Shown here in pieces: positions 1-64,000 of a stretch of DNA of 64,000 bases; position 1 is the stretch's first letter, and each line of letters begins with the position of its first letter. The notes under the pieces were generated by a model that was not told where the DNA came from, made no database searches, and saw only the letters and a program-made list of their open reading frames with translations. Source of the DNA: Candidatus Acidiferrales bacterium (GTDB lineage: Bacteria > Acidobacteriota > Terriglobia > Acidiferrales > UBA7541); NCBI GenBank assembly GCA_035631855.1, contig DASQHY010000107.1, positions 6,107 through 70,106 on the forward strand. Direction: 5' to 3'. The position numbers and the translations under genes were made by a program.

Positions 1-326
1 GCGAGCGCTACGGCCTGGTTGTGCTCCTCATCCTTCGCGCTGTAGAGCAGCGTAACTGCGAGATGTTCCCTCTCGAGGCGCTCGACCTGCTCCAGCAGAT
101 TCTTTTTCCCGGCGAGTTCCTTTCCATAACGCCGTTGGAATTCCGCCCACTTCTTGGGGTCGTGCGCAAACCATTTTCGCAGTGCGTCAGAAGGAGCAAT
201 GTCCTTCAGCCAGAGCTGGACGTGAGCCTGCTGCTTGGAAACTCCCCGAGGCCAGAGACGGTCCACCAGCACGCGATAGCCATCTTCTTTTCTCGCCGCT
301 TCGTAGATGCGTTTGACACGGATCAT
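1..326 (-). CDS. DUF488 (YeaO-like) family protein, C-terminal end cut by window edge
   Basis: Absent from the ORF track because no stop lies inside the window. Manual reverse translation from the ATG at 324-326 gives MIRVKRIYEAARKEDGYRVLVDRLWPRGVSKQQAHVQLWLKDIAPSDALRKWFAHDPKKWAEFQRRYGKELAG... The WPRG, LRKWF and W.EF..RY motifs fit DUF488 as I know it. Confidence 0.7.
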   Translation of the reverse strand, partial: MIRVKRIYEAARKEDGYRVLVDRLWPRGVSKQQAHVQLWLKDIAPSDALRKWFAHDPKKWAEFQRRYGKELAGKKNLLEQVERLEREHLAVTLLYSAKDEEHNQAVAL

Positions 327-347
327 CGCGGACTCTGCAGCGTTATT

Positions 348-1694
348 TTATAACGGCAGGCGAAGGCGCGCCTGGCATCCGTGTCCTTCGTGGCGGTTTT
401 CCAGCGTCAGGCTGCCGCCATGAGCCTCGGCGATTTGGCGGCTCAACACCAGACCGATGCCGGAACCGCCCGACTTGGTGGTAAAGAAAGGCACAAAGAG
501 ATTCGCGGTGTTGGGAAGTCCGGGACCTTCGTCGTTCACCCAGACCTCCAGATAGCGCGCGTTCTTCTTCCATCCGAGTTGCACAGCCCCGCCGGTTTCC
601 AGCGAGGCATCCGTGGCATTGCGGACCAGATTGATGAGCAGCTGTTCGATCTGGTCGCCGTCGGCGGAGATGGTGAGCGGCGGACCGTCCGCCACCGCGA
701 TTCTCAGGCGCGTCTCGAGGCTGGCCACGCGATGAATGACAGGAGCGAGTTCGACGGGCGCGAGCGTTGGCTTTGGCAGACGCGCCAGCCTCGCGTACGC
801 GGCCATGAAGCGGCTCAGCGCCTCGGTGCGCGAACGGATGATGCTCAGGCCGTGGCGCATGTCTTCGATGAGATCTGAAGAGGCTCCCGATGGTCCGCCG
901 CCGTCCGTGGCTGCGGAGCGAAGCTGGCTTTCGAGGCTCTCGGCCACCGATTGAATCGGCGCGAGTGAATTATTCAGTTCATGCCCCATCACACGGATCA
1001 AGCGCTGCCACGCCAGCCTTTCCTCTTCGCGGAGCGCGCGGCTCAGATCGGTCAGCACAATGAGCTGGTGCGGCCGGCCACCCTGACGAAAGGTCCCACG
1101 GCGCACCGCCCACCGCCCGGAACCTCCCGGGAAGCCGACCTCCATGGTTCGTGCCGAAGCGCCTTCCAGGCATCGCGCCAACCCCAACTCTTCCGCCGTC
1201 AAGTCGAGCAAACGTTCCGCGGGGCGTCCCAGAAGACGTTCGCCGGCGCGGTTGACCAGTTTCAGTTTTTGGGTGTCGTCAAAGGTGAACACGGCCACGT
1301 CTATTTCTTCCATCACGGCGCGCAGCAGCGCCGTCGCTTCGAGCGCTCCCATGCGCTGCGCGCGGAGGGTCGCGCTCAGCGCGTTGACCTCGCGCATCAC
1401 TTCGCCGAGCGCGTCATTGAAGCGCGCCCCGCGCGCGCGAATCGAGAAATCCTCCTCGCGCATCGCGGCGAGGAGGTTCGAAAGAGTCTGGAGAGAAAAC
1501 ACCACGCGCTGGCGCAGCGACACCGCAAACCCCATCCAAAAGAGCACGATGAGAATCGTCAGTGTCCACGCCGTGCGGGAAGAGTACGGCCCGGTCCACA
1601 AAAGGATTAAAGCGACGAGCGAACCCGGCAGGCCCGCGGCCAGCGAAAGAAGCTGGATGCGGCGCTCGTGCGTGAGGTCCTTCATCTTCTTCAT
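348..1694 (-). CDS. sensor histidine kinase with two TM helices and a minimal extracytoplasmic loop
   Basis: 448 aa. TM1 and TM2 are separated by only about 9 residues (TGPYSSRTA). A HAMP/PAS-like cytoplasmic linker follows, then the H-box VMGHELNNSLAPI and ATPase boxes DEGPGL and GGSGIGL. The start overlaps the stop of the upstream regulator (ATGA). Confidence 0.9.
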   Translation of the reverse strand: MKKMKDLTHERRIQLLSLAAGLPGSLVALILLWTGPYSSRTAWTLTILIVLFWMGFAVSLRQRVVFSLQTLSNLLAAMREEDFSIRARGARFNDALGEVMREVNALSATLRAQRMGALEATALLRAVMEEIDVAVFTFDDTQKLKLVNRAGERLLGRPAERLLDLTAEELGLARCLEGASARTMEVGFPGGSGRWAVRRGTFRQGGRPHQLIVLTDLSRALREEERLAWQRLIRVMGHELNNSLAPIQSVAESLESQLRSAATDGGGPSGASSDLIEDMRHGLSIIRSRTEALSRFMAAYARLARLPKPTLAPVELAPVIHRVASLETRLRIAVADGPPLTISADGDQIEQLLINLVRNATDASLETGGAVQLGWKKNARYLEVWVNDEGPGLPNTANLFVPFFTTKSGGSGIGLVLSRQIAEAHGGSLTLENRHEGHGCQARLRLPL

Positions 1695-3067
1695 GGCTGC
1701 ACGTGTTTTTGAAGCCGGCGGTAAAGACCGCTACGGCTCAGGCCCAGGGCCTTGGCGGCCATGCTTACGTTTCCATCGTAGCGGGAGAGCGTTCGATGCA
1801 CGAGGTAGCGCTCGACTTCTTCCAGGCTCATCTCCTCGAGCCGCGGAGAACTGCTCGAAGCGGCGGAGCGGAGCCCCAGGTCTGAGGCGCGGACCTGCGA
1901 CCCCTGGGCCAGCAAGACGCCGCGCTCCACGGCATGGTCCAATTCACGCACATTGCCTGGCCAGGGGTGCTCCTGGAGAGCCTGGGTGGCCGCGGGATCG
2001 AAGCCGGCAATGCTCTTGCGGTAGCGCTGGGAATAATTCAGCAGGAAATGGTTGGCCAGCAGAGGAATATCTTCGCGGCGCTCGCGCAACGGCGGAAGAT
2101 GGATTTCGATGGTGTTCAGGCGGAAGAGCAGGTCCTGGCGGAAGCGTCCCCCTGCAATTTCGGCATTGACGTCCGCATTGGTGGCCGCGAGGACGCGCAC
2201 GTCCACGCGCCGCGTTTTTGATGAACCCACGCGCTCCATCTCACCAGTTTCCAGAACGCGGAGGAGTTTCGCTTGGAGGTTCATCGGCACGTTGGCGATT
2301 TCGTCCAGGAAAAGAGTGCTGGTGTCAGCGAGTTCGAAACGCCCCACGCGGTCGGCCCGCGCATCGGTAAAGGCGCCCTTCACATGCCCAAACAATTCGC
2401 TCTCGAAAACGCCTTCGGACAGCCCGCCCGCATTGACCGTAACCATCGGCTTGCTGCCGCGCTGCGACAATGCATGGAGCGTCTGCGCCACCACTTCTTT
2501 TCCCGTGCCGTGCTCTCCGGTAATCAGGACGTTGGCGTCGGACGGACCAATCTGCGCGATCAGCTCGAGGACCGGCTGCATGGCCGCGGATTCGGCGATG
2601 AGCGTGGGACGAGATTCCGCGCGGAGCAGGCGATTCTCCGCCTCCAGGCGGGAGGCATGACGCAAGGCGTTACGCAACTCAATCTGCGTGCGAATGATGG
2701 AGAGAAGCCGCGCATTCTCCCAGGGCTTCTGGATGAAATCCTTCGCGCCGCGGCGCATGGCTTCGACGGCCAGCTCCACGCTGCCCCACGCGGTCATCAC
2801 CACCACCGGCAGGGCCGCGTCCATCATCTGAATCCGCCCCAGCAGGTCCAGCCCTTCTTGCCCGGAGGTGGTATCGCGCGTGTAATTCAGGTCCATCAAA
2901 ACAGCGTCAAATTCGCGCGTCTCCAAGGCCGCAAGAATCTCGGCCGGTGAGGTGACCGCCTGAGTCTCGTAGCCTTCCCGCTTGAGCAGCAAGCGCAGCG
3001 CTTCGCGGATGTCGGGTTGATCGTCCGCCAGAAGCACCCGGAAATGATTGGAGTTCTGATTCTTCAT
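1691..3067 (-). CDS. sigma-54-dependent response regulator (NtrC family enhancer-binding protein)
   Basis: 458 aa. REC domain (LLADDQPD, LMDLNY, VVVMTAWG). AAA+ domain with GEHGTGKE Walker A, the ESELFGHVKGAFTDA sigma-54 contact loop and LFLDEI Walker B. C-terminal HTH (AAKALGLSRSGLYRRL). Confidence 0.92.
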   Translation of the reverse strand: MKNQNSNHFRVLLADDQPDIREALRLLLKREGYETQAVTSPAEILAALETREFDAVLMDLNYTRDTTSGQEGLDLLGRIQMMDAALPVVVMTAWGSVELAVEAMRRGAKDFIQKPWENARLLSIIRTQIELRNALRHASRLEAENRLLRAESRPTLIAESAAMQPVLELIAQIGPSDANVLITGEHGTGKEVVAQTLHALSQRGSKPMVTVNAGGLSEGVFESELFGHVKGAFTDARADRVGRFELADTSTLFLDEIANVPMNLQAKLLRVLETGEMERVGSSKTRRVDVRVLAATNADVNAEIAGGRFRQDLLFRLNTIEIHLPPLRERREDIPLLANHFLLNYSQRYRKSIAGFDPAATQALQEHPWPGNVRELDHAVERGVLLAQGSQVRASDLGLRSAASSSSPRLEEMSLEEVERYLVHRTLSRYDGNVSMAAKALGLSRSGLYRRLQKHVQP

Positions 3068-3100
3068 CGGAATTCGTTCGTCCTCGACGCCGCGCCCGGA

Positions 3101-3808
3101 TTATCGTGCGGCGGCGGCCGTCGAATCTCCGCTCACGATCCAGCCGTCTTTTTGTTGAATAATGCGGTGGCCATACGCGGCGTTTCGCTCCGAGTGGGTC
3201 ACCTGAATGATCGTGGTTCCCGCTTCGTTGAGCCGCTTGAACAATTGCATGATTTCATCCCCCTGCGCCGAGTGCAGGTTGCCGGTGGGCTCGTCGGCGA
3301 GGATCAGCTTGGGATTCAGGATCACCGCGCGCGCCACGGCCACAAGCTGCTGTTGTCCCCCGGAAAGCTGGCTGGGGAAAAGGTCTTTCTTGCCGACGAT
3401 CTGAAAGCGGTCGAGGGCATCGCACACCAGGCTGGTGCGTTCCTTGTGCGGCACATTCTTGTAGGAGAGCGGGATATCCAGGTTTTCGAACACGGTCAGG
3501 TTGTCGATCAGGTGATAGCTCTGGAAGACAAATCCGATATTGCGCTTGTGAAGTTCGTTGCGTTGCTTGACGTTGAGCTTGTGGACGGGCTGGTCGAGAA
3601 AGTAATACTCGCCGCTCCACGCTCCGTCGAGCATTCCGATGATGCTCAGCAGCGTGGACTTTCCCGCGCCAGACGGCCCCATGATGGTCACGAATTCCGC
3701 CGGGAGAATGTCCAGGCTGATCCGTCGCAAGACGAAGAACTTGCTTCCCCCCTGGTCGTAAGATTTTTCCAGCCCGCGCAGTTGAATCAATGGTTCCGCA
3801 GTTCCCAC
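3101..3808 (-). CDS. MacB/LolD-type ABC transporter ATP-binding protein
   Basis: Walker A GPSGAGKST, signature LSGGQQQ, Walker B LILADEPT, H-loop VTHS. The track ORF starts at TTG 3832. I prefer GTG 3808 because it is preceded by AAGGAG plus a 5-nt spacer. Confidence 0.9.
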   Translation of the reverse strand: MGTAEPLIQLRGLEKSYDQGGSKFFVLRRISLDILPAEFVTIMGPSGAGKSTLLSIIGMLDGAWSGEYYFLDQPVHKLNVKQRNELHKRNIGFVFQSYHLIDNLTVFENLDIPLSYKNVPHKERTSLVCDALDRFQIVGKKDLFPSQLSGGQQQLVAVARAVILNPKLILADEPTGNLHSAQGDEIMQLFKRLNEAGTTIIQVTHSERNAAYGHRIIQQKDGWIVSGDSTAAAAR

Positions 3809-3986
3809 ATTCGCTCCTTCGAACTTCAGCAATCAAGGTGTCTCGTTGGCACGAGTCGCCCCCTTGCGCTCTGACCAGAAGACAATTCTAACGCAAAATC
3901 ATCAGTTTCGGGGCCATCTGACATTGGGTGTAAGTCCTTAATTCTTAGCTGGTTAAAAGGCGATTATCATCGTCGAGGAGGGAGTA

Positions 3987-4025
3987 CTGTCCGAAAATGG
4001 GACGGCTCGTCGCGGTTTCGGACAG
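3987..4025 (-). other. 10-bp-stem hairpin in the 282-bp gap that splits the transporter cluster
   Basis: CTGTCCGAAA (3987-3996) pairs perfectly with TTTCGGACAG (4016-4025). The 19-nt loop contains GACG/CGTC. It lies about 65 nt downstream of the permease stop. There is no U-tract, so terminator function is uncertain. Confidence 0.3.
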
Positions 4026-4090
4026 CGATTCTGGAGGCTTCGAAGCACCACGAAAAGCTGCTATTGCGAGTCTAGCAGACATCAACCGCG

Positions 4091-6526
4091 CTATTCATAT
4101 CGCAGCGCGACCAGCGGGTCTACACGGGAGGCGCGCCGCGCGGGGATATAGCACGCCAATGCCGCAACCGCCGAGAGCAGGAGCGGAAGACCGACGAACG
4201 CCGCAAGGTCTGTTGACTCCACACCAAACAGGAGAGACGAAAGAGCCCGCGCCAGAGCGAAGGAGATCGGCAAGCCAATCCCCACTCCCAGCAGGGTAAT
4301 CAGCATGCCGTTCTTCAGGATGAGCCGCAAAATGTCGCGGGTGCGCGCGCCGAGGGCCATGCGAATTCCGATCTCGTGGTTGCGTTCGCCGACCGAATAC
4401 GACATGACGCCATAGACGCCTACTGATGCCAGCACCAGTGCAATCACTCCGAGCACGGCCATCATCACGGCGACGTACGCGATTCCGACCACGGACTCGC
4501 TGATCAAAATGTCCAGCGGCTTGACGTCAAAGATCGGCAGCTCCGCATCCAGCGCCGTGATTTGGCTGCGCGCAGCAGAGACAAACTGCGACGGGCTAGC
4601 CGATGTGCGCATGAACAGAGTGGTGTAAGAGCGCGGCGTCTGCCGGTAGGGCCGGTAGAGCGTCGGCACGTACTCTTTGTCAAGCCAGCCATAGTGGATG
4701 TCGCTCACCACGCCTACGATCGTCATCCACGGATTATCGGAGTCGTTGCGGCCCGCTTTGATTCGCTTGCCAAGCGGATTCTCGCCCGGGAAGTAACGCC
4801 GCACCATGCTTTCGCTGACGAGTGCGACCGGAAGCGTGTCCTGTCCATCGGCGTCGCTGAGTTCGCGGCCGTCCAGCAAGGAAATGTTGATCAGGCGGAT
4901 GAAGCCCGGACTGATGGTTTGCGTAATGGCGAGACGCTGTTCGCCTCGCTCCATGGTGGGGCGCCCTTCGATACTGAAGATGCTCCACGGCGTCCCTCCG
5001 CCGCCTTCGTAAGGGGCGTATGAGGCGATGGCTGCCGACTGGACGTTTGGGATTGCGGACAGCCGCTCGAGCGTCTTGTCAAAGAATGCCGCCCGGGCGT
5101 GCGCTTCTTTGTATTGCAACTCGGGCAGCGAAACTTTGAACGTCAAAAGCGTTTCGGGAGAAAAGGAATTGTTCACAGTCAGTAGCGCGCGGAATCCCTT
5201 TACCAAGAGTCCGGCGCCGAGCAGCAGAACCAGCGCGAGGGAGATCTCTGCAACCACCAATGTGCTGCGCATGCGGTGGCGCCCGCGTCCCGATGAGCTG
5301 CGGCCACTTTCCTTTAGCGTCTCGTTCAGCTTCGCGCGCGAGCTGAGCACCGCCGGCCCCAGGCCGGAAAGAACCCCGCTGACCAATGCAATCGCCAAAG
5401 TAAACAGAAAGGCCCCGGCATCCAGCTGGATCGTTTTCCATCCGGCGATGAACCTGGCGATGTCGGGAGGCATGTTGGCAAGAATAAGTTCGAGACTCGC
5501 GTTCGCAAACAGAAGTCCGACCGCAGCCCCGCCGGCGGAAAGCAGAACGCTCTCGGTCAAAAGCTGGCGGACGATGCGCCCGCGGCTGGCGCCCAGCGCG
5601 GCACGGATGGCCAACTCTCTCTGGCGTCCGGTGACGCGCGCGAACTGCACGTTGGCAACATTGGCGCAGGCAATCAGGAGCACAAACCCCACTGCACCCA
5701 TCAGAAGAATGGTGTACTGCCGCGTCAGGGCTCCCGTTGCGAATTCGGCGATGGGCATGACGCGCACATGCCAACCCCGACTTGTGTCCGGATACGCCTC
5801 ACTGAGGCGCGTCTCGATGGTGCGCATTTCCGAGCCAGCCTGCTTGATGGAAATGTTTGGATGGAGGCGCCCCAGTACCCAGACGCCTCGTGTGGCGCGG
5901 TTCGCTTTGTCTTTTGGTTGAAACGCCAGAGGCAACCAGACTTCTGCGGGCTGAGGGAAATCGAATCCTTTCCCCATCACGCCGACAATGGTGAACCCCC
6001 TTCCATCCACCTTGACGGTTTTGCCCACGATGTGTGGATCGGAGGCGTAACGGCGTTCCCACAGGCCGTAGCCCAAGATGATTTCCTGATCCTTGCCAGA
6101 CTGTTCCTCTTCGGGGAGAAACGTGCGGCCCAAGATAGGCTGGACCTGAAGGAAGTTGAAAAAATTGGACGAGACGTCCATGCCCTGGACCTTCTGCGGC
6201 TCTCCGTCGCCCGTCAGATTGACTTCGTCCCACTCGTATGCCGCCATCTGCTGGAACGAGCGGCTCTGCTCTTTCCAATCGAAATAGGTGGCGGGCGCGA
6301 CCGAATTCCTGTCAATGTTCAGTTCGGGACGCGTGTCCACGATGGCCACGAGGGACTCCGCGTGTTCAAAGGGGACCGGACGCACCAGGAATGCCTCGGC
6401 AAGGCTGAAAATGGCGGTGTTTGTTCCGATGCCGAGGGCCAAGGCGGCAATGGCGAGGAGCGTGACCCAGCGGTGCTTCCACAGCATGCGCACCGCGAAG
6501 CGGACGTCCTGAACCAATGTATTCAC
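4091..6526 (-). CDS. ADOP-type duplicated FtsX/MacB-like ABC permease
   Basis: 811 aa. N-terminus MNTLVQDVRFAVRML...LALGIGTNTAIFS. Two FtsX-like 4-TM modules, each preceded by a large periplasmic domain. C-terminus RVDPLVALRYE. GTG start preceded by AGGAGG. Confidence 0.9.
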   Translation of the reverse strand: MNTLVQDVRFAVRMLWKHRWVTLLAIAALALGIGTNTAIFSLAEAFLVRPVPFEHAESLVAIVDTRPELNIDRNSVAPATYFDWKEQSRSFQQMAAYEWDEVNLTGDGEPQKVQGMDVSSNFFNFLQVQPILGRTFLPEEEQSGKDQEIILGYGLWERRYASDPHIVGKTVKVDGRGFTIVGVMGKGFDFPQPAEVWLPLAFQPKDKANRATRGVWVLGRLHPNISIKQAGSEMRTIETRLSEAYPDTSRGWHVRVMPIAEFATGALTRQYTILLMGAVGFVLLIACANVANVQFARVTGRQRELAIRAALGASRGRIVRQLLTESVLLSAGGAAVGLLFANASLELILANMPPDIARFIAGWKTIQLDAGAFLFTLAIALVSGVLSGLGPAVLSSRAKLNETLKESGRSSSGRGRHRMRSTLVVAEISLALVLLLGAGLLVKGFRALLTVNNSFSPETLLTFKVSLPELQYKEAHARAAFFDKTLERLSAIPNVQSAAIASYAPYEGGGGTPWSIFSIEGRPTMERGEQRLAITQTISPGFIRLINISLLDGRELSDADGQDTLPVALVSESMVRRYFPGENPLGKRIKAGRNDSDNPWMTIVGVVSDIHYGWLDKEYVPTLYRPYRQTPRSYTTLFMRTSASPSQFVSAARSQITALDAELPIFDVKPLDILISESVVGIAYVAVMMAVLGVIALVLASVGVYGVMSYSVGERNHEIGIRMALGARTRDILRLILKNGMLITLLGVGIGLPISFALARALSSLLFGVESTDLAAFVGLPLLLSAVAALACYIPARRASRVDPLVALRYE

Positions 6527-6582
6527 GGAGTCCTCCTGCTACCGCAGGTCCCGCCAAACCGTTTTGATTGCGCCTCCTCAAA

Positions 6583-7293
6583 CTAGGCGCTGGCGTGGGA
6601 TTCCTTGCTCTCGTCCACCACGCGGCCGTCAAACATATGAATGGTGCGCTCGGCGAAGTTGGCGTAACGCTGGTCGTGCGTCACCATGCAGATGGTGGCC
6701 CCCCCGCGGTGCAGTTCGCGCAGTAATTCCATCACCGATTCGCCGTTCTTGGAGTCGAGGTTTCCGGTGGGCTCGTCGGCCATCAGGATGAGCGGATCGC
6801 CCACGAGCGCACGCGCCACGGCCACACGCTGCTGCTGACCTCCGGAGAGCTGCGAGGGATAGTGCTTCATGCGGTGCGCCATGCCCACGCGCTCCAGCGC
6901 CGCCTGCACTTTTTGCTTGCGCTCCGCGGAACCGGTTCCCCGGTAGGTGAGCGGCAACTCAACGTTCTCGTACACGGTAAGGTCGCCGATCAGGTTAAAC
7001 GCCTGGAAAATGAACCCGATCTCGCGGTTGCGGATGCGCGTGCGCTCGCTCAAGCTGAGGTTGGCCACCGGCTTGTTGTTGAGCCAGTAGTTGCCGTCGG
7101 TGGGCGAATCCAGCAGCCCCAGGATGGAGAGCAGAGTGGACTTGCCGCAACCGGAAGGCCCGGCAATCGAGATATACTCTCCTCTCTTGACTTCCAGATG
7201 GATTCCCGCCAGCGCGTGGGTCTCCACCTCATCGGTGTAGAACACTTTCGTCACCGCTTCGAGCCTGATCAGGTTTCCATTTGCGTCTGCCAT
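6583..7293 (-). CDS. MacB/LolD-type ABC transporter ATP-binding protein
   Basis: 236 aa. Walker A GPSGCGKST, LSGGQQQR, Walker B LILMADEPT, H-loop VTHD. ATG preceded by AGGAGA. Confidence 0.92.
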   Translation of the reverse strand: MADANGNLIRLEAVTKVFYTDEVETHALAGIHLEVKRGEYISIAGPSGCGKSTLLSILGLLDSPTDGNYWLNNKPVANLSLSERTRIRNREIGFIFQAFNLIGDLTVYENVELPLTYRGTGSAERKQKVQAALERVGMAHRMKHYPSQLSGGQQQRVAVARALVGDPLILMADEPTGNLDSKNGESVMELLRELHRGGATICMVTHDQRYANFAERTIHMFDGRVVDESKESHASA

Positions 7294-7349
7294 GTTTTCT
7301 CCTATTTATTTTGAATTGCCGATTGCCTTTTCTCCGCAAAACTTAGCGC

Positions 7350-9788
7350 CTATTCATACCGCAAAGCCACGATGGGGTCCACACGCAGGGCGCGCCGCGC
7401 GGGCAGATAGCAGGCCAGCGCCGCGATGCCGAGCAAGAACAGGGTGACTCCCGCAAAGGTCAGCGGATCGCGGGCGCTGATCCCGTATAACAGAGCACCC
7501 ATGGCGCGAGTTGCGGCGGCGGCCAGCACGAGGCCGATCGCCGCTCCCAGAAATGCCATGCGCATGCCCTGCCAGAGCAGAACGCGCACTACATCGCCGG
7601 GCTGCGCACCCAGCGCCATGCGGATGCCGATCTCGCGGGTGCGCTGCGCGACCAGAAACGCGATCACGCCGTAGATGCCGATTCCCGCCAAGACCAGAGC
7701 CTGCAAGCCGGCGACGCCCAGAAACTCCGAAGTCAGGCCATAGCTCGCGAAGGCGAACTCCATGTGCTGACGCAGCGTCCGCGTGTTGAAGACGGGCAGG
7801 TTGGGGTCCATCTCGTGCACCGTCTTCTGGATTGCCCCGAGCACTCCCGGCACGGCGGCCGCGGAGGCGGCACGCGCCTGCACGATCATGTCACCGGTGT
7901 AGGCTTGTTCGAGCGGGATATACACGTAGGATGTCGGCTCTTCGGTGAGCGTCTCCACTTTGACGTCGTGCACAACACCCACCACGCGCCGCCACTCGTC
8001 ACGAATGCGGATGCGATGCCCGAGAGGCTCTTGCCCGGGCCAGAAGCGGCGGGCAAACTGCTGGTTGACGATGGCCACGGCGGCCGAGTTCTTGTCGTCG
8101 TGCTCATCGAAATCGCGCCCGGCAATCGTCCGGATTCGCATGTTGGCAAAATAACCCGGCGAAATCCGCGCGTAATGAAAGGCCATGTCTTCATTCCGCT
8201 GCGGGGTATATCCTTCCACGTCCACCATCGTGTCCGCGCCGCCAATCACATGCAGCGGGAGATTCTCGGACAGGCTGGCCGACTCCACTCCAGGCAGGGC
8301 GCGCACCTGCTCGAGCAGTCTGCGGTAAAACGCGCGGCCCGCATCAGCGGTGTACCCATTGGCCGCGAGGTCCATGGCGCTAACCACTACATTGTCGGGG
8401 TCAAATCCCACGTCGATCCTTGTTGCGTAACCCTCGCTGCGCAGCACCAGGACTGCGCCGATGAGCAGCATCAGCGATAATGCGACTTGCGCCACCAGCA
8501 GGCCGCTGCGCAACCGCGAACGCGTAAACTTCCGGCTTCCGGTTTCCTCCTTCAACGCGTGGAGCAGGTCGGTCTTGGATGCCTGAAGCGCCGGGGCGAG
8601 ACCGAACACGACTCCGCTCAACACGGCGAGCAGGAGGGTAAACGCGAACACGCCCGCGTCGAAATTGGCGTCCAGCACGACGGGATAAGGAGCCGGGATC
8701 CTCAGATTCGCGAAATGCTGATTGGCCCACAAGCTCAGCGCGACCGATGCCGCGCCGCCCAGCAGAGACACCAGGACGGACTCAGTCAATAGCTGCCGGA
8801 CCAGCCTCCAGCGGCCCGCGCCGAGCGCTTGCCGAATGCCGATTTCCCGCACGCGCCCCGCGGCCCGCGCCAGCATCAGGTTGGCCACGTTCGAACATGC
8901 AATCAGCAGCACAATGCCGACAACCGCCATCACCACGGTAAGGACTGGAAACAGAATCGCCTGCCCCCCAAAGGGCGACCTGGACAGCGGCAGCAGTTCG
9001 GTCTTCTCGCGAATCTGCCGGTTCGGGAATTCCTTCAGCATTTGCGCGCCTACCACTCGCAGCGAGGCGCGCGCCTGCGCAAAACTTATTCCCGGCTTCA
9101 GGCGGCCCTGCAGAAGCAGCCAGCCGGAATCACGATGACCCAGAAAGTCCCAGGCGGGCACAACTTCGTGGATCATCATCACAGGGACATAGACGTCGAG
9201 CGTGAGTCCTACGGTGCTCCCGTGATAGGCCGGGTCGGTGACGCCGATCATCGTGAACGGCACGGTCCCGATGAAAAGCGTCTTGCCGATGACGTTGGGG
9301 TCGGCGCCCATGCGCGTGCTCCAGAAGCGGTGGCTCACCACGGCTACGGGATGCGCGCCCGGTGTGCGGTCGTCGTCCGGGGTGAGCAGCCGGCCCATCG
9401 CCGCGCGCACCCCGAGCATTTCGAAATTGTTACCGGTCATCGCTTCGCCCCACGTGCGCTCGGCTTTCTCCGCATAACGGACGCTGAGGGGCACCGGCGA
9501 AGAGCCTGCGAGGCTTTCAAAAACCTGGTTGCGGTCGCGCAGGTCCTTGTAATCGAGATACGAAAACGTCCAGGGGTTGCCTTCTACGGTGCGCTGCACG
9601 ACGACGACGAGCTGTTCCGCGGCGTGCACTCCCGGGAGCGGGCGCAGAATCATGCTCTTCAGCATGGTGAAGGTCGTCGTGTTCGCGCCGATGCCCAGCG
9701 CCAGAGTGAGCGCCGCAACCAACGCGAACCCGGGGCTTTTCGCCAGCATGCGCAACCCGAATCGAGCGTCCTGCCAGAGAGTTCTCAT
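7350..9788 (-). CDS. ADOP-type duplicated FtsX/MacB-like ABC permease
   Basis: 812 aa. MRTLWQDARFGLRML...[12 protein letters not shown] at the N-terminus, RVDPIVALRYE at the C-terminus. Paralog of the three neighbouring permeases. Confidence 0.9.
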   Translation of the reverse strand: MRTLWQDARFGLRMLAKSPGFALVAALTLALGIGANTTTFTMLKSMILRPLPGVHAAEQLVVVVQRTVEGNPWTFSYLDYKDLRDRNQVFESLAGSSPVPLSVRYAEKAERTWGEAMTGNNFEMLGVRAAMGRLLTPDDDRTPGAHPVAVVSHRFWSTRMGADPNVIGKTLFIGTVPFTMIGVTDPAYHGSTVGLTLDVYVPVMMIHEVVPAWDFLGHRDSGWLLLQGRLKPGISFAQARASLRVVGAQMLKEFPNRQIREKTELLPLSRSPFGGQAILFPVLTVVMAVVGIVLLIACSNVANLMLARAAGRVREIGIRQALGAGRWRLVRQLLTESVLVSLLGGAASVALSLWANQHFANLRIPAPYPVVLDANFDAGVFAFTLLLAVLSGVVFGLAPALQASKTDLLHALKEETGSRKFTRSRLRSGLLVAQVALSLMLLIGAVLVLRSEGYATRIDVGFDPDNVVVSAMDLAANGYTADAGRAFYRRLLEQVRALPGVESASLSENLPLHVIGGADTMVDVEGYTPQRNEDMAFHYARISPGYFANMRIRTIAGRDFDEHDDKNSAAVAIVNQQFARRFWPGQEPLGHRIRIRDEWRRVVGVVHDVKVETLTEEPTSYVYIPLEQAYTGDMIVQARAASAAAVPGVLGAIQKTVHEMDPNLPVFNTRTLRQHMEFAFASYGLTSEFLGVAGLQALVLAGIGIYGVIAFLVAQRTREIGIRMALGAQPGDVVRVLLWQGMRMAFLGAAIGLVLAAAATRAMGALLYGISARDPLTFAGVTLFLLGIAALACYLPARRALRVDPIVALRYE

Positions 9789-9797
9789 CGCTTCGCC

Positions 9798-12266
9798 TCA
9801 CTCATACCGCAAGGCCACAATCGGATCCACGCGCATGGCCCGCCGCGCCGGCACGAAGCATGCCAGCAGCGCGACCCCGGCCAGAATCACGGTGATGGTT
9901 GCAAAGGTCAGGGGATCGGTGGCGCTGATTCCAAACCACAGGCTGGCCAGCGTCCGCGTCAGTCCGATGGCCACAGCGATCCCGATCAGCAGTCCCAGCA
10001 GCGTCAGGCGCATTCCATGACCCACAATCAGCCGCAGCACATCGGAGGGCTGAGCACCAAGGGCCATGCGAATTCCAATTTCGTTGGTTCTCTGGGTGAC
10101 CGAGTAGGACATCAACCCGTAAATTCCCACGCCGGCAAGAGCCAATGCCACAGAAGAGAAGAGTCCCAGAAGCAACGTCAGAAACCGCGGACGTGATTGC
10201 GCCGTGGCGAGCACTTCGTCCATGGTGCGGACATTGGCGAGGGGCAAGGCGGGGTCAATCCCGGCGATCGCTTGCCGGGCGGCACCCGCCAGGGACCCAG
10301 GGTCGCCGCTCGTCCTCAAAACAAAGTTCGGACTGCGGAGTCCAAATCCGAATGTATCCATCTGGCGGACGGCAAAGTAGAGTTCCGTCCCAGCCGGCTG
10401 GTCGAGCCCCGCGTTTTTTACATCGGCGACAACGCCGATGACCGTGAACCATGGGGTGTTCGGTCCTCCGGGCCGCACGCGCCGGCCCACCGGGCTTTCC
10501 TTTCCCCAGAAGTGGCGCGCCATCGCCTGGTTCACAATCGCCGCCGGCGGTGAGCCTCCACCGTCGCGCTGATCAAAGAACCGCCCCTCGATCAGCGGGA
10601 TGCCCATGGTTTCGAAGTAGCGGTCACCCACGAATTGCCAGTAATCCACGTTTTGAATGGGCGAGTCCGGTCCTTTTGGAAGGCCTTCGATCTCGGTGTC
10701 GTTGGCATTGAGCCGCCGGGCCGGGGGCAGCCCGGACATCATCGTCACGCCCTTCACTCCAGGAAGCGCGGAAAGGCGCTCCTGGGCGCGAATCCAGAAT
10801 TGCAAGGCACTCTGCGTATTTGGATAGAGGGCTTGCACCAGCGACGCACGCATGGTCAGAAGGCCGGAGGAAACAAAACCCGGATTCACTTGAAGGAGTT
10901 TCCAGAAGCCGCGCACCATCAATCCCGAGCCCACCAAAAGCACCAGGGCCAGGGCCATCTCCATCACCACCAGCGAGCGGCGGAACCATTGCGCCACCGA
11001 CGTTGCCGTCGAGCGCAGCTCCGAAGCCTTCAGCGAGTCGCTCAGGTTGCGCGTGACCACCTGAGCGAGCGGCGTAAGCCCGAAGAAAATCCCGGTCCCC
11101 GCACAAACAATCAGAGTGAACAGCAGGACTCTTCCATTGACGGCAATCTCGGAAACTCGGGGAATGAACCCGGCATTCGTCGTGACGATCAGATGCAGCC
11201 CGCCATAGGCCAGCAGCAACCCAAGGCCGCCTCCCGCGAGCGAAAGCAGCATGCCTTCGGTGACAAATTGCTTTGCGAGGTTGCCCACCGACGCGCCGAT
11301 AGCGGTCCGCACAGCGATTTCGCGCTGCCGCGCCTCGGCGCGCGCCAGCAGGAGGTTTGCCACATTCACGCAGGCGATCAGCAGAACGAAAAAGACAGCG
11401 CCGAGCAGCATCAGCATCGCCGGACGCACCGTGCGCACGACTTCATCCTGCAATGGAAACATCACCACGGGATGATTGGCGGGACTCAGCGCGTGGTTCT
11501 TCTGCGTGTCGCCTTCGCCCCAGTAGCGCACGAGCTGCGCCATTTCGTCGTTTGCCTGCAACAGAGAAACGCCGGGCTTCAACCGCGCCAGGAGGTAGAG
11601 ATAGTGGCTCCCGCGCCCGCCGGGATTGGCAGGGTCCAACTGCAGCGGCACCCAGATCTCCGGCGGATCCACTTCGCCCGGCGGAAACTGGAAGCCCGCG
11701 CGCATGACGCCGATGATCGTGCACTTCACGCCGTCCACAAGAGTCTCCCGTCCCACGATGGACGGATCGCTGCCAAACGCCCTGCGCCACAACCCCTCGG
11801 AAATCAGCGCAACCTGCGGCACGCCCGGAGCATCGTCTTGCGGAGAAATGTTTCTTCCCAGCAGAGGCGATGCGCCGATGGAATCGAGCAGCCCTCCGGT
11901 CACATAGGATTCCGTGGCGCGGACGGGAGAGGTGGTGCCCATCAGATTGGCGACCCCATTCACCCACCCGTCCAAGGTCTGCCAGGAGTGGGCTTCACGC
12001 TTCATGTCCAGATACTCCGGCGCGGACACCCAGAAGCGCCGCAATCCCCCTCCCGGAAATTTCGGGAACTCGGTATAGATGCGGACAAGCTTTTCCGGAT
12101 TTGCGTAGGGAAGCGGCTTGAATACGACGCCGTAAACCACGCTGAAGATAGCGGTGTTGGCGCCGATGCCGAGGGCCAGAGTGAGCACTGCCACCAGCGT
12201 GAATACGGCATTCTTCCCCATCATCCGCAAGCCGAATCGAACGTTTTGCCAGATCGTTCGCATCAA
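9798..12266 (-). CDS. ADOP-type duplicated FtsX/MacB-like ABC permease
   Basis: 822 aa. MMRTIWQNVRFGLRMM...[13 protein letters not shown] at the N-terminus, RVDPIVALRYE at the C-terminus. Only 9 nt separate it from the downstream permease. Confidence 0.9.
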   Translation of the reverse strand: MMRTIWQNVRFGLRMMGKNAVFTLVAVLTLALGIGANTAIFSVVYGVVFKPLPYANPEKLVRIYTEFPKFPGGGLRRFWVSAPEYLDMKREAHSWQTLDGWVNGVANLMGTTSPVRATESYVTGGLLDSIGASPLLGRNISPQDDAPGVPQVALISEGLWRRAFGSDPSIVGRETLVDGVKCTIIGVMRAGFQFPPGEVDPPEIWVPLQLDPANPGGRGSHYLYLLARLKPGVSLLQANDEMAQLVRYWGEGDTQKNHALSPANHPVVMFPLQDEVVRTVRPAMLMLLGAVFFVLLIACVNVANLLLARAEARQREIAVRTAIGASVGNLAKQFVTEGMLLSLAGGGLGLLLAYGGLHLIVTTNAGFIPRVSEIAVNGRVLLFTLIVCAGTGIFFGLTPLAQVVTRNLSDSLKASELRSTATSVAQWFRRSLVVMEMALALVLLVGSGLMVRGFWKLLQVNPGFVSSGLLTMRASLVQALYPNTQSALQFWIRAQERLSALPGVKGVTMMSGLPPARRLNANDTEIEGLPKGPDSPIQNVDYWQFVGDRYFETMGIPLIEGRFFDQRDGGGSPPAAIVNQAMARHFWGKESPVGRRVRPGGPNTPWFTVIGVVADVKNAGLDQPAGTELYFAVRQMDTFGFGLRSPNFVLRTSGDPGSLAGAARQAIAGIDPALPLANVRTMDEVLATAQSRPRFLTLLLGLFSSVALALAGVGIYGLMSYSVTQRTNEIGIRMALGAQPSDVLRLIVGHGMRLTLLGLLIGIAVAIGLTRTLASLWFGISATDPLTFATITVILAGVALLACFVPARRAMRVDPIVALRYE

Positions 12267-12272
12267 GCTCTC

Positions 12273-14711
12273 CTACTCATAGCGCAGCGCCACCACAGGA
12301 TCGATGCGCGCCGCGCGCTGGGCCGGTACCCAAGCCGCCAGCAGCGCCACCGCGCACAACACGGCGGGCACCGCCACAAAAATTGTTGAGTCCAGGGCGC
12401 GTACCTGGAACAGCAAGCTGGCGAGGAAGCGCGTAACCGCGAGCGCGCCGGCCACCCCCAGCACCAGACCAATCGCCGCGACGCGAAAAGTCTGGCCCAC
12501 CACCATTTGCACGATTGCTCCGCGCCGCGCGCCCAGCGCCATGCGTATGCCGATCTCACGCGTACGCTGGGCCACCAGGTAGGACACCACGCCATAAATT
12601 CCCAGCGCGGAAAGCGCCAGCGCTGTGGCAGCGAAAAATGCAAAGATGATCATGCTCATGCGGCGCAACGCGGAACTTTCCCAGGCCGCTTCTTCCATGG
12701 GGAGTTCCCGGAAAATTGCCTGGTCTTTGTCCACCGTCCAGATCGCCTGCCGCAGGGAGCCTGCCAGAGCCATTGGTTGCTGGCCCGTACGCGCGGTGAA
12801 GGCAATCAGAGGAAACCCGTCTTGCGTAAATGGGCGATAGACCTCGGGATGCGCCGCCTCAGCTGCGCCGAAATGTTTTACGTCGCCTACAACTCCGACG
12901 ATCAGCCAAGGCGCCTTGCCGAATTCATTCGGATCTGGCGTGACAAGCCTGCCCACCGCGTCTTGATTGGCGAAGTAACGCCGGGCCAGCGTGGCGTTGA
13001 TGATGCACACCGGCGGGTTCTGCGCGGTGTCGGCGCCGGTAAAACTCCGCCCGCGGAGGATGGGAATCTGCATGGTGCGGAAATAATCGTCGCTGGCGAT
13101 CCGATAGTCGGCGCTGGGCCACTGCGACACCGCCACGGGCGCCGCGTCAGGGGTGGTAAATGAGACCGTTCCCCAGAATCCACTCAGCGGCAGGAAGTTC
13201 ACGGCTGCTGCGGATTCCACGCCCGGGAGTTTGTGCATTTCGGCCAGCACCTCGCGGACGAAGCGGATGCGATCCGGATCGGTCTTGTACCTGCTCCGCG
13301 GCAGAAGCACCTGCGCGGTCATGACGTGGCCGGGATTAAAGCCGAGGCTGGTGTTCTGCAGCCGCACAAAACTCTTGATCATCAGGCCAGCGGAGGTCAG
13401 CAAGACCAACGCGAGAGAAACCTGCGCCACCACCAGTCCCGAGCGCACGAGCCGGCTGCCGCCACTTCCAATGGTGCGGCCACCGCTTTCTTTCAGGCCA
13501 GGTTCCGGCGAAGCACCGGAGACTTGCAGCGCGGGCACAGCACCAAACACGATTCCGGTCACCACCGCAAGAAGCACCGCGAAGCCGAGCACAACGGAGT
13601 CCACGGGAATCTCTTCCACCAGTGGAATGTTAAGGTTGGCGATGTTGTTGGGAAACAGGTGTACTAAGAAGCGGGTCGCCCATACGGTGAGCATCAATCC
13701 GATCAGGCAGCCCGCGAGCGACGTCATCACGCTCTCGGTGAGCAACTGCCGAATGAGGCGGCCGCGGGTCGCACCCAGCGCAACTCGAATCGCCATTTCC
13801 TTGCGCCGCGCGGCGGCGCGCGCCAGCAGAAGGTTGGCGACATTGGCGCACACGATCAACAGCACGAATCCCACCGCGCCCGTGAGCGCCAGCAAAGGCG
13901 GGCGAATCCCGCCCACGAACAAATCACGCACCGGCTGAAACCCGACGCCCCAGCCTTTGTCGGTATCGGGATACTGTTGGCCAAGCCGCTCGGAGAGTTG
14001 CTCGATGTCGGCTTCGGCTTGCTTCATCGTAAGGCCGTCCTTGAGCCGCGCCACCACGCGCAGGAAAGTCGCGGTGCGGTTCGCGGCCGCATCAGGGGGC
14101 ATGACAAGCGGCGCCCACAGATCGTTTAGCTCGCCGGGAAAATTGAAACCGCGCGGCATCACGCCGATCACGGTGTAAGGCATATCATTCAGCGTGATGG
14201 TTTTGCCCAGAACATTGCGATCCTCACCGAACCTGCGCACCCACAGTTTGTTCGTGAGCACGACCACATGGTTGTGGCCCGCCTGCTCTTCCTCCTGCGT
14301 GAACATCCGCCCCATCGTCGGCTCCACGCCGAGCAGGTGCATGAAATTGGAAGAAATGCTCCAGGAAATCAGCAACTCGGGCTCGCCCAAACCCGTCAGC
14401 GTGTAGCTCTGGTCGGTGGCCGCGGCCATCTCCGAGAAAACGTGGTTCTCGCGGCGCCAGTCTTCATACTTGCCCGGCGTCACCAGATCCTTTGGGTCGT
14501 TACGCAGGAGGTTGCGCGGCCACAGCATCACCAAACGGCCGGGGTTTTGCATTCCCAGGGGCTGGAGCAGCACCTGCTTCACCACGCCAAAAATGGCGGT
14601 GTTAGCGCCGATGCCGAGCGCCAGGGTGAGCACTGCCACCAGCGCAAAGCCGGGGCTCTTCACCAGCATCCGCAAGCCGAATCGAATGTCTTGCCAGATC
14701 GCTCGCATCAA
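12273..14711 (-). CDS. ADOP-type duplicated FtsX/MacB-like ABC permease
   Basis: 812 aa. [16 protein letters not shown]...[13 protein letters not shown] at the N-terminus, [11 protein letters not shown] at the C-terminus. Only 6 nt separate it from the next permease. Confidence 0.9.
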
Positions 14712-14771
14712 ACTGTCCCCGAATCCGCCGAACAGATCTCTAAGACGAAAACTTGGAGGCCAAACAGCGCA

Positions 14772-15941
14772 TCATGCGACTGCCAGCGTCAGCAGCGTCA
14801 CATCGTCGTTCAGCCGGCCGCCACAATGAGTACGCAAACCATCCATCAGAATGTTCCGGAGCATTTCCGCGCTGCCGGCGCGATTTTGCAAAAGCGTTGC
14901 CAGGAATTGTCCATCGCCAAAGGTTTCCCCATGAGAGTTCTCGGCCTCCAGTAAACCGTCGGTGCACAGCACCAAACGGTCTCCGCTTGCCATTTGGACG
15001 CATCCTTGTTCGAAATGCCGCCCGTCAAATTCTCCCAGCACCGGCCCGCCTTCCGATAGGCGCATCCACGTGCCGTCGGTCCTCACCAGGATCGGCGCGG
15101 GATGTCCGGCGCAGGTATAGGTAAGCAGGCGTTCCTGCGCCGCGAGGTGCGCGTAAAAAAAACTGACAAACCGCCCATGGACAACACGGTCGCAAACCGC
15201 CGCATTCACTTTTCCCGTGAGTTCGTGAGGCGGATGATTGGCGGAGGCCAGCGCGCGCACGGTGGCCTGCACGTGAGAGGCGAGCAGCGCAGCGGGCACC
15301 CCTTTGCCCACGGCATCGGCGATGCAGAATCCCACGCCTGCGCTCCCGAAAGGCAGAACGTCAAAGGCGTCTCCGCTCACGGCGCCCAGCGGCTGCCACT
15401 CGGCGGAGAACTCGTAGCCATCGAGCTGCGGCAGTCCGCGCAGAACCAATTCGCTTTGAATTTCGCGCGCCAGATTCAGCTCGCGGGTCATGGCCGGCTC
15501 GTTGATTCGCCACGACCGCCGCTTTTCCAGCGGGCGCTGGAGTTTGGCGAGCAAGCGCGCGTTCTCCCAGGGTTTTTCGATGTAGTCGCATGCGCCGCGC
15601 TGCATGGCCTTCACCGCGAGGTCGGTGCTCCCCCACGCCGTCATCACCACGATGGGCAGCGTGTAGTCCATGGCCTGAATCTGGTCGAGCAGATCCAGCC
15701 CTTCGTCCCCGGAAGTGGTGTCGCGGGCGTAATTCAGGTCCATCAAAAGCAGATCGAAGGAGCGCTCCCGGAGAGCTTCCAGAACCGCCGCGGGGGAACT
15801 TGCCGCTTCGGTCTGATGGCCGTGGGCCTTGAGGAGAAGGCGCAGTGCCTGGACCACGTCCGGCTGATCGTCGGCGATGAGCGTGCGCGGAGCCGCCTTT
15901 TCACTGCTGGTCCACGCCGGGTGTTGGACAACTGCGCTCAT
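14772..15941 (-). CDS. response regulator with PP2C/SpoIIE-type serine phosphatase output domain (RsbU-like)
   Basis: 389 aa. N-terminal REC (LIADDQPD, LMDLNYARDTTSG, VVMTAWG). C-terminal PP2C motifs (VSGDAFDV, IADAVGKG, CTDGLLEA, NDDVTLLTL). Confidence 0.88.
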   Translation of the reverse strand: MSAVVQHPAWTSSEKAAPRTLIADDQPDVVQALRLLLKAHGHQTEAASSPAAVLEALRERSFDLLLMDLNYARDTTSGDEGLDLLDQIQAMDYTLPIVVMTAWGSTDLAVKAMQRGACDYIEKPWENARLLAKLQRPLEKRRSWRINEPAMTRELNLAREIQSELVLRGLPQLDGYEFSAEWQPLGAVSGDAFDVLPFGSAGVGFCIADAVGKGVPAALLASHVQATVRALASANHPPHELTGKVNAAVCDRVVHGRFVSFFYAHLAAQERLLTYTCAGHPAPILVRTDGTWMRLSEGGPVLGEFDGRHFEQGCVQMASGDRLVLCTDGLLEAENSHGETFGDGQFLATLLQNRAGSAEMLRNILMDGLRTHCGGRLNDDVTLLTLAVA

Positions 15942-15970
15942 GCGCGTGCTCTGCCCTTTCTCGCGCTTGC

Positions 15971-17227
15971 TTACTTCAAACGGATGCGGTCCACGTTATC
16001 CCACTGCGACATGTCGGAAAGAATGACTTTGTCGCCGACCTGCAGCCCGGATACCACTTCAATGGTGTTCACCGAGGCGCGGCCCAGCTTGACATTGACG
16101 CGCGTCGCTTCGGCTCCGTCAGAGGTCAGCTTGAAGATTCCTATGGTGCTGTCGGCCTGGCCGTGCACCGGGCGTCCCACGTACAAAACATCCTTCAGGT
16201 TCTCGAGCACAATGGTGCCGTCCACGCTCAAGTCCGGCCGCGCGCCCGGCGGCAAGGGACCATCGAGACTCACGTCCACAGGAACCGTGCCGTTTACAGG
16301 CGCCGCGGCAATGCGCGTCACGTGCCCTTCCACAATGCCGTTTCTCGTGTCAATGGACGCCTTTTGCCCGATAGCCACATCTTTCGCCTGTGTTTCTGCA
16401 ATTTGGATTTGAGCCTTCAGGAGTTTGGGGTCGGAGACACGCGCCAAGTTGGTGCCAGGAGTTACCTGCTGGCCCACTTCCACGGCCACCGCTTGGAGTA
16501 CGCCGTTTATTCCCGCGCGCACGTGCAACGCGTCGAGTTGGCTCTTGCGGAGGGCGTAGAGGGCCTTCTGCGTGTCCACGCGGGCCTTTTGTGCATCCAG
16601 CCGGGCCTTCGCGGAATCGCTGGCGATCCGCGTGCGCTCTTCTTCCAGCTTGATGCGAATGGCAAGCGAATCCGCCCGGACTTTTGATAGCTTGGATGTC
16701 ACTTCCGAGGTGAGCCCTTCCTTGCGAAGCTCCTCATCCACCTCATGTTGCAACTTGGCCTGTTCGTAGTCGCTGCGGACCGCGGCCTCATTCGCCTTCT
16801 GGCTGGCCAACTCGCTGTCCACCTGAACCTTCAAGTTGGCGTAGTCGGCCTCCGCCGCTTTCAACTGGTATTCGGCATCGAGAGCATCCCGTTGCAGTTG
16901 CGGGTCGCTCAGCTCGAGCACGACGGAGTCAGGGCGAACCGTGTCCCCCGAACGCAAAACGATGCGATCCACGCGAGCCTGCGATTGCGCCGGGATCCAG
17001 CGAATGTCTTCTGGAACAAGTGTCCCCAGTCCGCGAACGTCGCGGACCATGGGCCCGCGGCGCACCGTGTCTTTCCAGGTAGTGGCGTCGTCCACGCTCG
17101 GGGCGGCCGGCCGCAGCCGCGTGAGTCCGTAGGTCACTCCGCCCAGCATCAGGACTACCGCGATGACCGCAATGACCATGCGGCGCGTCTTTTGCGCTTT
17201 GACGCTTGCTGGTCTTTGAATGTCCAT
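15971..17227 (-). CDS. HlyD/MacA-type periplasmic adaptor (membrane fusion protein)
   Basis: 418 aa. N-terminal TM anchor (MVIAVIAVVLMLGGVTYGL), a long coiled-coil hairpin, and barrel-sandwich and beta-barrel segments typical of efflux adaptors. First gene of the co-oriented run. Confidence 0.88.
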   Translation of the reverse strand: MDIQRPASVKAQKTRRMVIAVIAVVLMLGGVTYGLTRLRPAAPSVDDATTWKDTVRRGPMVRDVRGLGTLVPEDIRWIPAQSQARVDRIVLRSGDTVRPDSVVLELSDPQLQRDALDAEYQLKAAEADYANLKVQVDSELASQKANEAAVRSDYEQAKLQHEVDEELRKEGLTSEVTSKLSKVRADSLAIRIKLEEERTRIASDSAKARLDAQKARVDTQKALYALRKSQLDALHVRAGINGVLQAVAVEVGQQVTPGTNLARVSDPKLLKAQIQIAETQAKDVAIGQKASIDTRNGIVEGHVTRIAAAPVNGTVPVDVSLDGPLPPGARPDLSVDGTIVLENLKDVLYVGRPVHGQADSTIGIFKLTSDGAEATRVNVKLGRASVNTIEVVSGLQVGDKVILSDMSQWDNVDRIRLK

Positions 17228-17256
17228 AAACCTACCCTCGATTCAGCCATCTGTAG

Positions 17257-17272
17257 CGCAACTGGCAGGCCT
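17257..17272 (-). promoter_or_regulatory. candidate sigma-54 -24/-12 promoter upstream of the adaptor gene
   Basis: The minus strand reads AGGCCT-GCCAG-TTGCG. GG and GC have the canonical 12-nt register of TGGCAC-N5-TTGCW, and 7 of 11 consensus positions match. The GC lies about 30 nt upstream of ATG 17227, with GAGGGT as a possible SD in between. Confidence 0.3.
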
Positions 17273-17347
17273 CCAGCGGTTCGCCGTAAGGTCTTTTTTG
17301 ACAGCAGGTTACATGATGGAACTGGTTCGCATTGTACATCGAAATGG

Positions 17348-17378
17348 CCGCTTGTGGGATTGCTCGTCCCAAAAGCGG
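17348..17378. promoter_or_regulatory. nested inverted repeat, possible enhancer (UAS) site
   Basis: CCGCTT-G-TGGGA-TTGCTCG-TCCCA-AA-AAGCGG. It sits 80-105 bp upstream of the candidate -24/-12 element in the divergent intergenic region. Confidence 0.25.
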
Positions 17379-17527
17379 ACATCAGATTCGCCCGCTGCCT
17401 TTATCACCGCTCACCACGCGACGAAAAACACAGACAAGGCGCAACAGTTCCTAGTGCGTAAGAAGATTTGGAACGGCTTTGTCGCGATGATAGAGTCGGC
17501 TGCGGCGAACAGGATCTGCAAGCCGTA

Positions 17528-18931
17528 ATGTCTCAAAAAGCTGACTCCAAGAAACAGTCTGAAGGCTCATCGGCGCCGCGCCTAGCGGCAAAGCTGGGGC
17601 TGTTCGACGCGACCATGATCGTGATGGGCGGAATGGTCGGCGGCGGAATCTTTATCAATCCTTACGTTGTCGCCGAACGCGTCCACACGCCCGTGCTCAT
17701 CGTGGGCGTTTGGGCGATAGGAGGAGTCGTGGCGCTGTTCGGCGCGTTTGTGTATGCGGAGTTGGGCGCGCGCCTGCCGCGGGCGGGTGGAGAATATGCG
17801 TACCTGCGCGACGCTTTTCATCCCCTGCTGGGATTTCTTTACGGTTGGGTGGCCCTGTTGGTCATCGGTCCCGGCGGAGCGGCCGCCGTGGCGGTCACGT
17901 TTGCGCGCTACGCTCAGCAGCTGCTGAAGATTGGCGTCCCGGAGAAGTTGCTGGCCGTCGCGGCCGTCGCGATGCTCACGGTGATCAATTGTTATGGAGT
18001 GCGCTCGGGCAGCAATGTGCAAAGTTTGCTGATGATTCTCAAGAGCTTGGCGCTCGCCGGATTGATTGCCTGCGGCGCGTGGTACCTCGCGGGACGGCCG
18101 GAGATAGCGGCAGCGACGACGGGGAGTTCCGCGATGGAGGGACACGTTTCTCTGGGGCTATTTGGCGCGTTAGGCGCGGCGATGGTTCCCGTGATGTTTT
18201 CCTATGGAGGGTGGCAAACGGGAAATTTCGTCGCCGCGGAAATTCGCAATCCGCGAAAAAACCTTTCGCGAGGATTGCTGCTGGGCGTCGCCGGCGTCGT
18301 CGTGCTCTATGTGGCCGCGAACTTTGTGTATGTGGGCGTGCTCGGACCCGCGGGACTCGCGGCATCGCACACTCCGGGATTTGAGGTGATGCAGCGCGTG
18401 GCGGGCGCGAGGGGCGCAGCGTTTATCGCCATCGGCATTAGCATCTCCGCGCTCGGATTTCTGAGCCAGACGGTGCTCACCTATCCACGCGTGCTGTTTG
18501 CCATGGCGGAGGACGGGTTGATGCCGCGCGGCATGGCGCGGCTGCATCCGCGGTATCGTGTGCCGGTGATCGCCATCGCGCTGCTGGGAGCCATCACCAT
18601 CGCCGCCATCCTCCTCGGGAATTACGAGCAACTTCTCAACTATGTCGAGGCCATGGATTGCTTGTTTTTCGGAGCGACGGCTGCCTGCTTGTTTCTATTT
18701 CGGCGCCGCGATGCGCTTGCCGGTGGAAACTCCTCCGCGCAACACGGGGGTTACCGCCTGCCGGGGCATCCGATCACCACCATCGTGTTCATCGCCGTGT
18801 GTTGGGCAGTCGTGGGCGTCACCTTGTACCGTTATCCCTCGAATTCGCTCATCGGCTTTGCCATACTGCTGACGGGGGTTCCTGCTTATTTTCTTTGGAG
18901 GAAGCTGGCGCGAAAAGCCGATGCACACTAA
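17528..18931 (+). CDS. APC-family amino acid permease
   Basis: About 12 TM helices. The N-terminal motif GLFDATMIVMGGMVGGGIF is typical of amino acid/polyamine permeases. I chose the internal ATG 17528 (MSQKADSKKQ) over the track start at 17468. Confidence 0.85.
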   Translation: MSQKADSKKQSEGSSAPRLAAKLGLFDATMIVMGGMVGGGIFINPYVVAERVHTPVLIVGVWAIGGVVALFGAFVYAELGARLPRAGGEYAYLRDAFHPLLGFLYGWVALLVIGPGGAAAVAVTFARYAQQLLKIGVPEKLLAVAAVAMLTVINCYGVRSGSNVQSLLMILKSLALAGLIACGAWYLAGRPEIAAATTGSSAMEGHVSLGLFGALGAAMVPVMFSYGGWQTGNFVAAEIRNPRKNLSRGLLLGVAGVVVLYVAANFVYVGVLGPAGLAASHTPGFEVMQRVAGARGAAFIAIGISISALGFLSQTVLTYPRVLFAMAEDGLMPRGMARLHPRYRVPVIAIALLGAITIAAILLGNYEQLLNYVEAMDCLFFGATAACLFLFRRRDALAGGNSSAQHGGYRLPGHPITTIVFIAVCWAVVGVTLYRYPSNSLIGFAILLTGVPAYFLWRKLARKADAH

Positions 18932-20033
18932 AGCTTCCATCAGCGAAATGCGCCGCGACACCCGGTCGGACTACATCCATTGGGCCAAGACTCGGGCATC
19001 GGCGCGTTTCAATCTGGCGTCGAGCGGCATCGAGAGTCTGCCGCTGGCGGACCTGCCCGTTCGATGGGAAGACATAGAGCTCTCTCCGCCTGGCGGGTAC
19101 GGATATGCGCCGCTGCAAGAGCGTCTGGCGAAAAATTGCGGCGTGCCCGAGGAATGGGTCGTTGCGGCGACGGGAACTTCCATGGCCAACCATCTGGCCA
19201 TGGCCGGCCTCCTCGAGGCCGGAGATGAAGTGCTGATCGAACAACCGGCCTACGACCCACTGCTGGCCGCAGCAAAATATTTCGGGGCTGCCGTCCGCCG
19301 CTTCCCGCGCTCGTTTGAAAAGCAGTTCCGCGTCGAACCGCGCGAAGTAGAGCGCGCCATTACGCCGAAGACTCGCCTCATCGTCCTCACCAACTTGCAC
19401 AACCCCAGCGGCGCGCGCATTTCCGATGAGACGCTTCGCGAGGTGGGTGAAATGGCGCGCGGATGCGGGGCGCACGTCCTTGTGGATGAGGTCTATCTGG
19501 ATATGCTGTTCGTCGAGCCGGCGCGCTCCGCGATTCATCTGGGCGAGCATTTTGTCATCACCAGCAGCCTGACCAAAGCTTATGGTCTCTCGGGATTGCG
19601 CTGCGGCTGGATTCTGGCCGCACCGCCGCTGGCCGAGCGCATGTGGCGCCTGAAGGATATTTTTGAAAATATTCCCGCCCACATCGCTGAGCGTTTGAGC
19701 GTCATCGCGCTTGACCGCTTGGCGGAGCCCCAAGCGCGTGCGAAGGCACTCCTCGACAAAAATCGGCCGCTCCTCGACCGTTTCCTGGATTCGCGGCGCG
19801 ACCTCGAAGCGGTTCGGCCGCCGGCCGGCACGATCGTTTTTCCACGCCTGCGGCGCGGCTCCGCCGATGACTTTTGCCGGCTTCTGCGCGAGAAATACGA
19901 CACTTCCGTTGTGCCGGGACGCTTCTTCGAAATGCCCGGTCATTTTCGCATCGGCATCGGCGGCGACACCGCGACTCTTGCCGCGGGACTCGAGCGTATC
20001 GGCGCCGCTCTCGACGAATTCCATTCGAAATGA
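18921..20033 (+). CDS. class I/II PLP-dependent aminotransferase
   Basis: 370 aa. LTNLHNPSG and SLTKAYGLSGLRCGW (lysine-containing PLP site pattern). The start overlaps the permease stop by 11 nt. Confidence 0.85.
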   Translation: MHTKASISEMRRDTRSDYIHWAKTRASARFNLASSGIESLPLADLPVRWEDIELSPPGGYGYAPLQERLAKNCGVPEEWVVAATGTSMANHLAMAGLLEAGDEVLIEQPAYDPLLAAAKYFGAAVRRFPRSFEKQFRVEPREVERAITPKTRLIVLTNLHNPSGARISDETLREVGEMARGCGAHVLVDEVYLDMLFVEPARSAIHLGEHFVITSSLTKAYGLSGLRCGWILAAPPLAERMWRLKDIFENIPAHIAERLSVIALDRLAEPQARAKALLDKNRPLLDRFLDSRRDLEAVRPPAGTIVFPRLRRGSADDFCRLLREKYDTSVVPGRFFEMPGHFRIGIGGDTATLAAGLERIGAALDEFHSK

Positions 20034-21022
20034 CAGGCACCGCGGGAAATACGGCTCCGGGGAAGCACACCGTCGCAAACCTGCCGCAACTCATCCTCGA
20101 AGCGCACACGAGAATCCGGCCCGCAGTTCTCGAAACACCCCTCGAATCCGTTCCGGACGTGCTCCCCGGCCTTCCGGTGCGCGTTCTCTTCAAGCTCGAG
20201 AATCTTCAGCGCACCGGCTCGTTCAAACTTCGCGGCGCCACCAACAAAATCCTTTTGTTGACCCCAAAGCAGGCGGCGGATGGTGTGATCGCCGCCTCCA
20301 ACGGCAACCACGGATTGGGCGTTGCGGCCGCGGCAAAAAGCATCGGAGTGACTTCCGAGATTTATGTGTCATCGCAAATCTCGCCGTCGAAAGCCAAACA
20401 CATCGAAGAGTATGGCGCGCGAGTCCGCGTCGTGGGCAAAGACCCGCTCGAGGCGGAACTTGCGGCGCGCGAAGCAGCGAAGAAGTCCGGGAAGGTTTTC
20501 ATCTCTCCCTATAACGACCTGGACGTTATCGCCGGCCAGGGGACCATCGCCGTCGAGATGCATGTGCAAGCGCCGGACCTCGACGCCGTTTTTGTTGCCG
20601 TGGGTGGAGGTGGACTCATCAGCGGAATTGGCTCCTACTTGAAATCGGTTTCGCCGCGCACCGAAATCGTCGGCTGCTGGCCTGAGAATTCCCGAGTGCT
20701 TTACGAATCGATCAAAGCGGGGCGTATTCTGAACGTTCCCGAGCAACCCACCCTTTCGGAGAGCACCGCCGGGGGGCTCGAGCCAGAATCCATCACTCTG
20801 GATATCGCGAGAAAAGTGATCGACCACTCTGCGCTCGTCTCCGAAGAAGAAATCCTGGCGGCCATGCGCCGCGTGCGATCTCTGAAGGGATGGGTCATCG
20901 AAGGAGCCGCGGCCGTAGCGCTGGCCGCGTTCTTAAAGGACGCGCCTCGCTATCGCGGCAAGACCCTCGCCGTCGTCATCTGCGGCGGCAACCTGTCCCC
21001 CGAGGTCCTGCGCCAACTCTAA
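20030..21022 (+). CDS. threonine/serine dehydratase family PLP enzyme (fold type II)
   Basis: GSFKLRGA PLP-lysine motif, ASNGNHG, glycine loop GGGGLISG. ATG 20030 overlaps the aminotransferase stop (ATGA). The track ORF extends spuriously upstream to 19874. Confidence 0.85.
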   Translation: MTGTAGNTAPGKHTVANLPQLILEAHTRIRPAVLETPLESVPDVLPGLPVRVLFKLENLQRTGSFKLRGATNKILLLTPKQAADGVIAASNGNHGLGVAAAAKSIGVTSEIYVSSQISPSKAKHIEEYGARVRVVGKDPLEAELAAREAAKKSGKVFISPYNDLDVIAGQGTIAVEMHVQAPDLDAVFVAVGGGGLISGIGSYLKSVSPRTEIVGCWPENSRVLYESIKAGRILNVPEQPTLSESTAGGLEPESITLDIARKVIDHSALVSEEEILAAMRRVRSLKGWVIEGAAAVALAAFLKDAPRYRGKTLAVVICGGNLSPEVLRQL

Positions 21023-21070
21023 TGGAATCGTCACTGCTGAGCGAGCGTTCTTTGCGAGCGAACGAGGGTG

Positions 21071-21093
21071 AGAGGAGTCACTTCTCTGTTTCT
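21071..21093 (+). terminator. candidate intrinsic terminator after the dehydratase gene
   Basis: AGAGGA-GTCAC-TTCTCT hairpin (6 bp including one G-U pair), followed by the U-rich GTTTCT. Confidence 0.35.
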
Positions 21094-21165
21094 ATATCCT
21101 CAATCTTCCTTATCTCCTCTATCTCCTCTTCACAAAGATGAGGTATGATGAGATAGATTTTGACC

Positions 21166-22164
21166 ATGAACCGGATTTCCAAACGCGAGGGCGAGTTGCC
21201 TAAACAAGTAGCGAACGGAAAGGTTCTTCTCCGTGTGAGGCCGCGCGGGTTTTGCGCCGGCGTAGTGCGCGCGGTGGACATTGTCGAGCTGGCGCTGGAG
21301 GCCTACGGCTCGCCGGTGTACGTCCACCACGAGATTGTGCACAACCGCTATGTGGTGGACCAACTGCGCCAGCGCGGCGCCATCTTCGTGGAGACCCTCG
21401 AAGAAGTTCCCACGGGCGCGGTGCTGGTTTTCAGCGCCCACGGCGTTCCGCCGACGGTTCGCGACATCGCCAAGGACCGCGAACTCCGCGTGATTGATGC
21501 GACGTGCCCACTGGTGACCAAGGTGCATCTGGAAGCGCTGCGATTTGCCCGCGAGAAGCGCACCATCATCCTCATCGGCCATCGCGACCATCAGGAAATC
21601 GTCGGCACATCGGGCGAGGCTCCGGAGCAGACCATCGTCGTGGATTCGGTCGAGGCCGTGGACCAACTTCAGGTGGATGACCCCGGCAAGCTGGCGTTTT
21701 TGACGCAGACCACCCTGAGCCTCTACGACACCCAGGAGATTGTCGCGCGGCTTCGCCAGAAGTTTCCGGACATTGTCGGGCCGGCCAGCGACGACATCTG
21801 CTATGCCACGCAGAACCGCCAGGAAGCGGTCGAGCAGCTTGCCAAGGACGTGGATTTGATCCTGGTGGTGGGCTCTCCGAACAGCTCGAACTCGAATCGC
21901 CTGGTGGAAGTGGCCAAGCGCTCCGGCGTGGAAGCGCGGCTGATTGATGAGGCGCGCGACATTGATCCGGCGTGGCTCGCAGGCGTTCAGCGCGTCGGCT
22001 TGACCGCGGGGGCGTCAGCCCCGGAAGTGCTCGTCGAACAGGTCAACGAGCGGCTGGCGGCGTTCGGCTACACCGACCAGCGCGATTTGGATTTGATTCG
22101 TGAAGACGTGCGCTTCACGTTGCCGCCGGAGCTGGCGACCATCGCGCCGGCCAGACAGGGCTGA
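21166..22164 (+). CDS. ispH: 4-hydroxy-3-methylbut-2-enyl diphosphate reductase
   Basis: PRGFCAGVVRAV, VHHEIVHN, SAHGV, DATCPLV, GHRDHQE, TQTT and SSNSNRL are the IspH/LytB signature blocks with three cluster cysteines. The track start is TTG 21160. ATG 21166 is more likely. Confidence 0.93.
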   Translation: MNRISKREGELPKQVANGKVLLRVRPRGFCAGVVRAVDIVELALEAYGSPVYVHHEIVHNRYVVDQLRQRGAIFVETLEEVPTGAVLVFSAHGVPPTVRDIAKDRELRVIDATCPLVTKVHLEALRFAREKRTIILIGHRDHQEIVGTSGEAPEQTIVVDSVEAVDQLQVDDPGKLAFLTQTTLSLYDTQEIVARLRQKFPDIVGPASDDICYATQNRQEAVEQLAKDVDLILVVGSPNSSNSNRLVEVAKRSGVEARLIDEARDIDPAWLAGVQRVGLTAGASAPEVLVEQVNERLAAFGYTDQRDLDLIREDVRFTLPPELATIAPARQG

Positions 22165-22271
22165 TCGGGGGCAGGAGAGGCGAGCGTTCCGATCCTGCAA
22201 GCCCTGAGCAAAACGCCGCGCGGTGACGCGGTAACGCAAAAAACCGGTCCAGCAAGAAACAAGGAGCAACT

Positions 22272-23336
22272 TTGGCGGTCAAGATTATCCGTCAGCCGAA
22301 GAAGATTGCCTTGATTGGCGCGCCCTCCAGCGCCGCGGCTTTCGCGCCGGGGCACGAACGAGCGCCTGCGGCCTTGCGCGCCGCGGGTCTGGCCGAGCGG
22401 CTCGTGGCTGCGGGATTCGAAGTGGCCGACATGGGTGATTGCGCGCCCCAGGCCTTCGCCGACGACGACGAGCATCCTCGCGCGAGGAACCTCCCGGCAA
22501 TTGTGGCCGGCCTGAACGACCTGCGTCCCCGCGTGGAGCTCGCGGTAAAGTCGGGGGCACTGGTGATTGTGCTGGGCGGAGAATGCGTGCAGGCGCTCGC
22601 CACACTTGCGGGCGTGCGCCGCTACTACAAACACGTAGCGTTGATGTGGATGGACCGCCACGCGGATTTGAACACACCGGGGTCGACTCCTTCGGGGCGT
22701 CTGGATGGCATGGCGGTTGCGCACATCGTGGGCCGCGGGGCCGCGGAACTCGTGCGTTTCTGGGGCGAGCCGCCTCTGGTTCGCGAGCCGGAAGTCACCC
22801 TGTTTGGTCTGGAGGACCTTGACGCGCCCGAGCAGGAATTTCTGAAGCGCTCGCCCATGCGGCGTTACCTGGCGTCGGATGTGCAACGCATGGGCGCGGC
22901 AGCCGCTGCGCAGCAGGCGCTCGAGCGCATGCACGCCGGCGCACATGAATTCGTGCTGCACTTTGATGTGGACGTCATCGCGCAGGAAGATTTTCCCGCG
23001 GTAGATGTGCCGGGTTCTGGCGGATTGCGGATCGGAGAAGTGGGCGAAGCTCTTAAGGTATTCCTGGGAGCGAAGAATCTTGCCGGGATGGAAATCACGG
23101 AATACAACCCGGAGAAAGATCCCGACGGCGCCGCCGCAAAAACCCTGGTGGATTTGCTCGTGAGGGCACTGTCCGCCAGACTCGAAGTGCAAACGGCGCC
23201 TCCTGTTGAAACGCAAACTTCTGCTTCAGCGGAAACGCAAACGGCTCCTCCAGCCGAGACGCCGAGCGAGCCTGCCGCGGAGAAACCTTCGGAGCCCGAG
23301 ACCGCGGAAGGCGCCACTCCTTCCGGTAATTCGTAA
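22272..23336 (+). CDS. arginase/agmatinase/formiminoglutamase family metallohydrolase with low-complexity C-terminal tail
   Basis: Metal-binding motifs DRHADLN, HFDVDV and EITEYNP. TTG start preceded by AAGGAG. The tail is Q/T/A/P/E rich. Confidence 0.8.
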   Translation: MAVKIIRQPKKIALIGAPSSAAAFAPGHERAPAALRAAGLAERLVAAGFEVADMGDCAPQAFADDDEHPRARNLPAIVAGLNDLRPRVELAVKSGALVIVLGGECVQALATLAGVRRYYKHVALMWMDRHADLNTPGSTPSGRLDGMAVAHIVGRGAAELVRFWGEPPLVREPEVTLFGLEDLDAPEQEFLKRSPMRRYLASDVQRMGAAAAAQQALERMHAGAHEFVLHFDVDVIAQEDFPAVDVPGSGGLRIGEVGEALKVFLGAKNLAGMEITEYNPEKDPDGAAAKTLVDLLVRALSARLEVQTAPPVETQTSASAETQTAPPAETPSEPAAEKPSEPETAEGATPSGNS

Positions 23337-23381
23337 TTCTCTCCCATTTCCTTCGCAGCTTCGGCGTGGCACACTCATGCC

Positions 23382-24548
23382 ATGGCTGAGCCGTTCCCTC
23401 AGACAAATTTCAAAGAAAGAAAAAACCGAGCGGGGCGAAGACTTTCGCGGGCCATGTTCCTCGCGCTCTCCGCTGTGGCGTGCGCGCTGTCCGGCTGCTC
23501 GATCCATGTCAATCCGGCCTGGAAGCCGCCGAAACCTTCCGGACCTGCGCAACCCGTCGAGTTGTTCTACGTGACGGATCGCAAAGAGGCCGGCAAATCC
23601 CAGGACGCGAAGGCCAAGCGCGCTGCCGGGAAAGCGCAATATGCAACCGACCGATCCTGGGAAGGCGAATTGTCCTTCGGATTGATGACTGCCTGCATTC
23701 CCGGCAACCACCAAATCGGAGAGTATCTTCGTGTCACGCCACGATTCGGCTGCGAAGATGTCCCCGGAGTCACTCCGGGAGCCGTTTCGCAGGAGCGCGG
23801 CGAATTCTTCCGCTCGATTGCCGCGCGGCTCGAGCCGATGCCGCGAAAACAGATCTTTGTGTTTGTACACGGCTACGATTTCGAGTTCGGCGAGGCCGCG
23901 CTCTGGGCCGCGCAGTTGAAGGCGGACCTGGGCTTTTCGGGAGTAGCGGTTTTCTATAGCTGGCCTTCGCTGGCGAGCAGGCTGCGGTATTCCGCAGACG
24001 AGAACAACGCGGAATGGAGCACCCTTCACTTGCAGAGGTTTCTCGAAGAGTTGGCCGCGCGCGCGCCGGGGAGCGCCATCCACTTGATTGGGCACAGCCT
24101 GGGATGCCGCGCTTTGCTCCGCGCGCTCGACGGCATCGCCAAGGAGAAGTCGGAAGCGCCGGTGCGCATGTTTGCTCAGATCATCTTCGCCGCGCCGGAC
24201 GTGGATTCGGACGTGTTCCGGCAACTCGCTCCGAGCGCCGTGCGCCTGGGCGAGCGCGTCACGCTGTACACTTCAGCACAGGATCGGGCGCTGGGGACTT
24301 CGGGACATCTGCACGGCTATCCGCGCGCGGGCGATTCGGAATATGAACTGGTCCTTCTGCCAGGCGTAGATACGATTGACGCCACAGCGGTGTCCAATAG
24401 CCGTATGCACCACGACTATTTCCTGGATCGGCGAGAAATGCTCGCGGACATTTTCCAGTTGCTGGAGAACAGAACGCCGCCGGAGCGGAGATTTGCGCTT
24501 CGCCGCGTGCAGGTGAAGGACGGAGTGTACTGGCGGATTGCGCTGTAA
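23382..24548 (+). CDS. alpha/beta hydrolase, DUF900-like lipoprotein
   Basis: Lipobox ALSGCS. FVFVHGYDFEF, and the GHSLG nucleophile elbow within IHLIGHSLGCRALL. Confidence 0.75.
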   Translation: MAEPFPQTNFKERKNRAGRRLSRAMFLALSAVACALSGCSIHVNPAWKPPKPSGPAQPVELFYVTDRKEAGKSQDAKAKRAAGKAQYATDRSWEGELSFGLMTACIPGNHQIGEYLRVTPRFGCEDVPGVTPGAVSQERGEFFRSIAARLEPMPRKQIFVFVHGYDFEFGEAALWAAQLKADLGFSGVAVFYSWPSLASRLRYSADENNAEWSTLHLQRFLEELAARAPGSAIHLIGHSLGCRALLRALDGIAKEKSEAPVRMFAQIIFAAPDVDSDVFRQLAPSAVRLGERVTLYTSAQDRALGTSGHLHGYPRAGDSEYELVLLPGVDTIDATAVSNSRMHHDYFLDRREMLADIFQLLENRTPPERRFALRRVQVKDGVYWRIAL

Positions 24549-24551
24549 CGC

Positions 24552-25469
24552 TTATTGAGGCTGGCGTTTGCGCCAATAGCGGGCCAGACCGAGCCAGCTC
24601 AAAGCGAGGCCGCCGGTGTTGGCGTAGCTGGAGATTTCCGCCTCCGGGAGATGGCCTCGCATGTCTTCGGAGGCGCGCGCGACGAACTGCGCCGAACGCG
24701 CGGGGTCTTCCTCGTTGTTCTGCAAGGATTCGCGGACAATCTCGGCCCACCATTCCAGACGTGTCATGTGTTCCCGGAGATGATTGAGCGGATCGGGCGC
24801 AAAGCCGAAGTGTGTAACAAAGAGCATGGCCGGCTGGACAGAGCGAATGAGCGCGACACTCACGTGCCAGGTCTCCAGGTCGATGTCCGGCGGCGGCGTA
24901 ACGGGCATTACAAAGGGTTGGCCGGCGATGCGGATCCCGGCCGTGTCACCGACGAAGGCGATGCCACACGCGCTGTCTATGTAGCTGACATGATGGGAGG
25001 CGTGGCCTGGGGTGTAAAGAACACCCAGATCGCGGGTGCCGATGGAGACTTTCTCCCCACCCTTGAGCACGCGGAGATTTTCTCGCGGAACCGGAACAAA
25101 CTCCCCATACAACTTGTGCATGGCATCCCCGTAAAGACGCGCGGCGCTGCTCAAGAGCTTGACGGGATCGGCCATGTGCGGAGCGCCCTTTTCGTGAACG
25201 TATACCGCAAGCCGCGGATTCTCGCGCACCAGCGTGCCGGTGGCGCCGGCGTGATCGAAGTGGATGTGCGTAAGGAGAATGGCGTCGAGGTCGCCGACGG
25301 AAACTCCTTGAGCAGCAAGGCCTGCGCGCAGCGCCGGCAGCGTCGATTCAGGGCCGGGGTCTACCACGGCGAGAGCGGAAGGGCTGCGAAGCAGACACGC
25401 AGCGATGCCCCGAGGGTGGCCAAGGAAATTTACGTCAATGGGGATTGTGTCGGCTGCAAAATCATTCAT
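24552..25469 (-). CDS. MBL-fold metallo-hydrolase
   Basis: 305 aa. The HxHxDH motif (THIHFDHAG) plus downstream His/Asp ligands (TPGHASHH). Convergent with the previous gene, with only a 3-nt gap. Confidence 0.85.
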   Translation of the reverse strand: MNDFAADTIPIDVNFLGHPRGIAACLLRSPSALAVVDPGPESTLPALRAGLAAQGVSVGDLDAILLTHIHFDHAGATGTLVRENPRLAVYVHEKGAPHMADPVKLLSSAARLYGDAMHKLYGEFVPVPRENLRVLKGGEKVSIGTRDLGVLYTPGHASHHVSYIDSACGIAFVGDTAGIRIAGQPFVMPVTPPPDIDLETWHVSVALIRSVQPAMLFVTHFGFAPDPLNHLREHMTRLEWWAEIVRESLQNNEEDPARSAQFVARASEDMRGHLPEAEISSYANTGGLALSWLGLARYWRKRQPQ

Positions 25470-25550
25470 GGATAATTCACGTACGAGTATCCTAGCGTGC
25501 GCCGTCCGCGGAGGTCAATTGCGCAATGGCACAGGCATGAGACTCCGGGG

Positions 25551-25567
25551 AAAAGGCGTCGCGCGCC
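25551..25567 (-). terminator. small GC hairpin plus U-run downstream of tRNA-Leu
   Basis: The minus strand reads GGCG-CGCGA-CGCC-UUUU, about 20 nt after the tRNA 3' end. Confidence 0.35.
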
Positions 25568-25587
25568 GTTCGAAGGGGACAATCGAA

Positions 25588-25676
25588 TGGTGCGGCTGGT
25601 CGGAGTCGAACCGACAACGGGGAAAATCCCCAGCGGATTTTAAGCCCGCCGCGTATGCCAATTTCGCCACAGCCGC
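25588..25676 (-). tRNA. tRNA-Leu, anticodon UAA (type II, long variable arm, CCA encoded)
   Basis: Manual cloverleaf. Acceptor GCGGCUG/CAGCCGC. Anticodon stem GCGGG/UCCGC with loop CUUAAAA. Variable arm GGGG-AUUUU-CCCC. T arm GUCGG-UUCGACU-CCGAC. Discriminator A, then CCA. Confidence 0.9.
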
Positions 25677-25795
25677 ACCGCGCTACGCGGCAGCAACAGC
25701 TTACCATGCCCTCCATCACAGGAAACAGCTCCGATCGGCACTGCAAGCCAAATCTCCGCCAGCGCGGGGGGCAGGATGAAAGTGCTCGAAAAGAT

Positions 25796-28399
25796 TCAGA
25801 GTTGCTTTTCCAATGATTCCGCCACCGCGGATTGCAGCGCGGAACTGAGCTTGGCGCCTTGCGCGGTCAGATAGAAAACGTCAATTGCCTTCTGACCTTC
25901 GGTATCAATCAGTGCGACCTCGATATTGCAGCCCTGCGCGGCAAGAACTGAGCCAATTCGATGAAGAAGGCCGGGACGATCCTGCGCGATGATTTCGAGC
26001 AGCGTGCTGTGGGAGGAGCAAGAGTCGTCGAAGCGGACCTCGGTGGGGACGCGAACCTTGGGCGGACGCTGGCGGGCGTGAGCAATGCGGCCTCGCAGCA
26101 ACGGTTCGAGGAGTTGTTTCCCGGAAATCACGTCGGCAAGACTCTGCTGGAAACGGGAGGTTTCCGAGGGATTGAGTTCAAGCGTGCGATGGAGATCCTC
26201 GAAATGAAACGTGTCGAGAACGATCCCCGCGGAGTTGCTGAAGGCCTCCGCCTTGACGATGTTCATTCCCCACGCGGCCAATGTGCCCGCAATCGTCGCG
26301 AAGAGAGCGGGCCGGTCGGAGGTGGTGACGGTGAGTTCGAAGAAGCGGCGATGATGGTGGAGTTGGGTTTGCACGGGGCTTTGCCCCAGCCCGAGAGAAA
26401 GCGAATAGTGCGCGGCGATTTTTTCCGGGGTGTGGGTTGCAAGATAGCGCTGGGGAAACCCCTCGAGGAAGGATTCGATGGACCAGCGCGAGGGCTTGCC
26501 CGGAACATGAGCGAGGACGCTGTCCACCAGAGAAGTTTGCGCGCCGGCATGCACGCGGTCGCGGTCGAGGCTGCGGTTGAGGTGATTCGACGTCGCCGCG
26601 TACAACTGCCAGAGCATTTCGGCCTTCCAGGGGGTCAGGGCTTCGGGATTGACGGCCTGGATGTCCGCAAAAGTGAGAAGGGTGAGCAGGGCCAGGCGGC
26701 CGGGTGAACTCATTTTTTCGGCGAAAGTTTGAATCGTCTCGGAGTCGAAAATATCGCGGCGAAGGAGCGTGGCGGACATATCGAGATGGCGGGAGATGAG
26801 GAAGCGAACGTCTTCGCGCTCCTCGTCATCGAGTCCGAGGCGCGCGAAAACTTGCTCCACGGCATGGAGGCTTCCTTCGATGTGGTTGTCGAAGGGAAGA
26901 CCCTTGCCAACGTCATGGTAGAGGAGGGCGAGAAGCAAAAGTTCGGGGCGTTCGAGTTGGGAAAGAATTTCGGCAAAGCGCCGCTCCCATTCGTTCTCGG
27001 GGCGGCGCAGCCGCTCCAGATTTTCAATGGTGCGAAGGGAGTGCTCGTCCACGGTATAGCGGTGGTAAAAATCGCGGACCACCAGCGCGTCAATCGCGCG
27101 AAACTCAGGAAAAATGCGCACGAGAAGCCCGAGCTGGTGCATGGCGCGCAACACCGCGACGGGAAAGGGGGCGGCGAGGATGTCCGACAGCGCAGGCCAC
27201 AGCGAGGGGGATTGCCAATCGGCGTCGGCTTGCGTGCGAAGAATCTCCGTGATCCGGCGTTCGGCCTCGCGGCTCAAGCGCAGACCCTCGCGAGCCAGAA
27301 ACAGGAACAAGTCCAGCAGCGAGGCAGGATCGCGTAACCTGGCGGGATTGCGCACATCAACGCGCCCGCGAAGAACCGTGCAGCCGGGGTGCGCAAAATG
27401 CGATCTCCACTGCAAGAACCTTTCCACGAAAGAAACGCGGGGGGCGAGCGACTCGTCAAGCAAGCGAAGGACCAGGCGGTTCAGGGTACGTGCATGGCGG
27501 AAATAGACGCGCATCCACCCCGCAGGGTCTTGCCGGGCCGCGGGGGAATGGCCGAGGCCGCGAGCGGCGGCCGCGTCCTGGAGTTCGTAGGTGAGGACGT
27601 TGTCATCGCGGCCATGATGAAAGTGCAGGAAGCAACGAATGGCGGCGAGGAAATCGAGGGCGGCGTCGCAGGCGGCGCGAAGTTCCGGCGGCGTGAGTTG
27701 CTCGAGGGGATTCGCGGCGCCGCCCAGACGCAGCAGCCAGCAGGCGGCATCGAAGTCGCGGAGGCCCCCGGGGGCCTCTTTGACATTGGGTTCGAGATGA
27801 AAAATGGTGTTGCCGTGTTTGGCGTGGCGCTGAGCGGTCAGGTCAGCAAGCGTTTCAATGAGGTGGCGGCGCGAGCGGTGAAGGGCTTGGGGAAGACTCC
27901 CGGCTTGCAGGCGGGTTAACAATTCTTCATCGCCGCACAGAAAGCGGCTGTCGAGCAGTGAGAAATGGAACTCGACATTATCGGGCTGAACCACAGCGCA
28001 TTCCTCGAGGGTCCGGGCAGTGGGGCTGACCCGGAAATGCAAATCCCACAGGATGCGGGCAAGCTCGGCAACGGCGGGCTTGCTCTCCGCCTCGGCGGCT
28101 TCACTTTCGAAGAGGAAGAGAAGGTCAATATCGGAACAGGGGAACAGCATCCGCCGGCCATACCCGCCGATGGCGACCATGCAGCGCTTCGCGGGCGGAG
28201 CGGCGGAAAAACAATGCCGGGCGAGCTGCGCGATGAGGGTGTCGGCGAGCCGGCAGCGCTGGGCCAACGCGGCCCGGCCGTCTCCAGAGGATTCAAACGC
28301 CCGGCGGATCTTCGCGGTTTCTTCGGCGCAGAATGCAGCGAGGTCAGGAAGCGAAGAGATGGCAGGCATGCGAAATCGTTCCGGATACCCAGCGCGCAA
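25796..28399 (-). CDS. glnD: [protein-PII] uridylyltransferase / uridylyl-removing enzyme
   Basis: 867 aa. Nucleotidyltransferase motif GGYGRRMLFPCSDIDLLF, HD domain LLYHDVGKG, two C-terminal ACT domains. The start is either TTG 28399 or ATG 28369. Confidence 0.9.
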   Translation of the reverse strand: MRAGYPERFRMPAISSLPDLAAFCAEETAKIRRAFESSGDGRAALAQRCRLADTLIAQLARHCFSAAPPAKRCMVAIGGYGRRMLFPCSDIDLLFLFESEAAEAESKPAVAELARILWDLHFRVSPTARTLEECAVVQPDNVEFHFSLLDSRFLCGDEELLTRLQAGSLPQALHRSRRHLIETLADLTAQRHAKHGNTIFHLEPNVKEAPGGLRDFDAACWLLRLGGAANPLEQLTPPELRAACDAALDFLAAIRCFLHFHHGRDDNVLTYELQDAAAARGLGHSPAARQDPAGWMRVYFRHARTLNRLVLRLLDESLAPRVSFVERFLQWRSHFAHPGCTVLRGRVDVRNPARLRDPASLLDLFLFLAREGLRLSREAERRITEILRTQADADWQSPSLWPALSDILAAPFPVAVLRAMHQLGLLVRIFPEFRAIDALVVRDFYHRYTVDEHSLRTIENLERLRRPENEWERRFAEILSQLERPELLLLALLYHDVGKGLPFDNHIEGSLHAVEQVFARLGLDDEEREDVRFLISRHLDMSATLLRRDIFDSETIQTFAEKMSSPGRLALLTLLTFADIQAVNPEALTPWKAEMLWQLYAATSNHLNRSLDRDRVHAGAQTSLVDSVLAHVPGKPSRWSIESFLEGFPQRYLATHTPEKIAAHYSLSLGLGQSPVQTQLHHHRRFFELTVTTSDRPALFATIAGTLAAWGMNIVKAEAFSNSAGIVLDTFHFEDLHRTLELNPSETSRFQQSLADVISGKQLLEPLLRGRIAHARQRPPKVRVPTEVRFDDSCSSHSTLLEIIAQDRPGLLHRIGSVLAAQGCNIEVALIDTEGQKAIDVFYLTAQGAKLSSALQSAVAESLEKQL

Positions 28400-28402
28400 A
28401 CC

Positions 28403-28741
28403 CTAGAGCGCGCTCTCGCCGCGGTCGTCGTTGCGGATGCGGATGGCTTCCTCCACGCGCGACAGGAAAATTTTGCCGTCGCCAATCTTTCCCGTTTTCG
28501 CGGATTTCAGAATGGTATCGACGGCGGATTGCACGAGATGGTCGGGCAAAACCATTTCCAGTTTGATCTTGGGGAGCAGGTCCACGGTGTATTCGCGGCC
28601 GCGATACACTTCCGTGTGGCCCTTTTGGCGGCCGTGGCCGCGCACTTCGGAAACGGTCATGCCCTCAACGCCGATTTCCCGCAGGGCGTCCTTTACGGAT
28701 TCAAACCGCGACGGCTGAATGATGGCTTCAAGTCTGGTCAT
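28403..28741 (-). CDS. glnK: P-II nitrogen regulatory protein
   Basis: 112 aa. The T-loop GHGRQKGHTEVYRGREY contains the uridylylatable Tyr. TGKIGDGKIF is the B-loop. Called glnK because it is adjacent to amtB. Confidence 0.95.
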   Translation of the reverse strand: MTRLEAIIQPSRFESVKDALREIGVEGMTVSEVRGHGRQKGHTEVYRGREYTVDLLPKIKLEMVLPDHLVQSAVDTILKSAKTGKIGDGKIFLSRVEEAIRIRNDDRGESAL

Positions 28742-28799
28742 GGCAGATTATCCTTCGCCCAAACAGCGGGAGCGGAAGAGTTGGTCCCGGCAGCGCCGG

Positions 28800-30197
28800 T
28801 CAGCTCTCCAGATTGTAGCCCTCCTCGCCGTGCTGGGTGACGTCGAGCCCCTGGATTTCGTGCTCTTCGGGAACACGCAAACCGATGACCGCGTCCACAA
28901 GCTTCAGAATAATGAGTGTTCCAACAACGGCCAGTCCCCATGCGATGGCCACGCCAACCAATTGATTGAGAAGCTGGCCGGCATTGCCGTCCACCGCTCC
29001 GACAGCGAGCGCGTTTCCCTGAGCATCCTTGAAAATGGGATTGACGGCGCGCACGGCAAAGACTCCCGTGAGCAGGGCGCCAATCGTTCCGCCGGCCCCG
29101 TGAACGCCGAAGGCGTCGAGCGAATCATCGTAACCAAAACGCGCTTTCACGCGCGTGACCATCCAATAGCAACACACCCCGGCAATCCCTCCGATGACCA
29201 GCGCGGACATCGGGCTGACAAATCCTGCGGCGGGAGTAATGGCCACGAGACCTGCGACCGCTCCCGAAATCGCGCCCAGGGCGCTGGGTTTTCCCGAGCG
29301 CAGCCATTCTGCGGCCAGCCAGCCGATCACCGCAGCGGCGGCGGCAAAGTGCGTCGCGACAAAGGCACTGGTCGCAAGACTTCCGGCGGCCAACGCGCTT
29401 CCCGCGTTGAAGCCGAACCATCCGACCCACAGCAAGCAGGCGCCGATGAAGCTGAGTACCACGCTGTGCGGCGGCATGGGAACTTTCGGGTAGCCCAGAC
29501 GCTTGCCGAGATACAGCGCGCAGACCAGCGCGGAAACTCCGGAACTGATATGCACGACTGTCCCGCCCGCAAAATCCAGCGTGGGGAAGGCGCCGCCGAG
29601 TGAGGCGTTGAGCATACCTCCCTTGCCCCACACCATGTGCGCGAGCGGCGCATACACCACCACGAACCACAGCGTCATAAAGGCCACGGCGGCGCTGAAC
29701 TTCAAGCGCTCGGCAAACGCGCCGGTGATCAGCGCGGGCGTGATGATGGCAAACATCAACTGATACACCATGAAGGTCAGTTGAGGAATCGTCGGGGCAT
29801 AGTCGGCATTGGGAGATGCGCCGACGCCGCGCAAAAAGGCGTGACCCAAGCCGCCGAGAAAGCGGCTGCCTTCACCGAAACACAGGCTATACCCGAACAG
29901 TCCCCAAAGAACGGTGATGAGCGCCATCAGCGCGAAGCTCTGCATCATGGTGGCGAGAACATTTTTTCTGCGGACGAGGCCACCGTAGAACAGCGCCAGG
30001 CCGGGGCCGGTCATGAGCAGAACGAGGGCTGCGCTGACCAGCATCCACGCGTTATCCGCGGAAGACTGCGCGGCGGCAACTTGCTGCTGAAGAGCGCTAA
30101 TCTGTCCGGAGCTGGAAGACTGGGCGAATGCGACGGAACACGCGGGGAGGCTTACCCCCAGATATACAAGAACTGCGGCGGCGCGCGGAAGGCGCAT
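28800..30197 (-). CDS. amtB: ammonium transporter
   Basis: Signal peptide, then 11 TM helices. Amt signatures DFAGGTVVH, GFNAGS and DDSLDAFGVHGAGG. I prefer ATG 30197 (SD AGAGGGA) over the track TTG 30203. Confidence 0.93.
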   Translation of the reverse strand: MRLPRAAAVLVYLGVSLPACSVAFAQSSSSGQISALQQQVAAAQSSADNAWMLVSAALVLLMTGPGLALFYGGLVRRKNVLATMMQSFALMALITVLWGLFGYSLCFGEGSRFLGGLGHAFLRGVGASPNADYAPTIPQLTFMVYQLMFAIITPALITGAFAERLKFSAAVAFMTLWFVVVYAPLAHMVWGKGGMLNASLGGAFPTLDFAGGTVVHISSGVSALVCALYLGKRLGYPKVPMPPHSVVLSFIGACLLWVGWFGFNAGSALAAGSLATSAFVATHFAAAAAVIGWLAAEWLRSGKPSALGAISGAVAGLVAITPAAGFVSPMSALVIGGIAGVCCYWMVTRVKARFGYDDSLDAFGVHGAGGTIGALLTGVFAVRAVNPIFKDAQGNALAVGAVDGNAGQLLNQLVGVAIAWGLAVVGTLIILKLVDAVIGLRVPEEHEIQGLDVTQHGEEGYNLES

Positions 30198-30409
30198 CGT
30201 CAAATTCCCTCTTGTGCTTCCATTAAGGACGGAATCGGCGAATCGTAGCCTGTATTATACAAAGAGCGGCCAAGGACGCTACAAGAAAGTGCGGAAGAAT
30301 CTGGGAGCGGAAGGGCGGTTTACAGCGGCACTGAGGGATGATATGAGAACTGCGCGATTGTTGGCTGCTCGGAACGGGGCAAAGACTTGGGCTCCGGCTT
30401 GCGGGACTC

Positions 30410-33400
30410 ATGGAGGACGACATGTTTGGTGAAGGGAAACTGGGAAAAAGCTTTCGCGCTGCGCTGCTCATTTTCGGATTGATGACTGCAGTCGGCGGCC
30501 CGTGCCGCGCAGGAGATACCCCGCCGGGCCGCGATCCGAAGCAGCCGGTCAATGAGGAATATACGAAAAAGATCCGCGAATATACGACCCAGCCCAACTT
30601 TAAGTCGCCCCTGGTGGATTACCTGCCCGCTTCGAAGACGGTGCCCGCTCCGGATGCGGTGCTGGGGGACGTGGCCGGCGCGCCGAACATTCTGCCTTAC
30701 TCGCAGCAGGTGTATCAGTACATGCGCATGCTCGAAAAGGCCAGCCCGCGCGTGAAGGTCTTTTCGATCGGGCGCACCGAGGAGGGCCGCGAGATGATCG
30801 CGGTGGCCGTGTCGTCGGAGGGGAACCTGGCCAAGCTGGAAGAAAACCGCGCGCGCTTGGCGAAGCTGGCCGACCCGCGCACAATCCAACTCAATGACGC
30901 AGACGCCGATCGGCTCGTCGCAGCTTCCGTGCCGGTGTACTACGTCACCGGGACGATCCATTCGCCGGAAACGGGCGCGCCGACCGCGCTCATGGAGATG
31001 GCTTACCGGCTCGCGGTGGACGAAAGCGCCTACATCCGCGAGATTCGCAACGGTGTCATTACGCTCATCACGCCAATCGTCGAAGTGGATGGGCGCGACC
31101 GCATGGTGGATGTCTATCGCTGGCACCTCGCACACCCAAAGCAGAATTATCCGCCGCTCATCTATTGGGGGAAGTATGTGGCCCACGACAACAACCGCGA
31201 TGCCATGGGCATGACACTCAAGCTGACGGAAAACGTCCTGAACACGTTTGTAGGGTGGAAAGCACAGGTGCTGCATGACCTCCACGAATCGGTCCCCTAT
31301 CTTTACGACAATACCGCGGGCGACGGGCCATTCAACGCGTGGGTGGATCCGATCCTTACCAACGAGTGGGAGATCCTGGGCTGGCGCAACGTGGCGGACA
31401 TGACCGAGATGGGCATGCCGGGCGTTTTCACGCACGGGCAGTTTGACACGTGGTCGCCGGGCTATCTGATGTTCATCGCAGCGATGCACAACGGCATCAG
31501 CCGGCTGTATGAAACTTTCGGGAACGGCGGCGCAGACACCGTCGAGCGAACGCTTACCCCGAACGAATATCAGCGAGCGTGGTGGCGGCAGAACCCGCCG
31601 CAGCCCAAGACACTGTGGTCGCAGCGGGACAACAACAACTACGAAGAGACTGGGTTGCTGACTTCCCTGCACTATTTTTCCGAAAACGGCAGGTTGTTCC
31701 TGAAGAATTTTTATCTCAAGGCGAAACGTTCGGTGAGCAAGCCTGCGAACGAAGGGCCCGCGGCCTACGTATTCCCGGCGGACGACCCGCGCCTGGGAGC
31801 GCAGGCCGAATTGCTGCGGGTGTTGCAGAAACAAGGCGTCGAGATTTCACGGGCGACAGCGGCATTTTCCGTGACCATTCCGCCGAAGAAGCCCCTACGG
31901 CGTCCCCCGGCGGGACAATCGCAAGGCGCCGCCCCGGTACCAACTCCAGGTACGGACAAGAGCACCGCCGGGCCGGCGACGCTGCAATTTCCGGCGGGAA
32001 GCTACCTCGTCCGGATGGACCAGCCGTATTCGAGGATTGCGGACGCACTTCTCGATTATCAATACTGGAGTCCGGAAGACCCGCAGAAGACTCCTTACGA
32101 CGACACGGGCTGGACATTCGGCGAGCTGTTCCATGTGCGCGTGGTTCGCGTGACCGACGTGAAAGTTCTTGACGTGCCGATAGAGAAGGCCACGAAGATC
32201 GCGCCGCCCTCGGGCGTTGCGGGAAACGGGACGATTTACGCGTTCAACCACAATGGGGACACAGCACTGGCGACGCTGCGCTACCGCATGAAAAACGCCT
32301 CGATTGAGGCTGCGGAAGAGCCATTTGAAACAGGTGGACGCAAATTCAACCGCGGATCGTTCCTGGTGAAGGATGCCAGCGCAACGGAACTCGAGCGCGC
32401 CGCTTCCGAACTGGGATTGCAGGGGTACGCGGTCAACGCGGCGCCCGCAGTGAAAACGCATCCGGTGCGAGCGGCACGCGTAGCCCTGCTACACACCTGG
32501 CTGAGCACGCAGACCGAAGGGTGGTGGCGGCAAGCGCTCGACAGCATGCAGATTCCATTCGACTACATCAGCACGCAAACGGCAGGGGGAATGGACGACC
32601 TGCGCGCGAAATACGACGTGATCCTATTTCCGCCGGTAGGGCGCGGCGACCCAAGCCAGATTGTCAATGGGCTGCCTACAGCGTGGGGGAATCCGCTGCC
32701 GTGGAAGGCGACAGTGGAGACACCCAATATCGGGAAGGAAGATTCGACTGACGACATGCGGCCGGGGTTGGGGTGGAGCGGCGTGGCTCACCTGAAGGAT
32801 TTTGTCGAGAAAGGAGGCGTGCTCCTGACGGTGATGGACACGGCGAACTTTGCAGCAACCGAGGGAATGACGCCGGGCGTAACGATTGTGCGGCCGCAGC
32901 GAATGAAGATCGCCGGTGCGGTTGTGCGCGCCAAGCTCTTGGACGATGCGAGCCCCATGGCCTATGGGTACGGCGATGACTTGTCGGTGTACTGTGCGAA
33001 TGGACCGATCTTCAACCTGAGCAATCTTTCGAGTGGCGGAGGATTCCGCCGGCTGGGTCCCGAGCAAACGATACGGGCGACCGGGCGCGGGGCTGCAGAC
33101 GATCCGGACTACGTCCCCGGGCGCGCGGCCACCGAAACTCCGGAGGAGCCGCACGCCGAGCCGTGGGAAGCGCTGCCGGTGACCGACGAACAACTGCGCA
33201 ACCCGATCAACGTGATTCCGCCGGTTGATCGGCCGCGCGTGATCTTCCGGTACGCCGATGCCAAGGACCTGCTGGTGTCGGGCCTGGTGGATGGAGGCAA
33301 CGAAATCGCCCAGCACCCCGCGGTGATTGACGTCCCCTCCGGCGCGGGGCATATCGTGCTGTTTTCCAATAATCCGATTTACCGCGGCGAGACGCAGGGA

Positions 33401-33475
33401 AGTTATTTCCTGGTGCTGAACGTGATCCTGAATTTCGACAATTTGAACGCGGGCAGGAAGCTGGCGGAAAAATAG
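30410..33475 (+). CDS. M14-family metallocarboxypeptidase-like large secreted protein
   Basis: 1021 aa with a signal peptide. The zinc motif HSPETG (HxxE) sits in YYVTGTIHSPETGAPTALMEMAY. Confidence 0.8.
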   Translation: MEDDMFGEGKLGKSFRAALLIFGLMTAVGGPCRAGDTPPGRDPKQPVNEEYTKKIREYTTQPNFKSPLVDYLPASKTVPAPDAVLGDVAGAPNILPYSQQVYQYMRMLEKASPRVKVFSIGRTEEGREMIAVAVSSEGNLAKLEENRARLAKLADPRTIQLNDADADRLVAASVPVYYVTGTIHSPETGAPTALMEMAYRLAVDESAYIREIRNGVITLITPIVEVDGRDRMVDVYRWHLAHPKQNYPPLIYWGKYVAHDNNRDAMGMTLKLTENVLNTFVGWKAQVLHDLHESVPYLYDNTAGDGPFNAWVDPILTNEWEILGWRNVADMTEMGMPGVFTHGQFDTWSPGYLMFIAAMHNGISRLYETFGNGGADTVERTLTPNEYQRAWWRQNPPQPKTLWSQRDNNNYEETGLLTSLHYFSENGRLFLKNFYLKAKRSVSKPANEGPAAYVFPADDPRLGAQAELLRVLQKQGVEISRATAAFSVTIPPKKPLRRPPAGQSQGAAPVPTPGTDKSTAGPATLQFPAGSYLVRMDQPYSRIADALLDYQYWSPEDPQKTPYDDTGWTFGELFHVRVVRVTDVKVLDVPIEKATKIAPPSGVAGNGTIYAFNHNGDTALATLRYRMKNASIEAAEEPFETGGRKFNRGSFLVKDASATELERAASELGLQGYAVNAAPAVKTHPVRAARVALLHTWLSTQTEGWWRQALDSMQIPFDYISTQTAGGMDDLRAKYDVILFPPVGRGDPSQIVNGLPTAWGNPLPWKATVETPNIGKEDSTDDMRPGLGWSGVAHLKDFVEKGGVLLTVMDTANFAATEGMTPGVTIVRPQRMKIAGAVVRAKLLDDASPMAYGYGDDLSVYCANGPIFNLSNLSSGGGFRRLGPEQTIRATGRGAADDPDYVPGRAATETPEEPHAEPWEALPVTDEQLRNPINVIPPVDRPRVIFRYADAKDLLVSGLVDGGNEIAQHPAVIDVPSGAGHIVLFSNNPIYRGETQGSYFLVLNVILNFDNLNAGRKLAEK

Positions 33476-33541
33476 GCCGCTTCACCCCCAGGCATCGCCC
33501 AACAATAGTGCGGCGTTTCTTGGTGCCCTGCGCGGGAGCTC

Positions 33542-34834
33542 TTACTGCTTGTAACGGCTCTTATAAAAGTCAATCTGCTGCTGAATCTGCTCCGGCGTCA
33601 GCCCTGATGTCCACTTGTGGAAGTCGGTCTTCATCACGTCGGCGGTGACGCCGGGCAGAAGCGCTTCCGCCTCGGGAATGAATTCCGTATAGAAATGCTT
33701 CGCCACCTCGTAGAATCCATGCCACTGCGTGTAGTCGGGCCCCATCATGGCCGTCCCCATGCGCGCGCGGCGGCCTTCGTGGTGCCACAGCTCATAATAG
33801 GTCCATTCGATCTTTTCATCGAAGGGCGTGCGCGTCAGCTTGCCCGAGGCGTAGAGCTTGTCCATGATGCTCTTTGCCGGCTTGGCGAATTTTTCGTTGT
33901 ACAGCTCGATGGAACCCTCGTATTGCTTGTAGAAATTCTCCACCCACCCCGTAGCGTGGCAGTTGAAGCAGACATCCTGCATGGCAGCGCGGCGGTTCTC
34001 CCAATTTTCAAGGTGCGTAGTCACCACGGGGCGCAGGGTGAAGCTGATGCGGTCGCCGACGTCATGGGTGATGGCTTGGTTCGTGGTTGCGCTCATGTGG
34101 CAGGTTGCGCACGTGGGGGCCGCGGAATAGTCCTTACCCACAATCCACGATTTCGAGTCCAGGTTCATCTTCGCGATGTTGGCCCGGAACTGAATCCCGT
34201 GCTTTGACTCCGTGTAGATTTCAATCTGCGGATGGTCGGGGCCCATGTGGCACTTGCCGCAGTTTTCGGGCTGGCGCGCTTGCGCCGAGCTGAAACTGTG
34301 CCTGCCGTGGCAAGCCGCGCAGGTCCCCTTGCTGCCGTCGGGATTCACCCGCCCGATTCCGCTGTTCGGCCATGTGGCGGCGTCAAATTTCCCTTTGCCG
34401 ATGTATTTCACTTCGCTGCCGTGGCACTGGCGACAGCCGTTGACGGCGGCGGGGCCTCCCTCGACGATCTCCCCAAGCATGTTGTCCAGCGAGCCGATGA
34501 ATTGCGCCGCCCCGGCGTGGTGGCTCTTTTCGAACTGCTGCACTTCTTTCGCATGGCATCGCCCGCAGTAGTTCGGCGTAACGATTACAGCAATCTGGGC
34601 GCCGTAGTGTTCAAACGCCGCGGGGTCCTTCGGTTCGGCCTTGTGACACGAGTAGCAGTCCACATCCTTTTTCGCGTGCGCGCTGACACGCCATTGTTCG
34701 ACCACGCCCGGGGTCGTGGTTGCGTGGCACGCCAGACATTCCTCTCCCTCGGGCGACACCTTCGCCTTCTGTGCGTGCGCCGGCGCCGAACAGAGAACGC
34801 CAATGGCGCAGATAACGACGACATGAGCTCGCAT
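33542..34834 (-). CDS. octaheme c-type cytochrome, hydroxylamine oxidoreductase (HAO)-like family
   Basis: Eight CxxCH motifs: CLACH, CYSCH, CGRCH, CRQCH, CAACH, CGKCH, CATCH, CFNCH. HAO-type blocks CGKCHMGPDHPQ and ELWHHEGRRARMG. Signal peptide from ATG 34834, which has SD GAGGAGG. Confidence 0.85.
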   Translation of the reverse strand: MRAHVVVICAIGVLCSAPAHAQKAKVSPEGEECLACHATTTPGVVEQWRVSAHAKKDVDCYSCHKAEPKDPAAFEHYGAQIAVIVTPNYCGRCHAKEVQQFEKSHHAGAAQFIGSLDNMLGEIVEGGPAAVNGCRQCHGSEVKYIGKGKFDAATWPNSGIGRVNPDGSKGTCAACHGRHSFSSAQARQPENCGKCHMGPDHPQIEIYTESKHGIQFRANIAKMNLDSKSWIVGKDYSAAPTCATCHMSATTNQAITHDVGDRISFTLRPVVTTHLENWENRRAAMQDVCFNCHATGWVENFYKQYEGSIELYNEKFAKPAKSIMDKLYASGKLTRTPFDEKIEWTYYELWHHEGRRARMGTAMMGPDYTQWHGFYEVAKHFYTEFIPEAEALLPGVTADVMKTDFHKWTSGLTPEQIQQQIDFYKSRYKQ

Positions 34835-34938
34835 GGAAGAGTCCTCCTCACCGGTGTCGGGAGGGGCAAGAGACACCGGAAACCCGCTGCGCTGATTCTA
34901 CTTTTTCCGCGGTGATTTTCAATCACGAAACTACGGGT

Positions 34939-35796
34939 TCAATCCTGCAAGAATGCGGTAGTCTCGTTTAGAAAAAGGTCCAACTGGTCGTGGTGCACCC
35001 AGTGTCCCGAGTTGGGCACTTTGACCAGGCGGCAATTGCGGATGGCCTTCAGGCGGGGATCGGCTTCCGGAGCCGGCGAAAAACTCTCCAGGCCCCAGAA
35101 CATCAGCGTCGGGGAAGCAATCTGGCCGTATAACTCGGCCACATCGGCGACGTGGTGGCCGTAGGGCGAAAACACGCGGACATAATTATCGAACTTCCAG
35201 ACCAGGGAGCCATCCGCGTCCCAGTTGGTGCCGTGCAGCGTCAAGTGGCGCGCGACCTCATCGGAGAGGTGCGGATTCTTTTCCTTCATGCGCGCCATGG
35301 CCGCGTCTATATCCGGATAGCTGCGCTGCTGGCGCTTTTCGAGGCCGCGGATGTCTTCAATCCAGCGCCGCATCCGTTCCGAAGCGGGGCCGTGAACGCG
35401 GTGCTTCTGCGGAAACCCCAACCCTTCGATGGAAACCGCCTTGCGGACACGATCCGGATACACTCCTGCGTAATGCAGGACGATCACACCGCCAAGAGAG
35501 TGACCCACCAGGCGAATCGGAAAGTCGTCAATGATGTCGAGCAGCGCGGATAAGTCGAGCACGTGCTCGACGATGCTGTACGCCGCGCCGGGCGCCCACG
35601 CGCTGTTGCCGTGCCCGCGCAAATCGAGCGCGTACACGTGGTAGTGCTCGCGGAGCGACCGGGCGACCCAGTCCCAATTGCGAGCATGGTCCAGACCGCC
35701 GTGAACGAGCACCAGCGAGGGCCGGCCATCCTGGCCGTAGTCCCAGAACTGCAGCTTCAGGCGGTCCGAATAGAAGAAGTGGGAAATGGGCTCCAT
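34939..35796 (-). CDS. alpha/beta hydrolase
   Basis: HGGLDHARNW, the nucleophile elbow GHSLGG, and a C-terminal His (SGHWVHHD). I chose the internal ATG 35796 (MEPISHFF) over the track start at 35907. Confidence 0.8.
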   Translation of the reverse strand: MEPISHFFYSDRLKLQFWDYGQDGRPSLVLVHGGLDHARNWDWVARSLREHYHVYALDLRGHGNSAWAPGAAYSIVEHVLDLSALLDIIDDFPIRLVGHSLGGVIVLHYAGVYPDRVRKAVSIEGLGFPQKHRVHGPASERMRRWIEDIRGLEKRQQRSYPDIDAAMARMKEKNPHLSDEVARHLTLHGTNWDADGSLVWKFDNYVRVFSPYGHHVADVAELYGQIASPTLMFWGLESFSPAPEADPRLKAIRNCRLVKVPNSGHWVHHDQLDLFLNETTAFLQD

Positions 35797-35905
35797 AGAA
35801 GGCCGGCAAATTATAGCAATGATTGGCCCGGGAAACTTGCCGCTTGCCGTTTTCCGCCGACGGCCGCTTGAGAAGCGACAGCTTAGTGATACTATTCGCC
35901 GCATC

Positions 35906-37135
35906 ATGAGCGATTCAGAGGGTCTTCTCTCCGGAATCCGCGTGATTGACTGCGGAACCTACATTGCCGGGCCGGCGGCTGCGGCGGTCATGTCGGATTT
36001 TGGCGCAGAGGTGATCAAGATCGAGCGCCCGCCTTACGGAGATCCCGGCCGTTTTCTTTCGCTCCTGCCCGGAGCGCCCGTATCGAAGCATCTCTATTGC
36101 TGGATTCTTGACGGCCGGAACAAGAAGAGTGTGGCGCTGAATCTGGAGCACCCCGCGGCGCGCGAAGCGCTGTTGAAGCTGGTGGCGGCCGCGGACGTTT
36201 TCATCACCAACTACCAGGCACCGCTGCTGAGAAAGTTCGCGCTGGAGTACGAAGACTTGCGGCGTGTAAACGACCGCCTGATTTATGCGCTGATCACCGG
36301 ATTCGGGGAGGTGGGCGCCGATGCGGAAAAGCCCGCCTACGATCAGACGGCGTACTGGGGGCGCTCCGGCTTGATGTCCACCATGCACAACGCCGACGCG
36401 GAGCCTTGCCGGTCGACCACCGGCTTCGGCGACCATCCCACGGCCATGACCGTTTTTGGAGGCATCATGTTGGGCCTCTACCGCCGGGGAATCACCGGGA
36501 AGGGCATGCGGATTTCCACGTCGCTGATGGCCAACGGCGCGTGGTCGAACGCCAGCATGATTCAGGCAGCGATGGTGGGCGCGCAATTCCAGCCGAGGAC
36601 AACGCGCAAGACCGTGGCCAACCCGCTGGTGAATCACTACCTGACCCGCGATGCCAAGCGAATCATGGTTTGCGGACTCGATCCGAAAAAGGATTGGAGC
36701 AACTTCTGCTGCGCGCTCGGGCATCCGGAATGGATCGAGGACCCGCGCTTCCGCACCCCGGAACTGCGCCGAACGAACTCGGCGGCGCTGGTAACCGCTA
36801 TTGACGAAACGCTCGGGGCGAGGGACCTGACGGATTGGGCGGAGATCCTTCGCCAGCACGAAGTGATCTGGGCGCCGGTGCTCAGCCTCGCGGAGGCGGC
36901 CAACGATCCGCAGATGGAAGAGAACGGCGTGTATGCCGAGATCGCCCCGGGAATGCGCACGGTAAATAATCCGTTGGTCGTTTCCGGCACAGAAAAGGTA
37001 AAGCCGCGAATGGCGCCGGAAGTGGGCGAGCACACTCTGGAGGTGCTGCGCGATGCCGGCTACAGCGAGGAAGCGCTTGCGGATATGGTGCGGCGAGGCG
37101 CGGCAGTTGCCGGGCAGCCTCAGGGAAAGAAGTAA
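35906..37135 (+). CDS. CaiB/BaiF family III CoA-transferase
   Basis: The N-terminal IRVIDCGTYIAGPAAAAVMSDFGAEVIKIE is typical of the family. I chose the internal ATG 35906. Confidence 0.88.
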   Translation: MSDSEGLLSGIRVIDCGTYIAGPAAAAVMSDFGAEVIKIERPPYGDPGRFLSLLPGAPVSKHLYCWILDGRNKKSVALNLEHPAAREALLKLVAAADVFITNYQAPLLRKFALEYEDLRRVNDRLIYALITGFGEVGADAEKPAYDQTAYWGRSGLMSTMHNADAEPCRSTTGFGDHPTAMTVFGGIMLGLYRRGITGKGMRISTSLMANGAWSNASMIQAAMVGAQFQPRTTRKTVANPLVNHYLTRDAKRIMVCGLDPKKDWSNFCCALGHPEWIEDPRFRTPELRRTNSAALVTAIDETLGARDLTDWAEILRQHEVIWAPVLSLAEAANDPQMEENGVYAEIAPGMRTVNNPLVVSGTEKVKPRMAPEVGEHTLEVLRDAGYSEEALADMVRRGAAVAGQPQGKK

Positions 37136-37139
37136 TCTC

Positions 37140-38018
37140 ATGAGAGGGGCGGGAGGAACTCTAGTGACGGGTTTCCTTGCAATCCTGGCGGGCACATCCC
37201 TGGCGACAGGACAACAAGGGGGATCCGGCGGCAGAATGAAGAGAATGCGAGCGCCTCCGGTGTCTTTCTTGGGGTTCGACAGAAATGTCTACCCCGGTGA
37301 TGCAGCACTCCCAGCGCTCAAAAAGACATTCGCTTTTTCCGGGTATTGGCTCAGCCCGCCTCCAGGACAAACGGCCAGCACTTGGGAAGGAAAGCGCAGG
37401 GCCTTGCGCGCTCAAGGGTTCGGTTTCCTGGTCCTATACAGGGGAAGAAGCTACCCGGAACTCGATGCCGCCGCTGACACAAGCACCCTGGGAGACCAGG
37501 ATGCGAGAGATGCCGTAAGAGCGGCACAAAGGGAAGGGTTCAACCGCGGCACCGTAGTTTTCCTCGACTTCGAAGAGGGCGGGCGGCTGCTTCCGAAGCA
37601 GCGGGCGTACCTGCATGCCTGGATTGATCGCGTTGACCGGGAGAAGTATCAAGCTGGCGTCTACTGTTCCGGAATCGTCGTGAAGGACCGCAGCGGCCAA
37701 GAAGTGAGGACGGATGCAGACATAGCCATACACGCAGGGCAGCGAAAAATTGTCTATTGGATCTATAACGATGCCTGTCCTCCATCTCCAGGCTGCGATT
37801 TCTCAACCCCTCTTCGAGAACCGCGACAAAGCGGGTCACCCTTTGCATCAGTCTGGCAATTTGCTCAGTCTCCGCGAAGGGCTGCTTTCACGAAAGGTTG
37901 CCCGGCGAACTATCATGCAGATGGAAACTGTTACGCGCCAGCGACAGCAGCGGTAGGCCCCCTCTTTGTGGATTTGAACGTGGCGGATTCGCCGGACCCG
38001 TCTCATGGGCGCCGGTGA
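37140..38018 (+). CDS. secreted glycoside-hydrolase-like protein (DUF1906/Rv2525c-like, tentative)
   Basis: Signal peptide, then GFDRNVYPG...FSGYWL...GFGFLVLY. The family call is from memory of the pattern only. The start is ATG 37140, just after the upstream stop. Confidence 0.55.
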   Translation: MRGAGGTLVTGFLAILAGTSLATGQQGGSGGRMKRMRAPPVSFLGFDRNVYPGDAALPALKKTFAFSGYWLSPPPGQTASTWEGKRRALRAQGFGFLVLYRGRSYPELDAAADTSTLGDQDARDAVRAAQREGFNRGTVVFLDFEEGGRLLPKQRAYLHAWIDRVDREKYQAGVYCSGIVVKDRSGQEVRTDADIAIHAGQRKIVYWIYNDACPPSPGCDFSTPLREPRQSGSPFASVWQFAQSPRRAAFTKGCPANYHADGNCYAPATAAVGPLFVDLNVADSPDPSHGRR

Positions 38019-38084
38019 GCAGGCTACGCCCATGCATCGTCGACCGCGCACACTCTTTCGCACCGAATCCTGAGTTTGGTGTCT

Positions 38085-39233
38085 CTACGTGTGGGCTAAT
38101 CGGCTCAGCTCGGTATGGATTTGAATGACTCGAAGGATGGAGTCGCGCGTCACCATACCTATGATGTGCTTACCCCCAGGGTCATCCGAGGACCCGCCAA
38201 TGACCGGCACTTGATTGACGTCCGTCGCCAGCATGCGCTCGAGCAGCGGCAGCAGCGCTTCATCGGGTGCGGCCCAGAATACTTTCTCCGGGGGCATCAT
38301 GGCCGCCTGAACGGAAGTCACCGGCCATTCTTCGCGCGGCACGCGATTGAGCGCGTGGACGTTCATCATCCCGAGGAGGTGCCCGTCGGAAACGACCAGG
38401 TGACACCGGCGCCCGGTGCGCAGAACTTCGTGGCCGTAGGCTTCCAGGGAGATCTCGCGGCCTATCGTGGGGATCTCCTGGCTCATCACATCGGCGGCGC
38501 GCAACCCGGCGAGGGCTCCGCGAATGGCCACCTGCGCGACGCTTTCTTGCGCGGCCGTCAAAAGGAACCAGCCGATGAAGGCCAGCCAGATCCCGTTGAT
38601 CAAACTTCCACCGAGGGCAATCACCGCACCCAGGACGATCATTCCGTAGGCAATCAACTGCCCGCTGCGCGCGGCAATCCGCGTGGCGCGCTCGAAGTTG
38701 TGCGTCGCCCCCCACACGATTGCCCGAAAAATGCGCCCGCCATCCAGCGGAAATCCGGGAACGAGGTTGAAAGTTGCCAGGCCGAAGTTTACCCAGGCGA
38801 GCCAGAAGGCCAGCGCGCCAAGCATCTCCAAAGAAGGAAAAGAACTCTTCACCAGCCAGAAGGCAGCCGCAAGGAAATAGCTTGATAACGGCCCGGCAAT
38901 GGCGATGTTGAATTCCTGCTTGGCGCTGCTTGGTTCGCGGCCGATACGAGCCACACCGCCAAACACGAACAGCGTGATCGAGACCACGGGAATGCGGTAG
39001 TGGAGTGCGACCACGCTGTGGGAAAGCTCGTGGAACAGCACGGACGCAAAAAAGAACAAGCTGGTCAGAATCCCCAAGCCCCAATGTTGTGTGCGAGACC
39101 AGTGCGGATGCTGCTGCGAGAATTGCGTGGCCAGCGACAGCGTGATCAGCGCAAAGATGAGCAGCCAGGTTGGGTGGAGGTAAATTGGAATTCCAAAGAC
39201 CCGCGCAATCCGCAATCCCGAACCCTGAATCAT
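38085..39233 (-). CDS. site-2 protease (M50) family metalloprotease with tandem CBS domains
   Basis: HELSH (HExxH) in a TM helix, the FNLVPGFPLDGG motif, and a C-terminal CBS pair. I chose the internal ATG 39233 (MIQGSGLRIARVFGIPIYLH). Confidence 0.85.
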   Translation of the reverse strand: MIQGSGLRIARVFGIPIYLHPTWLLIFALITLSLATQFSQQHPHWSRTQHWGLGILTSLFFFASVLFHELSHSVVALHYRIPVVSITLFVFGGVARIGREPSSAKQEFNIAIAGPLSSYFLAAAFWLVKSSFPSLEMLGALAFWLAWVNFGLATFNLVPGFPLDGGRIFRAIVWGATHNFERATRIAARSGQLIAYGMIVLGAVIALGGSLINGIWLAFIGWFLLTAAQESVAQVAIRGALAGLRAADVMSQEIPTIGREISLEAYGHEVLRTGRRCHLVVSDGHLLGMMNVHALNRVPREEWPVTSVQAAMMPPEKVFWAAPDEALLPLLERMLATDVNQVPVIGGSSDDPGGKHIIGMVTRDSILRVIQIHTELSRLAHT

Positions 39234-39351
39234 CTCCAAGCCGCTCCTTTCCGGAAGCCTATCACAGCGCCGCCAAGTTGTCCGTGCTCCAAGAACATCG
39301 AACCGGGAATGCGTCCAAATCTCCACTAAAGCATGTGATATAGCGCAACGC

Positions 39352-39367
39352 TGTGTCAGGAATCACA
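39352..39367. promoter_or_regulatory. CRP/FNR-like palindrome
   Basis: TGTGT-CAGGAA-TCACA matches 9 of 10 positions of TGTGA-N6-TCACA. It lies in the divergent intergenic region. Confidence 0.2.
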
Positions 39368-39473
39368 CGCCTCACGTGAACCGTGCCTCGCTGTAAGCCT
39401 ATTGTTTTCATCATCTTAAGTCTTGGCCATCGCTTTGCCACTTGCTCAGCGAACGGCAACGAAAGAGGAGACG

Positions 39474-40226
39474 ATGATGCGGCGAAGCGCTCTCGGAAAT
39501 TGGGTTCGGCACTCGTTCATAAATCGCGGCGGGATCTATCTCAGGACATCCGGTTGTCCCGCGCGCCCGGCGTCGAGCATTACAACGAAAGGCAAGCTTG
39601 CGGGTGTGATGGCAGCGCTGCTGATAGCGGTCGCCGAGTCAAAGGCGCAGGGCGACACGCCCGCAACCTCTCCGCGCCAGCCTGAGGCCAGGACAGCGGT
39701 CGTGCGGCGCATCGTCGTGAGCATTCCGGACCGGAAATTGGCGGTGATCGAAAACGGGAAGGTCGTCAAGATTTATCGCGTGGGTGTCGGAGCGAAAGAC
39801 AGTCCCAGCCCGTCGGGCGAATTCAAAATTATCAATCGCATTCAGAAGCCTACGTACTACGCGCCGGGAGTGGAGATTCCCGCCGGCGAGGACAATCCGC
39901 TGGGGCCGCGCTGGATTGGGCTGAGCCTCAGCCATTTCGGGATTCACGGGACCAATCAGCCGCGCTCGATCGGACGTTACGCCTCGCACGGGTGCATCCG
40001 CATGCGCAACGCCGATGTGGAGGAACTTTTCGAGCGCGTGCGCGTGGGCGACGCCATTGTGCTGGCTGGCGAGCGCACGGAAGAGATTGCGCAGATTTTT
40101 GGCGGCGCGCCGGTTGTGGTGCTGACAGCGGCTGAGCGCAGCGAGGATCCCAAGCAGCCCGGTGCAACTGCGAGCACAGAAGGCGCCGCGGAGCAGAAAG
40201 CCCTTGCGACTGGACAGGAGCAGTAG
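39474..40226 (+). CDS. L,D-transpeptidase (YkuD domain)
   Basis: Catalytic motif HGT...SHGCIRM. ATG 39474 is preceded by GAGGAG. Confidence 0.85.
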   Translation: MMRRSALGNWVRHSFINRGGIYLRTSGCPARPASSITTKGKLAGVMAALLIAVAESKAQGDTPATSPRQPEARTAVVRRIVVSIPDRKLAVIENGKVVKIYRVGVGAKDSPSPSGEFKIINRIQKPTYYAPGVEIPAGEDNPLGPRWIGLSLSHFGIHGTNQPRSIGRYASHGCIRMRNADVEELFERVRVGDAIVLAGERTEEIAQIFGGAPVVVLTAAERSEDPKQPGATASTEGAAEQKALATGQEQ

Positions 40227-40267
40227 CGGCAGTTTGACCCCAGCCGGGCACCGAACAGGAGGAAGAC

Positions 40268-40465
40268 ATGGACGACGTGCTGGTAGCAGTGATGGTGACC
40301 GTTGGAATGCTGACGATTTCCGTCTTCTTGGCGCTGGTGGCTGAGTGGGTGTGCCTGGAGGGGGCGTTCCGCCTGATGGCCCTTGCGCCATCGCGCAACA
40401 CGGCGCGGGCGAATGCTGAGAAGCCGCGGCCCGCAAGTACGCAAGCGCCTGCGTTTTGGCGCTGA
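40268..40465 (+). CDS. small membrane protein, hypothetical
   Basis: 65 aa with one hydrophobic helix (VLVAVMVTVGMLTISVFLALVAEWV). There is a strong SD (AGGAGG) 5-6 nt upstream. No family was recognised. Confidence 0.4.
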   Translation: MDDVLVAVMVTVGMLTISVFLALVAEWVCLEGAFRLMALAPSRNTARANAEKPRPASTQAPAFWR

Positions 40466-40528
40466 ACTGCGCGCGAAACCCGGATTAGCCGGCAAGAAAC
40501 TCAAGCCGGCCAAAAAGGAGAACGTGCA

Positions 40529-41911
40529 ATGCTGTTCTTGAGGTTCTTGCTGATTGCAGTGGGCGTCGCATTGTTCGGCGGCGCATCGGGAGTGGTGGCG
40601 TACGACATTTACCTCGCGGCACAGCTACGCCGGCTGCTGGGTCGCAAGTCACAAGAAGGCGGAACCGACGCCGGGGAGAAGCCGCTTCGCCCTTTATCGC
40701 CGGTCCGGTGGAAACTGGCGCGGCAACTGGCCGCGCTGGGAGTCGCGCCGTTTCTGCTGGGATCGAGCATCGTGGTAGTGCCCGACGCATCGGCGGGAGT
40801 GCGCGTCAGCCAAATTTCCGGAACTCGTCCGGGAACGCTCTATCCCGGCGTCCACCTGGTTGTGCCCCTGGTGGACCGCGTCGTCATTTATGACTTGCGC
40901 GAGCACGTGTTCAGCACGCGCACGGACGAGGCGGAGTCGAAGGAAGCGCGCGAAAAGGGGGCCGGCATGCTTCGCGTACAGGCGCGCGAAGGGCTTTCCA
41001 TTGGACTGGCGGTCACGGTGCGGTATCGGCTCGATCCGCGCCGCCTCGACACCATCCACTCGACCCTCGCCCAGCCATTTGACGAGGAAGTGGTTGCACC
41101 GACGGTGTCGGCCGTCTTCCGGCAGCTCGCGCCCAACTATATCGTGAGAGAAGTCTTCGCCACGAAACGCGATGAGCTCCGGCAGAAGGCCGCCGACACA
41201 ATCACCGCGCGTTTGGCCGGCGACGGTATCCTGGTGAAGGAAGTGATGCTGCGCGACATCCAGCTTCCCCCCGAGTACGCCAAGGGGCTCGAAGGCTTGT
41301 TGCTCAAGGAGCAGGAGAACGAGCAGCTCGGCACGGAAGCGGAGATCAAGCAGAAGGAAGTCCACATCGCCGAACTCGAAGCCGAAGCGCAGAAGACGCG
41401 GCAAATCAAACAGGCCGAGGCCGCCGCGCAAGTGCGCGTGCTCCAGGCCAAGGCGGAATCCGATTCCATGCAGTACACCCTGCCGCTCAAACAGAAACAG
41501 ATCGAGCAGAGCAAGCTCGAAGCGGCCGCGCGCAAAGAGGCGACGCTGCAGAACGCCGAAGCCGCCGCCCAGGCCAAAGTGATTGACAGCAAGGCCGAGC
41601 TCGAGCGGCAAAGACTCCTCGCCGATGGCGAAGCCAATCGCATCCGCGTGACTGCCGCGGCCGACTCCGAACGAATGAAACTGGAAGCGCTGGTGCTGAA
41701 ACAGAATCCGATGCTGATTCAGAAGATCATCGCCGAGCGGCTCTCGGACAAGCTGCAAATCATGATGGTGCCGACTGACGGGAAGTATTTCTTCGCGAGC
41801 GACGTCATGCGCTCGGCCTTCAGCGGAGGTGCTGCGCAAACCGACGGCACCGACGATCCCAACGATCCGCCGGCGAGCACTGCGGGGCGAAGATCGAACC
41901 GGAGGCGTTAA
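40529..41911 (+). CDS. SPFH/band-7 (flotillin/prohibitin-like) membrane protein with long coiled coil
   Basis: 460 aa. N-terminal TM helix, an SPFH core, then an E/A/K/Q-rich heptad region. SD AAGGAG. Confidence 0.85.
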   Translation: MLFLRFLLIAVGVALFGGASGVVAYDIYLAAQLRRLLGRKSQEGGTDAGEKPLRPLSPVRWKLARQLAALGVAPFLLGSSIVVVPDASAGVRVSQISGTRPGTLYPGVHLVVPLVDRVVIYDLREHVFSTRTDEAESKEAREKGAGMLRVQAREGLSIGLAVTVRYRLDPRRLDTIHSTLAQPFDEEVVAPTVSAVFRQLAPNYIVREVFATKRDELRQKAADTITARLAGDGILVKEVMLRDIQLPPEYAKGLEGLLLKEQENEQLGTEAEIKQKEVHIAELEAEAQKTRQIKQAEAAAQVRVLQAKAESDSMQYTLPLKQKQIEQSKLEAAARKEATLQNAEAAAQAKVIDSKAELERQRLLADGEANRIRVTAAADSERMKLEALVLKQNPMLIQKIIAERLSDKLQIMMVPTDGKYFFASDVMRSAFSGGAAQTDGTDDPNDPPASTAGRRSNRRR

Positions 41912-41917
41912 CGAGTT

Positions 41918-42031
41918 CCGCTAGCCGAAAACCCTGCGGGTGGCCCGCCGGGGAATCGAACCGACGAGGAGACCGCCGCCTCCGGAATCCCGTTCGAATC
42001 CCAGGCGCAGCCACCCGGCTAGCGGTTTTTT
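41918..42031 (+). terminator. 114-nt extended imperfect hairpin ending in U6 (oversized terminator, structured RNA or MITE-like element)
   Basis: P1 is 41918-41927 / 42016-42025 (10 bp, CCGCTAGCCG/CGGCTAGCGG). P2 is GGTGGC/GCCACC. P3 is CGCC/GGCG. P4 is GGGAATCGAAC / GTTCGAATCCC (11 bp with one A.A mismatch). The apical stem is GAGG/CCTC. TTTTTT follows at 42026-42031. Confidence 0.45.
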
Positions 42032-42079
42032 CTGAACAGAGAGCCAATCCTCAGACCACGATTGGCCGCGGTTTGCCGA

Positions 42080-45000
42080 CTAATTATTCTTCGGGTACTT
42101 CGGCCGCGGGGGAATGCCCGGATACTTCTTCAAGGCTTCCTTTGCAAGCTCGATGGCCTTTTCGAGTTGCGGGTCATGTCCGGAGACGACGAGGTCAGGA
42201 CGCTGATCGACATCGTAATCCGGATCCACGCCGTGGTTTTCGACGATCCATTCTCCGCCGTTGTCCGTGGACCAGAAGGCAAACTCCGGCGCAGTCACGG
42301 CTCCGCCGTCGCGCAGCGGGATGATGCGTGCGATGCCAACCAGCCCGCCCCAGGTGCGCTTGCCGACAATCGGGCCAATCTTCTCGCGGCGGAAGAACCA
42401 CGGAAAGGCGTCGCCGCCCGAGCCGGCCAGTTCGTTGACGATCATCACCTTCGGACCGAAAATTGCTATCGGCGGCCAGGGCGTATCTTTGCCTTCGCGC
42501 CCGGCGAGCAGGGAAAGGAGTTGGCGGCGAAGTTTCTCGGTGTAAAAGTCGGGGATTTGTCCGCCCTGATTGTAGCGCTCGTCCACGATGAGTCCGTCCT
42601 TGTCGAGTTGCGCGTTAAATTGTTTGTCGAACTGGATGATGCCGGGGATGGTGGTGTCGGGGACATAAATGTACCCGATGCGGCCACCGGTTGCTTCGGA
42701 GACGATGCGGCGGTTGTCTTCCATCCACGCAAGCCAGCGCACGCCCGCTTCACTGGCCGTGGGTTTCACGACAATCTCCCACGCGCCTTCGGGACTCGGT
42801 TTGCTGTTGACCTTGAGAGTGACCACTTGTCCCGCGAGATTCTGGAAATAGGAATACGGGCTGGCGTTTGCCCGGGCTGGCTCCCCGTTGACGGCGATCA
42901 AGTAATCGCCCTGCTTGACCTTCAGCCCCGGCTCCGTGAGGGGTGAGCGGGTCTGCTCGTCCCAATTCTCGCCGGGGTAGATTTTCTTGAAGCGGTAGTA
43001 GCCGCCATCGGATTCGAAATCCACACCCAGCAGGCCCACGCCAATGCGCCTGCGGTCAGGCTGATCGCCGCCGCCGACGTAGGTGTGCGACGTGCTCAGT
43101 TCGGCGATCATTTCGCCGATGATGTAATTCAAATCGCTGCGATGCGCCACCCAGGGAAGCAGCGCCTCGTAGCGCTTGCCGATCTTGTTCCAATCATGTC
43201 CGGTCATGTCCGGATCCCAGTAGAAATCGCGCTCGATGCGCCATGCCTCGTGGAAAATCTGCTTCCACTCCTCGCGAAAGTCCACAAGCACCTGAAGGCT
43301 TTGGACGTTCAGTTTGCCTTCGCCCACTTTTGCCTTTCCGGGCACGGCCTCCACGATTCCAAACGTATCGGGACCCGCGCGATAAATCAGCTTGCCGCCG
43401 TCCTTGTCGAGCTCGTAGCCGCCGATTCCCTCGAGGAGAGCTTTGTCCTCGCGCTTGGTGACATCGAAAACATGCAGCACGCCGCGCGGCCTCGGAGGGC
43501 CGGGCAGAGCCGCCTGCGTCGCTTCCATGGGAATCGAGATGTAGAAGAACTTGTCCTTGCGCGCCTCCAACCTCCGGTAGATTCCCGCAGCAATCGGCGC
43601 GGCAACCACGCGGCTCTGGATGCCGTCGGTGTCAACCTGGATGGGCTTGACGGCCTTGTCGTCCGCCTTCTTTTCCTCGCCCTTTTTCTCCTCACCCTTT
43701 TTCTCTTCATTCTTGCCGTTGGCCGCGGGCTTCGCCTCGCCACCCTCTTTCTTCTCGTCTTTCTTTTCCTCCGCGGCCTTCTCTTCATCGCTTTGCGGGC
43801 CGAAGGGGGAGGCTTCGTCCGCCTTGAGTGTGACGCCGAAGACCCCGTCGGTGCTGTAGTAATTGAACCGTTGATCGAGTTGGCCGGAGCTCGGATAGAA
43901 ATACCGTTGCGAAAGGAAGTAGAGATACTTCCCGTTGGAATCGAACGCCGGCTCGAAATCGTTGTAGAACCCGTCGGACACCTGGAATTTCTTTTTCTGT
44001 TCGAGGGAATAGAGGAACACCAGGCTGGAGCCGCGCCGGTCGGGATTCGCGTAAGCGACCCAGCGGCTGTCGGGCGACCACGAGCCTCCGGGAATTTGTC
44101 CCCAGTCGCTCTGGTCAATCAGGACAGGCTTCTTTTCCTCGATGTCCACGTACCAGAGGCGCTGCTTCTTGTCCCAGAAGAGCAGTTTCTTGTTGTCGGG
44201 AGACCACACCGGGCCGTACCGGTACATTCCACCATCGGTGGTGACGCGCTTTTCGTCGCCCCCCATTTGCGGACGGATATAGAGCTCGTACTCGCCGGTG
44301 CGGTCGGCGAGGTACGCAATCCATTTTCCGTCGGGTGACCAGGCTGGATTCAGTTCGTGAACGCTGGAACTGTCGGCGAGATTGCGCGCGCTGCCGTGTT
44401 CGGTGGGAACTGTGAAAATGTTTCCGCGCGCTTCGAACACCGCGCGCACACCCGTGGGAGAAATCGAATAGCTTCCGATGTTGCCGGCAACGGTCTTGAT
44501 TTCCGGGCGCGCGATGACGTCGTCGCTGTTGACCGTAATCGGCATGCCGCTGGTCTTCCCACTCGCAAGGTCATAGGAATAAAGAAGCCCGCCGTTTTCA
44601 AAAACGATGGCGTCCGGACCGAGGCTCGGCCACTTGACGTCATATTCCGCGTAATTGGTGAGTTTCTTGGTCTGCTTCGAACCGAGGTCATAGCTGTAGA
44701 GGTTCATCACTTTGTCGCGGTCGGAAATAAAATAAATGGTGTTCCCATGCCACATGGGGAAGAGGTCCATGCCATTGGTCTTTGGGAGTTCCTCGTACTT
44801 GTTGTTTTTCAGATCGTAGATGCCGATGGCCGGGCTCCAGCCGCCGCGATACCGCTTCCACGTGCGAAATTCCTGGGAAGTGGAAAGGAATGCAATGCGG
44901 TTTCCGTCGGGAGAAAAGCTGGTGAGGCTGGCGCGGGGCACCGGAAGCATTTTTTCCTCGCCCCCTTCGGGCGACACAAGAAATAGGCGCGTGTAGCGCC

Positions 45001-45409
45001 CCGGCGGCGCGCTGAAGCGGTCGGAGCGGAACAAAATGTATTTCCCGTCGGGAGTCCATCCCAGCACGATGTCGTTCGAAGGATGGAACGTCAGACGGCG
45101 CGGTTCGCCGCCTTGCGATGGAATCACATACACGTCTTGATTCCCGTCGTATTCCCCCGTGAAGGCGATCCACTTCCCGTCAGGAGAGAACTTCGGAAAG
45201 AGCTCGTCCCCCGGATAGGAAGTCAGACGGCGCGCCGAGCCGCCGGAGCGCGGCGAAATCCACAGATCGCCCGCGTAGGCAAACACCACGTTGTCTTTGG
45301 AAATGTCCGCGTAGCGAAGCAGGTGCGTGGGTCCTTGCGGAGCAGCCTCTGCGCACACCGAGCCCAAAAACAAAACTGCACACACCACGAGCCACGTTCT
45401 CTTCAGCAT
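42080..45409 (-). CDS. tricorn-like protease (beta-propeller domains plus S41 peptidase domain)
   Basis: About 1109 aa from ATG 45409 (SD GGGAGGA). Signal peptide, TolB/WD40-like repeats (SPDGKWIAF, SPDGNRIAF, SPDGKWIAY), and a C-terminal S41 domain (GYIYVPDT, NELAGSGGD). Confidence 0.88.
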   Translation of the reverse strand: MLKRTWLVVCAVLFLGSVCAEAAPQGPTHLLRYADISKDNVVFAYAGDLWISPRSGGSARRLTSYPGDELFPKFSPDGKWIAFTGEYDGNQDVYVIPSQGGEPRRLTFHPSNDIVLGWTPDGKYILFRSDRFSAPPGRYTRLFLVSPEGGEEKMLPVPRASLTSFSPDGNRIAFLSTSQEFRTWKRYRGGWSPAIGIYDLKNNKYEELPKTNGMDLFPMWHGNTIYFISDRDKVMNLYSYDLGSKQTKKLTNYAEYDVKWPSLGPDAIVFENGGLLYSYDLASGKTSGMPITVNSDDVIARPEIKTVAGNIGSYSISPTGVRAVFEARGNIFTVPTEHGSARNLADSSSVHELNPAWSPDGKWIAYLADRTGEYELYIRPQMGGDEKRVTTDGGMYRYGPVWSPDNKKLLFWDKKQRLWYVDIEEKKPVLIDQSDWGQIPGGSWSPDSRWVAYANPDRRGSSLVFLYSLEQKKKFQVSDGFYNDFEPAFDSNGKYLYFLSQRYFYPSSGQLDQRFNYYSTDGVFGVTLKADEASPFGPQSDEEKAAEEKKDEKKEGGEAKPAANGKNEEKKGEEKKGEEKKADDKAVKPIQVDTDGIQSRVVAAPIAAGIYRRLEARKDKFFYISIPMEATQAALPGPPRPRGVLHVFDVTKREDKALLEGIGGYELDKDGGKLIYRAGPDTFGIVEAVPGKAKVGEGKLNVQSLQVLVDFREEWKQIFHEAWRIERDFYWDPDMTGHDWNKIGKRYEALLPWVAHRSDLNYIIGEMIAELSTSHTYVGGGDQPDRRRIGVGLLGVDFESDGGYYRFKKIYPGENWDEQTRSPLTEPGLKVKQGDYLIAVNGEPARANASPYSYFQNLAGQVVTLKVNSKPSPEGAWEIVVKPTASEAGVRWLAWMEDNRRIVSEATGGRIGYIYVPDTTIPGIIQFDKQFNAQLDKDGLIVDERYNQGGQIPDFYTEKLRRQLLSLLAGREGKDTPWPPIAIFGPKVMIVNELAGSGGDAFPWFFRREKIGPIVGKRTWGGLVGIARIIPLRDGGAVTAPEFAFWSTDNGGEWIVENHGVDPDYDVDQRPDLVVSGHDPQLEKAIELAKEALKKYPGIPPRPKYPKNN

Positions 45410-45595
45410 TTTGCCAATCCTCCCGTCGTTCCTGTCCAAGGCGAGACCTTTTCCAGCAAGGACGCCCACATGGGTGCCGCTCGACAGGCACACATTCCCC
45501 GAGTTGTTATACGCACGAGAGCAGAAAAGGTTTCGTCGGTATCTGTGGATTGCCGGGTCTCATCCACCGCTGTGCTAAGATACATTTCTGTCCCC

Positions 45596-46786
45596 GTGCG
45601 TTGCGAACACAAAGAATCCGGACACCACTCGCCGGCATGTTCTTCGTTGTTTTTTCTCCTGGCGGTTCTTCTTTCCTTCGTTCCCGCCGCAAAAGCAGAT
45701 GCCCTGGAAGACGCCGCGCGGCAACTGGCGCAGAAAATCACGGGAGCGCTGCCTCCCTATGTGCCTGCGTTCCTGACCGTCCAAAACACTTCGTCTCTCA
45801 GCGACGTACAGGTGTCGGCCGTGCGCAGCGCGCTGCAAGCGGCTTTGGAGAAAGCAGGGTTCAAGTTTTCGTCGGATAGTCACAGCCAGGGACAAATCCG
45901 CATTACGTTGTCAGAATCTTTGGCGGGATATCTTTGGATTACGGAAGTTCGCCGCGGCGAGCTGTCCACCGTCCTGATGACGTCAATTGACGGCGGAAAG
46001 CTGCAAGGGATTCAGGCCGCTGCTTCCTTGGTCATTCGGCGCGAACTTCTATGGGAGCAGGAAACGGTGATCCTCGATGTCGCCTTTGGCGCAAAGGGAA
46101 GTGAAGCGGGCGAAATGAGGGTGCTCGCACGCGGGGAATTCTCCTCGTATTCTTCGAGGGGCGGGGCCTGGGTTCGTACAGGCGTCACTCCCATTCCCAG
46201 GTTATCGGCGTGGCCGCGCGAAGCGCGCGGCCTCTTGTACTCCGCGCCGGACATGCAAGGCGTGTCTTTTCAAGGTGAAGACTGCAGGTTTAATGCACAG
46301 AAGACAACTGGTGGATGGGCGTGCCAACCTACAAAAGCGCAGCAACCCTTGCCTCCCGGTCTCGAGTACGTTGTCACCGGGAAAAAAGGACCGCCGTGGC
46401 TTTCTGCGGCGACTCTTCAGGTAGATGGGAAACCTGCCGTGGTTATTTCCGGGATCGATGGCAAGTCCCGCCTCTACATGGAAGGCGCTGAGCCATTGGC
46501 GGACTTTGCAGGATGGGGAAGCGAGGTCGCAAGCGTACGGAGCGGGTGCGGAAGCGGATGGCAGCTCCTGGTGACGGGCAAGGGCGATTGGACGGTCCCC
46601 GATACGATTCAGGCTTTTGAGATTCGTGGACCGCAGGCGGCCTCGGTGAGCCCGGCCGTGGAGTTCTCCGGTCCAGTGACGGCGCTGCACACCTCCGAAG
46701 ATTCGAAGACAGCGATCGCTGTGGTAAAGAACTTGGTGACGAATCATTATGAGGCTTATCGCCTTTCGGTTGCTTGCGAGAGGTAG
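45596..46786 (+). CDS. hypothetical secreted protein
   Basis: The long ORF can only start after the divergent protease gene. GTG 45596 gives a signal-like N-terminus (LFFLLAVLLSFVPAAKA). No family was recognised and the start is uncertain. Confidence 0.5.
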   Translation: MRCEHKESGHHSPACSSLFFLLAVLLSFVPAAKADALEDAARQLAQKITGALPPYVPAFLTVQNTSSLSDVQVSAVRSALQAALEKAGFKFSSDSHSQGQIRITLSESLAGYLWITEVRRGELSTVLMTSIDGGKLQGIQAAASLVIRRELLWEQETVILDVAFGAKGSEAGEMRVLARGEFSSYSSRGGAWVRTGVTPIPRLSAWPREARGLLYSAPDMQGVSFQGEDCRFNAQKTTGGWACQPTKAQQPLPPGLEYVVTGKKGPPWLSAATLQVDGKPAVVISGIDGKSRLYMEGAEPLADFAGWGSEVASVRSGCGSGWQLLVTGKGDWTVPDTIQAFEIRGPQAASVSPAVEFSGPVTALHTSEDSKTAIAVVKNLVTNHYEAYRLSVACER

Positions 46787-48275
46787 TTTGCTGCTTGCAC
46801 TGACGGCGCTTGGCAGTGCGCACGCGGCGACGCGCCCGCACTACGGTGGGACGCTGCACGTCGAGATGCGCGAACGCGTCGCCTCGCTCGACCCCCGGCA
46901 GTGGCCGGCGGATTCGGAAGCGAGCGCCGCCGCGGAGAGACTTGCGTCCCTCATCTTTGAACGGCTGGTTGCGCTTGATGAGAACGGGCGTCCGCAGCCG
47001 CAACTCGCTGCCTGGTGGGAACATGATGCGGAGATGAAGAGCTGGAAATTCACGCTGAGAAGCGGAGTCAAATTCCAAGATGGGTCGCCGCTGACCCCGA
47101 AAGATGCCGGCGCGTCACTGGCGCTGATGGCCTCGGACAGCCGGAAAATCATAACCAACGGTTCCTCCATTACATTTGTTTCCGCAGCGCCGGCGCCAAA
47201 TCTTCCGGAAGAACTTGCGAGTGGGCGCACGTTTATTTTCCACGAGCAAGCCGACGGCTCGCTTTCAGGGACCGGCCCGTTCCGGATCGGCGATTGGCCC
47301 CGAGCAAAGACCGACGCTGCCGGTGCGCTGCGTGCCGTTTTCACAGCGAGCGAGGGCGCGTGGAGCGGCCGCCCTTTTGTGGACAGCATCGAAGTCATCA
47401 TGGGCGTGCCCGCTTCGCGGCAGCTTGTGGATTTGCAACTCCGAAGAGCCGACGTCGTTCTCCTTGCGCCGGACCAGGTGCGCCAGGCGGCGCAAGCGGG
47501 GCTGCGAACCTGGTCGTCTGCTCCAGTTGATTTGTTGGCGCTTGTTTTCGAGCATAAGCTGGCGGCTCCTGATCCACGGCTCGGCCAGGCGCTTTCTCTT
47601 TCGATCGACCGGGCAGCCATTGTGAACGTCTTGCTGCAAAAGCAGGGCGAGTCCGCTGGAGGGCTTTTGCCGCAGTGGCTCTCCGGGTATGCTTTCCTAT
47701 TCCCCCCCGCGGGGGATGCGGAGCGCGCCAAGCAACTGCGCGGGGAACTCGGCGCCGCAGCAGTACAACAACTGCGGCTTCAAGTGGAAGCGGGGAATGA
47801 AACATCGAAGCTCGTGGCGGAGCGCGTTGCGGTGAATGCCAGACAAGCAGGATTCTCCGTGCAGGTGAGCGGAAGAAGCGATGCGGCGGCCCAAGTGCCT
47901 CCTCCAAGTTCTCAGCCGGTCCTGACGGTGAGGCTGGTCCGTTACCGTCTGGGTTCGGTCATGCCGAGCGCAGCCCTCACCGCGATGGCCGCTTCGTTGG
48001 GACTGAGTGACGATTCGGCGGCGGCGCTGAAGAAAATTGGCGGGAACGACCCGGAACAGTCGTACGCTGCTGAACGCTTGCTCTTGGAGAGTGGTCAGGT
48101 GATTCCTTTGGTGTATCTGCCGGAGACGGTGGGCCTTGGACCTGCGGTGCGCGATTGGATGCCGCGGCGCTGGGGGACTTGGCGTCTTGAAGATGTATGG
48201 CTCGACCGCGGGGAAGCCGCGACGGCAGGGGTGTCCAATTCTTCGAATGAGGCAGCGGCAGGAGCGCGCCCGTGA
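46749..48275 (+). CDS. family-5 (peptide/nickel type) solute-binding protein with no adjacent ABC permease or ATPase
   Basis: Signal peptide ending AHA. The mature N-terminus RPHYGGTLHVEM and the overall length fit SBP_bac_5. The family call is from pattern memory. Confidence 0.75.
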   Translation: MRLIAFRLLARGSLLLALTALGSAHAATRPHYGGTLHVEMRERVASLDPRQWPADSEASAAAERLASLIFERLVALDENGRPQPQLAAWWEHDAEMKSWKFTLRSGVKFQDGSPLTPKDAGASLALMASDSRKIITNGSSITFVSAAPAPNLPEELASGRTFIFHEQADGSLSGTGPFRIGDWPRAKTDAAGALRAVFTASEGAWSGRPFVDSIEVIMGVPASRQLVDLQLRRADVVLLAPDQVRQAAQAGLRTWSSAPVDLLALVFEHKLAAPDPRLGQALSLSIDRAAIVNVLLQKQGESAGGLLPQWLSGYAFLFPPAGDAERAKQLRGELGAAAVQQLRLQVEAGNETSKLVAERVAVNARQAGFSVQVSGRSDAAAQVPPPSSQPVLTVRLVRYRLGSVMPSAALTAMAASLGLSDDSAAALKKIGGNDPEQSYAAERLLLESGQVIPLVYLPETVGLGPAVRDWMPRRWGTWRLEDVWLDRGEAATAGVSNSSNEAAAGARP

Positions 48276-50107
48276 GTTTTCGCACCAAGCTGCTGATAAT
48301 TTTTCTTCTGTCCATCGGCACGTCCGTCAGCGTGGTGACCTGGGGCGTGACGCGCTACACCCGGGAGAGGTTTGAGCAGCTCGACGCGCAGCGCACTGAA
48401 GCGCTGGTGGCACAATTCAACAAGGAGTTCCAGCAGCGCGGCGAAGAGGTGGTCCATCGCGTCCAGGGGATGGCCGATTCCGAAGGCACGCTGCGCATGG
48501 CCATTGCGCTCGCCCAGCCCAACGCCGATCTCTCGCTCTACGTCAATGACGCGACAGGGCTCGCTCAGGAGAGCCACCTCGACTACGTCGAGCTCGCCGG
48601 AAACGACGGCACGGTCATCTCTTCGGCGCAGCGGCGCGCGTTTATCGGCTACAAAAACGATTGGGTCACGCAGGAGAAAGATTGGAAGTCGCAGGGCGCG
48701 TTTCTGAGGCGCGAGGAACTTCCCGACGGTGTGGCGCTTTCCCTGTCGGCGGTGCGTACCGTCACGGTGGCCGACAAGAACTTTTACATTATCGGCGGTG
48801 TTCGTCTCGACCAGGATTTTCTTGCTTCTCTGGTGCTGCCGGCGGGAATGCGCGCGCTGCTGTACCGCAACCTCGAGCCGGGCTTCATTGCTTCTGCGCT
48901 GGCCGACCCGTCCGGCCATCCCGGCCAGCCGGAGCGCTTCGCGCCCCTCATCGAGCAGGTGCAGAAGCAGTTGAAGCCCGCGGTCCAGACCATCGGGTGG
49001 ACGCTTGACCCAGCGAGCGCGGAAACATTTCATGCGCTGCCCTTGCTGGGAAGAAGGAACGAGCTTCTGGGGGTGCTGCTGGTAGGTAGCTCGCGAAGCG
49101 ACTTGGTCACACTGGCGAATTTCATCCGTCTGATTGCGCTGGTGGTCGGAGCGGCGGGCCTCGTTCTGGGTTTCCTGCTCAGCTGGTGGGTCTCGGCGCG
49201 CGTAACTCGCCCGGTTGTAAAGTTGGCCGCGGGGGCGCGCGAAGTGGCCGCGGGAAACTGGCAGACTCGCGTGGACGTGAGCACCTCGGACGAAATCGGC
49301 CAGCTCGCAACGGCGTTCAACGATATGACGCGCCAACTCGACGGCCAGCGCGAACGGTTGTTGCAGGCCGAACGCGTGGCCGCATGGCGTGAACTGGCGC
49401 GGCGCCTGGCGCATGAACTGCGCAATCCGCTCTTTCCGTTGCAGATCACCGTGGAGAACCTGCAGCGCGCGCGCGGACTCTCGCAGCCGCAGTTCGAAGA
49501 GATCTTCCAGGAGTCCACGGCCACGCTGCGTGCCGAGCTAGAAAACTTACATTCCATCGTGGGACGCTTCAGTGATTTCTCGAAAATGCCCGCGCCGCAC
49601 TGGCAATCGGTGAACCTGAACGAAACGGTCCGCGATGCGCTGCGGGTTTTCGAGGCGCAGTTCAATGCCGTCGGCAAACCGCCTATCACGCCCGAGTTGT
49701 ATCTCGCGGAGCCGCTTCCCGAGGTGCAAGCCGACCCCGATTTGCTGCATCGCGCCTTGCAGAACCTGATGCTCAACGCGATGGACGCGATGCCCGCGGG
49801 AGGCACGCTCACACTCCGGACTTTGGCGCGCGAGGGAGGAGTTCGACTGGAGGTCTCCGACACGGGCACAGGGCTCACGCAAGAAGAGTGCGCGCGGTTG
49901 TTTACGCCGTACTACACGACGAAGCATCACGGCACCGGGCTCGGACTTGCCATCGTGCAGTCCGTCGTGAGCGACCATGGCGGCACCATCGCCGTTTCGA
50001 GCGAGCCCGGACGCGGCACCACCTTTCACATTGACCTGCCGCTGCGGCCTGCGGTGATGTCGGCTTCAGCGCCGCCCGCCGCGAAAGCCGTGCGTGCCGC
50101 GAGTTGA
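48272..50107 (+). CDS. sensor histidine kinase with a large periplasmic domain, HAMP, HisKA and HATPase domains
   Basis: 611 aa. TM1, a periplasmic region of about 270 aa, TM2, HAMP (GQLATAFNDM), H-box LAHELRNPL, then DTGTGL and GTGLGL. The GTG start overlaps the SBP stop (GTGA). Confidence 0.9.
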   Translation: MSFRTKLLIIFLLSIGTSVSVVTWGVTRYTRERFEQLDAQRTEALVAQFNKEFQQRGEEVVHRVQGMADSEGTLRMAIALAQPNADLSLYVNDATGLAQESHLDYVELAGNDGTVISSAQRRAFIGYKNDWVTQEKDWKSQGAFLRREELPDGVALSLSAVRTVTVADKNFYIIGGVRLDQDFLASLVLPAGMRALLYRNLEPGFIASALADPSGHPGQPERFAPLIEQVQKQLKPAVQTIGWTLDPASAETFHALPLLGRRNELLGVLLVGSSRSDLVTLANFIRLIALVVGAAGLVLGFLLSWWVSARVTRPVVKLAAGAREVAAGNWQTRVDVSTSDEIGQLATAFNDMTRQLDGQRERLLQAERVAAWRELARRLAHELRNPLFPLQITVENLQRARGLSQPQFEEIFQESTATLRAELENLHSIVGRFSDFSKMPAPHWQSVNLNETVRDALRVFEAQFNAVGKPPITPELYLAEPLPEVQADPDLLHRALQNLMLNAMDAMPAGGTLTLRTLAREGGVRLEVSDTGTGLTQEECARLFTPYYTTKHHGTGLGLAIVQSVVSDHGGTIAVSSEPGRGTTFHIDLPLRPAVMSASAPPAAKAVRAAS

Positions 50108-51513
50108 GCACCCCAGAAGGGAATTCCGTGCCTGCCAAAGCTCACCTGCTGCTCGTTGATGACGACCCCAACACCCTGGCGTCGCTTTCGCGTGCTTTCC
50201 GGCTGGCGGGGCATGAAGCCACCGTGTGCGACTCCGCCACGCGGGCTCTCGAACTGGTGCGCACGGAGAAATTTGACGTAATTTTTTCCGACGTGGTGAT
50301 GCCGGGAAAAGACGGCCTCACGTTGCTCAAAGACTTGCAAGCTGCCGGCGTGAAGGTCCCCGTGATCATGATTTCCGGCCAGGCCAACGTCGAGATGGCG
50401 GTGCGCGCCACGCGGTTGGGCGCGCTCGATTTTCTCGAGAAGCCTCTCTCCACCGAAAAGTTGCTGGTGACCGTCGAAAACGCACTGCGCATTTCACGGC
50501 TCGAGCAGGAAAACCGCGAACTGCGCCAGCGCATCGGCAAACACGAAATCATCTGGACGGGGCCGGCTATGCAGCGGGTCATGACGCAAATCGAGCGCGT
50601 GGCGGCCAGCGAGACGCGCGTCTGCATCCTGGGCGAGACCGGCACAGGGAAAGAATTGGTGACGCGGGCTATTCACGAGAAGAGCCCGCGGCACGACGGA
50701 CCTTTCATCACGCTCAATTGCGCCGCGGTGCCCGCGGAATTGATCGAGTCGGAGTTGTTCGGCCACGAAAAGGGCGCATTCACCGGAGCCGCCGCCAGAC
50801 ACCTCGGCAAATTCGAACAGGCTCACGGCGGAACGCTCTTCCTCGACGAAATCGGCGACATGCCGCTGGCCATGCAGGCAAAACTCCTCCGCGTTCTCGA
50901 AGAAGGCGAAGTCGAGCGGGTGGGCGGGGACAAGCCGGTCGGCGTCGATGTCCGCGTGATTGTTGCCACGCACCACAACCTCGACGACCTCGTGAAGCAG
51001 GGCGCTTTTCGCCGCGACCTGTTTCACCGAATCTACGTCTTTCCTCTTGCGCTTCCCCCGCTGCGCGAGCGCCCCGAGGATTTTCCAGCGCTGGCGAAGC
51101 ACTTTGCTGCTCAGGTGGCTGCTCAGAACGGCTGGAAGGAAAAGGAGTTTGCCCCGGAAGCCATCGAGGAATTGAAGCGCTACTCCTGGCCGGGAAATTT
51201 GCGCGAACTGCGAAACGTAGTCGAACGTATCGTCCTTCTTTCCAGCGACGATGCCGTGAGCGCCGCAGATGTGCGGCTGGCATTGCCGCAAAGCGAAGGC
51301 GCCGGAGTGGCGAGCTATGCCAGCCAGTCGGCGAATGGAACGCTGGCGCAACGCGTGGAAGGCTTCGAAAGGGAAGTGCTTTTGGCGGAGTTGAAGCGCC
51401 AGAATCATCACATGACCAACGTGGCGCGGGCGCTGGGCCTCGAGCGCAGCCACCTGTACAAGAAATGCCAGCAACTGGGGATCGACTTGCAAACTCTCCG
51501 GAAGCACGATTAG
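50104..51513 (+). CDS. sigma-54-dependent response regulator (NtrC family)
   Basis: REC (LLLVDDDPN, SDVVMPG). AAA+ domain (GETGTGKE, ESELFGHEKGAFTGA, LFLDEIGDM). HTH (VARALGLERSHLYKK). The start overlaps the kinase stop. Confidence 0.92.
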   Translation: MSTPEGNSVPAKAHLLLVDDDPNTLASLSRAFRLAGHEATVCDSATRALELVRTEKFDVIFSDVVMPGKDGLTLLKDLQAAGVKVPVIMISGQANVEMAVRATRLGALDFLEKPLSTEKLLVTVENALRISRLEQENRELRQRIGKHEIIWTGPAMQRVMTQIERVAASETRVCILGETGTGKELVTRAIHEKSPRHDGPFITLNCAAVPAELIESELFGHEKGAFTGAAARHLGKFEQAHGGTLFLDEIGDMPLAMQAKLLRVLEEGEVERVGGDKPVGVDVRVIVATHHNLDDLVKQGAFRRDLFHRIYVFPLALPPLRERPEDFPALAKHFAAQVAAQNGWKEKEFAPEAIEELKRYSWPGNLRELRNVVERIVLLSSDDAVSAADVRLALPQSEGAGVASYASQSANGTLAQRVEGFEREVLLAELKRQNHHMTNVARALGLERSHLYKKCQQLGIDLQTLRKHD

Positions 51514-51688
51514 CGAAAAGTGTATGGGAAACATTCCTCTGATTCCTTGCCTCGCTGCCTAATCCGCCGAAGCCCGCCCCCATTCTGAGCGCCGCCCAAA
51601 AACAATTCGCCCTTCCCTCCCCGACCGCGGCTTCGCCGCAGTCACGGACAATTGGCCTTACAGTGCTGTTTGTTGCTTGCCGGGCCGG

Positions 51689-52237
51689 CTAGTCCGGTGA
51701 GTTTTTCGCAGCGCCGCGGGCGTCTTTGGCGTGAAGGGCGAACAGGATGGCATCCATGCCCATAATGGTGTCTCGCCGCACGGTTTGGAAGTTCAATTTT
51801 TGCAGCAATCGAATCGAAGCGATGTTTTGCGGATGAACAAACGCATTGATTTGGCCGAAGTGAAACTCGCCGAACCCGGCGCGCACCCACGCAGACGCAG
51901 CTTCCGTCGCCAATCCCTTGCCCCAATGGGATGGCGCGAATCGATATCCAAGGTCAATCCATCTATAGTCCTTGAGATCGATCAGCCCCGCATCCCCTAT
52001 CGGAGTCTCTGACTCGCGGTCCAAGATCATCCACTTGCTGAAGCCGTGGGCCTGCTGGTGCTCCCGATACCTTGCCAGCCGCGCCTGCGTCTCTTCGAGG
52101 GACTTGTCGGGACCCGTCGACGTGAAGCGCATCACTAGCGGGCTGCCGAACCATCCGAACGCCGCCTCGGCGTCGTTGGATTCGAACGGGCGCAGGATCA
52201 GCCGCGGAGTTTCCAGGACCTTCAGCACGGCCGGCAT
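51689..52237 (-). CDS. GNAT-family N-acetyltransferase (RimJ/RimL-like)
   Basis: 182 aa. TPRLILRPF at the N-terminus and WGKGLATEA in the acetyl-CoA binding region. It lies 55 bp downstream of the GT2 gene on the same strand. Confidence 0.85.
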   Translation of the reverse strand: MPAVLKVLETPRLILRPFESNDAEAAFGWFGSPLVMRFTSTGPDKSLEETQARLARYREHQQAHGFSKWMILDRESETPIGDAGLIDLKDYRWIDLGYRFAPSHWGKGLATEAASAWVRAGFGEFHFGQINAFVHPQNIASIRLLQKLNFQTVRRDTIMGMDAILFALHAKDARGAAKNSPD

Positions 52238-52292
52238 TATACGGGGCGCCAGAATCGGCCGCCAAGTTCTCGGCGCCTCTACCTGCTGGTTT

Positions 52293-53714
52293 CTAAGTTG
52301 GATTCTTGGCGGGAGTGGATTCGAGTCCCTGGCGTTTCATGGGCCGCCAGACCACGTCGCCGCGCATGTACTGCCAAAGGCCTTGAAGCCGCCAAATCAT
52401 GTGGAGCTGGCGGTAGGGGAAGTGTTCGAAGAAGCAGTAGCTCACCAGGCGCGCCACATCCTTCCAGTCGTTATAACGTTTGTAGGTCATCTCTTCTTGC
52501 AGGACCGAGCCAATCGAAATCACCGTAGCGAACGCATATCCAAAAATCAGAAACTGTATAAAGAACCCGCGGCTCAGCACACCGAACCAGGCGGCCAAAG
52601 CGATGGTCACGATGCCGCCCAACTCGATCACGGGCGCGAGCAACTCGTACACCCACAGGTAAGGAAGCGCCAGGCAACCGATTCGTCCATAGCGCGGCCG
52701 GAACAGCATGTCGCGGTTCGGCCAGAGAACGTCGAGCAGCCCCTTTTGCCAGCGGGAGCGCTGCCGGGCAAGCGAGCGCAGGTCGGCAGGGACCTCGGTC
52801 CAGCAAACCGGGTCGGGGACAAAACTGATGTGGTAGTCGGCGCCCTGCTCGAGAAGGCGGCGGTGCATTCGCGCCACTAAGTCGAAGTCTTCGCCGATGG
52901 CGGACGGGCGATAACCGCCCACAGCGCGTACCAACTCCGTGCGGAACACCCCGAATGCCCCGGAAATGATCATCAGCATGTTGGCGTGCGCCCAAGCCTC
53001 CCTCCCGATCAAGAACGCGCGCAGGTATTCCACCACCTGAATGACCTCGATGCTTTTCCTCGGCAAGCGAACCCGGCGCATATGCCCTTCTTCGATCTCC
53101 GAACCGTTCAAGACGCGCACAATTCCGCCCACGCACACGACGCGCTTGGGGTCAGCCAGGATCGGGATCATGATTCGCAGAAGGGCATCCTTTTCCAAGA
53201 TTGAATCGGCATCTACAACGCAGACATAGGGAGACGTCACCGCATTCAGCCCGGCGTTCACTGCGTCCGCTTTGCTTCCTCCCGGCTCCTTATCTATCAC
53301 CAGAAGCCGAGGGTCCGCTTCACAACGGTACAACGCCTTTACCTGGGCGCTCTGCACCTGCGGAATATAGACGACGCGGATCAGGCGCAATCGAAATTCC
53401 TTGTTTAGCTCTTCGAGTGTGCCGTCCACCGAACCGTCATTGATGACGATGACTTCGATTTCCGGATAGTCCAATTCGAGGAGATTCCGCACGGCCACAC
53501 GGATGGATTTTTCTTCGTTATGAGCGGGCGCGAGAATGGTGATGGGAGGTGCCAGCGGGGTGTCCTTGATCCATCCCAAGCGGTGGCTCTGCAGGTCCCT
53601 CTGGTGCGCGGCCGTCGTCTTCAAGGCTGTGAGCAGCATCAGCAGGTAGGCCAGATTGCAGACCAGGTAGTAGTAGAACAGAGCTTGGTTGGCAATCTCC
53701 AGAAAGTGAATCAT
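52293..53714 (-). CDS. processive family-2 glycosyltransferase (PgaC/IcaA/BcsA-like membrane synthase)
   Basis: From ATG 53714 (MIHFLEIA). N- and C-terminal TM helices. Motifs INDGSVD, VVDADS, GED and QRSRWQKG (the Q.xRW motif). The start overlaps the upstream stop (ATGA). The track ORF extends spuriously to 54095. Confidence 0.88.
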   Translation of the reverse strand: MIHFLEIANQALFYYYLVCNLAYLLMLLTALKTTAAHQRDLQSHRLGWIKDTPLAPPITILAPAHNEEKSIRVAVRNLLELDYPEIEVIVINDGSVDGTLEELNKEFRLRLIRVVYIPQVQSAQVKALYRCEADPRLLVIDKEPGGSKADAVNAGLNAVTSPYVCVVDADSILEKDALLRIMIPILADPKRVVCVGGIVRVLNGSEIEEGHMRRVRLPRKSIEVIQVVEYLRAFLIGREAWAHANMLMIISGAFGVFRTELVRAVGGYRPSAIGEDFDLVARMHRRLLEQGADYHISFVPDPVCWTEVPADLRSLARQRSRWQKGLLDVLWPNRDMLFRPRYGRIGCLALPYLWVYELLAPVIELGGIVTIALAAWFGVLSRGFFIQFLIFGYAFATVISIGSVLQEEMTYKRYNDWKDVARLVSYCFFEHFPYRQLHMIWRLQGLWQYMRGDVVWRPMKRQGLESTPAKNPT

Positions 53715-54928
53715 GGTGCATGCGCCCTTCCAGCCGCCGAAATTTCGGCGGAATCGGGCTGCGGCGAAGGGAGCTTTCCCGTGAGAAGCACTTCGAGCAA
53801 TTGGTGCTTTTCTTCCTCTTTGATGTGCGTGCAAGAGGCAATCTCGGATTCGATCTTGTGCCGCAAGTCTGCATTCTCCACTGCGGTCAGGAACGCATGA
53901 AGGCCGTAGCGGTCCCGCGTGGCGACCGCCTGCTCGAAAACCTGAACCATGTCGGTGTGAAACTCCACCAATCCCTCGGCGGCGCGCAGGCGCACCAACC
54001 GGTTCGAATCGGAAAGGCCGCGCAGCAGCGCCGGGATGGCTCCGCGCTGATGCAGTTTGCCAAGGCTGATGATGGCGCGCAGGCGCACGAACCACACTTT
54101 GTCTTGGGCGAGCTCGCTCAGGGCCACGAGTGCCAGTCCGCTTTGCGCGTGCGACAATCCGCGGGCTGCCGCGGCTCGCAATTCATCGAGGTTGTCGTCG
54201 GCAAACTGCAAGAGCTCCATCCCCATCGCGGGAGAGGCCACTTCCCCGAGCACGCGGCCGAGCACCTCCCGCACAGGACCTTCGGCATGCTGCAGATACG
54301 GAATCAGCAGTTGCGGGCGCTCTGCGGCACATTGGATGAGGGCGTTTTGCAGCGGAAGTGGCGGCACCTTGAGTCCGGCTTCCCCGACCCAGGCCAGGAT
54401 TTCCGCGGCCGCCTCGGGACATGCCATGCGCCCGAGCCCACGCAACGCGGCAAGCTGTATTTCGGAGTCGCGATCGCGCAACCCCTCCGCGAGCGCGGGG
54501 ATGCCCTCCGGCGCGCGCGTCCGGCCCAGCGCGACCAGGGCCCGGTGGCGCCGCCAGCCGCGATGCCGCCGCGCTTCGAAGATGCGTTTCTCGATCAAGC
54601 CGCTGGCGCGGAGGAATTTCAGCAAGCGGGCTGATTCGTCCGGACCTGCCGATTCAAATGCGTCCAGAGCAATCTCTTCGACCACGCGGCGACGGAAGGG
54701 CTTCTGGCGCCAATGCTCGAAGGGAATCTTCCCGGAAATCAGCGCATCCCAATCTTGCCGGAACTCGAACACGCAAGCGTCGCGCTTCGCAAAATAGCGT
54801 TTGCGGTACGCCCGGCGCAGCAAAATGAATCCGAGCAGCAAAGCGTCGGCCGCGATCGCGGCCACGATAGCCTTCAGGACAAAGGCTGCCGGACCTAGTC
54901 TCCGAAATGTCTCAAAAGCGGATGCCAT
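53711..54928 (-). CDS. membrane-anchored HEAT-repeat protein
   Basis: From ATG 54928 (MASAFETF). One TM helix (AFVLKAIVAAIAADALLLGFILL), then repeated motifs such as AL..LG....A...L...L.D and VRLRAAEGL. Confidence 0.7.
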   Translation of the reverse strand: MASAFETFRRLGPAAFVLKAIVAAIAADALLLGFILLRRAYRKRYFAKRDACVFEFRQDWDALISGKIPFEHWRQKPFRRRVVEEIALDAFESAGPDESARLLKFLRASGLIEKRIFEARRHRGWRRHRALVALGRTRAPEGIPALAEGLRDRDSEIQLAALRGLGRMACPEAAAEILAWVGEAGLKVPPLPLQNALIQCAAERPQLLIPYLQHAEGPVREVLGRVLGEVASPAMGMELLQFADDNLDELRAAAARGLSHAQSGLALVALSELAQDKVWFVRLRAIISLGKLHQRGAIPALLRGLSDSNRLVRLRAAEGLVEFHTDMVQVFEQAVATRDRYGLHAFLTAVENADLRHKIESEIASCTHIKEEEKHQLLEVLLTGKLPSPQPDSAEISAAGRAHAP

Positions 54929-56231
54929 AGCTGAATCCAAACACCGTGTCGGTGCGCCCCTGGGTGCGTTTCTGATAGCCGGCGGAGGCCGCCACGTCCT
55001 GCGCCGCCGTGAATCGAAGCCGGAATCCGCCGCCGTAGGTGTGCGAAGAGAAGCGGCCGAGTTGGTCCACGTTGGCAAAACTCTCTGTGCCCGCTGCGAA
55101 GAAAACATTTCCCGTGAAACGCCGCTCACCCGAGCCTGCCAGCGGGAAGTTCAGGCGTGTGGCGCCGGAGGGCCGCCATTCCGCGGGGACGCCGGAAAAA
55201 CGGCTGCGGGCGCCCGTCAACGCGACCGACCAGGAAAATTCGCGTGGGAGGTAAACCAAAGTGGCGCCGGAAACGGTCAAGATGCGCGCCGTCGAATACC
55301 AGAACCAGTGCGGGCCGCCGCTCGCTTCCACGCCACGAAGAAAGCCTCTCTCGGAGACTCGCCAGCCTCGGCCATATTCAAAAAAGCCTTCCCGGCGCGG
55401 AACGATCCCTTCGTCATGTGCGGCGGCTCCTCCGAAGGTGAGCGCTCCCCAGTGCATGGAACGCCCGGTCAGGGTGAAGGCGCCTTTGTCCGCTGAGAAG
55501 CCTGCGCGTTGAAAAAATGTGCCGGCCAGACTCGTGCTCCAATGCGGGGACCAGCGTGAAGCAAGACTCACCGACTGTCCCTGATTCGCGTCCGCATAAT
55601 TGAACCAGTCGGTATCCGAGCCGATGCGCAATTCATGGCGTGGCTCGGGCCGAAGGGAGGTGAGGCCGGCGCGTGCCTCGCGGCTCGATGGATCGAGATA
55701 AATCGCCGCGGCGAAATCTTCGCGGGCTTCCCGGCGGCGGCCGAGTGTGCGCAGGACGCGGCCGCGGGCCAGCACCACGTCGCTTCGCCGAGGGTCTACC
55801 TGGATCGCGCGGCTCAGCAGCGGCAACGCTTCCTCGAACCGTTGTTGCCGCGCAAGCACTCCGGCGAGACCTTCCAGCAGGTCGGTGTCATCCGCCGCCG
55901 TGTCGAGTGCCTGGCGATACTCCGCCTCGGCTTCCGGCAGCCGGCCCATCCAGGTGAGCAGGCGCGCGCGCCATCCCTCGGCTTCCACATCGCCGGGCGC
56001 CGCCAGGAGACGGTCGTCCACGACCTTGATGGCGGTTTCCAACTGTTGCGCCTTCACAAGCTCGCGAACGCGATCTTGCCAGTCCGGGACTTGCTGCTTG
56101 GCAGAAAGCACGCCGCAGCACACAAACAGTACCGCCCAACCGGCAACCAGAATCGCAATGACCTGCGATCGCGAGATTGCGATGTTTGCGCCCTCCGTTT
56201 TCCTGCGTCTGCTCACACGAACCCCCGGCAA
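54912..56231 (-). CDS. TPR-repeat protein fused to a predicted outer-membrane beta-barrel (PgaA/BcsC/YaiO-like, tentative)
   Basis: Signal/TM segment, TPR-like helices, then about 250 aa of alternating beta-strand pattern ending in the aromatic terminus FGFSYGIRF. It overlaps the HEAT gene by 17 nt. Confidence 0.7.
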   Translation of the reverse strand: MPGVRVSRRRKTEGANIAISRSQVIAILVAGWAVLFVCCGVLSAKQQVPDWQDRVRELVKAQQLETAIKVVDDRLLAAPGDVEAEGWRARLLTWMGRLPEAEAEYRQALDTAADDTDLLEGLAGVLARQQRFEEALPLLSRAIQVDPRRSDVVLARGRVLRTLGRRREAREDFAAAIYLDPSSREARAGLTSLRPEPRHELRIGSDTDWFNYADANQGQSVSLASRWSPHWSTSLAGTFFQRAGFSADKGAFTLTGRSMHWGALTFGGAAAHDEGIVPRREGFFEYGRGWRVSERGFLRGVEASGGPHWFWYSTARILTVSGATLVYLPREFSWSVALTGARSRFSGVPAEWRPSGATRLNFPLAGSGERRFTGNVFFAAGTESFANVDQLGRFSSHTYGGGFRLRFTAAQDVAASAGYQKRTQGRTDTVFGFSYGIRF

Positions 56232-56348
56232 GAAAACAGATTCCGTGCAAGACCGAGGCCTTTCGAGATTGTGGAGTTGCCATTACGCCCCTGAAAACAG
56301 AGCAGTTACATAGGCGGTTTGGAGATGGGAATCTGACTCACCCGGAGA

Positions 56349-57173
56349 TTGTTCCGGAACGGAACAGTCGTTTCTAATTGGCATTGGCTTTTCAGGAGTG
56401 ACGTCGCGTGCGACAATGCCCGCGTGAATCCTTGGGTGATCGCTGTACCAGCGGCAACCGCGGCCGCAGGGCTAACCGCGGCGTGGGGCGCGGTGTATCC
56501 GCAATCGCAACTGTTTGGTCCGACGGTTCGTCATACGCGGAAGGCAAACCAATTCGCTCTTACCTTTGACGATGGGCCAAACCCGGCCATTACACCGCGC
56601 CTGCTTGACTTGCTCGATCGGCATCGTGTCCGCGCAACATTCTTTCTCGTCGGCAAGTTTGTGCGCGCCTGTCCCGGGCTGGCTCGCGAAGTCGCCGCGC
56701 GCGGCCATTGCATCGGGAACCACACGGAGACTCATCCCAATCTGTTCTGGCTTGGCCGCGCCCGCTTGCGGGAAGAGCTTTCGAATTGCCAGCAAGCGAT
56801 TGGCGAAGCGCTCGGCCAATCCGCGCGCTGGATGCGCCCGCCGTACGGAATTCGCAGCCCGTTTCTCGACTCGCTCGTCACCGAAATGAAGTTTCACGGC
56901 GTTGTGATGTGGACTTTGATTCCCGGGGATTGGCTTGAGAAACCTGCGGAGTGGCTGATCCGGCGAATGCGGCCCATCGTCGGGCATATCGAACGCCGCG
57001 GCGGCCAGAAGCGTGGGGGAGATATTCTGGTCTTGCACGACGGCAATCATCACGCGCTGAACGGAGACCGCCAGCGCACGCTCACCGCGCTGGAGTACTG
57101 GCTGCCGCGATGGAAGGATGCCGGGCTTGAGTTTGCTACAATGGACCAGGTTGCGGAAAGCGGAGTCGGCTGA
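56349..57173 (+). CDS. polysaccharide deacetylase (CE4 / NodB homology domain)
   Basis: Motifs TFDDGP, HTETHP and RPPYG. The start is uncertain: TTG 56349 per the track, or GTG 56424 before the TM segment NPWVIAVPAATAAAGL. Confidence 0.85.
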   Translation: MFRNGTVVSNWHWLFRSDVACDNARVNPWVIAVPAATAAAGLTAAWGAVYPQSQLFGPTVRHTRKANQFALTFDDGPNPAITPRLLDLLDRHRVRATFFLVGKFVRACPGLAREVAARGHCIGNHTETHPNLFWLGRARLREELSNCQQAIGEALGQSARWMRPPYGIRSPFLDSLVTEMKFHGVVMWTLIPGDWLEKPAEWLIRRMRPIVGHIERRGGQKRGGDILVLHDGNHHALNGDRQRTLTALEYWLPRWKDAGLEFATMDQVAESGVG

Positions 57174-57177
57174 GCTT

Positions 57178-57492
57178 ATGGACGACCGCGCATTCTATAC
57201 GGAAAAAGAAGAAACCAAGAGCATTTCCCTGATCTGTCCGAGCTGCCGCGGGGAGAGCAGCTATCCGGTTCGCTGGCGCGTGCGTACCAAAAAGAGGGAA
57301 ATGCCCCGCGGGATGAACGACGAGGCCAAGAAGAGCTTCGCCAACGCGCGGTCCTACATGGTGCGCGTGGACGATTTGGTGGCCTGCCGCAAGTGCCGCA
57401 AGCGTATCGAACTTACCGGCCAATCCACCGTTTTGATTTCGGATGCTCTCGGCGACCCCAATGCCGATCCCGAGAATTTTGGCAACCGCTGA
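57178..57492 (+). CDS. small zinc-ribbon protein, hypothetical
   Basis: 104 aa with CPSC...CRKC cysteine pairs. The ATG lies 4 nt after the deacetylase stop. Confidence 0.5.
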   Translation: MDDRAFYTEKEETKSISLICPSCRGESSYPVRWRVRTKKREMPRGMNDEAKKSFANARSYMVRVDDLVACRKCRKRIELTGQSTVLISDALGDPNADPENFGNR

Positions 57493-57548
57493 CCGCACAA
57501 GCCTGAGAACCTGGATGGGAGATAGAAAACAGGTTGGAGCCCGCTCCC

Positions 57549-57749
57549 CTAAATCTCGGGATACATCTCAAAGAACGCTTCCATCGACTGCTGCAATGTT
57601 GCCTCGATCTCCTCTTTGCTCCCCTCAATCAGATGCAAGGTGATGCGCGACGTTCGCCCGCCCTTTAATGTGACGACCGCTTCTTGAACCTCCGCCAATT
57701 CGTCCGCGGGAAACAACCTCATGCCATAGACCAACGCCAGCTTCGCCAT
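57549..57749 (-). CDS. small hypothetical protein
   Basis: 66 aa from ATG 57749, with SD AGGAG plus a 5-nt spacer. No family was recognised. Confidence 0.45.
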   Translation of the reverse strand: MAKLALVYGMRLFPADELAEVQEAVVTLKGGRTSRITLHLIEGSKEEIEATLQQSMEAFFEMYPEI

Positions 57750-57866
57750 GGGAGCTCCTGTCGCGTGCCTTGGACTCCAGACTAAGCGCACGCCGCGCCG
57801 CCGTCAATTGCGCTGTCAACCGGGCGAGAAAGCCATGCGCGCGAAGGCCGAGAAGTAGTCCCGGCG

Positions 57867-57895
57867 TTGGCCACAGGTTCCGCCGGGGTTATACT
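57867..57895 (+). promoter_or_regulatory. candidate sigma-70-type promoter
   Basis: TTGGCC, a 17-nt spacer, then TATACT. It lies about 58 nt upstream of ATG 57953. Confidence 0.3.
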
Positions 57896-57952
57896 AAGGC
57901 ATCCGCAGGGCGCGTTGGCGCATCGCAAATGTGTGCGAAGGAGTGGACCGCC

Positions 57953-58789
57953 ATGAACCAGCCAAAAGGCATCATTCGCCGTGTTCTTCTCGAACTAGCC
58001 GTTCTGGCGCTCGCGGGTACATGCCTTGCCCAGGAACAGCCGGGCCCGCAGACCGAGGCCCCGCCTCCGCTGAAGCCCGCCGCGCCCGCTCAGACGGGGA
58101 CGGTCAAGGTCTCCTCGCGCGCAGACAAAATCGTTGTTCCGTCGGGGACCCGTCTTCCGCTGATTCTCCACAACAGCATCAGCACCCGGAACGCCAAGCC
58201 CGGCGATCCCGTGTATCTGGAGACGCTGTTCCCCATCACGCAGGAAAACCGCATCGTGATCCCTGCGGGTTCCTATGTGCAGGGAGAGATCCTGGAAGCC
58301 AAGCGGGCCGGACGCGTCAAGGGCCGCGGCGAAATTCGCGTCCGCCTGAACCGCATGATCCTGCCGAATGGCTATACGGTGGACCTCAACGCCGTGCCCA
58401 CCAACACCGGCGGCGGCGGAAATGAATCCGTGGACAACGAGGGCAAGGTCAAAGGCGACTCCGACAAGACGTCTGATGTCGGAACGGTCATTGGAACTAC
58501 GCTCGCCGGCGCGGGCATTGGAGGAGCGATCGGGAGCGCCGCGGGCAACGGAGGAAAGGGTTTAGGAATTGGCGCGGGCGTCGGCGCCGCCGCCGGGCTT
58601 GCCACCGTGCTCTTGACGCGCGGGCCGGAACTCGAATTGCCGCGCGGCACGACGGTTGATGTCGTGCTCAACCGCGCGCTTTACCTCGATTCGGATAAGG
58701 TACAGTTCAGCGATCCGGGTCACGCAACCGCGCTTCCCGGGGCGAATAGCCGCGAACCGGTTCGTACCCGCCGCGCCGTCCCTTACTGA
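57953..58789 (+). CDS. secreted protein with an internal glycine-zipper segment, hypothetical
   Basis: SD AAGGAG and a signal peptide (LAVLALAGTCLAQ). The Gly-rich hydrophobic block is GTTLAGAGIGGAIGSAAGNGGKGLGIGAGVGAAAGLATVLL. Confidence 0.65.
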   Translation: MNQPKGIIRRVLLELAVLALAGTCLAQEQPGPQTEAPPPLKPAAPAQTGTVKVSSRADKIVVPSGTRLPLILHNSISTRNAKPGDPVYLETLFPITQENRIVIPAGSYVQGEILEAKRAGRVKGRGEIRVRLNRMILPNGYTVDLNAVPTNTGGGGNESVDNEGKVKGDSDKTSDVGTVIGTTLAGAGIGGAIGSAAGNGGKGLGIGAGVGAAAGLATVLLTRGPELELPRGTTVDVVLNRALYLDSDKVQFSDPGHATALPGANSREPVRTRRAVPY

Positions 58790-58818
58790 TTCTTGGAAGG
58801 TCTTACCACTGAGGTCCC

Positions 58819-59970
58819 TTAGCGGCCTTGGTGTCCTCGAGTGTGTTCCGCGGCAACCCGCTGCGCTTCCTGGAAGCGCAGCGGACTGAACGCTTCCCAG
58901 TTTACGGACACGTTTTTCTCTGTAATCCATTCGCGGATGAGTTTGGCCGTGATGGGAGCAAGCAGGATGCCGCTGCGAAAGTGGCCCGTGGCCACAAGGA
59001 AACCCTCCAGATCCGTCGTGCCGAGAATGGGGAGATGGTCGGGCGAATCAGGCCGCAGCCCCGACCAGGTTTCTTCAATCGCGGCATCCTTCAGGGCCGG
59101 CGCAATCTCGATCGCAGCGCTGAGGATTTCCTCGAGACCCGCGGCCGTGAGGCCTTTTTCGAACCCGGCGTACTCCACCGTGCTGCCGGCCACCAGACGC
59201 CCATCATCGCGCGGCACAATATAAACGCGCTCGGACCACAGCACGCGCTCGATGGGTACCTTGGGCGCACGCAGCGCCACCATTTGCCCGCGCGCCGGGC
59301 GCACCGGCGCGTAGGAGGCCCCTCCGGCAATCTCTCCCGAAAAACAACCTGCGGCGAGCACCACCGTGCCGGCGGCAATGCGCTCTCCTGAAGTGGCGAC
59401 ACCGCTGCAGCGGTTCTCCTCACGAAGAAGACCATTCACTCGCAGGGGTGCGCGAAATTCCACTCCGGCGCGCTGCGCCGCGAGGATCGTGGCGCGGGTC
59501 AGTGCGCGATTGTCCACCGAAGCTTCCTCCGGCCGCAACGCCGTGGCCAGAACCTCTGCGCTCAACGACGGCTCGAGTTCGCGCGCTTCCTCGGTGCGCA
59601 ACGCTTCGGCAGCGAGTCCCAGCCCATGGTGCAGCGCGATGAGCGTGCTCAACTCCTGCTCGGCGTCCCTCGCGAAGAACGCTTGCAGCGTGCCTTTCGG
59701 CCGGAACCCCACTCTTTCTCTGGACTCTTCTTCAATCGCGGCGACAAACTCCGGGTAGAGCCCGAGGCTTGCTCGCCCCAGCGACACCATCGGAAATGCT
59801 CCCGGGCTCTCCGGCGCCGCAGAGAGTATTCCCGCCGCGGCCCAGGAAGCTTCCAGGCCCGGCTGCTGACGATCCAGCACCACGACGCGGAGCTTGTTGC
59901 GCGCGAGTTCCCACGCGATCGAACTACCGATGATTCCTCCGCCGATGATGGCGACGTCGTAGGCGGGCAT
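58819..59970 (-). CDS. FAD-dependent oxidoreductase, glycine oxidase (ThiO)/D-amino-acid oxidase family
   Basis: N-terminal Rossmann motif DVAIIGGGIIGSSIAWELA and a C-terminal GHFRSGILLAP block. The ThiO assignment is tentative. Confidence 0.8.
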   Translation of the reverse strand: MPAYDVAIIGGGIIGSSIAWELARNKLRVVVLDRQQPGLEASWAAAGILSAAPESPGAFPMVSLGRASLGLYPEFVAAIEEESRERVGFRPKGTLQAFFARDAEQELSTLIALHHGLGLAAEALRTEEARELEPSLSAEVLATALRPEEASVDNRALTRATILAAQRAGVEFRAPLRVNGLLREENRCSGVATSGERIAAGTVVLAAGCFSGEIAGGASYAPVRPARGQMVALRAPKVPIERVLWSERVYIVPRDDGRLVAGSTVEYAGFEKGLTAAGLEEILSAAIEIAPALKDAAIEETWSGLRPDSPDHLPILGTTDLEGFLVATGHFRSGILLAPITAKLIREWITEKNVSVNWEAFSPLRFQEAQRVAAEHTRGHQGR

Positions 59971-60081
59971 GCGCTCATCTTAGCGCACTGAGGGTTCGGA
60001 AGGGCATTTCGCAAACTGGAAAAAAGAATCCCATCTCGCGCCCCGGCGACCGGGTGCTTTTCCAGAATTTCCGGGGAATCT

Positions 60082-60720
60082 CTACAGAGAATTGGCGAGC
60101 TCAGCGGAGAGGACTTGTGCCTTTTGCGCGAGGGTCCTGGCGCGGAGCCAGTCGCCGTCGCGAATGGCCTCGCGGGCCTGCCCTAGAAATCCGCGGATCT
60201 TTTCCACGAGGTCAGACTGCGTCGGAGTGAGCTGGCGGCCCAGCGCCGATTGCAGGTGGTGCTCCGCGGCACCGATGCTTTCATTGGTCTGCTTTTGTGC
60301 GGCGGCTTGCTCCTGCGGAGACATGCTTGGCGAGAGCTGGGGAGGAGCGGGGCGCGAGTCAACCGGCTCGGGGTCGGTCGTCGTGGGCGCCAGGCCTGTG
60401 CCGTTGTGCGGCCGGGGTGGCGCTGTCCGCACTACAGGCAGCGTGATGACTTGAAGAGTAACGATTTGCAGATCCGGAGGTGCGTCGAGGACCGCACCCG
60501 CCGGGTGAGGCCGCTTTGCAGGGAGACGCGGGCGCGAAGCCGATGCGGCCGCCGAAAGGTTCGGCGCGGCATGAACCGTCTTTTTCACGCAGCCGGTGCC
60601 GGCCAATACCGCACCGGCGCATACCGCAAACACCGCCCATTGCCAGGCTTGCGCACTGGTTCCGGCACGCGGCAGAGCATTGGCGCGTGCCGGATCACTG
60701 TTGTGGCTGGGGATCATCAT
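60082..60720 (-). CDS. hypothetical lipoprotein with proline-rich linker and helical C-terminal domain
   Basis: Lipobox LAGTGC. Its ATG overlaps the kinase stop by 1 nt (TGATG). Confidence 0.55.
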   Translation of the reverse strand: MMIPSHNSDPARANALPRAGTSAQAWQWAVFAVCAGAVLAGTGCVKKTVHAAPNLSAAASASRPRLPAKRPHPAGAVLDAPPDLQIVTLQVITLPVVRTAPPRPHNGTGLAPTTTDPEPVDSRPAPPQLSPSMSPQEQAAAQKQTNESIGAAEHHLQSALGRQLTPTQSDLVEKIRGFLGQAREAIRDGDWLRARTLAQKAQVLSAELANSL

Positions 60721-62570
60721 CAGTGTGCCAGCGGAAGCTCAATCCGGAAGGTGGTGCCCCGCCCGACCTCCGAAGTAAAGTCTATCGAACCGTTATGCAA
60801 TTGTACAAACCGAAAGGTATCCGCAAGACCGATGCCGCTGCCTCCGGGACGCGTTGTAAAAAAAAGCTGGAAGATTTTCACCCGGTGCTCCGGGGGAATG
60901 CCTGTCCCAGTGTCACCGATGGAAATCTCCGCCATGTCGCCCCGCCGGCTGAGGACCACGGAGAGGTTTCCTCCGTTGGGCATGGCTTCCACAGCGTTTA
61001 AGACAAGGTTCTGGATGGCTTGTTTGATGAGCTGCCGGTCTACGTTCACCGACGGAACGTCAATGGGCAGCAGCACCGCGGGGTGAACCTTGGCGCGCTC
61101 GAGCTGCGGCCGGGCGACTCGGAGCACCTCTTTCAGAATGTCCGCAAGCTGTACTTCCTCCAGATGAATCTCGACGGGGCGCGTAAAATTCAGGAAACGC
61201 TTGACCACATTGTCCAGCCTGTCGATTTCGCTGTCGAGCACCTGCACTGCCTGTTTCGGAAGTTCCCCGTCTTCAGGTAAAGCTTCCTTCAGCGTCTCCA
61301 GCCAGAGCCGCATGGAATTCAGAGGATTCTTGAACTCGTGGGCCACGCCGGCAGTCACGCGCGTCAGCAAGGAGAGCCGCTCTGCAATCTGGAGCTGTGT
61401 GTCAATGCTCTCCAGTGAATCGAGGTCGCGCAGCCTCACCATGGCCATGCGCGTTCCCTTTTCCGCGATCAATTGCACGCTGACTCCCACGCGCTTGGGG
61501 CCCTCCGGTGTGGTGATTTCGGCCTCGGCTCCAGCCACCGGATGCAAACCGTCCCCATCGAGTTGCAACGCGCCGCGCAGCGGATGGCCGGGTGGAAAAA
61601 TATCGGGTGCGCGGCGTCCCAGGAAGTGATCGGAAGGAGCTCCGAGAAACTTCTGCGCCGCAGGGCTCACCATTACGGCGCGCGCGTCGCTGGTAAACAG
61701 CAGCAGCCCGTCTTCGAGACCCGCCATCACCTGATTTAAGTTCTCGCGCATCGAGCTGAAGATCTCGTGAACGCCGCGCAATTGCTGCCCCACCTGGGAG
61801 ATTTTCTGGCTCACATGGGCCAGCTCGTCTCCGCCCTCCTTCACCGGCCCGGGCGAGGGGTCATATTGTCCCGCGGAAATGCGGTCGAGCTGGGCGGAGA
61901 TGGTAGTCAGCGGCGCGAGCATGAAGCCGCTGACGGCCGCGGCAAGGAGCGTCGAACCAATCAGCGCGCCCAGCACCACCAGTCCCGCGGAACGCAGCGC
62001 GGGAGAGACTTCGGCGCGCAACAGGACCGAACTCACCCCGACACGAAACTCGCCGAAGGGCTCGCCGTCAAGATCGAATGGGAATAAGACTTCATACACG
62101 CGTGGCGGGCCGTACAGCACTCCCATCTGCCGGAGAAATCCGCTGCGCGCCAAACTGTCCAGCGGGGTGCGCCGCAGAACCGTACGGCCAGAAAGAGAAG
62201 TGTCGCTGGACACTAAAGTCACGCCGTCCCGGTCCACGATTGTGACTTCATAAATCGACGTGGAATAGCCTACTGCGGCCTCGATCACCGAAGACAGCCC
62301 AGCGTTCCGGTCAAAAGTGCGCTGAACGTACTCACGCATGTCCGCCGCGCTGTCGGACTCAGGCCGGAGCCCGCGAGTGCCGGCGTCGATCAGCGCTTGC
62401 CGCGCCTGAGAGAAGACTTGTTTGCTGATAAAACCGGCGCGGTCGTTGGCCTGGCGGATCACCTGCGAGGTTAGCCGCGCGACATACACCGCGGACAGCG
62501 ACGCCACCACCACCAGCGTAAGTAGCGCCGTGCTCAGCGTCAGTTTGGTTCGCAGGCGGAGTCGTATCAT
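60720..62570 (-). CDS. sensor histidine kinase (periplasmic domain, HAMP, PAS, HisKA, HATPase)
   Basis: 616 aa. TM1, a periplasmic region of about 170 aa, TM2, then H-box VAHEFKNPL, DTGTGI and GSGIGL. Confidence 0.9.
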   Translation of the reverse strand: MIRLRLRTKLTLSTALLTLVVVASLSAVYVARLTSQVIRQANDRAGFISKQVFSQARQALIDAGTRGLRPESDSAADMREYVQRTFDRNAGLSSVIEAAVGYSTSIYEVTIVDRDGVTLVSSDTSLSGRTVLRRTPLDSLARSGFLRQMGVLYGPPRVYEVLFPFDLDGEPFGEFRVGVSSVLLRAEVSPALRSAGLVVLGALIGSTLLAAAVSGFMLAPLTTISAQLDRISAGQYDPSPGPVKEGGDELAHVSQKISQVGQQLRGVHEIFSSMRENLNQVMAGLEDGLLLFTSDARAVMVSPAAQKFLGAPSDHFLGRRAPDIFPPGHPLRGALQLDGDGLHPVAGAEAEITTPEGPKRVGVSVQLIAEKGTRMAMVRLRDLDSLESIDTQLQIAERLSLLTRVTAGVAHEFKNPLNSMRLWLETLKEALPEDGELPKQAVQVLDSEIDRLDNVVKRFLNFTRPVEIHLEEVQLADILKEVLRVARPQLERAKVHPAVLLPIDVPSVNVDRQLIKQAIQNLVLNAVEAMPNGGNLSVVLSRRGDMAEISIGDTGTGIPPEHRVKIFQLFFTTRPGGSGIGLADTFRFVQLHNGSIDFTSEVGRGTTFRIELPLAH

Positions 62571-62573
62571 CCA

Positions 62574-64000
62574 CTACTCCGCTTCGGCGCGGTCTCCGCC
62601 GTACTCCTTCAGCTTGTTGTGGAGTGTTTTGAGGCTGATGCCGAGCAACTCGGCGGCCCGCGTCTTGTTGTTGCTGGTGGCCGAAAGAGTTTGCAGGATG
62701 AGCTCGCGCTCGGCCGCGTCCACCGTGGTGCCGATGGGAAAGCGAATGCCGGACAGCTCCGACGCCGAGCCGGCCTGGGTGCGGCCGAAGTCGGTGGGGA
62801 GATGCGCGCGGCCGATCATGTCGCGGTCACACACAATGGCCGCGCGCTCGAGGACATTGCGAAGCTCGCGGACATTGCCGGGCCAGGTGTAGCTCAAGAA
62901 GACATCCATCACCTCGGCGCCGACGTTGCGGACCTGCTTGCCGTGCTTGCTGTTGATATCGCGGAGCATGTGTTCGACCAGCAGCGGCAAATCTTCTTTG
63001 TGTTCCCGCAGCGGTGGCAGATGAATGTGGAAGACGTTCAGCCGGAAGTACAGATCCTGGCGCAAGAATCCTTTCGCCACGGCCAGCTCCGGGTCTTTGT
63101 TGGTGGCCGCGAGCACGCGCACATCCACCGGTGTCTCGCTCTTGCTTCCCAGGCGGCGCACTTTGCGGTCTTCCAGCACGCGCAGCAGCTTGGTCTGCGT
63201 GGGCGCCGGCATTTCACCGATTTCGTCGAGCAGCAGCGTTCCCCCATCCGCCAGCTCGAAGCAGCCGATGCGGCGCTCCGCTGCGCCGGTAAAGGCGCCG
63301 CGCTCGTGTCCGAAGATCTCGCTTTCCATCAGCGTTTCCGGAATCGCCGAGCAGTTGATGGCCACAAAAGTTCGCTCGGCGCGCGGAGAGAGTTTGTGAA
63401 TCGTGCGCGCGAGGATTTCTTTGCCGGACCCGGTTTCGCCGGTGATCAACACCGAAGCCGAAGACGGCGCGGCCAATTCCACCAGCCGCATCACCTCCTG
63501 CATGGGTTTTGACGCGCCCACCAGTTCGCCCAGGCGTCCCGCTTCGCGCAACTGTTTCGTCAGTGCGGCGATGTGGCGCTGGTCGCGCGCGCGGCTCAGC
63601 GCCCGGTCCAGGAGCGCTCGCAGGACGGTGGCCTTGAGCGGCTTCTTGATGAACCAGAAGGCTCCCGCTTGCACGGACTCGACTTCGCGCTCCTCGCTCC
63701 CGTCTCCGGTAATGATAATCGCAGGAACCGATTTCAGCTCATCGCCCAGCTTGCCCAGAAGCTCGATGCCGTTGATGCCCGGCAGGCCGATGTCGGCCAG
63801 CAACGCCGCGGGCCGAAATTCGCCGTAGTGCTCCAGCACCTCTTCCGCGCTGGGGCACCCCAGCACTTCATAGCCCCATCCGCGCAGCATGAGTTCGTAC
63901 CCGCGCCTGGCATTGTCCTCGTCTTCGACCACCAGGATGCGGTCTTTTGGTTTTTGCTCCGTCGCGGAAGCCGCGCGGGCAGCGGTCTTGGTTTCGCTAG
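62574..64000 (-). CDS. sigma-54-dependent response regulator, N-terminus runs off the window
   Basis: AAA+ domain (GETGSGKE, ESEIFGHERGAFTGA, LLLDEIGEM). HTH (AAELLGISLKTLHNKL). Manual translation upstream of the track GTG 63932 stays open to position 64000 (...EQKPKDRILVVEDED). The REC beta-1 strand therefore precedes the track start, and the true start lies beyond the window. Confidence 0.9.
   Translation of the reverse strand, partial: SETKTAARAASATEQKPKDRILVVEDEDNARRGYELMLRGWGYEVLGCPSAEEVLEHYGEFRPAALLADIGLPGINGIELLGKLGDELKSVPAIIITGDGSEEREVESVQAGAFWFIKKPLKATVLRALLDRALSRARDQRHIAALTKQLREAGRLGELVGASKPMQEVMRLVELAAPSSASVLITGETGSGKEILARTIHKLSPRAERTFVAINCSAIPETLMESEIFGHERGAFTGAAERRIGCFELADGGTLLLDEIGEMPAPTQTKLLRVLEDRKVRRLGSKSETPVDVRVLAATNKDPELAVAKGFLRQDLYFRLNVFHIHLPPLREHKEDLPLLVEHMLRDINSKHGKQVRNVGAEVMDVFLSYTWPGNVRELRNVLERAAIVCDRDMIGRAHLPTDFGRTQAGSASELSGIRFPIGTTVDAAERELILQTLSATSNNKTRAAELLGISLKTLHNKLKEYGGDRAEAE

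Follow-up and report, generated by a model that had tools for sequence, protein, structure and literature searches.

The original TIGRFAM description of the ADOP permeases holds that ATPase genes are essentially never adjacent to them, and a locus in which four such permeases lie among ABC ATPases and a periplasmic adaptor raises the question of whether these proteins are orphans at all and, if they are not, what kind of machine they serve. The locus considered here belongs to soil Acidobacteria and lies within a 64-kb stretch of DNA, the whole of which was analysed and is called the window below. A literature search on ADOP returned passing mentions alone, with no substrate, transcript or interaction data for any ADOP. 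A 2014 paper makes a brief remark on other transporter genes associated with an ADOP cluster, some of which contain ATP-binding regions (PMC3914696).

Gene content and layout of the cluster

The run at 3101-17227 lies entirely on the minus strand and comprises four full-length ADOPs (TIGR03434), two ABC ATPases, one HlyD/MacA-type adaptor and one REC-PP2C protein. An earlier, sequence-only reading had described this run, and its description is borne out in every detail: the ten open reading frames of the full cluster all lie on the minus strand, and the ORF coordinates of the run give intergenic gaps of 29, 60, 6, 9, 56, 56 and 282 bp, in agreement with the spacing it stated. That reading overlooked the regulatory half of the system, namely a sigma-54 regulator, a kinase, a promoter-like element and an enhancer-like dyad. 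The cluster extends past the end assigned to it, first to a co-directional sigma-54-dependent response regulator (1691-3067), separated from the second ATPase by a 33-bp gap, and then to a histidine kinase (348-1694) that overlaps the regulator gene by 4 bp. Neither an ADOP beyond the four nor a PadR gene is found in the whole 64-kb window.

Permeases, ATPases and adaptor

The permeases are bona fide members of the ADOP family, as the earlier reading held, all four scoring 900-970 bits in a profile search with TIGR03434 (cutoff 622 bits). Three occupy what is termed slot A: ADOP1 (12273-14711; 812 aa, or 811 aa from the second Met according to NCBI; 970 bits), ADOP2 (9798-12266; 822 aa; 928 bits) and ADOP3 (7350-9788; 812 aa; 900 bits). 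ADOP4 (4091-6526; 811 aa; 938 bits) occupies slot B, between the two ATPases. Two MacB_PCD and two FtsX stretches are present in each of the four, in keeping with the two FtsX-type modules proposed for each permease, and alignment likewise confirmed the N- and C-terminal motifs said to be common to them. The four paralogues share 36-40% identity and the two ATPases 42%; these are old paralogues rather than products of recent duplication. Identity among the permeases is unevenly distributed, falling to 27-28% for the periplasmic domains as against 45-83% for the transmembrane and coupling regions.

The AlphaFold2 model of ADOP1, a protein 100% identical to P0121 from a Candidatus Acidoferrales MAG, has a pLDDT of 85.9 and a pTM of 0.80, and displays eight transmembrane helices, an elbow helix, two coupling helices and two periplasmic domains. 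Its best structural match over the full length is YbbP (9GE6_A), and its halves match MacB, Spr0695, LolC/E, HrtB and BceB.

ATPase-1 (6583-7293; 236 aa) and ATPase-2 (3101-3808; 235 aa), both matching the Pfam ABC_tran model, are of the MacB/LolD/FtsE type, with the Walker A, Q-loop, signature, Walker B and H-loop motifs all intact. The nearest solved relatives of ATPase-1 are Spr0694 (5XU1_A), MJ0796, LolD and the MacB nucleotide-binding domain. Across related loci, ATPase-1 is conserved at 75-89% identity and ATPase-2 at 68-84%, and the two form separate conserved orthogroups, members of one type sharing 72-73% identity and the two types 42%. The D-loop of ATPase-1 is the canonical GNLD, whereas the lineage-wide changes of ATPase-2 relative to type 1 include a D-loop Asp to His replacement (GNLD to GNLH) and a change of LSGGQQQR to LSGGQQQL.

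The periplasmic adaptor, an HlyD/MacA-like membrane fusion protein (15971-17227; 418 aa), scores above the Pfam cutoffs for HlyD_3 and HlyD_D23 and falls narrowly short on TIGR01730 (93.6 bits vs a cutoff of 94.9). It bears a single N-terminal transmembrane helix (residues 17-35), and its AlphaFold2 model predicts a hairpin of helices 109-169 and 175-235 (2 x 61 residues; pLDDT 84-91), outside which the model is poor. The adaptor is 68-72% identical to those of related operons; no PDB entry matches its sequence, and a strict RLS tip motif is absent. The earlier finding that no outer-membrane factor (OMF) is encoded nearby now extends over the whole 64-kb window. Its suggestion that the machine borrows a distant TolC is favoured by an OEP/TolC-like gene that lies within the cluster in two relatives (loci L028 and L091), together with the confidently predicted long α-hairpin of the adaptor.

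Conservation of the operon in relatives

A search of gene order in other Acidobacteriota upheld the proposal that the adjacency of ATPases and adaptor is no accident, since it is kept in many relatives. Relatives across the phylum share a seven-gene chassis composed of the adaptor, ADOP(A), ATPase-1, ADOP(B), ATPase-2, the sigma-54 regulator and the kinase, in that order in loci L084-86 and L092-96. The gene order of L046 is that of the window, the L081-83 and L088 clusters include the REC-PP2C gene, and L006, L028 and L031 follow an adaptor-ATPase1-ADOP(n) layout, the array being closed by ATPase-2 in L006 and L028. The window cluster is an expanded form of this chassis, with three divergent ADOPs in slot A and REC-PP2C as a second response regulator. 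The locus is no exception, the base form being a widespread operon of two ADOPs, two ATPases and one adaptor. Sampling centred on ADOPs showed ATPases of these types in the same directon for 67 of 222 full-length ADOPs and at 18 of 80 loci, counts taken where many further arrays end at a contig or flank edge. Two ADOP arrays have AlkD-like genes for DNA-alkylation repair embedded in them.

Between relatives, the chassis proteins are 62-89% identical and same-slot permeases 32-61%, with the divergence concentrated in the two periplasmic domains. Compared with L081 and L084, respectively, the window proteins are 89 and 84% identical for ATPase-1, 83 and 83% for ATPase-2, 86 and 82% for the regulator, 76 and 70% for the kinase, and 70 and 72% for the adaptor; the ADOPs reach only 32-41%, except for ADOP4 at 61%. 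ADOP4 is also the sole permease of the window with syntenic orthologues, being 57-61% identical to the ADOP that lies between the ATPases in L046 and L084.

Regulatory genes and DNA elements

The sigma-54-dependent response regulator carries REC, AAA+ sigma-54 activator and HTH_8 domains (Pfam and NCBIfam) and is 73-86% identical to regulators at the same position in L010, L032, L038, L081 and L084. The histidine kinase has two transmembrane helices (residues 15-33 and 42-60 by hydropathy) with a connecting loop of only some 8 residues, followed by PAS and HATPase_c domains (Pfam), and is 65-76% identical to the same-position kinases of L010, L081 and L084. The REC-PP2C protein (14772-15941), an accessory response regulator with a SpoIIE-type phosphatase domain (Pfam Response_reg and SpoIIE), has a REC domain that is 64% identical over 127 aa to that of the sigma-54 regulator. 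It is present in the related clusters L081, L088, L006, L010, L037, L038, L041 and L043 and absent from L084-86, L092-96 and L046.

A -24/-12 sigma-54-type promoter-like element, AGGCCTGCCAGTTGCG (GG-N10-GC; 17257-17272, minus strand), lies 45 nt upstream of the adaptor start. Its GG and TGC are invariant in a nine-locus alignment that is otherwise poorly conserved; GG-N9-TGC occurs at a background density of 0.0019 per nt. A search for the sigma-54 consensus (at most two mismatches) found no enrichment and missed this element, which deviates from the strict consensus. Further upstream of the adaptor gene, on the same strand, lies an inverted repeat with 16-nt arms, TGTCCG-N5-GGGAC-N6-TCCCA-N5-CGG (17348-17381), which is a putative UAS (enhancer) for the sigma-54 response regulator. 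By regular-expression search of the window and 96 loci, this dyad was found solely upstream of the adaptor or ATPase-2 genes of this operon type; its alignment (A5) has 17 invariant columns, and in 8 of 8 lineages the GG of the -24 element follows its centre at a distance of 90-96 nt.

A second dyad copy of the same architecture (3991-4024, minus strand), also detected as an inverted repeat with 18-nt arms and a stable hairpin, falls in the 282-bp gap upstream of ATPase-2, where L081-83 carry a homologous copy. A weak second -24/-12 candidate, TGGCCCCGAAACTGA (3901-3917, minus strand), accompanies it, with TGGC...AACTG conserved between the window and L081 and with its GG about 92 nt from the dyad centre, a spacing equal to that at the adaptor promoter. 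It is only tentatively a second promoter, because its -12 part has no canonical GC.

Comparison with known systems

One of the closest known systems is MacAB-TolC, the tripartite type VII ABC efflux pump of E. coli and A. actinomycetemcomitans (PDB 5NIK, 5LIL). The two halves of an ADOP each adopt the MacB fold, MacB-like motifs occur at the coupling helices and the C-terminus, the ATPase subtype matches, an HlyD-type adaptor with a long hairpin is co-encoded, and two relatives carry a TolC-like OMF in cis. Unlike the MacB homodimer, an ADOP fuses its halves in one 8-TM chain, and the window ATPases are separate polypeptides instead of N-terminal fusions. The window operon also differs in its two distinct ATPase paralogues and several permease paralogues, in its sigma-54 two-component control and in having no OMF gene.

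YbbP of the E. coli YbbAP-TesA system (PDB 9GE6-9GE8) is the only solved type VII permease with a dimer-mimicking internal duplication, and binds two copies of a separate ATPase (PMC12646458), as would an ADOP in the reading favoured below. It matches ADOP1 over the full length with an E-value of 6.7e-20, but at 13% identity and a TM-score of 0.42. YbbP has 10 TM helices, including an extra linker pair (PMC12646458), compared to 8 in ADOP, and its system has a TesA hydrolase as partner and neither adaptor nor OMF. The YbbA model gives 207 and 167 bits on the two window ATPases vs a cutoff of 336.

A separate ATPase, an FtsX-fold permease and an HlyD-type adaptor are likewise co-encoded in DarBCD, in the Gram-positive MacAB-like systems Spr0693-0694-0695 and YknXYZ, and in DevBCA-HgdD. 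Spr0694 is the nearest solved ATPase, and DarD, the darobactin exporter ATPase, is the top NCBIfam model for both window ATPases. These systems nonetheless have one permease gene each and no arrays, and the window proteins score far under the family cutoffs, with no linked biosynthetic cluster.

The BceAB-BceRS systems of Firmicutes combine an FtsX-fold permease, a separate ATPase and a co-encoded two-TM kinase with almost no extracellular loop, and BceB is among the structural matches of the ADOP1 halves. Bce systems occur as multiple paralogues and function in defence against peptide antibiotics. BceB differs in its 10 TM helices and single extracellular domain, the Bce regulator is of the OmpR type rather than sigma-54-dependent, and no adaptor or OMF is present; we regard the likeness as a functional analogy only.

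Proposed machine and alternative explanations

On balance, the cluster is probably one sigma-54-dependent operon under two-component control, encoding an inducible, MacAB-TolC-like type VII ABC machine for efflux or defence with fused, pseudo-dimeric and exchangeable permeases. Since an ADOP fuses two MacB-like halves (four TM helices and a periplasmic domain, twice) in one chain, a single ADOP would replace the MacB dimer, and its two coupling helices would dock a dimer of the separately encoded ATPases. The long hairpin of the adaptor would presumably link the engaged permease to an outer-membrane channel encoded elsewhere. The kinase, with no periplasmic sensor domain, probably senses membrane or transporter status, and its signal would lead the sigma-54 regulator to act at the dyad sites and switch the operon on. 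Because variation among the permeases is greatest in the periplasmic domains and permeases turn over fast between relatives, while the ATPases, adaptor and regulators are conserved, the ADOP paralogues most likely represent alternative substrate specificities on a common engine. Several observations count against this explanation: the window has no OMF; the adaptor is just under the TIGR01730 cutoff, matches no PDB sequence, has no strict RLS tip and models poorly outside its hairpin; the promoter-like element departs from the strict consensus; and dedicated 1:1 pairs of ADOP and ATPase fit the data as well as shared engines.

The orphan label fails for ATPase-linked ADOPs such as those of the window and holds for solo genes and PadR-ADOP units. 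The latter are orphans in the sense of the original ADOP description: a PadR repressor (about 110 aa) precedes one or two (rarely three) ADOPs, and neither an ATPase nor an adaptor lies within 10 kb, in contrast to the window cluster. Orphan ADOPs adjoin PadR and BlaI/BlaR1-like sensor-regulators. As far as gene counts go, the shared ATPases proposed in the earlier reading would suit those relatives (L006, L028, L020) in which one adaptor and a single ATPase-1/ATPase-2 pair accompany 4 to 7 or more ADOPs. In the 2:2:1 base operon, each ADOP is followed by its own ATPase, which makes a 1:1 pairing no less plausible than free sharing.

A further possibility, which we entertain only tentatively, is that the asymmetric fused permease is matched by an obligate heterodimer of ATPase-1 and ATPase-2, which, with one adaptor, would serve as a single engine for the whole ADOP pool of a genome, also powering PadR-linked and solo orphans in trans, with permease genes shuttling between operon slots and orphan sites. 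Such an engine would suit the ADOP-rich arrays, which hold exactly one ATPase of each type, often at opposite ends (L006, L028), and the distinct ATPase orthogroups with their lineage-wide D-loop and signature-flank changes in ATPase-2. The elbow, coupling-helix and C-terminal (ATPase-docking) motifs are shared by ADOPs of every setting, whether orphan, PadR-linked, in arrays or engine-linked, and these groups form no separate clades among the sampled ADOPs; a solo orphan from another genome (L087) is 66% identical to ADOP1, and relatives at 62-64% sit in ATPase-containing arrays. Conversely, the complete catalytic motifs leave neither ATPase site obviously degenerate, the canonical order ADOP-ATPase1-ADOP-ATPase2 suggests 1:1 pairs, and ATPase-1 stands alone beside ADOPs in several loci, most of them truncated.

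It is unlikely that the machine is instead a dedicated exporter of a self-made peptide, glycolipid or siderophore, comparable to DarBCD, DevBCA-HgdD or PvdRT-OpmQ, rather than a defence pump. MacB-type pumps with adaptors commonly export endogenous products (reviewed in PMC5985334), and, beside the DarD match of both ATPases, the adaptor and three of the four permeases (ADOP1, ADOP2 and ADOP4) weakly match DarC and DarB. These scores are nonetheless far under the Dar cutoffs (261 vs 375, 46 vs 450 and 36 vs 700). The operon flanks in the window and relatives hold no biosynthetic genes and vary by lineage, with housekeeping functions (amino-acid permease and PLP enzymes, or Trp biosynthesis, nucleoside and sugar genes), and fast permease turnover with many paralogues fits varied external substrates better than one product.

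There is also little likelihood of a non-efflux mechanotransmission device of the LolCDE, YbbAP-TesA or FtsEX type, acting in lipid or lipoprotein extraction or periplasmic enzyme activation with no outer-membrane duct. The nearest full-length fold is that of YbbP, a fused permease that extracts hydrophobic compounds (PMC12646458), weak LolC/E model matches occur, and the window has no OMF gene, but a long-hairpin HlyD-type adaptor is conserved at the operon head, OEP genes lie inside two related clusters, no TesA-, EnvC- or LolA-like partner gene is present, and the 8-TM ADOP with two full periplasmic domains departs from the 10-TM YbbP layout. Mere coincidence, in which the ATPases and adaptor serve some other transporter and the ADOPs are functionally orphan, is very improbable: the TIGRFAM description and the common occurrence of solo or PadR-linked ADOPs with no ATPase within 10 kb would accord with it, but the cluster offers the ATPases no other permease to serve, many lineages have this gene set, the genes are spaced 6-60 bp apart, and the ATPase subtype is the MacB/Lol/FtsE-type partner of FtsX-fold permeases.

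Conclusions

For the inducible efflux or defence machine favoured here, all hints of a defensive role come from genes that neighbour ADOPs (PadR, BlaI/BlaR1-like and AlkD-like). The joint layout of ADOPs and ATPases is real and common in the phylum, and is therefore no one-off but an under-described efflux-type machine.

The ADOP permeases and their fold

The Acidobacterial Duplicated Orphan Permeases (ADOPs; TIGR03434) form one of the largest paralogous protein families of the Acidobacteriota, a dominant soil phylum, and to our knowledge they have neither a known function nor a described energy source. Their original name calls them orphans because an ABC ATPase gene is not adjacent to them, and the description is said to go back to Ward and colleagues in 2009. 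Orphanhood, which also figures in the wording of PMC3914696, describes these permeases but plays no part in the HMM definition of the family. The window departs from it: 56 and 282 bp separate its two ATPase genes from neighbouring ADOPs, and this adjacency is kept in relatives as well.

Four permeases, encoded on the minus strand and designated ADOP1 (12273-14711), ADOP2 (9798-12266), ADOP3 (7350-9788) and ADOP4 (4091-6526), score 970, 928, 900 and 938 bits, respectively, against TIGR03434 (cutoff 622.3), each covering profile positions 1-803, and the family assignment made in the sequence-only reading thus holds for all four. Each chain is internally duplicated, with two MacB_PCD (PF12704) and two FtsX (PF02687) stretches in Pfam, 25-28% identity between its N- and C-terminal halves, and a structure of eight transmembrane (TM) helices and two periplasmic domains. 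Hydropathy and the AF2 model of ADOP1 (pLDDT 85.9, pTM 0.80) place an elbow helix, TM1, periplasmic domain 1, TM2, a coupling helix, TM3 and TM4 in the first half, and a disordered linker, TM5, periplasmic domain 2, TM6, a coupling helix, TM7 and TM8 in the second, a layout predicted to be a direct 4+4 fusion. The best full-length match to ADOP1 among solved structures is YbbP from Escherichia coli (9GE6_A; E 7e-20, TM 0.42), while each half separately matches MacB, Spr0695, LolC/E, HrtB and BceB, with a Foldseek probability of 1.0 to MacB, Spr0695 and LolC/E; at the level of sequence, ADOPs match the MacB chains 5NIK and 5LIL.

The acidobacterial lineage of these proteins is apparent from ADOP1, which is 100% identical to a protein from a Candidatus Acidoferrales MAG, and from the related loci of other genomes and metagenomes (numbered L001-L096), most of which are from Acidobacteriota. 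ADOPs were also seen on contigs labelled Verrucomicrobiota (Limisphaerales, Chthoniobacterales) and Gemmatimonadaceae (L001, L029, L036, L061 and L048), and L036 carries an ADOP array with an ATPase gene of the second type described below. Provided that these contigs are correctly binned, the family extends beyond the Acidobacteriota.

A conserved operon of permeases, ATPases and regulators

The window contains an unbroken run of minus-strand ORFs that begins with an adaptor (15971-17227; HlyD_3 and HlyD_D23) and proceeds through a REC-PP2C protein (14772-15941, from the ORF list), ADOP1-3, a first ABC ATPase (ATPase-1; 6583-7293; ABC_tran) and ADOP4 to a 282-bp gap and a second ABC ATPase (ATPase-2; 3101-3808; ABC_tran). 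The same ORFs, strand and coordinates had been proposed for 3101-17227 from inspection of the DNA, along with shared N- and C-terminal permease motifs that recur in our paralogue alignment, and the TIGR03434, MacB_PCD, FtsX, ABC_tran and HlyD models each match the expected proteins. The extent proposed for the locus was incomplete: a sigma-54-dependent response regulator (1691-3067), 33 bp after ATPase-2, and a histidine kinase (348-1694), overlapping the regulator by 4 bp, follow on the same strand, both identified by Pfam/NCBIfam domains. A divergently oriented amino-acid permease is the upstream neighbour of the cluster. The paralogues of the window are old: the ADOPs are 36-40% identical to each other and the two ATPases 42%. 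No outer-membrane factor (OMF), PadR gene or further ADOP was found within the 64-kb window, and an Rfam search of 3000-17600 returned no match. Two more histidine kinase/sigma-54 response regulator pairs (48272-51513, plus strand; 60720-63932, minus strand) are also present, and the organism uses many sigma-54 two-component systems.

An ADOP-centred scan with one genome per species yielded 80 loci (best identity 38-47%), which were annotated with the window's own proteins. Among 222 full-length ADOPs, 67 share a directon with an ATPase-1- or ATPase-2-type gene, in 18 of the 80 loci, a figure that is a lower bound because a further 20 arrays of at least three ADOPs extend beyond the sampled DNA. 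The partner genes recur as modules (adaptor with ATPase-1, REC-PP2C with ATPase-2, sigma-54 regulator with kinase), and the same adjacency emerges independently when the search starts from ATPase-1 or from the adaptor; more than 120 90%-clusters contain ATPase-1 at 83% identity or above. On the long contigs of Candidatus Acidoferrum (L084-86) the order is adaptor(417)-ADOP(834)-ATPase(235)-ADOP(811)-ATPase(233)-sigma54RR(458)-HK(445), and an identical seven-gene order is found in L092-96 around an adaptor indexed in 144 blocks of the collection. REC-PP2C is added in L081-83, with two inverted genes inserted ahead of ATPase-2, and in the near relative L088 the left flank is exactly that of the window. 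The ADOP-ATPase adjacency, whose occurrence in other Acidobacteriota had been put forward as a check, is thus conserved and not unique to the window. As this seven-gene order recurs in relatives, the window is an expanded member of a common operon, with three ADOPs instead of the canonical one ahead of ATPase-1 (slot A), one between the ATPases (slot B), and REC-PP2C in addition.

Two ADOP/ATPase arrays also enclose genes for AlkD-like DNA alkylation repair proteins (PF08713; L010 11838-12635 and L038 6397-7443), a hint that genotoxic natural products may be involved. Within the arrays of L013 and L038, both Microflora Danica MAGs, several ORFs for ADOPs, regulators and kinases are fragmented, and these splits could reflect either pseudogenisation or frameshift errors of long-read sequencing.

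Conserved engine, changing permeases

The chassis genes other than the permeases, referred to here as the engine, differ sharply from the permeases in their conservation. Between the window and L081 or L084, respectively, identities are 89% and 84% for ATPase-1, 83% and 83% for ATPase-2, 86% and 82% for the sigma-54 regulator, 76% and 70% for the kinase, and 70% and 72% for the adaptor, with REC-PP2C 62% identical to its L081 counterpart and absent from L084. ADOPs in corresponding positions share 32-41% identity with those of either locus, the exception being ADOP4 in slot B, which is 61% identical to its counterpart in L084 and 57% to that in L046. Among the paralogues of the window, identity falls to 27-28% in the two periplasmic domains versus 45-83% in the TM, coupling and terminal segments. 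With chassis identities this high, ADOP identities this low and the periplasmic domains lower still, the engine is conserved, whereas the permease heads undergo replacement or fast divergence, mostly in their periplasm-facing parts. The periplasmic domains are accordingly the likely determinants of specificity.

The two ABC_tran ATPases are of the MacB/LolD/FtsE subtype, and all catalytic motifs are intact in both. They represent separate orthogroups: proteins of one type are 72-73% identical, whereas identity across types is 42%. The ATPase-2 lineage is set apart by an Asp-to-His change in the D-loop (GNLD to GNLH) and by the change of LSGGQQQR to LSGGQQQL, where ATPase-1 types are canonical; both changes occur in the window (3101-3808) and in L006, L010, L022, L028, L032, L036-38, L041, L046, L055, L081 and L084.

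Adaptor, kinase and the outer-membrane partner

The adaptor exceeds the cutoffs of HlyD_3 and HlyD_D23, and falls just under that of TIGR01730 (93.6 versus 94.9). Its AF2 model is poor overall (mean pLDDT 57), with helices 109-169 and 175-235, of 61 residues each, forming a hairpin at pLDDT 84-91, and the protein thus has the features of an MFP with an alpha-hairpin. No sequence match to it was found in the PDB, and no strict RLS tip motif is present. In L028 an outer-membrane channel gene of the OEP type comes directly after ATPase-2, and in L091 one is located past the last ADOP, ahead of the sigma-54 regulator. Upstream of the adaptor in L006 and L046 there is no OMF, the scanned neighbouring ORFs being BipA, DUF5666 and a TonB-type barrel, and the ORF upstream of the L031 adaptor has no Pfam match. 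The sequence-only reading rightly reported no OMF and left a choice between a distant channel and action at the inner membrane or periplasm; the OEP genes of the L028 and L091 clusters, together with the long-hairpin adaptor, favour the former, namely a tripartite duct using a channel encoded elsewhere.

The kinase has two TM helices, and since only about eight residues join them, it is without a periplasmic sensor domain. Over 127 aa, the receivers of REC-PP2C (14772-15941) and of the sigma-54 regulator (1691-3067) share 64% identity, which suggests that one kinase may feed two outputs. No STAS protein or anti-sigma target of the PP2C phosphatase is encoded nearby.

Candidate promoter and enhancer elements

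Nine diverse regions upstream of the adaptor align poorly, yet GG and TGC are invariant in them, as GG-N10-GC placed 25-50 nt before the start codon. In the window this -24/-12-like element, AGGCCTGCCAGTTGCG (17257-17272, minus strand), is a candidate sigma-54 promoter ahead of the adaptor. A dyad of the form TGTYCG-N5-GSGAC-N4-8-TCCCA-N4-6-CGG (17348-17381, minus strand) is a candidate enhancer, and its centre lies 90-96 nt upstream of the -24 GG in all eight Terriglobia-type lineages. Searched as a regular expression over the window and the 96 loci, the dyad matches only adaptor-upstream sites and copies in the gap before ATPase-2. One such copy occupies 3991-4024 (minus strand) within the 282-bp gap, as also in L081-83 (L081 13435-13468), and about 92 nt downstream of it TGGC...AACTG is common to the window (3901-3917, minus strand) and L081. 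The latter is only a weak candidate for a second -24/-12 element because the canonical -12 GC is missing; an internal promoter here may drive ATPase-2, the regulator and the kinase. A hairpin at 3987-4025 was considered as an RNA structure or attenuator, as it folds well in the window (z -4.2), and was rejected in that role when the L081 homologue did not adopt the same fold; it is reinterpreted as a putative second copy of the protein-binding-type dyad.

The components of NtrC-type regulation can thus be read from the sequence: a regulator with REC, sigma-54 activator AAA+ and HTH_8 domains, a kinase, a -24/-12-like element and a dyad. These motifs, and the regulator and kinase genes that close the run at its 3' end, are arranged as one would expect of an autoregulated sigma-54 operon. 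Matches to the strict sigma-54 consensus TGGCAC-N5-TTGCW with up to two mismatches were not enriched (21 versus 35 expected); the element at 17257-17272 was missed by this search and emerged only from the cross-locus alignment. Exact 15-mer searches with GTCCCATTTTCGGAC and GTCCNNWTTTNGGAC were too strict to recover the motif family. A sigma-70 consensus scan of 1-17700 (no promoter-like sites versus 3.3 expected from shuffles) and a terminator scan of the cluster (no excess) were both uninformative.

Orphan ADOPs

The sample often shows a PadR repressor (about 110 aa) followed by one or two, rarely three, ADOPs, with no ATPase within 10 kb; solo ADOPs occur as well. A relative of ADOP1 at 66% identity (L087 10001-12436) is a lone gene beside an ECF sigma factor locus, again with no ATPase within 10 kb, so that closely related permeases exist both inside and outside engine operons; relatives at 62-64% identity lie inside the ATPase-containing arrays of L089 and L091, and one at 59% among the PadR and BlaI/BlaR1-like genes of L090. 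In that locus (JGI contig Ga0506529_0001110), orphan ADOPs are interleaved with PadR, with a BlaI/BlaR1-like pair (Penicillinase_R and Peptidase_M56), and with genes for an S8 peptidase and a metallo-beta-lactamase-fold protein. Clustering of 209 ADOPs is star-like and does not separate engine-linked from orphan members. Because all ADOP classes retain the elbow at the N terminus, the motifs of both coupling helices and the motif at the C terminus, the orphans would seem fully able to dock an ATPase provided in trans.

Relationship to known systems

The system resembles MacAB-TolC in the MacB-fold transmembrane and periplasmic module of the ADOPs and in its HlyD-type hairpin adaptor. MacB is an NBD-fused homodimer, whereas here the ATPases are separate genes and the permease is a fused pseudo-dimer; for these reasons, and because scores against the MacB equivalog NF007826 are far below its cutoff (104-125 versus 966 bits), it is not a MacB equivalog. 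It probably works like MacAB-TolC and is a fused-dimer, multi-permease variant of MacAB-type pumps, not a new kind of machine. No fused type VII permease other than YbbP, which has 10 TM helices and TesA as partner, has been solved (PMC12646458). ADOPs differ in having eight TM helices, the YbbA model gives the two window ATPases 207 and 167 bits (cutoff 336), and the system is not YbbAP. Nor is it DarBCD, whose models score 233-261 versus 375 (DarD), 46 versus 450 (DarC) and at most 36 versus 700 (DarB).

A 2014 paper noted that an ADOP cluster in Psychroflexus occurs together with further transporter genes, some of which contain ATP-binding regions (PMC3914696), and the searchable literature otherwise knows the family by name, in passing mentions only. 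As far as that literature shows, the chassis, the two ATPase orthogroups, the regulatory elements and the rate contrast between engine and permeases are undescribed.

Proposed mechanism and function

The ADOP/ATPase association in the window is real, and the comparisons reveal a conserved operon that encodes fused MacB-like permeases together with ATPases of two types, an adaptor, and a sigma-54 two-component system accompanied by promoter and enhancer motifs. Mechanistically, a single ADOP would bind an ATPase dimer via its two coupling helices, and ATP-driven mechanotransmission would move the periplasmic domains. The adaptor would couple this movement to an OMF, such that substrates are expelled from the periplasm or outer leaflet, with specificities that differ by ADOP, and the kinase would sense the state of the membrane or transporter and induce the operon.

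The composition of the ATPase dimer allows two readings. A shared ATPase-1/ATPase-2 heterodimer could be the engine, a reading suggested by arrays that combine four to seven or more ADOPs with a single ATPase gene per type, and by the conservation of the D-loop asymmetry; alternatively, the canonical gene order suggests a 1:1 pairing of the slots with ATPase-1 and ATPase-2 homodimers. An extension of the heterodimer reading, which we put forward tentatively and consider rather doubtful, is that the chassis serves as a common engine for the whole genomic ADOP repertoire, PadR-associated orphans included, in which an asymmetric ATPase-1/ATPase-2 heterodimer matches the fused permease and permeases are cassette-swapped between slots and orphan sites.

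A dedicated product exporter is argued against by the lack of biosynthetic genes alongside the operon in the window and its relatives, and by flanks that vary between lineages. Defence against xenobiotics is hinted at circumstantially by the PadR and BlaI/BlaR1-type sensor-regulators adjoining orphan ADOPs, the AlkD-like genes in arrays, the large paralogue numbers and the fast-evolving periplasmic domains. The pairing of a slow engine with fast-turnover permeases likewise suggests chemical defence of an arms-race type, with relevance to soil microbial ecology and intrinsic antibiotic resistance. A family labelled orphan and of unknown function thereby acquires a concrete, testable model, in which the operon provides dedicated ATPases of two types, an adaptor, in some loci an outer-membrane channel, and a sigma-54 switch that has a recognisable candidate promoter and enhancer. 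Were the common-engine proposal true, the Acidobacteriota, among the most abundant phyla in soil, would have an envelope-defence system of the 'one motor, many heads' kind that can be diversified.
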